DNA from: Antedon mediterranea
Taxonomy: Eukaryota; Animalia; Echinodermata
Length of the DNA stretch: 64,000 bases
NCBI RefSeq assembly: GCF_964355755.1
Contig: NC_092675.1
Location: forward strand, 23,532,912-23,596,911
Direction: 5' to 3'
The notes beneath the pieces are model-generated. The model saw only the letters and a list, made by a program, of their open reading frames with translations, made no database searches and was not told where the DNA came from. A program made the translations under genes and the position numbers. Below are positions 1-64,000 of this stretch, piece after piece (position 1 is the first letter of the stretch; each line of letters opens with the position of its first letter).

Positions 1-58
1 TTTTGTGAAAAGGGCATTATATAAATTATTGAAAATAAAATAACAATTTAAAGGATAT

Positions 59-3000
59 ACACCAGGATAACCTTTGCTTCCATATGCAAAATCAGGAGGA
101 CAGGTGAGGACTGCTCGTTCTCCTTTACTCATCTGAAATAAACAATAAATAAAATATTAACAATGTTACAAACATACATATATGTTGGGCTTATTGCTGC
201 ATTACACAACATCTTTAAAGCTCTGTGTACACTATCAAACTAGTTTGACAACAAAAGTGTGATGTGCCCAAATATGGTAGTAATATGACATCATCATGTC
301 CATATATGGGCACATCACATTTTTTTGTCACATAAAGTTTGATAGTCTAAACAGAGCAATTTTAGAATTTAAATTATTAAAAAAAAAAGATTACAGTATG
401 AATTCTCTTTATTTTGAATGATATGTAGTTTTTTTAACCACTAAATAATCAAATATCTATAGGCTTAGAATTAACATGATCATGATGATAACAATCATGT
501 TCTTGATAGACCTCGAATCAAGGGCTCCAGTAGGTTAAAGCCTTTACCACTAGATAAATCACCACCAAATATTTCGGTTGGGAAACGCTGTTTTCAACAA
601 GGTATTTATTCTCTCTCTATGCTTATATAGCATCCTCTATAATGTCCCATATTATGTCATAATTAAGGTAATGAATTATTCATGATTTCTGCCTTAGTCT
701 CATAGGAAAAAAAATAATGCGGCCTGGCAGTGAAAATAGTTTATACTGTATTAGCCATCATACAATATTCAAAAGCCCATTTTGATTTCAATGTTAGCCC
801 ACCCGTGGTTAGATGACGTAGTAGTGCAGACTTTCAACTTATTGGTATGGCCCCATTCATAGGGAGCAGTAAGTGATCACATCTGCAGAGTATTTTATTT
901 TATTACACTTGTAACATTATCAACATTAATGATTGTAATTCTTCTCTATTACAATTATGAGATAAATATAAAAAAGAAGATGGATGATGAACTTCTCCAT
1001 TGGACCAACAAGTAATTACAGTCAAATCTAATTGGACTGGAATAAAAAAGTTGAAGTTATCCGAACTTCAACATGACAAATTTGTAAAAACAATGCTCCG
1101 AATAGTACACAGTACTGCTCTCTGCACAAACATGGAATGACTCATGCTGAGCATTTAATTGAGTTTATTAAATTCTAGGCTTTGATTTTAACGCTAATAG
1201 TAATATGTACTGTATTGTTCAGTTCAAATTTCAAGTTTATTGTAAACAATATGATAATAAAGAACATACATTAATAAATAACAATTGTGTGAGGAGGACG
1301 CATTAAGCCAAGGCTTTAAGTTTGGTCCTCCATTGTACTGTATTAAGCAAATAAAAAATTATTCATTTTCATTCTTCTGTCTACCAGGGAAGCAAAACTC
1401 AGACAACAATACACCACCAGATTGAGAGAGAACTGATATTTTCCCATACTATCACCTCTCTCAGTTTGTTATCCGTATCATTTTCATCTGCATTTTGAGT
1501 TTGTTGGAAATCAGACTTAAGCCGATTTTCCACTAGGCGAATTTGTTCGCGCGAATCAAAGGCGTCAGCTAATACGCATGCGTAGATAAGGATTTGGAAG
1601 ACGTAAACATGAATACACATGCGTACAAGCTGGCGCGTTCGATTCGCGCGAACAAATTCGCCTAGTGGAAAATCGGCTTTATACCAAAACCACTAAAGAA
1701 TGTGTATACTGTACTGTATAGTATTAGTTACACAGAATGTATAGGTATAGGAATTTCGACATAGGTGGAGTCAACTGTAATTTTGTAAACTGTTATTAAA
1801 GCAAGATAATACAAAAAACAACCTTAGCAACGCCGACGTCCCATCCTTTTATGACTTGACCTGCTCCTAATTTAAATTTGAAGGGCTTGCCACGATCACG
1901 AGATGAATCAAACTTTGTTCCATCTGTCAAAGTTCCTAAAATACAGTAAAAGGTACACAAACAATTGTAAACTATACAATGACAAAAAAATGTCAACTGA
2001 TGCTACTGTATTAAAAAGAAAAAGCGAACCCAAAGAATAGGTTACTGTCTCCATCAAATGCAAGGGTTTATGCATTTATGCAAAGTTGATTATCTCAGTA
2101 CAGGTACTTTTATATTGTACTAACCTTAATAGAATTTTGGTATGGAATCACTGTGCCCTACTACTACTAATGTATTTATTTACCATTTTTGAAATACTGT
2201 AGTAGTGTTACAATAATAATCTACAAGATCCAAATATTTTGGAAGTATTCTGAAAAAATTCGATGGGAAAGGAATTACATAACTAGCAAACAACAGACTT
2301 AATGCTTTATACTGTTCCTGTAATTGATTAATATTTACATACCTGTATAATGAACTTCTACTGTTTGGCCATTCTTAGGAAAATTGGAACCTAAAAATAA
2401 AAGACAAAATGTTATGAATATCATGCTAACTTCATGAATTGGGCTGAACAATGTAAAAATACAAAACGGAAAGGAAATATGCGAATGTTCGTTCTTAGGA
2501 AACTTAATAAATTTGGAGTGGAAAAGTTAATATTAAATTTGTTCTAATCATCAGTGGTTGAAAGTGTCATCGCTTTCTGCTGTATTTCTACAGTATGGTG
2601 TGAAAAATGTAAAGAAGAAGATAAAACTTCTATCCAACGCATCATGAAGAAATGTGACCTAATCACAGAAATGAATTATTCGCTGAAGGAAATATGTCAT
2701 AAATGTATTAAATCTAAACCACTAATGTTCAGAAAGAAGCAAAACACCCGCTATATAGTAAATCATAAAATGTGCTCCTAGAGAAATGATCTGTATTGAT
2801 CTATTAGATGTAGCCGAGAGATATAAAAGATACTGTGTTCCTTATTCGATCAGGTTGTATAACGCTGAATAATAATGAAGATAGCATAGTAAAGTCAGAA
2901 TTTTTATTTATTCTTTTAGCCAGTTTTATTGCATATTTTAACTAATTATTGGAACCTGTATAATGTAATGTTTATTGTATTTTTGACGTTCTTATTTGTT

Positions 3001-5853
3001 GCTTTTAAAATGTTGTATCCCCGTAGTATTCAGGTCTGTTTTTAATATATTGATTGTTTTAAATAATAGAAATATTGTATAATATTACATAGCCTATGTA
3101 AATACGCGAACGTGATTGGATGAAACTGCATCACATGACTACCGCTGCGAGGATCGTAAATCGTATATATCCTCGAGAACGATGATATTGACTGAGTAAT
3201 TTTCGCGTAATTATCGTGTCCCCTGTCATTAAACATACAAATTCTCGAGTACGATGATATTGACTGTGTAATTTTCGTGTGGCAACACTCGTGTTTGCCG
3301 ATAAACAAAAGTCATCTACTCGATCTTGAACTCGGGTGGAATTGTCACGCCATCGCAAGACAACGCTTCAACCGCTGCGCCACGTAACTTGCTTGAAGAA
3401 ATTAATCATCTAAACTATTTAAACTATGCATACATAGCGCCCTCCTTTGTTATTAGTCCACCCTAAATGTGATGAAACACCGTTTGTGATTGGTCAATAC
3501 TCACGGTAGTAACCTAGTTACTAGTACGCGCTGAACATCCGGTGATTCGGCTCTCCTCGAAGAGAAGAAGACGAATTGTTTATTCGGCCTACCTGATTAT
3601 AATATTATTATTAATAGGCTTATTGATGGAAATTCTTCTGTTAATTTAAACGACCTAGGTCTAAGTGAATATTTTATTGCCAAGGAATCATTAATTAGTA
3701 ATTATCTGTATATTATTCTTCGCAAGGTAAGGTGTCTAGGCAGGCTTGTTTAAATACAATACAAATACTATATCAGGCCTAGCCTAGCTTCACCCAACCC
3801 AGCAGCAGACTTGTTCTTGGCTATATAATATAACAGATATTGCCTTTTATATCGGTTAAATATAAGATTTGACATCCCCTCGGGAATGATATTAAGTTCT
3901 CGGGGAATATATATTTCCCTCAGCTGGTGCTTCGGGAAATATATATTCCCTCGAACATAATATCATTCCCTCGGGGATGTCAAATCTTATATTTAACCTC
4001 TAAACAGTCAATATCTGTATAATATTTACCCCTTATTATACATTTTTAAATTTTTAAAATGTACTCATATTATTTCCATTTTAATTGGAAAAATAAATTG
4101 AATCTTGAATTAGTACTATAATACTGTAGTACTAATTCAAGATTGAAAAAGCCTGACAAATAGTATTTGTCAGGCTTTTTGTGTACAATGAAACTGTATC
4201 TTTGTCTTTTTAAAATTATTTTGTCCTTTTGTTTTTAAACGTCTTTGTTTCCCCAGATATTAAAAACATAGTTTATTACTGATTTATTTATTATTTATTC
4301 AACTTCTCACTAACACTGTTAGTGAAGGATCGGGACCAACAGGTGGTAAACACCTCTAAAACGGTCCAGTCCCAATTGCACAGTTTCTGTGTGTGACAGT
4401 GGCTGTGTTTTGTGTGGACTAGTACACCGGGGCAACCCCCCTACTCGTCTCGAAAGATGTACTAGGTTCTTTAAAGTGCACATGAGCTATGTGTACACTG
4501 GACCTACGGTTTATAGTCCTTATCCGAGAAGACTCGTTCTACCACCAGAACCATAGAGCGAGTGAGCCTCGAACTCTTGCCGATGTTATGGCTACGTAAT
4601 TACGGTTCCACTGTCTTAACCGCTCGGCCACTCACTCATCAAACAATAAATAAATTCAATAGAATTAATTATAAAACAATTATACCAATATTGATTAGGC
4701 CTAGGCCGAGGAATAGAAAAGGCCTCAATCATAAAATAAAATCTACCTGGCAATATCAGCGTCCTATAGCCATTCATGTGAGTGACAGCTGTAATCTGAC
4801 TGAGCATGACCTACCTAGGCCTAAGTTAAAATACAGTTTTAGGAATGCAATTTTACCGTACCTTAACAGCGCCCTCTATAATTACTGTACCTTTTTAGTT
4901 TTTAGAAGTATGGATACGGTACCGTATCTTTAGCCACAGCGAATAATTTACGCAAACGCGTGGCTAAAGATACGGTACCGCATCCTAACTTCCACTTGCT
5001 AAAGGTATGGTAAAACTGCATTAGTTAGGATACGGTACCGTATCTTTTAGCCACAGCATTTAAATAAAATCGATGAAAAGAAAAACCCGGTTCAATTTTG
5101 GCAGTGGGGACTGCTTTTGGCCACAAATTTAGGCCTTGGATCATATTTGTCGTGGATGTCCATTTAATTTATTATATTGAAGTTCATCGGAAGGTCTATA
5201 GGGCATATGACCGGTTGGGCCGCCGACAAGTTGAGCCGCCGGTAATTTCTATGAAACGCCCAGTGCCTCTTTTTACAACATTTCGCGTAGTGATTAGAGT
5301 GGTGTCCTATAGAAAATAGTTCATGGTCTTTAGGTTTTAATTGTGTCATGAAAATAAATAATATATAATTACATATAGGCTACTAGCTAGGCTGGCCCTA
5401 GGCCTAGATAGGCTATAATACTAAAATAGCAAGGCCTACAGTAGCTACCTACTACACAGTACTACTCTAGGCCTACTACTATACTAGCCTAGCTAGTCTA
5501 GTAGGGCCTACGCATAATCATAATTTGCTCTCTAAAATGGGCGCCCTTTCTCTCCTCTAGCTACCACAGTGTAGTACTAGTAGCCCAGATCTAGGCTTAC
5601 TACGATTACCATTAGGACTACTACTACTCTAGACCTACCTAGAGTAGACTAGAGTAGGCCTAGGCTATAGCCTAAAGCCTAGCCTAGCTACTACGGATTA
5701 GTACTAGGCCTAGGTTGGGAGAAGAAATATTATTAGGCCTAGGCCTAGGCCTAGGCCTAGTAATATTACCTTTTTTTTCTAAATTCCAATCCATTATAGG
5801 CCTAATTACTTACCATCACCAGGAGTCAAAATTTCAATGCCTACGTCTGACAT
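59..5853 (-). CDS. FKBP1A: FKBP12-type peptidyl-prolyl cis-trans isomerase (FKBP1A/1B-like), 3'-incomplete in window
   Basis: Exons 5853-5814 ([13 protein letters not shown]), 2390-2343 ([16 protein letters not shown]), 1935-1823 ([38 protein letters not shown]) and 132-59 ([25 protein letters not shown]). GT-AG introns join in phase 1,1,0. Exon 4 is followed by ATATCCTTT (U12 donor); the terminal IPPN..LxFxVELL exon lies left of the window. Symbol given by family; 1A and 1B cannot be distinguished in an invertebrate. Confidence 0.95.
217..357. mobile_element. Short MITE with AGCTCTGT(C/G)TACACTATCAAACT terminal inverted repeats (TTAA-flanked, Kolobok/piggyBac-like)
   Basis: TIRs at both ends; related copies at 20427-20730 (two in tandem) and 26228-26320 (partial). 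Confidence 0.7.
1520..1678. mobile_element. PIF/Harbinger-type MITE
   Basis: About 38-bp TIR AGCCGATTTTCCACTAGGCGAATTTGTTCGCGCGAATC and its reverse complement, flanked by a TTA duplication (1517-1519, 1679-1681). Confidence 0.8.
2430..2870 (+). mobile_element. Decayed 3' end of a Rex1/Babar-like LINE ORF2
   Basis: Translates [38 protein letters not shown] and, after frameshifts, [12 protein letters not shown]; typical post-RT C-terminal region. Confidence 0.7.
3315..3390 (-). repeat. tRNA-derived Pol III head (A and B box) inside a repeat
   Basis: Minus strand reads GTGGCGCAGCGGTTGAAGCG...GAGTTCAAGATC; no convincing cloverleaf. Confidence 0.4.
3833..4018. mobile_element. Foldback (near-perfect palindromic) non-autonomous element
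   Basis: Arms ACAGATATTG..GGTTAAATATAAGATTTGACATCCCCTCGGGAATGATATT..GGGAATATATATTTCCC mirrored around CAGCTGGTG. Confidence 0.7.
4290..4636 (-). mobile_element. tRNA-derived SINE with Deu/Nin-like core
   Basis: Minus strand: A box TGGCCGAGCGG, B box GAGTTCGAGGC, then CGGATAAGGACTATAAACCGTAGGTCC...GCACTTTAAAGAACC...TTTCGAGACGAGTAGGGGGTTGCCCCGGTGT, ending in an (AAT/AAAT)n tail. Fragments also at 30905-31040 and 33788-33830. Confidence 0.75.
4850..5060. repeat. Inverted-repeat element built on GGATACGGTACCGTATCTTTAGCCAC
   Basis: Motif direct at 4912 and 5027, inverted at about 4960-4986. Confidence 0.55.
5380..5805. repeat. Low-complexity TAGGCCTA/CTAG/TAC-rich tract in FKBP intron 1
   Basis: Dense TAGGCCTA, TAGCCTA, TAGGCTA, including four tandem TAGGCC units at 5734-5760; similar tract at 25380-25570 in TCEA intron 1. 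Confidence 0.75.
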
Positions 5854-6810
5854 AATTTACTACGTAGGTAAGTAACTGGTAATTAGGTTTTAAGCAATAA
5901 TATTAAATAACAGCCAACAAGGAACATCAGAAAACGAGCCTGCAAGCCTGCCACACTCTCCATCAAACACGGGGGCCGAGGTGGCGCGCGTGTGCGCACC
6001 TCGACTTCTTCTCTGGCACCCTCTAGAGTTTAGAGCGAGCGGGACGAGAATGTCTAGATTTTATTTTGATGTTATGTATTAGCATGAGGAAGCACCATTA
6101 AAATAATGCTTTAATAATCATTTGGCGCTTTACCTTTCATTTCAATTTATAGCCTGGATAAAATGAAAAAAAAAATAAGTCAATGGCTGTGAAAAAAATA
6201 AATAATTTAAACTAAATTAATTTGTAATAGCATTTAACATTTAGTACATTCTTTGAATTTAACCAGTGGTAGCCTCAAGTAGGCCTACACACCTAGTCTA
6301 TTCATAAGTCCTAGGCTAATATAACTTTATTTATTTTTCAAATTTTATATGCTAATTTTACATCATATTGTTGGCAATTGTTAGGGTTTCTTTTTTAATC
6401 AAAACGGTCATATGCTGGTATCAAACTAATGTGTAGGCTACCTGTGTCAGTACTGCACCATGATCAGATAATGTACACAGTTATTGCAGGTTAGTTTGTT
6501 GTCTACCTAAATTCAAGATAATCGAGAGGAACTTTATACACGTATATAGGCCTTAAGCTCATAATATCAACCAATCAAGCGAGTAATGTATGTAGTAACA
6601 TTGACACAATAGTATAAAGTATTGGGAAAAGGGGGAAGAAGACAAGCGCACAATGGATGAAATATAATGTTGAATAGACCTACAAATGAAAGTGTATAAT
6701 ATAAGATTCACAATACAATTAATTACGAATGAAGAATTATTACAAAAATGCCACAACCTAGTATATTTAATTAGCATATTTACGAAACATGTTTTTCATT
6801 CAGTCTTTCA

Positions 6811-6905
6811 TTACCCCCGCCAATGATGTTGTTATGTAGTCGATCGCACGTGTGTGTTTGTTACTTGGTATAGCATAGTATTTGTATGTTTGTTTGTTAG
6901 CACGA
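6811..6905 (+). mobile_element. 5' fragment of the HINE family seen at 22072-22772
   Basis: TTACCCCCGCCAA...TATGTAGTCGATCG..(TGTT)n matches the reverse complement of 22670-22772. Confidence 0.6.
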
Positions 6906-8589
6906 TGGCGCCTAATTTTCAAGTTATAATTCTGAATTGAAATGACTATTAAGAACTTAAAATCAGGTGGCTAGTATGTTGAAAATGTGTGTGACGGTAG
7001 GAATTGCAAAGATAGCTCACCTATTTCCTAAATACAAGTTTCGTTCCCTCAAGATGACGTTCTAAATATTTTTCTTCATAAATAAAAGAAAAACAATATT
7101 TTTTTTGTAATAATAAAAAAAAAATCCGTAGAGATTCGGACCCGGGAAAAGCTGTAACTACTCAACCCAGATAATTTGCCGTCATATTACGTAATTCGTC
7201 GCGGCGTCATTTAACAACCTTTTGCTAACAATTCTATTCCGATTGATAATTCACTTGCCTACTAAAAACGTCGAAGTGGATTAAAAATTATCATGACTTT
7301 GTTTTTTATTTTGTTTGGGTAATCTTTTTATGAATGATTTTCTATGTTTAGTTTAAAAAAAAAAGTTAAAACCTACTAATGAAACAACTTCATTTTCTAT
7401 AATCACATATTTATGATATTCTAAAATGTCATACCTTTTGTTTAAGTTTTTGATGTAATTCTTTTATATTTATTGAAATTATTACATCACAAAATAATAA
7501 TAATAATGGTAGGATGGGTTCTGAATTCTGATTTTACGAAAACATCATAACTATAGAATGGTCCCGAGAGACATATACTTCGGCTTTATAGTCGATAGAA
7601 GATTGAAATATTGGTTATAGAGAGTATGGTGTTTGATTACATTAGTGTACATGTGTGTATAATAAAAGGATGTTCCGCATTATTATAGATAGATGAAGAT
7701 GGTATAGTTGGATGTAACTACCTCGAATATCAAATCGGTGTTCATGCGATAAATTGGTTAAGCCATGTAGTTTTGGTTAATCCATATTATTTTATACATA
7801 TTTTGAGTTATTATTATGATTATAATATTAAGAAAAATGATATTTGCTAGTATAAATTTCATAATATAAAAATATAGAAAATCAAAGAGATTATGGTGCG
7901 GCTATTCCTGAATTTACAATACTAAATATCGTAAGTTAACTTTATAAATTTTAGTAGATCTTGTCAAGCGCCTATAACCTGCACGTTCCGATATTCAATA
8001 TTACGTTCATCTTAATTACAGTGCTATAAATGGTCATCATGTGTTTTTTCTCATAATTTATCATAACTTATGAATAATGTTTAGTTTTGAAGCTTTGATG
8101 TAAATTTATCGTTGGTGATAAAATGTATAAACATTATATGGGAATATACACAGTTGAATGGAAACACTGGTGGTATTGATAATGATAGGTCTTATCAGAT
8201 ACCATACACTTGCTCGACACTATAGATGTCCTAAATTGATACTTGTTAAATTTACTTTTTTTTTCTAATAGCATTACGTGTACTAAAAAATGAGAACGAC
8301 AAGCTGCAGTTATTGCGCAATATCAATATTCTCAACGTCATGCCATTGATTCTCTCTATCTCAACATAGTTCTATTTCACTACAGTACAGACTTTTGTAT
8401 TCCTTTCAAATGTATTCAAATTTCGATTATTTAAGGTTATATATTTATTTATTCATTATATATTTGTATTATAGGAAAAAAACAAATGTTAGTTTCAAAT
8501 TGAAAGTATCTCTGTAATACTTTTTATTTCTTTGATTAAAGGAACCGTCTTACAGATTTCCTCATTTTCATTGTTTATATATAGTAGGC

Positions 8590-8922
8590 CTATTGGTCCC
8601 CACCAAAAACATGAAAAATGAAGATTGATAAAAAAGGAGACTTTGAATATTTCACTGTTTTTAATAAACTTAGGCCTACTAATTCCGTAGAAAAAATGTT
8701 TTCACTTGTAAAAAGACAAAATAAACTGTTAAATCTAACCAAGAACCCATTGACTTCCAATCAATTTGACTATTAATTTTGCTTTAAATTACAGTTTTTT
8801 CAGGTAAGTTTATATTTGTTTCAATCTAATTTTTGGTCAAAGTGAATATTATGTGCCATTAAAATGGCATATTCAATAAAAACATTTGAAACAATTACTT
8901 TTTTTCAGGGGGACAATCTTTA
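8590..8922 (-). mobile_element. TTAA-flanked MITE (Kolobok-like), inverted copy of 58263-58610
   Basis: Reverse complement aligns by eye along its length with 58263-58610 (TTAAAGAT..TGTCCCCC start, CACTTTGA.CAAAAATT, TTACCT..AAAAACTGTA, TTTTCTACGGAA, TTTGGTGGGG end). Confidence 0.7.
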
Positions 8923-10319
8923 ATTCTTAGTGTATTACTGGTTTAAATTCTCTATGTCTGTTTATAAACAACAAGTATGCCATTGATATCCCGCCATTTT
9001 GTTGCGCGTGCTTACAATGGTAAGATGGGTGTTGAAAGCTTATGATTAATATAGCAGGAACCAAATTAACTCTTTCCTGGTCTATTCTAATAATGAAGTT
9101 GTTTCTTGTCAGCAATATCATTATTATGCAATTGATATAATCATTCTACGTTTATTAATTGCATTATTACAAAACACCATCATGTGTACGCGTTCTCATA
9201 CTAATTTATCACAGCAATATTTTGATATGTTTGGTTTTGTATCTTGAATGTTAATATTGCCTTGGTGATAATAGTATAAGATAGAAACATTATGTGGGAA
9301 TTATACAGGTGAATGTTCTTTAACAATGCTTTTGGTAATTGTTTATCAGTGAAATTTAATTAAACAGATACGGTACTCGCTTGACGAAGATGTCCTATAT
9401 TATTGAAGTACTTATCAATGTATAGTAAACCGTTTGAAGCACAAATTAATGAGCACGCCATATTGCAGACATTTTCCATAATAATATTATACACTTACAC
9501 TGGTATAATAAATTAGGCTGTAGCTATTATTTAGTTTTCTCTTGGTTTTCAAATCAATCTATATTTTTCTGTGTTAAAGTTATAGTGTGGCGAATGGTTT
9601 CATGCAACGTCGGTTGAATAGTGGTAACATCCTAATTGTTGCTTGTGTTTGCAAATATAAGTATGCTCCATAACTCCATCATGTATTGTAGATGGTGAAG
9701 CATTCTATATACTTAAGTTTAGAGTTTACGATTTTTCTGTTTATAAGTTTATTAATATGGATGATATTTCCGAAAAAAAAAATTAATCTAATTGAATGGC
9801 GAAACAATGGAGACTTGTTTAAAAATGGCCAATGGAGAGTGTTATGTGAATACATATTTATTTGAATATTGTGGTTGAGGACTCTCATGGACTGCATCAC
9901 TTTATTTATTTTTTTCTTTATTTTATTTGAATAATATTTAATGAGGGTGATCCATCCAGAATAAGCTGATCATTAGGAACCCTCAAACAACACAAACAGT
10001 AAATACAAAATAAACTATAAAAATACAAAATTAACAAAGATATAAAAAATAAATATATATACATAAATATACATATAACTGAATCAATTATTTTCCATCA
10101 CTTGGTGTTTTTTTTTTAGTTTTTCGGATGCCAATTTTATTGTATCCATCCATCCCTAATGGTAGGATGTCTGTATTTCAACAGAATATTCTGCGGATTG
10201 AATATCGGTTGTGGGCGGATTTTCTCATTCTCCTCATCTTCCACGTTCATTAATTATTTAATGTATCACTGGTCTGAAAATTGATAGGAATAATATAAAC
10301 TAAACTATAACATAATATT

Positions 10320-10535
10320 ACAATCAATCAATCAATCAATCAATCATTATAGCACTGGTTTCCAAAATAGAAAGTTAAGAGGCGCTAAAAGTAAAACAGG
10401 AAGAGCTTCTGTTTATAGGTCTATACAGGTGAGTTTTCAAACGATTTTTAAACGGTATTGGCGTTTTCTGATGTCTTTATGTGTCTATTTAATATTTCAT
10501 CAAATGGGTGCTACACAGGAAAATGCACGATCGTG
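10320..10535 (-). mobile_element. 3' end of an L2-like LINE with (TTGA)n tail
   Basis: Minus strand encodes decayed DRAFSCVAP...KNRLKTHLY, followed by a short 3' UTR and a microsatellite tail ((CAAT)6 on plus). Confidence 0.6.
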
Positions 10536-11456
10536 AATATATTCAATAACGTATCACATGAACTTGCAAATCAACTTCCAAAACACGTATGTTAAAGCAG
10601 ATGGCTTTATCCCATACAAAATATGAAAACAACTTAATCAGATAAATTCGTTTATACTGATATAAATAATTGATATCCTAATAGTTCCATCAAGAATATT
10701 ATTAAATTATACTGAATTATCTGTTCAATTATTTGTATTCGATAATGTGCAAGATATGAAGATAGTGATAATGTGTAAAAACAAACCCATGGACATGTTA
10801 AATACGGACATGTTAAATACAGGACGTCAGTAGGTCTACTTCACATTTCAAGAGACTACGGTACTCATTACAGGTAAGAGGCGGCCAATTAAATATATTA
10901 TAGCTGTAAACGGGTATTGTAGGCCTACTTTAAAGTTTGGCATCTAAACATTTATTACTTACTACTTACTTTACTGCCGGTCCGCCAGATAGTCTGATCA
11001 GGGAGGTGAAAAAATACCCTGGCCTGATGACTTTCCCGCCTCGATTGCTTTGCTTATATCTCGGATTGCTTTTCTCCAGTTTTGTCTGTTTTCAGCTATT
11101 TCCCGAATCGTTTCTATATCTTTTATGCTATTGATCCTAGTGGGGAGTGCAGTTGATGATTGATTTATAAATTAATATTCATTATATAAGTAACAATGTG
11201 TTGTTATTAAAGGAGAGTCTTTAATTCTAATTTAGTGCGCTTTTTCCTTGGAATTTGTTGACTGTGACCTTAATCGCTTATACTATTAAAAACAATTAAT
11301 AAAATCGTGTCGATTAATTTCGTTGCATTGATCGACATTGGTATTTTAGGGCTTTTTAAATAATTGTTTAATAGCCTCTAATGTAATTACTAAATAGTAT
11401 TTAGTAGGCCTAATTAAAATAGGGGCTATTAACTAATTATAGGCATATTATAGAAA

Positions 11457-19293
<7,837 letters not shown>

Positions 19294-19510
19294 AACTTGA
19301 ATGTTAATTTCAGAGTATTAGAAAAATGCATGAATAAATAAATAATAGCATTTATTTTTATTTTTTATCTTAATTTTGTTAAAACACATTTCCAAGACAT
19401 GTTTTAAGATAGTTTCCGCGCCACGTAATTCATTCCCATCAATATACTCGTAACATTTGGATAATATGTTTTGATTGATGCTAAATCTAAACTTGATTAA
19501 ACAGTAAAAG

Positions 19511-20210
19511 AACAAGGCCATATAGATGGCTGCAGTCGCGTGCTCATTAGTGCTTACCGACCGACCGACCAACCTACCAACTGACCGAAATTACTGAACA
19601 TGTTTAAAAATGTTGAAATATTTAAAAACATTTATATTTTTTTAATTTACACGTGCGTAGCCTGTCACTTTTGACGTGCTCGTATAACGTAATTTCGAGT
19701 TGAAAAGTAAGTCAAGAAAACAGAAATCGGGCAAAAAGAGTGCGCAATAACATTTAACGCGCAGTGCGCGCGCAAAAATCTGCGCACTCATGGCAATTTT
19801 GTAAACGCCTAAAATTGCCTGAAACGTACTCTTATTTCATCGAAAATAAATTTTGAAAATTTTAAGCGCGCGTACGCATGCGTTACATGCGCTACGCACG
19901 TAATTGTATTGCCATTATGATGATTTATGCCCTGAAATTTATGAGTACCAAATTTTATTTAATTGTATTACAAACGTGATTTCGTTAAATCGTGCGTAGA
20001 CCGCGTAATTTTTTATTGCGCACCGTGAAAACATAACCACATCGATTCCTGGCCATAAGGAATATACTGTGAAAAATTTACTTAGCTAGATTAAACTGAT
20101 ATCAAGATAAGGTCAGAAAGCGATAAAACAGACAGACCGACAGACCGACAGAACGACCGACCGACCGACCGACAAAGCGAACTATAGAGTCGCGTCTACG
20201 CGACTAAAAA
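19511..20210 (-). mobile_element. Non-autonomous Helentron-like element (HINE), family 2
   Basis: Minus strand: 5' TTTTTAGTCGCGTAGACGCGACT palindromic subTIR, (TCGG)n microsatellites, 3' CACGCGACT subTIR + GCCATCTATATGGC hairpin + CTTGTT; no TSD. Confidence 0.8.
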
Positions 20211-20426
20211 TAAACTGCTATGTAGAGACCTATTTTATTGTTGCTGGGTTTTGTATTAAAATAAGCCTGAAATAAAAAAAAGTAAAAATATAGTTTAAAC
20301 GCTGTTATTTAAGATTGCAATGTGCCTACATACACACATACAAACTGTCTATATTTAACTTCACCAGGAGAAAAGTTAATATATACAAACATATATTTAT
20401 TTTGCTTTCTAGCCAGGTTGGTCTGC

Positions 20427-20730
20427 TTAAGCTCTGTCTACACTCAAACTGTATGTGAGAAAAAAAATGTGATTTCCCATGGACATGGTGATGTCACATC
20501 ACCACCATTTTGGGCATATCACTAGCATATTTAGGTACACTGTTTTTGTCAAACTATTTTGATTGTGTGAGCTTTAAGCTCTGTCTACACTATCAAACTT
20601 TATGTGAAAAAAAAAGTGATGTTCCCATGGACATTATGATGTCATATTTAAGAATATCGCTACCATATTTGGGCACATCAATTTTTGTCTACACTATCAA
20701 ACTAGTTTAATAGTGTAGAAAGATCTTTAA
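20427..20730. mobile_element. Two tandem copies of the AGCTCTGTCTACACTATCAAACT MITE
   Basis: Same TIR and internal sequence as 217-357; copies joined at a TTAA. Confidence 0.7.
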
Positions 20731-22071
20731 ATTCAAAGGACAGGATTATGAAATTTCAGATACTTACAACACAAACGACGGTAACTTTCATTATTCAAAC
20801 ACAGTGCATTAACCAGTCTATTGTCTTAGTCGACATTCTCTCATTGTAAAATGTGTCCTGGTTGTTGTTAATAGTTCGTTTGGGTTGTTGACACATTCGG
20901 GACCTTCAAAAGTGTCCGCAGAATAGGGGTGTCTCAAGAATAGAGGTACTCATATTCAAAAGACACTAACCAAAAACTTAAAATGTTCGTTTACTGTGGG
21001 TTCGCGGAAAAACAAAAGTGAAAAAATGATAATCTTAAACTCGACTCTTGAAATTAAGAATTGAAACTATAGCAGCCTGCGTTAAAGATAACAATTCAAC
21101 AGAAAGAACTAAAAAACATTAGGTTAAGTTCGGCACATCCTTTTAAATGCCATTGATTGGTCACATTCCACAGCAATTATAGCTTTTAGTTAGTGTTCAC
21201 ACTTTCTAATAGTTAAGTTTAGTAAGGCTTACTGCAGTGACCATTGAGCTTCTGCCATTTAGGCCTGCAGTAGGCCTTGTTGATAACGTTTAGCTATCTA
21301 ATACATATGGCTGCATTAGGCTGTTTGGTTGTCGTCTTGTTCGGGTAGGCCTATATCCTGAATAACCCAGTTAACAGCTTTATTATAGGTAATTAAGTAA
21401 ATGTGCCCAAATTATAGCATACATAATGATTTATCTTTGAATAACATTTCCATTCCGTTGAAGGAAAGCATTAATTTCAGCTTTACTGTAAACAATTACA
21501 ATATTGACGTATTTTTTCAAGATTAACATTTTCTTCTATATAAAATAAAAAACTTACACTTACAACTTGTTGAGTGAGTGGTTGAGAATTAGTGAATATC
21601 ATCCCCGCCGGTCAACAACAAAATACAGTTAAAAGAACACTTGGTGGTAAAGGCTACTCTTGAATTACCATGATCACAATGAACGCAGACAATTACTAGG
21701 GTGATTAAATCGTTTGCCAGTAGTCTTGTTTAATGTTGCCAACAAGAAAATGTAGGAAAACATAACCAGTCAGCTAGCATCTGATGAGAATATGTTCAAT
21801 ATAACAATCCACCATACTTGACACCAAACTATGGACCAAAAATACTGCAGTTTGTGACTCACTTCATATTGATACAACTTCTTGGATGATACAAGAAGCT
21901 CATCCATTAAAAAACATTATTATCCGTTCTTCGATAAAAACAACGGTTAAAAAGTTAGCAATCAAGACGCTAGTAAAAGTAGTGCATTCATAACTGAAAT
22001 TACTGTGTCCCGTTATAGCCATTTTTAGTCACAATGAAGAAACTAAATATCTTTGATTAAATGCATGAAAT

Positions 22072-22772
22072 AACCAGAAAGCCACTCCTAGAGCGCATAC
22101 CGTACCTCCGCCTACTGTGAAATTATCCTACTAAGATTTCTCAGGGAAAATGCTATGTGTGATTTAGGCTAATTTCACTAATCATGTGTATGCGAATTTG
22201 GTGTAATGTTTATGTAACCAGCCTTTCAACTAACAATAGTTTCAGTTGACTAACAATAGAACAGCAACGCCAAAACAAACGGGTGAATTTGAAAAGAAAT
22301 ATAATTTTTAAAACTACTCGTATAAAAAAAAAACACCTGTGAATTAAATCAAATTATGTTTTAAAATTACAAATCACAAATTATAACTTTTGCCTCTTGT
22401 ACAAAAATGAAGTTTTTTGGACAAGTAGTTCTCGAGAAATTACAATTTCAGTTTAATTGTTATTAAGACTGCTCGGCTGCTTTTGAAAATTCCATCCCAT
22501 CTTTTTAACACTAGCAGGTCTGATAATAATACTAAAAAGTGGTCCAGAATTGGAACCATGGTCCGGATTGCCTCCAAAATGAATGGAGTGGTCCTTGGCC
22601 ACATATCTATCTGTATTTTAATTTTAGTAAAGATCTTGTAATTACTTTTTGAGTAGGCCTAATCCGTCTAACAAACAGACAAACAAACATACATACATAA
22701 ATACATACAAACAAACAGACAAACAAACACACGTGATCGATCGACTACATATACCTCCTTGGCGGAGGTAAA
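22072..22772 (-). mobile_element. Non-autonomous Helentron-like element (HINE), family 3
   Basis: Minus strand: 5' TTTACCTCCGCCAAGGAGGTA, (TGTT/TGTA)n microsatellite, 3' GGCGGAGGTA subTIR + GCGCTCTAGGAGTGGC hairpin + CTGGTT. Confidence 0.8.
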
Positions 22773-23702
22773 CAACAGAAATCAAGTTTTACAAACAACG
22801 GCAGTCTTTCATCATAATAATAATAATAATTTTTGGTCAACTTTCATCTTGAGGATCGAGCTAAATTCGAAATAGGCACAATCTGCATTACGATTATGGT
22901 CTTATAGGCCTACGCTACTATGCGGGTTGTAGAGCGAGTAGTAAAAAGTAGGAACATTTTTTAAATGCAAATATGGATTGAAACGTGCTTTAATCAATTA
23001 TAAATTTTGACTTTGCGCATTATTAATTTTAATTGTATATAGTAGTTGATATGAAATTGTTGTTTTATGATTCATTGAAAACTTCTTTTAACGATTTGAA
23101 AATTCAACGCAACTCAACGCAACTCGCCGTAACGTTACTTCGACAGGAAAACAGGCTTTATGATCAATAATAGTATTTCAAGTTAGCTAGTTAAGTAACT
23201 GTTCTCAGTAATTTTCTTTTTCGTTTTATTTTACACATTAGCAGTATAAATAAAGGAAAGAAAAAAAAGTATAACAACATATTGTTGAAGTTTTTCATTT
23301 TATTTAACAAGACAGTTAGAAAGATAAATGCTTATTCTTTGTTACTGCACTAGCGTGATCAATTACGTCTATTGATACAGGAATTGACAATGTAGCAGTG
23401 AAAGAATACAAGCTTATAGTACAAACAACTCAAAGTATCATAACCGGTAATTGATTTTGAACAAAGCAGACATAGGCAGTTGGATTCGGTTAGCAACACA
23501 CATACATACTTACAAGGCGAGATTGCTACAAATTCTTCTGAAGGGTTAAACAGTAACTGTTATTGCATAAACACGGTAAGACAATAACTTAATCAATATC
23601 AATTATATCAATCACTGTTAATAATAATTATCTAAATAAAGTCTACAATATATACTTTGTTTTCTTGGTGTCTTTTAGAAGCAAAAAAAAACATACAGTA
23701 AA

Positions 23703-24137
23703 ATGGCTCAAGTGGCTGGAAGTAAGTATTCGGCGTCTACACAGCGAACGGAGCGAAGTCAGGCTATAAGGGGACCCCAAATAAAGTATGAACCTACGTT
23801 TAAAATGGAACCGGATCGAGTATTGGTTTCATACCAAGCAAAGTGCATAATTGATGGTGTACTAACACAGAGGCTAGAATCAGAGATCTATGATCCGGAA
23901 AAATGCAACAATATTTGCCGTGAATTATCGGACACAATAAAGAATAGAGTAAAGGAATTAGGTTACGATCGATATAAGCTTGTAATTGTCGTGTCCATTG
24001 GATCTGTATCAGGCGCAACTCTTTGCACAGCTAGCCAATGTATTTGGAATGACAAATTTGACACTTTTGCTGAACATACGTATACAAATGGATCACTATA
24101 TGCTGTTGCAACAGTATATGGAGTATATCAAGAATAG
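23703..24137 (+). CDS. Tctex1-domain dynein light chain (TCTEX1D1/DYNLT5-like), 144 aa, single coding exon
   Basis: YEPTFKMEP, YDPEKC..ICRELSDTIKNRVKELGYDRYKLVIVVSIG, SQCIWNDKFDTFAE..YTNGSLYAVATVYGVYQE. Probable 5'-UTR intron about 23576-23678 (GTAAGA...TTTTAG). Confidence 0.9.
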   Translation: MAQVAGSKYSASTQRTERSQAIRGPQIKYEPTFKMEPDRVLVSYQAKCIIDGVLTQRLESEIYDPEKCNNICRELSDTIKNRVKELGYDRYKLVIVVSIGSVSGATLCTASQCIWNDKFDTFAEHTYTNGSLYAVATVYGVYQE

Positions 24138-25091
24138 TGTTTCAGTTTGCCATCTTAAATCTTTGATGTTCATTTGATTTTATTAATTAGATTTTCTTGG
24201 TTGCTCTGATTGTCGTAATTAATAATGTGTAAATTTCAATTATGAACAGTTTGTCTTCCAGTTTGAACACATAGGCTAATAGTACACTTATAGCACAAGT
24301 TTCTAAAAAATACTAGTAACGTTACGGTTTGTAAAATCTATAAGGAACTATCTGAATAGATGTATTTGGACGTGTCGTAGATTATAACTAATAAACAGTT
24401 TTAAAGGACAGCGTACTAAATATTGCTCTCAGACTCAGTCTTACTAAGATATTTCTGATATAAAATGTGTATAATGCACAACAACGTAGGTGGTAATGTT
24501 TTATTATACATAATAATTATGAAGAATGACAACACATCACGTGATAATCTAGACGGAAACATTTTTAGAGTGCAGTGTGATTAAAATTATTTACATTTTT
24601 AAACTAAACTGTTCTGATTAATAAATATTAAAACTATGAAAAGTAAACAGGTTTCTGTTTTACTTAAATTTTTTTTTTATGCTTCTTTGTTAGACTAATA
24701 AAACAATATTTAAACTTTTATATTATACATAAAAAAAAGAAAAAAAGATGAGTCGATTTAGTGCAGATATTTTACCATAGGTCTTAATATGATTTTTGTG
24801 TGAGGTATGATTGATTGGAATAATCAAGGCAATCTAACAATATAGACGGCCTTGGAATAAATAATCAATAGGAATTATTATTTAGAACTGTACAGAGTGT
24901 TACAGACGAAAAAGGCGGTAACAGCGCTCCATAGCCAAATGTAGATTTTTATGGATTTTGTGATTGTTGTGCGATTGTGTTTTCGCGCGAGAGAGAGGGG
25001 GACGCGCGACGACGAGTGTGATCTTTGAGTTTTTCTGTGAGAAAAACACTCAATATATCTCTGTTTGCAACATCACAAAAAAGAGAACAGT

Positions 25092-31616
<6,525 letters not shown>

Positions 31617-32085
31617 AAGTTATTCAAGTTTGGATTGAGCGATTTCATGCTTACATCACTCTCTCGACATCTGCTCACCAAATCTATCTGCTGCCCTCAA
31701 CATTCTCATGTTTGTATTTTGGGAAATGTCACTGCAAGTATGCTAAATGTGAAGCTTTGTGTTGAACCAGATATTGGACATTTGATATATAATTTTAATA
31801 AATTGTACAATTATGGTTATTAAAACACTTAATAGCAATATTGCCTGTGGATGTGTATGCACCACCTACTGTAAGAAACCTTCAGGATTTACTGACAACT
31901 TTAAAATCAACCTACTAAGTCAGTCAGACATCACTGAAAATAACATTATTATTACATACTTGTTAAACTACAACCTTTCAGTATTTGTATTTAGTTAAGT
32001 AATGTATGTATGTAGGCCTTGTATCCCATGGATGTAAACTTTATAACACTAGAACCACTATTAAGTGGACACTGTTGGGACCCAA

Positions 32086-33181
32086 CAAAGTGGCCATTTA
32101 ATAGGGGTAGCCATAGTGTTAAAACATATATTTTCCTTGTTGATTTCATTGCAAAGTGGCCATTTAATAGGGTTGTCCCATGAGTAGGGGTTAGCCATAG
32201 TGTTAAAACATATATTTTCCTTGTTGATTTCATTGCAAAGTGGCCATTTAATAGGGTTGTCCCATGAGGGGGTTAGCCATAATGTTAAAACATATATTTT
32301 CCTTGTTGATTTCATTGCAAAGTGGCCATTTAATAGGGTTGTCCCATGAGTAGGGGTTAGCCATAGTGTTAAAACATATATTTTCCTTGTTGATTTCATT
32401 GCAAAGTGGCCATTTAATAGGGTTGTCCCATGAGTAGGGGTTAGCCATAATATTAAAACATATATTTTCCTTGTTGATTTCATTGCAAAGTGGCCATTTA
32501 ATAGAGTTGTCCCATGAGGGGCGTAAGCCACAATGTTAAAACATATATTTTCCTTGTTGATTTCATTGCAAAGTGGCCATTCAATAGGGTTGTCCCATGA
32601 GTAGTGGGTTAGCCATAATGTTAAAACATATATTTTCCTTGTTGATTTCATTGCAAAGTGGCCATTTGATAGGGTTGTCCCATGAGTAGGGGTTGTCCCA
32701 TGAGTAGGGGTTAGCCATAGTGTTAAAACATATATTTTTCTTGTTGATTTTATTGCAAAGTGGCCATTTAATAGGGTTGTCCCATGAGTAGGGGTTAGCC
32801 ATAATATTAAAACATATATTTTCCTTGTTGATTTCATTGCAAAGTGGCCATTTAATAGGGTTGTCCCATGAGTAGGGGTTAGCCATAATATTAAAACATA
32901 TATTTTCCTTGTTGATTTCATTGCAAAGTGGCCATTTAATAGGGTTGTCCCATGAGGGGGTTAGCCATAATGTTAAAACATATATTTTCCTTGTTGATTT
33001 CATTGCAAAGTGGCCATTTAATAGGGTTGTCCCATGAGTAGGGATTAGCCATAATGTTAAAACATATATTTTGCTTGTTGATTTCATTGCAAAGTGGCCA
33101 TTTAATAGGGTTGTCCCATGAGTAGGGGTTAGCCATAATGTTAAAACATATATTTTCCTTGTTGATTTCATTGCAAAGTGG
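32086..33181. repeat. 84-bp minisatellite, about 13 copies
   Basis: Unit CAAAGTGGCCATTTAATAGGGTTGTCCCATGAGTAGGGGTTAGCCATA(A/G)TGTTAAAACATATATTTTCCTTGTTGATTTCATTG. Confidence 0.95.
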
Positions 33182-34303
33182 CGAATAAATGCATGATAGC
33201 GATACTTATTTTACATTTCAAAACGTTTTAAGATTAATTTTTATGTAAATAGATTATTACAGTTAAATGCCTTAACCAAAAATATGAGTTCTAGGCAATG
33301 TGTATAATAATGATTTCATCATATTGTAGTTACATATACTTAATCAGCTGTAATGAAACTCGATCATATGCCCTGTGTCTGGTTGTCAATGGGTTTTCCT
33401 TTTCTGTCTTTGTGTGACTTCAACATGAAAAAACAGCTTTTTCTGTAAATCCACCAAGTTTTCTGAGAGTTAATTATCCTAAAGATTAGGTTTTTATATA
33501 GACTGTAACATATTAACATAGCAAATGATAGTTAGTAATTGCCAGTCTTGTCTTACAACACTGAAAGGCGCTAGGATTGATTCGTTTATTTAGTACATGG
33601 AAGAGGTTTTTATGATTTATCAAATGCCTAAAACAAAGATGGATTTATTAAGGGTGGGTTTACAGGAAGAATGTTGTTAGGGTTCTTCCTAATAAATTCT
33701 AGGAACAATTGTGTGTAACTTGTCTAGTTTTATCATTGTGTTTTGTTTTCCAAAGCATTTATTCCAGAATGTGATGTGTGTTATTGACTCGAACCCTTGC
33801 AGATGTTATGGCTACGTATTATGGTTCCACTTATTTGCACATTAGTGCTCTTTTTTATAAAGGGAACGGGACTGTGAACCTGCGATGTGATTGCGTCGCG
33901 TCCAGAGCTTTTTGAATCACATGAGTATTATTCAAACCGTCACAACCCATTTGCTGACATTGTTTGCGGTTCGCGTTCACGACAGTCGTCTGTTGTCGAT
34001 ACTTTTAACAATAATTTACATTACAAAGCCACAAATATCTAAACTCATTATATATCTAAATCTAAATTCTTCTTCTAAAAAAAAAAATAATTGTCAATAA
34101 TATAAAGGTAGGGTAGTAATCTATAATCGTAAAATCTATGATAAAGGAATCACATAAAAATAAAGCCTCGCCGCATTGAACCGGCAAAACAGTAATATCA
34201 CCAAAAATCCCCTTTATCATAGATACAATAATAGATATTATATCAAACCCTTTATCAGGAGTTTGACTGAATGAATGAATGGTACCAGGCTACAACAAAC
34301 GTT

Positions 34304-37300
34304 AACTAGACATGAAACTCGTCACTTTGACGAGTTAGTTATCCGCACCACGACAAACGCCACGTGCACGTCATACGTTGGAATATTGCACACAGATAAA
34401 GATTATGGCATTATGACAAGAACTGAAGAATATGATATGCTGTTAGTGCTGAATTCTGTCAATTTTGTGTCATATAGTATATACATGCAAACAGTATAAT
34501 CTGTATACATATTACATACAGTGTAGAATAGGTGAAATTACGGGACCCGCCATTTATTCCAATTTTTAACATGGCGACGGTATCAAAATGAAACACTTAG
34601 ATAGCAATTTCAGAAGGAAATTATCTTAGGAACAACATATTAACGTGTAGAAGAAATTTGAATACGTAAAATATAGATGCGCACCCTTTTAAATGTGATG
34701 AACTATTACGCAAAATATAAAAATACAACTTTTTTTATTCAACTGGCCATATGATGACGTCACAACATCCGATTGGCAAAATGTTTACATGAATTCGTAT
34801 CTACAATCCAATTGCTTCCAGAAAACGTTTTAATCGTGATTATCACATTTTATTCTTACGAGCTATTACAGAATAAAATTTACTGTAAAGATGAAATTAA
34901 TGACCCACGTAATTAAAATTTTTAGGCATGATGACGTCATAAAAATTAAAATATTTTTATCTCATGCTAAAGAAAGTTGATTGACCTACACAATGTATAA
35001 ATGTAGGAGAAAAAGGAAAACAGATAAGCGTGATGCGCTCCATTGAATGTGATGAGCAATAACGAAAGAGACAAAAATCCTATATTTTACATTCGTGTGG
35101 CCATACGATGACGTCACAATGTTTTTTTAGCCTTATCGATGCATGATCCGATATCTACAACTCATCAACTTCTAGATTTTGTAATAAAAATAAACGGTTC
35201 ACGGTTTACTTTAGAAACTATGACTGTTTAAAAAAAGACAAAATTTTGACGATTTTTTAAGCTTTTTCATAAAAAACGCGCATGAAATGTTTAATTCAAC
35301 GTGTTCGTGTGGCGTTATTTAAATTGGAAAAGGTCTAAATTGTTTTCAAAATTACTAGGAAAGACTTGAAAAATATAATTCAAGAAAAAAAAAATGTTTT
35401 TAACGCTACGTGCGCACCGCGTGCGTAAAAAATTGCGCGCCCGTGGGAATTTTTGACATGCTCAAAATGACAAGAAACGCATAAAAAGTTGATTAGAAAT
35501 TAATTTTGCGCATTTTGAAATTTTAAATGCGCGTGCGTGCGTAACTTCTTGTGAAACATGCCATTTCTAATCCGTAGAAAGTTTGCCCCTGATATGACTT
35601 AAATTTTGTCAAAGTGTCAATACTAAATGACTTTTGGTTTTTAATCTATGATCAATCATTGAAATTCATAAAATTGCGCGTAAGTCACGTTGCGCAACTA
35701 TGACGTCATTCAAAAATAGGAGGTGCACAACTTCACGTAAATGCCCATATGTTGTCAAAGTTATGAAATGTTATGTTTACACATTTTAGAGAAACGCGAT
35801 CCACAAAAAGGAAGGATGGAAAGAAGAACTAGACATGAAACTCGTCACTTTGACGAGTTAGTTATCCGCACCACGACAAACGCCACGTGCACGTCATACG
35901 TTTGAATATTGCACACCGAAAAAGATTATGTCATTATGACCTGAACTGAAGAATATGATGTGTTGTTAGTACTGAATGCTGTATATTTTCTGTCATATAG
36001 TATACACAGTATAATCTGTATACATGTCACAAACAGTGTAAAATAGGTGAAATTACGGGACCCATATTTTATTTTAATTTTCAAAAGGAAACGCGAAGGT
36101 ACTGTAGTAATTTCGGAAGAAAATTATCTCAGCAACAACATATTAACGTTTAGAAGAAATTTGAATACGTGAAACATTAATGCGCGCTTTTTTAAATGTA
36201 ATGAACTATGACGCAAAAGATGAAAATATGACTTTGTTTATTTAACTGGCCATATGATGACGTCACAACATCTGATTGGCGAAAAGTTCACATGATTTCG
36301 TATCTACAATCCCATAGCTTCCTGAAAACGTTATAATCGTGATTATCACATTTTATTCTTACGAGCTATAACAGATTAAAATTTACTGTAAAGATGAAAT
36401 TAATGACGCTGTTAATTAAAATTTTTAGGCATGGCGACGTCATAAAAATTAAAATTATTTTTAACTCATGCGTAAGATAGTTGATTGACCTAGACAATAT
36501 TAAAATCTCAGAGAAAAAGGAATACAGATAGGCGTGATGCGCTCCATTGAATATGATGAGCAATAATGAAAGAGACAAAAATCCTATATTTTACATTCGT
36601 GTGGCCATACGATGACGTCACAATGTCCGGTTAGCCATATTGATTCATGATCCGATTTCTACAACTCATCAACTTCCAGAATATGTAATTAAAAAAAAGT
36701 TCACCTCGTTGTTTAGAATCTATGACTGTTTAAAAAAAGGCATAATTTTGACAAATTTTTGAACTTTTTCATCAAAAACGCACGTAAAGTATCCAATTCA
36801 ACGTGCCCGTATGACGTAATTGTAAGTCGAAATTGTTTTAAAATTGGTAAAATTACTATAAAAGGCTGGAAAAACATAATTCAATAAAAAAAAAATACTT
36901 TTAGCGCTACGTGCGCACCACGCACATAAAATTGTTCGCGCGCGTGGGAAATTTTGACATGGTCAAAATGTCATGATCAGCGTAGAAAGTTGATTAAAAA
37001 TTAATTTTGCGCATTTTGAATTTTAAATGCGCGTGCGCGCGTAACTTTGTGTAAAACACGCAATTTTTTTCCACAGAAAGTTAGCGCATGATATAAATTC
37101 AACTTTTGCTAAGTTTCAATTTAAATTGGTATATGGTTTTAAATCTATGTTAAATACGCGAAATTCATAAAATCGTGCGTAAGTCACGTTGCGCATTTCT
37201 GACGTCATTCACAATAGGAGGTGCACAACTTCACGTGAATGCCCATATGTTGACAAAGTTATGAAATGTTATGTTTACACGTTTTTGAGATACGAGAGAT

Positions 37301-40300
37301 ACAAAAATAGAGGAGAAATGCGCGTGCGCGCGTAACGTCTTGTAAAACATGGCATTTTTAATCCACAAAAAGTTTGCCCTTGATATGACTTAAATTTTCA
37401 CAAAGTGTCAAAACAAATTTATGCTTGGTTTTTAGTCTATGATCAATCATAAAAAATCATAAAATCGCACGTAAGTCACGTTGCGCAACTCTGACGTCAT
37501 TAAAAAATAGGAGGTGCACAACTTCACGTAAATGTCCATATGATGACAAAGTTATGAAATGTTATGTGTACAAGTTTTTGAGATACGCGAGACACAAAAA
37601 TGGAGGAGAAAGAAAGAAGAATAATACTAGACATGTAACTCGTCACTTTGACGAGTTAGTTATCCGCACGACAAACGCCACGTGCACGTCATACGTTGGA
37701 ATATTGCACACAGAAAAACATTATAGCATTATGACCTGAACTGAAAAATATGATATGTTGTTAGTGCTGAATTCTGTCAATTTTGTGTCAAATAGTATAT
37801 ATAGTATAATATGTATACATATTACATACACAGTGTAGAATAATTGAAATTATGGGACCTGCAATGTTGCAGTATCACATAGGTATATAAGATGTACCGA
37901 TTGCAACATTGACTGCCACATAAAATGTGGACGAGTGTCTCCAACCGAATATAATGGATAAGTGGAGATGCGCTCTATTAAACGTGATAAGCTATGACGA
38001 AAGATACAAAAATCCTATATTTTATATTCGTGTGGCCATACGATGACGTCACAATGTCCGGTTAGCCATATTAATGTATGATTCGATATTTACAACTCAC
38101 CAACTTCAAGAATATGTAATAAAAATAACTTTCACCGTTTAGTTTAGAAACTACGACTGTTTTAAAAAAGGCATAATTTTGACAAATTTTTGAACTTTTT
38201 CATCAAAAAAGCGCACAAATTGTTCAATTCGACGTGCTCGTATGACGTGATTTTAAGTCGAAATGGTTTAAAAGTTGGTAAAATTACTAAAAAAACGCTA
38301 GAAAAACATAAATCACGAGAAAAAAATATGTTTTCAACGCTACATGCGCACCGCGCACGTAAAAATTTGCAGGTGCGTGAGAATTTTTGACATGCTTAAA
38401 ATTACATGAAACGCGTAGAAAGTTGATTAGAAATTAATTTTGCGCATTTTGAAATTTTAAATGCGCGTGCGCGCGTAACTTTGTGTGAAACATGCCATTT
38501 TTAATCCACATAAAATTGACTCTTGATATAAATTAAATTTTCACCAAGTCTCAATACAAATCGACTTTTGGTTTTTAATCTATGATCAATCATTTAAATT
38601 CATAAAATTGCGTGCAAGTCACGTTGCGCAACTCTGACGTTTTTCAAAAATAGGATGTGCACAACTTCACGTAAATGTCTATATTTTGACAAAGTTACGA
38701 TATGTTCTGTTTACACATTTTAGAGAAACAGGCTCACAAAAAAAGGAAGAAAGTGAAATTTTAAATGCGCGTGCGCGCGTAATTTCTTGCAAAACATACC
38801 ATTTTTAATCGATAGAAAGTTAGCGTAAGATATAAATTAAACTTTTGCCAAGTTTCAGTTTAAAATGTTTTATGGTTTTCGATCTATGTTAAATACGCGA
38901 AATTCATAAAATCGCGCGTAAGTCACGTTGCGCAACTCTGACGTCATTCAAAAATAGGAGGTGCACAAGTTCACGTAAATGCCCACATGTTGTCAAAGTT
39001 ATGAAATGTTATGTTTACACATTTCAGAGAAACGCTCTACACAAAAATGGAAGGAAAGAAAGAAGAATAATACAGAAAAAAAAAGTGATGATCCCATACA
39101 ATAACAAGGAGTTATCCGCCAAGTGCGGATAACTAATAAAGAAAAAAAAAAAAAAGATCCAGGACGATTACAAGGAGTTATCCGCTACTAAGCGGATAAC
39201 TAATAATACAGAAAAACTAGATTTGAACTCGTCACTTTGACGAGTTCGGGTTATCCGCAGCGCAAAAGCCACGTGCACGTCATACGGTAGAATATTGCGC
39301 GCAGAAAAACGATTATGCCATTGAAAAAATGTTAGCGCGCTCTCTCTATTTTGTGTCACGTCTAAGTATATACGGTATAACACTATGTACTGTATACGTA
39401 CTACATACAGTGCACAATAGGTGCAAATAAGTGACCAAAGTTATTGACGCTTTTGCACATGATGACGTCATAAACATTTTAAAAATGGTGAATCATGCGA
39501 AAGATAATTGATTGACCTAGACAATATATAAAAATGGAGGGAAATGGAATACGGATAAGTGGAGATGCGCTCTATTAAATGTGATGAGCTATGCGAAAAA
39601 GACAAAAATCCTATATTTTATATTCGAGTGGCCATACGATGACGTCATAATGTCCAGTTAGCCATATCGATGCATGATTTGATATCTACCACTCATCATC
39701 TTTCAGAATCTGAAATTTTAAAAATGTTCACCACGGAGTTTAGAATCTATGACTTTTTAAAGAAAGGCATAATTTTCACGAATTTTTGAACTTTTTCATC
39801 AAAAACGCGCGCAAATTGTTCAATTCGACGTGCTTGTATGACGTAATTTTAAGTCGAAATTGATTGAAAATTGGTAATTTTACTAGAAAAGGCCGAAAAA
39901 ACAAAAATCAAGCAAAAAAAAAGATATTTTTGCGCCACGTGCGTACGCGCGCGTAAAAAAATTGCGCACGCGTGGGAATTTTTGAAATGCTCAAAATGAC
40001 ATGAAACGCGTAGAAAGTTGATTAGAAGTTGATTTTTCGCATTTTGAAATTTTAAACGCGCGTGCGCGCGTAACTTTTTTTTAAACATGCCATTTTTAAT
40101 CCATAGAAAGTTTGCCCTTGATATGACTTAAATTTTCTCCAAGTGTTATTACAAAATGACTTTTGGTTTATAATCTATGACCAATCATTGAAATTCATAA
40201 AATCGCGCGTAAGTCACGTTGCGCAACTCTGACGTCATTCAAAATATGGAGGTGCACAACTTCAGGTAAATGTCCATATAATGAAAAAGTTATACAAAAG

Positions 40301-43300
40301 ATATATTCACAAGAAATAGGGGATATGCTGCTCACAAAAATCCGGGAAAGAAAGAAGAACTAGACATGAAACTCGTCACTTTGACGAGTTAGTTATCCGC
40401 ACCACGACAAACGCCACGTGCACGTCATACGTTGGAATATTGCACACAGATAAAGATTATGGCATTATGACAAGAACTGAAGAATATGATATGCTGTTAG
40501 TGCTGAATTTTGTCAATTTTGTGTCATATAGTATATACAGTGCAAACCGTAATCTGTATACATATTACATACAGTGTAGAATAGGTGAAATTACTGGACC
40601 CGCCATTTATTCAAATTTTTAACATGGCGACGGTATCAAAATGGAACACTTAGATAGCAATTTCGGAAGGAAATTATCTCAGGAACAACATATTCAAGTG
40701 TAGAAGAAATTTTAATACGTAAAATATAGATGTGCGCCCTTTTAAATGTGATGAACTATTACGTAAAATATGAAAAAACGACTTTTTTTATTCAACTGGC
40801 CATATGATGACGTCAGAACATCCGATTGGCAAAATGTTTACATGAATTCGTATCTACAATCCAATAGCTTCCAGAAAACGTTGTAATCATGATTATCACT
40901 TTTTATTCTGACGAGCTATAACAGATTGAAATTTAATTTAAAGATGAAAATATGTGACCCACGTTATTTACATTTTAGACATGATGACGTTAGAAAAATT
41001 AAAATATATTTAACTCATGCGAAAGATAGTTGATTGACGGAGACAATATTAAAATCTCGGGGGAAATGGAATACGTATAAGCGAGATGCGCTCTGTTGAA
41101 TGTGATGAGCAATAACGAAAGAGACAAAAATCCTATATTTTACATTCGTGTGGCCATACGATGACATCACAATGTCCGGTTAGCCATATTGATTCATGAT
41201 CCGATATCTACAACTCATCAACTTCCAGAATATGTAATTAAAAAAAGGTTTACCTCGTAGTTTAGAATCTATGACTGTTTAAAAAAAGGCATAATTTTGA
41301 CAAATTGTTGAACTTTTTCATTAAAAAGGCGTGCAAATTGAACAATTCGACGTGCTCGTATGACGTAATTTTAAGTAGAAATTGTATAAAAATTGGTCAA
41401 ATTACTATAAAAGGCTTATAAAACATAATTCACGCAAAAAAAAAGATGTTTTAGCGCTACGTTCGCCACCGCGCGCGTAAAAATTTGCGCGCCCGTGGGA
41501 ATTTTTTACATGCGCAAAATGTCATGAATCGCGTAAAAAGTTGATTAGAAATTAATTTTGCGCAATTTGAAATTTTAAATACGCGTGCGCGCGTAACTTC
41601 TTGTAAAACGTGCCATTTTTAATCCACAAAAAGTTTGCCCCTGATATGACTTAAATTTTCACAAAGTGTCAAAACAAAATTATGCTTGGTTTTTAGTCTA
41701 TGATCAATCATAAAAAATCATAAAATCGCGCGTAAGTCATGTTGCGCAACTCTGACGTCATTCAAAAATAGGAGGTGCACAACTTCACGTAAATGCCCAT
41801 ATGTTGATAAAGTTATGAAATGTTATGTTTACAAGTTTTTGAGATACGTTCTGCACAAAAATGGGGGAGAAAGAAAGAAGCAGAAAAAGATCCAGGACGA
41901 TTACAAGGAGTTATCCGCTCAATGCGGATAACTAACTAGACATGAAACTCGTCACTTTGACGAGTTAGTTATCCGCACGACAGATGCCACGTGCACGTCA
42001 TACGTTAAAAACTATAATAAGAGGTGGTCCTGTATTTTCGCCTTGTAGCCTATTATAATTATACAGTACACTGTGTATAAAAGAAGACATTAATTCTACA
42101 TGATACAGAGGGCAGCAAACAACAATTTGCTCACATCAGAGACTATGCTGGTGTACATTGTACTACTGTATTATTATATGACATATTAACTGAATTATGG
42201 GACCTGCCTTTAATTCAAATATTTAACATGATGACGTCATAAAAAAAACAACACAACGATAGCAATTTCTGAAGAAAATTATCTTAGCAACAACATATTA
42301 ACGTGTAGAAGAAATTTGAATACGTAAAATGTTGGTGCGCGCACATTTAAATGTGATGAACTATTACGCAAAATATGAAAATACGACTCTTTTTATTCAA
42401 CTGGCAATATGATGACGTCACAACATCCGATTGGCAAAATGTTTACATGAATTCGTATCTACAATCCTATAGCTTCCAGAAAACGTTTTAATCGTGATTA
42501 TCACATTTTATTCTTACGAGCTATTACAGATTAAAATTTACTGTAAAGATGAAATTAATGACCCACGTAATTAAAATTTTTAGGCATGATGACGTTATAA
42601 AAATTAAAATATTTTTATCTCATGCTAAAGAAAGTTGATTAACCTAGACAATATATAAATATAGGAGAAAAAGGAATACAGATAAGCGTGATGCGCTCCA
42701 TTGAATGTGATGAGCAATAACGAAACAGACAAAAATCCTATATTTTACATTCGTGTGGCCATACGATTACGTCACAATGTTTTTTTGGCCTTATCGATGC
42801 ATGATCCGATATCTGCAACTCATCGACTTCTAGATTTTGTAATAAAAATAAACGGTTCACGGTTTACTTTAGAAACTATGACTGTTTAAAAAAAGACATT
42901 ATTTTGATGATTTTTTAAGCTTTTTCATAAAAAACGCGCACAAATTGTCTAATTCAACGTGTTCGTATGGCGTTATTTAAACTGGAAAAGTTCTAAATTG
43001 TTTTCAAAATTACTAGGAAAGGCTTGAAAAATATAATTCAAGAGAAAAAAATATGTTTTTATCGCTACGTGCGCACCGCGTGCGTAAAAAATCGCGCGCC
43101 CGTGGGAATTTTTGACATGCTCAAAATGACATGAAACGCGTAAAAAGTTGATTAGAAATTAATTTTGCGCATTTTGAAATTTTAAATGCGTGTGCGCGCG
43201 TAACTTCTTGTGAAACATGCCATTTTTAATCCGTAGAAAGTTTGCCCCTGATATGACTTAAATTTTGTCAAAGTGTCAATACTAAATGACTTTTGGTTTT

Positions 43301-46300
43301 TAATCTATGATCAATCATTGAAATTCATAAAATTGCGCGTAAGTCACGTTGCGCAACTATGACGTCATTCAAAAATAGGAGGTGCACAACTTCACGTAAA
43401 TGCCCATATGTTGTCAAAGTTATGAAATGTTATGTTTACACATTTTAGAGAAACGCGACTCACAAAAAGGAAGGAAGGAAAGAAGAACTAGACATGTAAC
43501 TCGTCACTTTGACGAGTTTGGTTATCCGCCGCGCAAGTGGTGCAACATTAACATTAAGGGGATAGGTTGAGGACAAAAGGAAGTGTTCACGTTGGCATTA
43601 TGACCTGAACTGAAGAATATGATCTGTTGTTATTGCTGAATTTTATTATTTAAATTCATATATAGTATACACAGTATAATCTGTATCCATATCACATACA
43701 GTGTAGAATAGGTGAAATTACGGGACCCGCTATTTATTGCAATTTTTAACATGTTGATGGTTTTAAAATGAAACGCGAAGTTAGCAATTCCGAAAGAAAA
43801 TTATCTCAGCAACAACGTATTAGCGTGTAGAAGAAATTTGAATACGTTAAATATTGATGCGCGCTCTTTTAAATGTAATGAATTATGACGAAAAAGATGA
43901 AAATACGACCTTTTTTATTTAACTGGCCATATGATGACGTCACAACATCCGATTGGCAACATTTTTACATAATTTCATATCTACAATCCAATAGCTTCCA
44001 GAAAAAGTTTTAATCGTGATTATCACATTTTATTCTTACGAGCTATAACAGATTAAAATTTACTGTAAAGATGAAATTGATGCCACACGTGATTTAAATT
44101 TTTAGGCATGATGACGTCAAAAAAATTAAAATATTTTTAACTCATGCGAAAGATAGTTGATTGACCTAGACAATATCAAAATCGGGGTGAAAATGGAAAA
44201 CGGATAAGTGGAGATGCGCTCTATTCAATGTGATGAGCTATGACGAAAGATACAAAAATACTAAATTTTATATTCGCGTGGCCATACGATGACGTCACAA
44301 TGTCCGGTTAGCCATATTAATACCTGATCCGATATCTACAACTCATCTACTTCCAGAATATGTCATCCACAAAAATTTGACCGTCTAGTTTAGAAATTAC
44401 GACTGTTTAAAAAAAGGCATATTTTAAACGAATTTTTTAACCTTTTCATAAAAAACGCGCGCAAATTGTCCAATTCGACGTGCTCGTATGACGTATCTTT
44501 AAGTCGAAATTGTTTAAAATTTGGTAAAATTACTAGAAAAGGCTGGAAAAACATAAATCACGCGAAAAAAATACGTTTTCAATGCTACGTGCGCACCGCA
44601 CACGTAGAAATGTGCGCACGCGTGGGAATTTTTGACATGCTTAAAACGACATGAAACGCGTAGAAAGTTGATTATAAATAAATTTTGCGCATTTTGAAAT
44701 TTTAAATGTGCGTGCGCGCGTAACTTTGTGTAAAACACGCAATTTTTTTTCAACAGAAATTTAGCGCATGATATAAATTAAACTTTTGCAAAGTTTCACT
44801 TTAAAATGTTATTTGGTTTTCGACATATGTTAAATACGATAAAATCGTTAAATCGCGCGTACGTCACGTTGCGCAATTGTAAACATCATGAAAAGCTTCG
44901 CTTGACGACGTTACATAAATGTCAAAATGTTAACATAGTTAACAAAATGTTATGTTTGCGAGTTTTAGAGAAAAGCGTTACACAAAAATCATACAGAAAG
45001 AAAGAAGAAGAATAACTAGACATGTAACTCGTCACTTTGACGAGTTAGTTATCCGCACGACAAACGCCACGTGCACGTCATACGTTAGAATATTGCACAC
45101 AGAAAAAATTATGGCATTATGACCTGATCTGAAGAATATGATATGTTGTTAGTGCTGAATTCTGTCAATTTTGTGTCATATAGTATATACATGCAAACAG
45201 TATAATCTGTATACATGTTACATACAGTGTAGAATAGGTGAAATTACGGGACCCGCCATTTATTCAAATTTGTAAAAACATGGCGACGGTATCAAGATGA
45301 AACACTAAGATAGCAATTTCGGAAGCAAATTATCTCAGCAACAACATATTAACGTGTAGAAGAAATTTGAATACGTTTAATATTGATGCGCGCTCTTTTA
45401 AATATAATGAACTATGATGCAAAAGATGAAAATACGACTTTTTTTATTTAACTTGCAATATGATGACGTCACAGCATCTGATTGGCAAAATGTTCACATG
45501 ATTTCATATCTACAATCCAAGAGCTTCCAGAAAATGTTTTAATCGTGATTATCACATTTTATTTTGACGGGCTATTACAGATTAAAATTTACTGTAAAGA
45601 TGAAATTAATGACCCACGTAATTAAAATTTTTAGGCATGATGACGTCATAAAAATTAAAATATTTTTATCTCATGCGAAAGATAGTTGATTGACCTAGAC
45701 AATATTAAAATCAGTGCTGAATTCTGTCAATTTTGTGTCATATAGTATATACATGCAAACAGTATAATCTGTATACATGTTACATACAGTGTAGAATAGG
45801 TGAAATTACGGGACCCGCCATTTATTCAAATTTGTAAAAACATGGCGACGGTATCAAGATGAAACACTAAGATAGCAATTTCGGAAGCAAATTATCTCAG
45901 CAACAACATATTAACGTGTAGAAGAAATTTGAATACGTTTAATATTGATGCGCGCTCTTTTAAATATAATGAACTATGATGCAAAAGATGAAAATACGAC
46001 TTTTTTTATTTAACTTGCAATATGATGACGTCACAGCATCTGATTGGCAAAATGTTCACATGATTTCATATCTACAATCCAAGAGCTTCCAGAAAATGTT
46101 TTAATCGTGATTATCACATTTTATTTTGACGGGCTATTACAGATTAAAATTTACTGTAAAGATGAAATTAATGACCCACGTAATTAAAATTTTTAGGCAT
46201 GATGACGTCATAAAAATTAAAATATTTTTATCTCATGCGAAAGATAGTTGATTGACCTAGACAATATTAAAATCTCGGAGAAAAAGAAATACGTATAAGC

Positions 46301-49300
46301 GTGATGCGCTCCATTGAATGTGATGAGCAATAACGAAAGACAAAAAAATCCTATATTTTACATTCGTGTGGCCATATGATGACGTCACAACATCCGTGAG
46401 GTAAAAATTCTGCATGAATTCATATCTACAACATATCTGCTTACATATTAAGTTAAAAAAATTAGGGGTAATCGTTGATCTTGAGAAGCTATAAAACATT
46501 CAAAATAGGCATAATTTTGACAACATTTTGTAACTTTTTCAACTAAAACGCGCGCAAATGGGCTAAATCAACGTGTTCGTATGACGTCATTTTAATTTGA
46601 AATGATGTCAATCTTTTTGAAAATGACTAGGAAAGGCTGGAAAATCACAATTCAAGAGAAAAAAACATGATTTTCATGCTCTATGCGCACCGTGCGCGTA
46701 ATATTTTTCGCGCGCGCGGTAATTTTGTACATGCTTAAAATGACATGAAACGCGTAGAAAGTTGATTAGAAATTATTTTTGCGCATTTTGAAATTTTAAA
46801 TGCGCGTGCGCGCGTAACTTTGTGTAAAACACGCAATTTTTTTCAAACAGAAAGTTAGCGCATGATATAAATTAAACTTTCACAAAGTGTCAAATAAAAA
46901 TCACTTTTAGTTTTTAATCTATGATCAATCATAAAAAATCATAAAATCGCGCGTAAGTCACGTTACGCAACTCTGACGTAATTCAAAAATAGGAGGTGCA
47001 GAACTTCACGTAAATGCCCACATGTTGTCAAAGTTATAAAATGTTATGTTTACAAATTTTAGAGAAACGCTCTACACAAAAATAGCGAGAAAGAAAGAAG
47101 AATAATACAGAAAAAAATATTGATCCCATACAATAACAAGGAGTTATCCGCCAAGTGCGGATAACTAAAAAGTTGATGATGATGATGATGATGATGATTT
47201 CGTACAATCACAAGAGGTTATCCTGCAACTTCGTTGCGGATAACCAATTAAGAAAAAGATGTTGATGATGATGATTTCGTACAATCACAAGAGGTTATCC
47301 TGCAACTTCGTTGCGGATAACCAATAAAAAGTTGATGTTGATGATTTCGTACAATCACAAGAGGTTATCCTGCAACTTCGTTGCGGATAACCAATGAAAC
47401 TCGTCACTTTGACGAGTTAGTTATCCGCTCGACAAACGCCACGTGCACGTCATACGTTAGAATATTGCACACAGAGAAATATTAAGGCATTATGACCTGA
47501 ACTGAAGAATATGATATGTTGTTATTTCTGAATTCTGTTATTTTGTGTCATATAGTATACACAGTACAATCTGTATACATATCACAAACAGTGTAAAATA
47601 GGTGAAATTACGGGACCCGTATTTTATTGTAATTTTTAACATCTTGACGGTTTCAAAATGAAATGCAAAAGTAGAAATTTCAGAATGAAATTATCTCAGC
47701 AACAACATATTAACGTGTAGAAGAAATTTGAATACGTGAAATATTGATGCGCGCTCTTTTAAATGTAATGAAATATAATGCAAAAGATGAAAATACGACT
47801 TTTTGTATTTAACTGGCCATATGATGACGTCACAACATTCGATTGGCACAATTTTCACATGATTTTGTATCTACAATACAATAGCTTCCTGAAAACGTTT
47901 TAATCCTGATTATCACATTTTATTCTTACGAGCTATAACAGATTAAAATTTACTGTAAAGATGAAATTAATGACCAACATAATTTAAATTTTTAGGCATG
48001 ATGACGATAAAAAAATTAAAAAATGTTTAATTCATGCAAAAGATAGTTGATTGACCTAGAATATATTAAAATCGGGGTGAAAATCGACTACGAATAAGTG
48101 GAGATGCGCTCTATTAAATGTGATGAGCTATGACGAAAGAGACAAAAATCCTATATTTTATATTCGCGTGGCCATACGATGACGTCACAATGTCCGGTTA
48201 GCCATATTAATGCATGATTCGATATCTACAACTCATCAACTTCCAGAATATGTAATTAAAAAAAAGTTCTCCATGTAGTTTAGAATCTATGACTGTTAAA
48301 AAATAGGCATAATTTTGACGAATTTTTGAACTTTTTCACCAGAAACGCGTGCAAATTATTTAATTCGACGTGCTCGTATGACGTAATTTTAAGTCGAAAT
48401 TGTTTAAAGGTTGGTAACATTACTATAAAAGGCTGAAAAAACATGAATCACGCGAAAAAAATATGTTTTTAACTCTAAGTGTGCACCGCGTGCGTAAAAA
48501 GTTTTGCGCGCGTGGGAATTTTTGACATGCTCAAAATGACATGAAACGCATAGAAAGTTGATTAGAAGTTGATTTTTCGCACTCTAAAATTTTAAACGCG
48601 CGTGCGCGCGTAACTTTTTGTGAAACATGCTATTTTTAATCCATAGGAAGTTTGCGCTTGATGTGACTTAAATTTTCACAAAGTGTCAAAACAAAATTAT
48701 GTTTCGTTTTTAGTCTATGATCAATCATTGAAATTCATAAAATCACGCGTAAGTCACGTTGTGCAACTCTGACGTCATTCAAAAATAGGAGGTGCACAAG
48801 TTCACGTAAATGTCGATATGTTGACAAAGTTACGATATGTTCTGTTTACACGTTTTAGAGAAACGCGACGCACAAAAATGACAGAAGGAAAGAAGTATAC
48901 TAGACATGAAACTCGTCACTTTGACGAGTTAGTTATCCGCACCACGACAAACGCCACGTGCACGTCATACGTTGGAATATTGCACACAGATAAAGATTAT
49001 GGCATTATGACAAGAACTGAAGAATAAGATATGCTGTTAGTGCTGAATTCTGTCAATTTTGTGTCATATAGTATATACATGCAAACAGTATAATCTGTAT
49101 ACATATTACATACAGTGTAGAATAGGTGAAATTACGGGACCCGCCATTTATTCCAATTTTTAACATGGCGACGGTATCAAAATGAAACACTTAGATACCA
49201 ATTTCAGAAGGAAATTATCTCAGGAAAAACATATTAACGTGTAGAAGAAATTTGAATACGTAAAATATAGATGCGCACCCTTTTAAATGTGATGAACTAT

Positions 49301-52300
49301 TACGCAAAATATGAAAATACGACTTTTTTTATTCAACTGGCCATATGATGACGTCACAACATTCGATTGGCACAATTTTCACATGATTTTGTATCTACTA
49401 TACAATAGCTTCCTGTAAATGTTTTAATTGTGATTATCACATTTTATTCTTACGAGCTATAACAGATTAAAATTTACTGTAAAGATGAAATTAATGACCA
49501 ACGTAATTTAAATTTTTAGGCATGATGACGTTAAACAAATTAAAAAATTTTTAATTCATGCAAAAGATAGTTGATTGACCTAGAATATATTAAAATCGGG
49601 GTGAAAATGTACAAAAAATAAGTGGAGATGCGCTCTATTAAATGTGATGAGCTATGACGAAAGAGACAAAAATCCTATATTTTATATTCGCGTGGCCATA
49701 CGATGACGTCACAATGTCCGGTTAGCCATATTAATGCATGATCCGATATCTACAACTCATCAACTTCCAGAATATGTAATTAAAAAAAAGTTCTCCATGT
49801 AGTTTAGAATCTATGACTGTTTAAAAATAGGCATAATTTTGACGAATTTTGGAACTTTTTCACCAAAAACGCGTGCAAATTATCTAATTCGACGTGCTCG
49901 TATGACGTAATTTTAAGTCGAAATTGTTTAAAAGTTGGTAACATTACTAGAAAAGGCTGAAAAAACATAAATCATGCAAAAAAAATATGTTTTTAACGCT
50001 TCGTGTGCACCGCGTGCGTAAAAATTTTCGCGCGCGTGGGAATTTTTGACATGCTCAAAATAACATGAAACGCATAGAAAGTTGATTAGAAGTTGATTTT
50101 TCCCACGGTAAAATTTTAAACGCGCGTGCGCGCGTAACTTTTTGTGAAACATGCTATTTTTAATCCATAGAAAGTTTGCGCTTGATATGACTTAAATTTT
50201 CACAAAGTGTCAAAACAAAATTATGTTTGGTTTTTAGTCTATGATCAATCATTGAAATTCATAAAATCGCGCATAAGTCACGTTGCGCAACTCTGACGTC
50301 ATTCAAAAATAGGAGGTGCACAAGTTCACGTAAATGTCGATATGTTGAGAAAGTTACGATATGTTCTGTTTACACGTTTTAGAGAAACACGACGCACAAA
50401 AATGACAGAAGGAAAGAAGTATAATACAGAAAAAAAAAAAAAATATGATGAAACAGGACGATTACAAGGAGTTATCCGCTACTAAGCGGATAACTAACTA
50501 GACATGTAACTCGTCACTTTGACGAGTTTGGTTATCCGCCGCGCAAGTGGTGCAACATTAACATTAAGGGGATAGGTTGAGGACAAAAGGAAGTGTTCAC
50601 GTTGGCATTATGACCTGAACTGAAGAATATGATATGTTGTTATTGCTGAATTTTATTATTTAAATTCATATATAGTATACACAGTATAATCTGTATCCAT
50701 ATCACATACAGTGACATACAGTGTAGAATAGGTGAATTTACGGGACCCGCTATTTATTGCAATTTTTAACATGTTGACGGTTTTAAAATGAAACGCGAAG
50801 GTAGCAATTCTGAAAGGAAACTATCTCAGCAACAACGTATTAGCGTGTAGAAGAAATTTGAATACGTGAAATATTGATGCGCGCTCTTTTAAATGTAATG
50901 AATTATGACGCAAAAGATGAAAATACGACCTTTTTTATTTAACTGGCCATATGATGACGTCACAACATCCGATTGGCAACATTTTTACATAATTTCGTAT
51001 CTACAATCTAATAGCTTCCAGAAAAAGTTTTAATCGTGATTATCACATTTTATTCTTACGAGCTATAACAGATTAAAATTTACTGTAAAGATGAAATTGA
51101 TGCCACACGTGATTTAAATTTTTAGGCATGATGACGTCAAAAAAATTAAAATATTTTTAACTCATGCGAAAGATAGTTGATTGACCTAGACAATATCAAA
51201 ATCGGGGTGAAAATGGAAAACGGATAAGTCGAGATGCGCTCTATTCAATGTGATGACCTATGACGAAAGATACAAAAATCCTAAATTTTATATTCGCGTG
51301 GCCATACGATGACGTCACAATGTCCGGTTAGCCATATTAATACCTGATCCGATATCTACAACTCATCTACTTCCAGAATATGTCATCCACAAAAATTTGA
51401 CCGTCTAGTTTAGAAATTACGACTGTTTAAAAAAAGGCATATTTTAAACGAATTTTTTAACCTTTTCATAAAAAACGCGCGCAAATTGTCCAATTCGACG
51501 TGCTCGTATGACGTATCTTTAAGTCGAAATTATTTAAAATTTGGTAAAATTACTAGAAAAGGCTGGAAAAACATAAATCACGCGAAAAAAAAACGTTTTT
51601 AATGCTACGTGCGCACCGCACACGTAGAAATGTGCGCACGCGTGGGAATTTTTGACATGCTTAAAACGACATGAAACACGTAGAAAGTTGATTATAAATT
51701 AATTTTGCGCATTTTGAAATTTTAAATGTGCGTGCGCGCGTAACTTTGTGTAAAACACGCAATTTTTTTTTAGCAGAAAGTTAGCGCATGGTATAAATTA
51801 AACTTTTGCAAATTTTCAAGTTGAAATGTTATTTGGTTGTCGAGCTATGTTAAATACGACAAAATCGTTAAATCACGCGTAAGTCACGTTGCGCAATTGT
51901 AAACGTCATGAAAAGCTTCGCTTGACGACGTTACGTAAATGTCAATATGTTAAGATAGTTACCGAAATGTTATGTTTGCGAGTTTTAGAGAAAAGCGTTA
52001 CACAAAAATCATACAGAAAGAAAGAAGAAGAACTAGACATGTAACTCGTCACTTTGACGAGTTTGGTTATCCGCCGCGCAAGTGGTGCAACATTAACATT
52101 AAGGGGATAGGTTGAGGACAAAAGGAAGTGTTCACGTTGGCATTATGACCTGAACTGAAGAATATGATATGTTGTTATTGCTGAATTTTATTATTTAAAT
52201 TCATATATAGTATACACAGTCTAATCTGTATCCATATCACATACAGTGTAGAATAGGTGAAATTACGGGACCCGCTATTTATTGCAATTTTTAACATGTT

Positions 52301-55300
52301 GACGGTTTTAAAATGAAACGCGAAGGTAGCAATTCCGAAAGTAAATTATCTCAGCAACAACGTATTAGCGTGTAGAAGAAATTTGAATACGTGAAATATT
52401 GATGCGCGCTCTTTTAAATGTAATGAATTATGACGCAAAAGATGAAAATACGACCTTTTTTATTTAACTGGCCATATGATGACGTCACAACATCCGATTG
52501 GCAACATTTTAACATAATTTCGTATCTACAATCCAATAGCTTCCAGAAAAAGTTTTAATCGTGATTATCACATTTTATTCTTACGAGCTATAACAGATTA
52601 AAATTTACTGTAAAGATGAAATTGATGCCACACGTGATTTCAATTTTTAGGCATGATGACGTCATAAAAATTAAAATATTTTTCACTCATGCGAAAGATA
52701 GTTGATTGACCTAGACAATATCAAAATCGGGGTGAAAATGGAAAACGGATAAGTGGAGATGCGCTCTATTCAATGTGATGAGCTATGACGAAAGATACAA
52801 AAATCCTAAATTTTATATTCGCGTGGCCATACGATGACGTCACAATGTCCGGTTAGCCATATTAATACCTGATCCGATATCTACAACTCATCTACTTCCA
52901 GAATATGCCATCCACAAAAAGTTGACCGTTTAGTTTAGAAATTACGACTGTTTAAAAAAAGGCATATTTTAAACGAATTTTTTAACCTTTTCATAAAAAA
53001 CGCGCGCAAATTGTCCAATTCGACGTGCTCGTATGACGTATCTTTAAGTCGAAATTGTTAAAAATTTGGTAAAATTACATGAAAAGGCTGGAAAAACATA
53101 AATCACGCGAAAAAAATACGTTTTCAATGCTACGTGCGCACCGCACACGTAAAAATGTGCGCACGCGTGGGAATTTTTTACATGCTTAAAACGACATGAA
53201 ACGCGTAGAAAGTTGATTATAAATTAGTTTCGCGCATTTTGAAATTTTAAATGCGCGTGCGCGCGTAACTTTGTGTAAAACACGCAATTTTTTTTCAACA
53301 GAAAGTTAGCGCATGATATAAATTAAACTTTTGCAAAGTTTCAAGTTGAAATGTTATTTGGTTTTCGACATATGTTCAATACGAGAAAATCGTTAAATCG
53401 CGCGTACGTCACTTTGCGCAATTGTAAACATCATGAAAAGCTTCGCTTGACGACGTTACATAAATGTCAAAATGTTAACATAGTTAACAAAATGTTATGT
53501 TTGCAAGTTTCAGAGAAAAGCGTTACACAAAAATCATACAGAAAGAAAGAAGAAGAATAAAAAGTTGATGATGATGATGATTTCGTACAATCACAAGAGG
53601 TTATCCTGCAACTTCGTTGCGGATAACCAATAACTAGACATGTAACTCGTCACTTTGACGAGTTAGTTATCCGCACGACAAACGCCACGTGCACGTCATA
53701 CGTTAGAATATTGCACACAGAAAAAATTATGGCATTATGACCTGATCTGAAGAATATGATATGTTGTTAGTGCTGAATTCTGTCAATTTTGTGTCATATA
53801 GTATATACATGCAAACAGTATAATCTGTATACATGTTACATACAGTGTAGAATAGGTGAAATTACGGGACCCGCCATTTATTCAAATTTGTAAAAACATG
53901 GCGACGGTATCAAGATGAAACACTAAGATAGCAATTTCGGAAGCAAATTATCTCAGCAACAACATATTAACGTGTAGAAGAAATTTGAATACGTTTAATA
54001 TTGATGCGCGCTCTTTTAAATATAATGAACTATGATGCAAAAGATGAAAATACGACTTTTTTTATTTAACTTGCAATATGATGACGTCACAGCATCTGAT
54101 TGGCAAAATGTTCACATGATTTCATATCTACAATCCAAGAGCTTCCAGAAAATGTTTTAATCGTGATTATCACATTTTATTTTGACGGGCTATTACAGAT
54201 TAAAATTTACTGTAAAGATGAAATTAATGACCCACGTAATTAAAATTTTTAGGCATGATGACGTCATAAAAATTAAAATATTTTTATCTCATGCGAAAGA
54301 TAGTTGATTGACCTAGACAATATTAAAATCAGTGCTGAATTCTGTCAATTTTGTGTCATATAGTATATACATGCAAACAGTATAATCTGTATACATGTTA
54401 CATACAGTGTAGAATAGGTGAAATTACGGGACCCGCCATTTATTCAAATTTGTAAAAACATGGCGACGGTATCAAGATGAAACACTAAGATAGCAATTTC
54501 GGAAGCAAATTATCTCAGCAACAACATATTAACGTGTAGAAGAAATTTGAATACGTTTAATATTGATGCGCGCTCTTTTAAATATAATGAACTATGATGC
54601 AAAAGATGAAAATACGACTTTTTTTATTTAACTTGCAATATGATGACGTCACAGCATCTGATTGGCAAAATGTTCACATGATTTCATATCTACAATCCAA
54701 GAGCTTCCAGAAAATGTTTTAATCGTGATTATCACATTTTATTTTGACGGGCTATTACAGATTAAAATTTACTGTAAAGATGAAATTAATGACCCACGTA
54801 ATTAAAATTTTTAGGCATGATGACGTCATAAAAATTAAAATATTTTTATCTCATGCGAAAGATAGTTGATTGACCTAGACAATATTAAAATCTCGGAGAA
54901 AAAGAAATACGTATAAGCGTGATGCGCTCCATTGAATGTGATGAGCAATAACGAAAGACAAAAAAATCCTATATTTTACATTCGTGTGGCCATATGATGA
55001 CGTCACAACATCCGTGAGGTAAAAATTCTGCATGAATTCATATCTACAACATATCTGCTTACATATTAAGTTAAAAAAATTAGGGGTAATCGTTGATCTT
55101 GAGAAGCTATAAAACATTCAAAATAGGCATAATTTTGACAACATTTTGTAACTTTTTCAACTAAAACGCGCGCAAATGGGCTAAATCAACGTGTTCGTAT
55201 GACGTCATTTTAATTTGAAATGATGTCAATCTTTTTGAAAATGACTAGGAAAGGCTGGAAAATCACAATTCAAGAGAAAAAAACATGATTTTCATGCTCT

Positions 55301-56016
55301 ATGCGCACCGTGCGCGTAATATTTTTCGCGCGCGCGGTAATTTTGTACATGCTTAAAATGACATGAAACGCGTAGAAAGTTGATTAGAAATTATTTTTGC
55401 GCATTTTGAAATTTTAAATGCGCGTGCGCGCGTAACTTTGTGTAAAACACGCAATTTTTTTCAAACAGAAAGTTAGCGCATGATATAAATTAAACTTTCA
55501 CAAAGTGTCAAATAAAAATCACTTTTAGTTTTTAATCTATGATCAATCATAAAAAATCATAAAATCGCGCGTAAGTCACGTTACGCAACTCTGACGTAAT
55601 TCAAAAATAGGAGGTGCAGAACTTCACGTAAATGCCCACATGTTGTCAAAGTTATAAAATGTTATGTTTACAAATTTTAGAGAAACGCTCTACACAAAAA
55701 TAGCGAGAAAGAAAGAAGAATAATACAGAAAAAAATATTGATCCCATACAATAACAAGGAGTTATCCGCCAAGTGCGGATAACTAAAAAGTTGATGATGA
55801 TGATGATGATGATGATGATTTCGTACAATCACAAGAGGTTATCCTGCAACTTCGTTGCGGATAACCAATAATACAGAAAAAAAATGTTGATCTCGTACAA
55901 TAACAAGGAGTTATCCGCTTGGTATACCAAGCGGATAACTAATAATACAGAAAAAAACTGTTGATCTCATACAATCACAAGGAGTTATCCGCTTGGTATA
56001 CCAAGCGGATAACTAA
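34304..56016 (-). mobile_element. Array/nest of 13 non-autonomous Helentron-like elements (HINE family 1), 1.1-2.2 kb each, all same orientation
   Basis: Element 3' ends (minus strand GCGGATAAC(T/C)..AACTCGTCA-AAG-TGACGAGTT hairpin..CTAG-T) at about 34304, 35827, 37626, 39215, 40358, 41934, 43486, 45014, 47394 (CTAG missing), 48899, 50496, 52031, 53632. Thirteen 5' ends (TT-(A/G)GTTATCC..loop..GGATAAC) end at about 39136, 39203, 41935, 47168, 47247, 47324, 47394, 50497, 53630, 55786, 55868, 55942, 56016. No TSD and no coding capacity. Confidence 0.88.
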
Positions 56017-56184
56017 TTATAGATGAAATACTTGCAACAAAATATTAAACTAAATAATATGAAATACATTCATGAAAGCTAATAATATACTTTAATGTAT
56101 TATATATTTCGTTAAAAACTTAATTGTTAAGAATTGACGCTGATTATCTCATTTCGCGCTTGTCGTATCATTTTGGGCAGTGGT

Positions 56185-56640
56185 TATTCCACCTACTGAT
56201 GCCTTGGTCGAACTGCGTACATTAATTGATAGACGTCGAGAACTGTGTAGGCCTACCGTACCTTATTTGCCAACCAAAAATCTAGATTCTTCTAGACTGC
56301 ATGCTTTTTTATCTTACAACCCTTCTCCTTATAATATTAGGCATACACGTTTTTTTCAAACTCAATATGATACCAAACGCCATTTTTTCAGTCCTGTTCC
56401 TTTTTGATTAGACTTTTAAATGAATGAATAACTTGTAATTTTTTGCCTTTTATGTAGTTTTAATTTTTCTTCATACATGTTTTTGATGTTCTCTTTGTTT
56501 TATGACCTTTTTCTCAGTTTTTTGTATAACCTTTAAAAGTAATTTTAACCAATTTTTTACATATTTTGTAAATTAAAACGCAATTCAGCAAGTTTGCTAC
56601 CATGTTTTAATCTTTTGTGTTTTGTTTTATGAATAAATAC
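56185..56640 (+). mobile_element. Decayed 3' end of a CR1/L2-group LINE
   Basis: DALVELRTLIDRRRELC...SSRLHAFL...PYNIR...TKRHFFSPVPF then, by frameshift, LIRLLN; T-rich 3' UTR and AATAAA. Confidence 0.6.
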
Positions 56641-57845
56641 CAATGAATAAATTCGGTTATACTCCTGCTACTAGCCATTGCTCGTCTAATGTGGACGTGT
56701 ACCATTTTATAATGATTTTGAGGTTCGGAATTCCAAACAATAGTACAGTAATATAGTACAATGCAGTATACACACATCTATAAATAGATATCGCCTACAG
56801 TGTACCCAGAGGTAAAGTATACATAACTTATATTAGAAGATAAAGTTAATAGCCATAAGCCTACTGTACCGTATTCATAATATTAATATTTCAATGCATA
56901 TTTTACTTTTCATTAATTCAAGCAATTAAACAAATTTGCAGAGTCATCGCAAATAATATAGTGTTCACTGTAAAATGAATGTTTGAAACATGCATTAACA
57001 CATGAAAAACAGAATCGAATTGGATGTCAATCATGATTAAATGATCGATTTTAAGAAATTCAATTTTTACTTTATACTTGTTGATTTGACTTGACTTCTT
57101 TTAAGGGCAAACGCGTTTTCAAGCGGGGAAGTTGTCATGGCCAAGTAGGTTGGTTTGTTTGTTGGTTTGTATTACTAATATTCCTCTCCTTGTTGGTCCG
57201 TCTGTTTGTTTGTAATATTTCTGTCCTCGTTGGCGGCGCACGGTTCGGTATGCACGATTTGCATTTCGCAGGTGCTTCTTCGTTAGAGTATTTGCAGCGC
57301 GATATAGGCTGCTTAGACAGAAGGCATTATGATTCCGACCAAAGTGGTTGTGGTTATTTAGATTTATTTCAAGAACAAATAATGCTTCACAATTATATGG
57401 CGATGCGTATTACTACTGAGTAGAATTGTAATTATGTAATAGCCGCTGTCAATTGATTCAGTGCTTCCTTTTCGCTTCCAGTTTGCTTCTGTTTCCGTTC
57501 CGTTTTGATAACGTTGTGGTAACGTTTTGCATGTTTATGGTGATTTCTTGTACTGGTGTTATGCATGATTATGATTAAATTACGAGAAAGAAAGTACTGT
57601 ATACAGTGTTTTGTGTAGTCCTGACTCATTTCTATCCATCACTTAATTTGGTTATCCTGATGGAACATAACCACATTTCATTATGTTGACAATTTGACAA
57701 ATGTTTAGGAAATAATGCTTAATATTAACGTAATTAAAAGATCCTTGAACTGTTCGGAATTTCATTTGTTCAACATGTCATAATGTTATCTTTTGTTACA
57801 GTTCTCTGATGATGGGTAAAACACAATATGTGATTTATCTGTATC

Positions 57846-57964
57846 TTTAGTTGGGTGCGTGCAACGCGACTCTACAGCTCACTATGTCGGTAGGTTGGTC
57901 GGTCGGTCGGTAAACACTAACTCAAATTTGAGCACGCGGCTGCAGCCATGGATATGGCCTTGTT
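57846..57964 (+). mobile_element. Mini-HINE (about 120 bp), internally deleted member of family 2
   Basis: TTTAGT..GCGT..ACGCGACT 5' end, (TCGG)n, GAGCACGCGGCTGCAGCCATGGATATGGCCTTGTT 3' end matching the reverse complement of 19511-19550. Confidence 0.75.
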
Positions 57965-58262
57965 TAAATTTTCCTTCAACAGAATATGTCTTCTATATAT
58001 ACATACACACATTTATGAACAGTTAATTGCGATATTTGTTTTGCCCAATATCGTATAGAATTTTCAAGAAACATCCTAACTCTCATAGTATCGTAAATTA
58101 AAAACTATACATAGCTCAATAAACTGTAGACTGTGCAAATCGATAGGTTGGAGGAAAAAGTGTAAATTTGAAGATAACAAAACCAACAAAGCAAACTAAT
58201 TTCCTTACGTAGCAATTCTCTATAGTGATTATCAGAATGTGTGTGGTATTTGAGAAACCACA

Positions 58263-58610
58263 TTAAAGATGTATTTTCCCCCTCGAAAATATAATTGTTA
58301 AACCGTATTTTTAATGTGTAATTTGAATGTCACCTAATAGTTATCCACTTTGAACAAAAATTGGATCGAAAAAAATGTGTTTACCTAAAAACTGTAGGCC
58401 TAATTTAAAGCAAAAAATATTCAAATTGGCTGGCAGCCAATGAGTTTTTGGTTGAATTTAACTATTTATTTATTTTCGTTTTTTTCTACGGAAGTGATTA
58501 ACTGTAACTGTATTAAAACTACAAATAATCTATTCAAAGTATGATTTTATTAATCTTTATTTTTCAAGTTTTTTTTGGTGGGGGGGGGGGGGGGAGGACA
58601 ATACATCTTA
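58263..58610 (+). mobile_element. TTAA-flanked MITE (Kolobok-like)
   Basis: TTAAAGATGTATTTTCCCC ... GGACAATACATCTTA inverted termini; second copy at 8590-8922. Confidence 0.7.
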
Positions 58611-59982
58611 CATTTTAAATACATTTAGTTTTTGACAGTTTATGCTAGTGTGATATTTGTTACGTTGCATTAACATTCTGGAAAACAAGAGGGCGCAATG
58701 TACACTTTCTAGAATATACAATAACTAATTACAACAACATGTAGGCCTATACTAGTTATTAATGTTTATAGAAAACTAGATATCTTACTGTGTGGTAACT
58801 TTGCAATATAGTAGCAATACGGTAAAACCTTAACATTTTGGTATGAATAGGAATTTTGATATGAAGCAAATAGTGTTGTTTATGTAAACCACGTAAAAAA
58901 CAAGTGTGCACTATGCAAATATTTCTCAATAATTGAACCAATCAAAAGCTGTTATCCTGTATGCAGTAAGGTCAACTGGCATGCGAAGAGAGATGAGATG
59001 TGACAATCCGCGATACCGCGCTAAACATGCAGAGAATGTTATAACTAAAAGTCATATTCACTTATTTTTTAAAGAATAAAATGTGATTGTATCCTTTTGG
59101 CTATTAAACCGTTTGCTTAAGAAAATCTCCGAATATAAATCCTATTATCTTTTTTTTTAGAAAGTAACTTGAACTTCATCACAATGTTGATTATGAACGT
59201 CATCTTCTAAATTTAACGTTTGTTCATACAATGATGAAACAAAATATTAAACTAATACCATACGATTCTCAGTAAAGAAATTAACGTTTTATCAATTCTG
59301 TGTAGGCATTTAATAATAAACAAAATACATGTCTATAAAGATGAACACAACATATCAAAATAACGTCATACGTGTCAATCTAGATAGTTATTGTGCATAA
59401 TTACAATAAAGCAACACTGATTAATATACTAAAAGCATACCATTCAAAACAGAGAGACATTTCGTTAAATCTGTGTATAATATATTATTAAATGAAGCTG
59501 ATCAATAGCGTTCCAAATAGAGGAACGTTATATATGTTATGTATATGTATAAATAATGAACCATCACCTATCCTCTTAATAACCAATGCCATTCTAAATA
59601 AAAGAATGTTTAGTTAAATAATATATAATTGTTATAATGAAAACAAATTGGCATGTTAAAATAAATTATTATATTATAATTATACAATTCCAGATATTGT
59701 TTCGTTCAGGTCTCTGTATTATTTATATACCAATTTGAATCATAGGCCTTATCATTCTAAATTAAGAAATGCCACAAAACATTACAATGAGTAAACACCA
59801 ATATCAAATTAACATTTCAACTATTCGAAAATCGTTTTTAAAGACTGTGTAAGTGTTTTGAATATGAATAACAAAATATGAAATATGAAATTATTATCTT
59901 AATTTTAAAACCTTAAGATATCTAAAAATACACAAAAGTGTAACACGTTATGCTTCCGTTTCTAACGTTTGGAATACCAAGT

Positions 59983-61746
59983 CTATGGTAAAGCACATGC
60001 GCAGTATCCAACAACTGAAGAAAAAAAAAAGGTTAATATTAACAATAAAATCTGATCTAGGCCTACCTGTTATACATTTCTTTTACAATACAATTTTGAA
60101 ATTTCAATTTAATAAAAGACTCATTGATACTGAAAAATAATGTACAGTGTATTGATCAAATTGCATTTTTTAAAGTTATTATTTTCAATAAGTGAACAAA
60201 ATCTCGATTATATACATTGTAGGCCTACCTGTCTTGCAGGTTTGTCCCATGAACCCATGAGGACATTCACAAAAACTGGAATCACCTGCAGTAGTAGCAC
60301 ATGTACCACCATTTAAGCATCCAGAACCACATCCATCATTTTCGTCTGAAAGAATGTATTCAAATACAAGTTTTAACGTTATAATGTATTTTATTGAAGT
60401 TATGATATGTGATATGTTGTTTATATTTCTATATCTAATTAAATACTGAAGATAATAGGCGTATTTTAAAAATAATTTTAATACAATGTTATGAGGACAT
60501 AATCTAATGTTTGTTATGATGAAAATATGATAGTGAATACGGCAAAATAATTATAATAAAGTTATTGTTAAAACATTAATGCTGAAGCTTTTTAAATGCA
60601 ATTTATTAGGCCTATATTACGATACTTGTTATTTAAAATTTGTAAAAAAAAACAACAACAGCCATACTTATTGTAAATGTCCAAAACGATGGATCTTGTA
60701 TTGCTTGTGATTGTGGTTCACACGATCCCATACCTCTCGCTACTCCCGCATCCGTCAAGATATAGTAGGCGTGATTCTCATGTAGCGAAATGTTTCGTGT
60801 TGTAAATTCAACGGAACGACTGACTGTCAAATATGAGACATCTGGACTGGAAGAAACATCAAATGTGTAGACGATGTTGCCATTGGAAACATCATAGAAC
60901 CGAATGAATGTTGGTCTAGTAGGACGCAAAATCTGTCCAAAAATTGTAAAGAAAATTTCAGAAAACAAACAAATCTATGGTGATTGTATTTGTAATGTTG
61001 TGATAGTAGTGGTTAACATTTTCAAAAAGTATGTACAATTACGGACATAAATATAAATACAAATTTAAACAGGTAAGCAGTATAACATTCAAAGCAAAGT
61101 GGTATGTTGTTACTGGTTAAATTATTTAATAATAATAATCTTATAGTCTTATATAACGCCTAATACATTGTTTCTAAACGCTTTACAAACAAAAATAATC
61201 CATAAAATATCCTAAGGAAAAAAAGGAAGATGAAGCAGAGGAACATTTTCAACGCGCTCTTCCCCACTTGAAGCTCGCGTTATATTTATTTGTTTAAGGA
61301 AAGATGTGTCTACCTCACTGGTATTTGGTGGTTGGACGATTGTCTTCAGTTAGGAAAACCATTCTGGCTGACCTCAATTATGTTACAATAGTTACTCAAA
61401 CACAATATATATATGTGGTGAGATATATACAGGATAATAATGTGTACGATAAGGAATATATTACTACATACATCATTGTCAAACGCCATTCGATACACGG
61501 AATGATCCACGAATACTTCTGCTCCTGGTTGAGGTTCCAGAGACGTAATTTTTGGTGCATATGCTGCAAAAAAAAACCAGCATAATTATTAATAGTGAGG
61601 AAGCATGATAAAGATATCAGAGAATACATAACCCATAAAACATTAATGAAGCAATTGTTCTAGAATGTTGTTTATTAATGATTGATTAATTAAAACATAA
61701 CATACCACCAACAGCAAGTGTAATGCAAGTTTGGGGAGACGTCTGA
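59983..61746 (-). CDS. 3' exons of an extracellular protein with a Big_5/SbsA-like Ig domain and a C-terminal EGF domain (5' part beyond the window)
   Basis: Exons 61746-61706 (QTSPQTCITLAVG), 61563-61472 (AYAPKITSLEPQPGAEVFVDHSVYRMAFDND), 60932-60668 (ILRPTRPTFIRFYD...YYILTDAGVARG..C..QSQAIQDPSFWTFTI), 60345-60229 (CGSGCLNGGTC...CECPHGFMGQTC) and 60014-59983 (VVGYCACALP*). All GT-AG and phase-compatible. The last exon is the least certain. Confidence 0.8.
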
Positions 61747-61799
61747 CTGAAACGTAAAATACAAACAAAATAATTACATGAATATTAAAATACAAGGAA

Positions 61800-64000
61800 C
61801 AGTCCATGCCAGCCGACGTGTTTCAGTCGAGCTCTCTAGGCATGACATTTCTCTGAACAATCTACAGTATAGCCCGGGAATTTTGAACGAGTCCGGCCGA
61901 CACAGATAGGCACAAAGGGCACTCCTTGGGCCTAGTTCAAGTGTCCTTCAACCTCGCATTTTTTAAAGCATTGACTAAAATATTTTATAGCATGTTGTTT
62001 GTATAGCTGTCTGTATATTGATGATATTTTTATATGCTTTTCAAGCTGAAATTTTACATGCATTTTTAATCTGAAATTGTTGTGTACGGATTTTAACTGT
62101 ATTTGTATCGTGTTTTTTTGTATGATCTGTTTACGGTACCGTATTGACTCATTTCATAGCCGGTAAGTTTCTTCTAGGAAGATTTTGACTTGATTAGATT
62201 GTTGATTTATCATGGCTACGTTTCGACATACCGGTTTGCCTACTCTATTAGTTATCCTGCTGGCGGTGATAACAAAATGGAATGCCAGGGATGTCCAGAG
62301 AAATTCCAATGTTTTGCGTAAAAGCAGTCCGTTTAAGGAATTCTTCACTAGCCAACATGGAATCACAGCACTTAAATTATGTTCTACGTCATACTTTGAA
62401 AAGGTATATCCACGCAAACACGGTCACGGAGGAAAAACTAAAACACGGGCAATACGACTTGGAGTTTTATTGAGACATTTTGCGTTTATGATTCTTGTTT
62501 TAAGTGGAGATATATCGTCTAACCCTGGACCCACAACTTGTGATCCATGTGGGCTGTGTTCAGGATCTGTGAAATCAAATCAACGAGGTATCTGCTGCGA
62601 TGGATGTGACTCATGGTACCACATTAAATGTGCGAATATCTCTATTAAAGAATACAATCGCCTTGCCAAATCGGATTCGGACTGGCATTGCTACTCATGT
62701 ATGGTACCTAACTTCAGTGATTCATTATTTGAAGATGATACTATTAATATATCTGATGTTTCGTACACGGAGTTGTTAAATGCCAATTTGGAAAACGAGG
62801 ATAGGCTGCTCAACGAGTTAGAATGTAAACTTCTTTGTGGTAAGGGTTTGATATTTATTCACCTTAACGTTAGAAGTTTACGTAACAAAATCGATCAAAT
62901 TCGAGATATTGCAAAAAATACGAACGCATCAGTCATTGCAATAAGTGAGTCGTGGCTCGATGATTCAATCAATGATGCTGAAATAAAAATTGAAAATTTC
63001 TCCATAGAAAGGAACGACAGAAATGGAAAAGGGGGTGGAGTGTGTTTATATATACGCAATACTATTTCATACTCAGTCAGAAATGATTTAGACAGAGAGG
63101 ATATCGAATGCAAATGGATTGATATAATTTTGCCAAAGTCGAAGCCAATTTTAACCGGTGTTTGCTATCGCCCACCAAAACAAGGTACATTTTTTAACTG
63201 TTTAGAAAACCTGCTTATGACTGTTGGAAACTTCATTGCTCAAGAAATTATTATTCTTGGAGACTTTAAATGTTTTAAATTGTAATCGTAACAACTATGA
63301 GTCAGTGACTAACTTCTGTAATACTCTCGGTCTTGAACAACTTATCACTGAACCAACTAGGATCAGTGATAACAATAGCTCAGCAATAGATTTGATCTTT
63401 GCCAGTGATCCTTTAAAAATTAAGGCCAGTGGAGTAATTCCTATTGGACTAAGTGATCACTTTTTAACGTTTTGTAGACGAAAACGGACTAATATCATTT
63501 CTGGCATACACAGAACAATTGATGTTAGATCAATGAAAAATTACAGTTCTGATTCACTGACTCATATGCTTAATAGTATTGACTGGTCAGATTGTATTAG
63601 TTTAACTTGTGTTCAATCTTCATGGGATACATTTAAAGATAAGTTTCTGCGTATAATTGATTCTATTGCTCCTAAAAAAAAAGTTAGGGTTAAAGTAAAA
63701 GATCAACCATGGTTTGACTCCGAATTAAGAGATCTTATTAGGCAAAGAGACAAAATGTTAATTAGATATCGTAGTACAAAGGATGTGATGCATCTCAAGG
63801 GTTTTAGAAAACTCCGAAATAGTGTAAATTATAAAATTAAAAAAGCTAAAGTAAATTTTTATTCTGAACAACTTCAAGAAAATAAATACAAACCAAAACA
63901 ATTATGGAAAGTTCTTAAAGGTCTTGGAACCTCTAAATCAAATAATAATGACAAGAAACAGGTTAGTCTTGAGATCAACAATGAATATGTTCATGATAAG
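61800..64000 (+). mobile_element. CR1/L2/Crack-group LINE, 5' part: hydrophobic leader, 2A-like motif, PHD finger, APE endonuclease; frameshifted; runs off the window
   Basis: ORF 62212-63285: LSGDISSNPGP, PHD CGLC..ICCDGCDSWYHIKC..WHCYSC, endonuclease motifs HLNVRSL, ISESWL, RNDRNGKGGGVCLY, CYRPP, LGDF. Frameshift near 63270, then QLITEPTR, IDLIF, GLSDH, PWF, KPKQLWK. The 5' boundary is approximate; it sits antisense in an intron of the Ig/EGF gene. Confidence 0.9.

What the first reader, a model, noticed from the sequence alone, without database searches (positions are those of the whole stretch)
34304..56016. Self-targeting 'Russian-doll' stack of rolling-circle (Helentron-like) elements
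Seen: not a homogeneous satellite. Thirteen bodies (A-M, from visibly different subfamilies) and 13 5'-terminal cassettes occur in an order that parses like brackets. Each new element sits in the GAAGAA(TAA)/A-run about 50-80 bp inside the 5' end of an earlier one, displacing that end downstream. Direct test: intact unit L ends GAAGAAGAATAAAAGTTGATG..GGATAACCAA (53549-53630). Its sibling K is cut into GAAGAAGAA | L | TAA | M | AAAGTTGATG..GGATAACCAA (52031, 53631, 55787), and G into GAAGAAGAATAA | H | AAAGTTGATG (45014, 47168). Removing the inserts restores the intact end with no TSD. Last-in-first-out pairing matches subTIR type for 11 units exactly, D approximately and F not; a small deletion at 47394 may have scrambled that part. 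Knowledge: Helentrons/HINEs (DINE-1 type) have 5' palindromic subTIRs, a 3' subTIR plus hairpin, insert in TT and make no TSD. Their tandem arrays are usually attributed to rolling-circle concatemers of one element. Inference: orientation-specific homing of related elements next to the 5' hairpin of resident copies (perhaps RepHel bound to the subTIR recruits the donor), producing a safe-harbour array that records insertion order and could seed satellites or small-RNA clusters.
Basis: partly seen in the sequence, partly recalled or inferred. Interest (0 to 1): 0.85.

Follow-up and report, generated by a model that had tools for sequence, protein, structure and literature searches.

The report
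Polymorphic self-nesting rolling-circle transposon stack
A 21.7-kb block of 13 small non-coding transposon-like copies from several subfamilies, all facing one way and sitting inside one another beside each copy's front end, is cleanly missing at the same spot in another sample; it likely grew as rolling-circle elements inserted into their own relatives, a habit already proposed for fungal and maize Helitrons and seen here in an unusually deep animal example.

Summary
Real. 34306-56016 holds 13 CTAG 3' ends and 13 hairpin 5' ends of a HINE/HLE2-type element, all on the minus strand, parsing as balanced brackets. Nine of 12 inner 3' ends abut a ~20-nt purine tract near a host's 5' end, in 5 registers; 3 abut another 5' end; none lies elsewhere. 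New: a 602-nt contig from another sample joins 34305 to 56017, so the whole 21,711-bp block is absent there, with no target duplication. That run still holds about 60% of the sampled array words, and neighbours are no more alike than non-neighbours, so units came from subfamilies elsewhere. The 'exact insertion record' is overstated: the subTIR test is weak (p=0.11) and finer head types contradict F and I; two extra truncated bodies exist, and H equals M exactly. Likely: self-preferring insertion plus composite moves and deletions. Self-insertion is in print for Fusarium and maize Helitrons, and this scan noted similar nests in other genomes. No RepHel partner or source reads seen.

The parts
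34306..56016 (-). Whole nest, 21,711 bp, from outer 3' CTAG end (34306) to outer 5' end (56016)
   Evidence: absent precisely in run X1 contig
34306..35828 (-). Body A with 3' end (CTAG, stem-loop, 12-bp subTIR); cut in its purine tract
35829..37315 (-). Body B with 3' end; stops inside its tract
37316..37626 (-). Extra truncated body X (5'-side 311 bp, no CTAG end; 93% like E); break at an internal hairpin
37627..38753 (-). Body C with 3' end, internally deleted
38754..39136 (-). Extra truncated body Y plus head c1 (type 1)
39137..39203 (-). Displaced head c2 (type 2; fits X/E)
39204..39216 (-). 13-nt remnant of a host tract in front of D; its own head not identified
39217..40359 (-). Body D, divergent subfamily, with 3' end
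40360..41935 (-). Intact unit E with head c3 (type 2)
41936..43487 (-). Body F (A-like 5' side; odd segment near 42010-42190 also held by contigs of runs X5, X6)
43488..45015 (-). Body G (L/K subfamily), cut at TAA|AAAG by H
45016..47168 (-). Intact unit H with head c4; exact 562-bp tandem duplication 45151-45712 = 45713-46274
47169..47394 (-). Three stacked type-3 heads c5, c6, c7 (only one G-type body precedes them)
47395..48899 (-). Body I; lacks at least the last 7 nt of the 3' end; no matching head found
48900..50497 (-). Intact unit J with head c8 (A-like 3' third, I-like remainder)
50498..52032 (-). Body K, cut by L and M
52033..53630 (-). Intact unit L with head c9; serves as the empty-site model for G and K
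53634..55786 (-). Intact unit M with head c10; identical to H
55787..55868 (-). Displaced head c11 (type 3; K's)
55869..56016 (-). Displaced heads c12 and c13 (type 4; by sequence likely F's and A's)

Best explanation
The block is a one-orientation nest of non-coding HINE/Helentron-type elements of several subfamilies that is absent without target duplication in another sample, and it likely grew because a rolling-circle transposase, supplied in trans, prefers to join incoming copies to the T-rich strand 60-85 nt inside the 5' end of a resident relative, probably because that strand is exposed next to the enzyme when it loads on the resident 5' hairpin. Shown: anatomy, nesting, cut sites, precise empty allele, mixed subfamilies. 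Inferred: each insertion pushes the host's head downstream and adds a fresh target, so nests grow faster as they grow; some events likely brought composites (outer head to first CTAG gives spare heads such as c5-c7; bypass of a CTAG gives headless bodies such as I), and slippage or deletion among stacked heads blurred the order. The 13 = 13 balance is then partly chance and the number of events is probably below 13 (at least 5 cut registers plus the founder).
For: Ends and hairpins. Nine of 12 inner 3' ends in the tract, 3 of 12 against another head, 0 elsewhere, 0 of 13 reversed; the 40-nt window holds 2.3-4.1% of a unit's TT sites or 6-22% of its A-rich sites, giving 1e-8 to 5e-4 for 5 registers (computed for units L and J). 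Empty allele: one 602-nt contig, depth 271, covers 33802-34305 and 56017-56114, its loose letters equal 34273-34302. Run X1 holds 0.64 of sampled words of 33250-43200, about 0.60 of the array part. Adjacent identity 0.876 vs non-adjacent 0.874, p=0.40. Junction types not in this array appear in contigs of runs X1, X5, X6 (tract-to-CTAG joints 39075>45014 and 39216>41934; heads followed by host-tract letters in 2 of 8 shown loose-end rows with an intact 5' end). [quoted passage not shown]
Against: No RepHel gene or genome was available, so the enzyme step is untested. The tract is also a rare sequence (about 0.1 per kb outside the array), so sequence preference alone could contribute. Five of the 8 shown loose-end rows with an intact 5' end have other A-rich flanks (24 rows not shown): many copies are dispersed. 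The joints at other loci have sides under 30 letters and unknown letters between. Head types contradict the bracket pairing for F and I. H = M may be one event copied by conversion (G and K are identical in their last 68 nt). No laid run shows the filled junctions. The locus was picked because it is an array, so the probabilities are upper-level guides only.
Confidence: 0.55

Rival explanations
1. Sequence preference only: the element carries the best target for its own enzyme (a long pyrimidine/T tract on the inserted strand), so copies pile up there with no role for the hairpin or bound protein.
For: HINEs prefer T-rich targets (PMC4067079, passages). Such tracts are rare outside the array, 4 in about 41 kb, and present once in 2 of 3 intact units tested. 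Cuts follow the sequence although the distance to the 5' end varies from 61 to 85 nt.
Against: The founder site and the dispersed flanks seen are ordinary A-rich DNA, not long purine tracts; generic A-rich windows occur at 2.2 per kb. Three inner ends abut a head directly.
Confidence: 0.25
2. The nest was assembled elsewhere and arrived here in one or a few rolling-circle moves from the outer 5' end through many bypassed 3' ends.
For: Flanks of the empty and filled alleles differ at 1 of 602 letters, suggesting a young insertion, while B, C, X, Y, D look rearranged. Fusarium copies with several 5' ends have transposed as units (PMC5148889, passages).
Against: A single move needs 12 bypassed terminators. 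It does not replace self-insertion; it only moves where it happened. No second copy of the block could be sought.
Confidence: 0.12
3. Local tandem amplification (rolling-circle concatemer of one element or unequal crossing-over) made the array; the brackets are a by-product.
For: H = M, an exact 562-bp duplication, I/J 95% and K/L 97% are neighbours or near-identical; three head-to-CTAG junctions are what concatemers give.
Against: Units are 83-90% alike for most pairs, the closest relative is adjacent for only 2 of 13; five cut registers; a run with the empty site holds most array words.
Confidence: 0.05
4. Assembly artefact: collapsed or mis-joined repeat reads placed at this site.
For: No laid run holds the filled junctions; H = M and an exact internal duplication are patterns that mis-assembly can give.
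Against: The block starts and ends at exact element termini, leaves the empty site intact to the base, and inner cuts restore a sibling exactly.
Confidence: 0.03

Closest known systems
HINE / DINE-1 non-autonomous Helentrons (Thomas, Vadnagara & Pritham 2014, PMC4067079; passages read); HLE2 of Li et al. 2024 (PMC11417382; passages)
   Same: 12-bp subTIRs, 5' inverted repeat, 3' stem-loop, microsatellite, T-rich TT target, no TSD, no coding capacity; a Xenopus HLE2 with two unlike 5' ends in direct repeat is described.
   Different: The passages read mention tandem arrays and clustering, not a narrow self-target or deep cross-subfamily nests. The 3' end here is CTAG; the middle has one degenerate 143-bp repeat, not a satellite array.
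FoHeli self-insertion in Fusarium oxysporum (Chellapan et al. 2016, PMC5148889; PMC13342296; passages read)
   Same: Non-canonical Helitrons with 2-5 stacked short 5' ends, explained by self-insertion and composite moves; a Metarhizium triple possibly inserted twice into a 5' end.
   Different: There mostly one 3' end with spare heads, one subgroup, nest inferred; here 13 3' ends of several subfamilies survive, cut sites are readable and the empty allele is seen.
Maize Helitrons with multiple termini from nested copies (PMC3288121, passages) and truncated tandem arrays of Xiong et al. 2016 (seen only through the review PMC12628747)
   Same: Multiple ends from nesting or rolling-circle amplification.
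   Different: Canonical HLE1; no fixed site next to the 5' hairpin reported in the passages read.
Oyster Cg_HINE and 'shuffled' Helitron loci (PMC7492417; PMC12628747; passages)
   Same: Same end anatomy in a marine invertebrate; element parts found inside other elements.
   Different: Arrays are internal satellite repeats in mixed orientations, not an ordered nest of whole elements.
IS30 insertion next to its own inverted repeats (PMC9333248, passages); TE dimers by double insertion (McGurk & Barbash 2018, PMC5932611, passages)
   Same: Works like: dual target choice with an orientation-specific route to the element's own end; insertion preference as a source of tandem arrays.
   Different: DDE chemistry with target duplication; not the same family.

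Membership tests
HINE / non-autonomous HLE2 (Helentron) | Short subterminal inverted repeats at both ends | tested here: met
   12-bp repeat at the 5' end and inverted about 30-40 nt from the 3' end in all 6 intact units; TA/CA variant co-varies in L
HINE / non-autonomous HLE2 (Helentron) | 5' inverted repeat or palindromic subTIR | tested here: met
   hairpins of -11.4 to -17.5 kcal/mol for 4 of 4 head types folded
HINE / non-autonomous HLE2 (Helentron) | Stem-loop after the 3' subTIR | tested here: met
   9-bp stem, -8.3 and -8.8 kcal/mol in A and L; motif in all 13
HINE / non-autonomous HLE2 (Helentron) | Insertion in T-rich/TT site without target duplication | tested here: met
   empty allele joins 34305 to 56017; G and K restore to L. 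Two inner junctions (X|C, I|J) carry 2 extra letters if paired with the next host remnant
HINE / non-autonomous HLE2 (Helentron) | No coding capacity; dispersed multicopy family | tested here: met
   longest stop-to-stop frame in the block 100 aa; no Rfam match; thousands of contigs laid per run and unrelated flanks
HINE / non-autonomous HLE2 (Helentron) | Microsatellite and central tandem repeats | tested here: inconclusive
   short GAA/TGA repeats next to the head; only one 143-bp repeat at 71% inside unit L
HINE / non-autonomous HLE2 (Helentron) | Autonomous RepHel partner with the same ends | not testable with these tools
   no genome is held for the window; none in the window
Canonical Helitron (HLE1) | 5' TC start and insertion between A and T | tested here: not met
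   5' ends start TT, subTIRs present; only the 3' hairpin + CTAG is shared
Homogeneous satellite / single-element concatemer | Neighbours more alike than non-neighbours, one junction type | tested here: not met
   0.876 vs 0.874, p=0.40; at least 5 cut registers

The most novel reading that the evidence does not exclude
HLE2 transposases have a second, protein-guided integration route, the eukaryotic counterpart of IS30 end-targeting: an enzyme engaged on any relative's 5' hairpin captures incoming circles on the strand it has just unwound. The route crosses subfamily lines, is used often genome-wide in at least two species labels, and can build a 22-kb nest on one haplotype while the empty allele still segregates, making self-homing a fast source of large structural variants and satellite seeds.
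Probability: 0.35. Interest if true: 0.75.

Novelty: new variant of a known kind. Interest (0 to 1): 0.52.

Why it matters
How Helitron-like elements choose targets, and how their tandem arrays arise, is open; HLE2 has no published targeting mechanism in the papers I searched. A nest with readable cut sites, mixed subfamilies and a segregating empty allele makes two models (hairpin-bound enzyme versus carried target sequence) directly testable by genome counts and a simple target-plasmid assay. It also warns that such arrays are mis-read as satellites and that 20-kb presence/absence variants can be built from 1.6-kb elements.

Tried and rejected
No genome for the window, so no genome-wide count and no partner search. 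The 3'-hairpin pattern gave 0 matches in viral contigs and 1 in metagenome contigs; that locus has only the 21-mer, with no CTAG end or subTIR, in DNA that reads by eye as bacterial coding sequence: chance. Rfam: 0 matches. No RNA holder listed; small RNAs untested. Strict last-in-first-out pairing rejected as an exact record. Target mimicry of the element's own 3' end: the founder's right flank matches it at 9 of 12 letters, but five other flanks match at 3-6 of 12 (counted by hand), so not adopted. Dating units by private changes: only 40 of 548 rows are shown; inconclusive. Depth was not used as a copy number. Head-to-head pieces (X1 record 1, X5 record 9, X6 record 17) have fewer than 31 letters on one side and count only as hints. 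Scan look-ups by sequence and by place returned nothing. Searches for prior reports: (and 32 for bacterial analogues); none listed a paper on deep ordered HINE nests in animals, but subscription journals and Repbase reports are not covered and supplements were not read. Yang & Bennetzen 2009 (maize Helitrons near other Helitrons) was not read; recalled only.

Full report
1. Observation. The motif scan finds 13 copies of the 3' stem-loop and 13 hairpin heads, all between 34306 and 56016, all in one orientation, none elsewhere in the 64 kb. On the minus strand an intact unit (E, H, J, L, M; C with its extra piece) reads: TT, 12-bp subTIR folded into a 5' hairpin (-11.4 to -17.5 kcal/mol), a pyrimidine/T tract with TTC or TCA repeats, about 1.5 kb of AT-rich non-coding body, the inverted subTIR, a 9-bp stem-loop and CTAG. 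Treated as brackets, the 26 ends balance and close only at 56016 (chance for a random order 0.02).

2. Where the inner ends sit. Of 12 inner 3' ends, 9 abut a host tract (B, C, D, E, G, H, J, L, M) in 5 registers (after GAAGAA, GAATAA, AATAATA, GTATA and in the A-run), 3 abut another head (F, K, and I with at least 7 nt lost), none lies elsewhere and none is reversed. The cuts lie 61-85 nt from a host 5' end. The 40-nt window holds 2.3-4.1% of the TT sites of an intact unit, or 6-22% of its A-rich sites (3 units); five independent hits have a chance of 1e-8 to 5e-4 (values for L and J). The locus was chosen for being an array, so this is a guide, not a test of the genome.

3. The empty allele. 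Laying four public runs on 33600-45100 gave, in run X1, a 602-nt contig of depth 271 covering 33802-34317 with 4 other letters and 86 unlaid letters. I predicted an empty site, because the right flank matches the element start at 9 of 12 letters (3 differences plus one at 33865 make 4). Laying on 55931-56230 returned the same 602-nt, depth-271 contig on 56014-56114 with loose letters equal to 34273-34302; 504 + 98 = 602. So 34305 joins 56017: 21,711 bp absent, nothing duplicated or lost. Depth next to it is 301-322, which fits both haplotypes being empty (inferred). X1 is likely another individual of the same or a very close species: flanks differ at 1 of 602 letters, and it holds 0.64 of the sampled words, not all. 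No laid run (4 of 22 listed) shows the filled junctions, so the block itself rests on the assembly.

4. Units come from elsewhere. Words wholly in the flank are 10% of the query, so X1 holds about 60% of array words although its contig lacks the block; only 23% of them recur inside the array. Pairwise identity runs from 0.83 to 1.00, neighbours 0.876 and non-neighbours 0.874 (p=0.40), and the closest relative is adjacent for 2 of 13 units. F's odd segment is held by contigs of X5 and X6, and 7 X1 contigs continue G's end with the uncut AAAG-TGA sequence. Other loci appear to hold nests too: tract-to-CTAG joints absent from this array in X1 (39075>45014) and in X5 and X6 (39216>41934) (sides 22-23 letters, letters between not known), and heads followed by host-tract letters in 2 of the 8 shown rows with an intact 5' end, one of them with 7 contigs; 5 of the 8 show unrelated A-rich flanks and 1 is too short (24 rows not shown). 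Nested and dispersed copies therefore both exist; their ratio was not measured.

5. The record is imperfect. The subTIR test is binary; on the 7 split units 5 or more matches arise with p=0.11. Heads fall into four types. By the 5'-side 300 bp, G and K take L's type (fits), X takes E's type (fits c2), A and F are 98% alike and fit the two type-4 heads c12 and c13 (both junctions restore the usual tract), so F does not take c6; I is 97% like J but no second head of J's type follows it. There are three type-3 heads after H for one G-type body, two truncated bodies (X, Y) that were not counted, and a 13-nt remnant before D. H equals M over 2153 bp while their hosts differ at 39 positions, none in the last 68 nt: two hits by one active donor, or one hit copied by conversion. 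So 3 of 7 split pairs are well supported, 1 plausible, 2 contradicted, 1 unknown.

6. Mechanism. Established for Helraiser (PMC4778049, passages): the HUH domain cuts single strands, the helicase unwinds from the 5' end, circles form, the 3' hairpin can be bypassed, no local hopping. Inferred here: an enzyme loaded on a resident 5' hairpin frees the T-rich strand just beyond it; that strand takes the incoming circle, which fixes both place and orientation and leaves no duplication. Each arrival adds a target. Starting at an outer head and stopping at the first CTAG gives units with spare heads; bypassing a CTAG gives headless bodies; both explain the mismatches in section 5, as do slips among 70-80-bp stacked heads. 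The main rival is plain preference for a tract that the element carries: such tracts are rare outside (4 in about 41 kb), but the founder site and dispersed flanks are not of that kind. Arrival of a pre-built nest is not excluded and would fit the low flank divergence.

7. Comparison. All tested HINE/HLE2 features are met except central tandem repeats (inconclusive) and the partner (not testable) (PMC4067079, PMC11417382, PMC7492417; passages). Self-insertion with stacked 5' ends is in print for Fusarium (up to five heads; PMC5148889, PMC13342296), maize (PMC3288121) and, as two unlike 5' ends, Xenopus (PMC11417382); passages only were read. PMC13085455 (Helitrons at Paramecium chromosome ends, one orientation, beside telomeric repeats) and PMC12001565 (Xenopus Helitron arrays) were read in passages and describe other arrangements. 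IS30 end-targeting (PMC9333248) is a working analogue from another enzyme family. This scan has noted similar nests in other genomes (five notes; unchecked, not counted as support; the first led me to check the maize and frog papers).

8. Verdict. A real, deep, cross-subfamily nest of a known element type, with a precise empty allele as new evidence. New variant of a known kind; interest 0.52; guided self-homing as the general route 0.35.

Noticed in passing
37316 and 38754: Both truncated bodies X and Y break at the two edges of the loop of one internal 8-bp hairpin and sit in a host tract; early termination or hairpin-driven deletion are both possible.
   Followed up: partly
45016-47168 and 53634-55786: H and M are identical over 2153 bp, each with the same exact 562-bp tandem duplication, at the same cut in hosts that differ by 2.6%.
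   Followed up: partly
34306-56016: 45 TGACGTCA (CRE-type, label recalled) palindromes in the block against 1 in the other 42 kb; CpG observed/expected 1.66 vs 0.81.
   Followed up: no
56017-56028: The founder's right flank matches the element's own 3' end at 9 of 12 letters; other flanks do not.
   Followed up: partly
32102-33190: Tandem array of an 84-bp unit, about 13 copies, 1.1 kb before the nest, with no similarity to it.
   Followed up: no
15938-19293, 23679-24137, 30673-30990 (+): Host genes: alpha-amylase C-terminal domain with a long extension, Tctex-1, TFIIS zinc ribbon exon; intron-split, animal-like. The nest starts about 3.5 kb after the TFIIS exon.
   Followed up: no
13270-15202 and 62206-63285 (+): LINE remnants: RT and zf-RVT; PHD plus endonuclease.
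   Followed up: no
214-357 / 20578-20731 and 8598-8924 / 58262-58583: Two other dispersed repeat pairs in inverted orientation, 71-79% alike.
   Followed up: no
runs X5, X7 (organism B): A second organism label holds 27-41% of the words and the A-type subfamily in great depth but not the flanks checked: the family is shared between labels.
   Followed up: no
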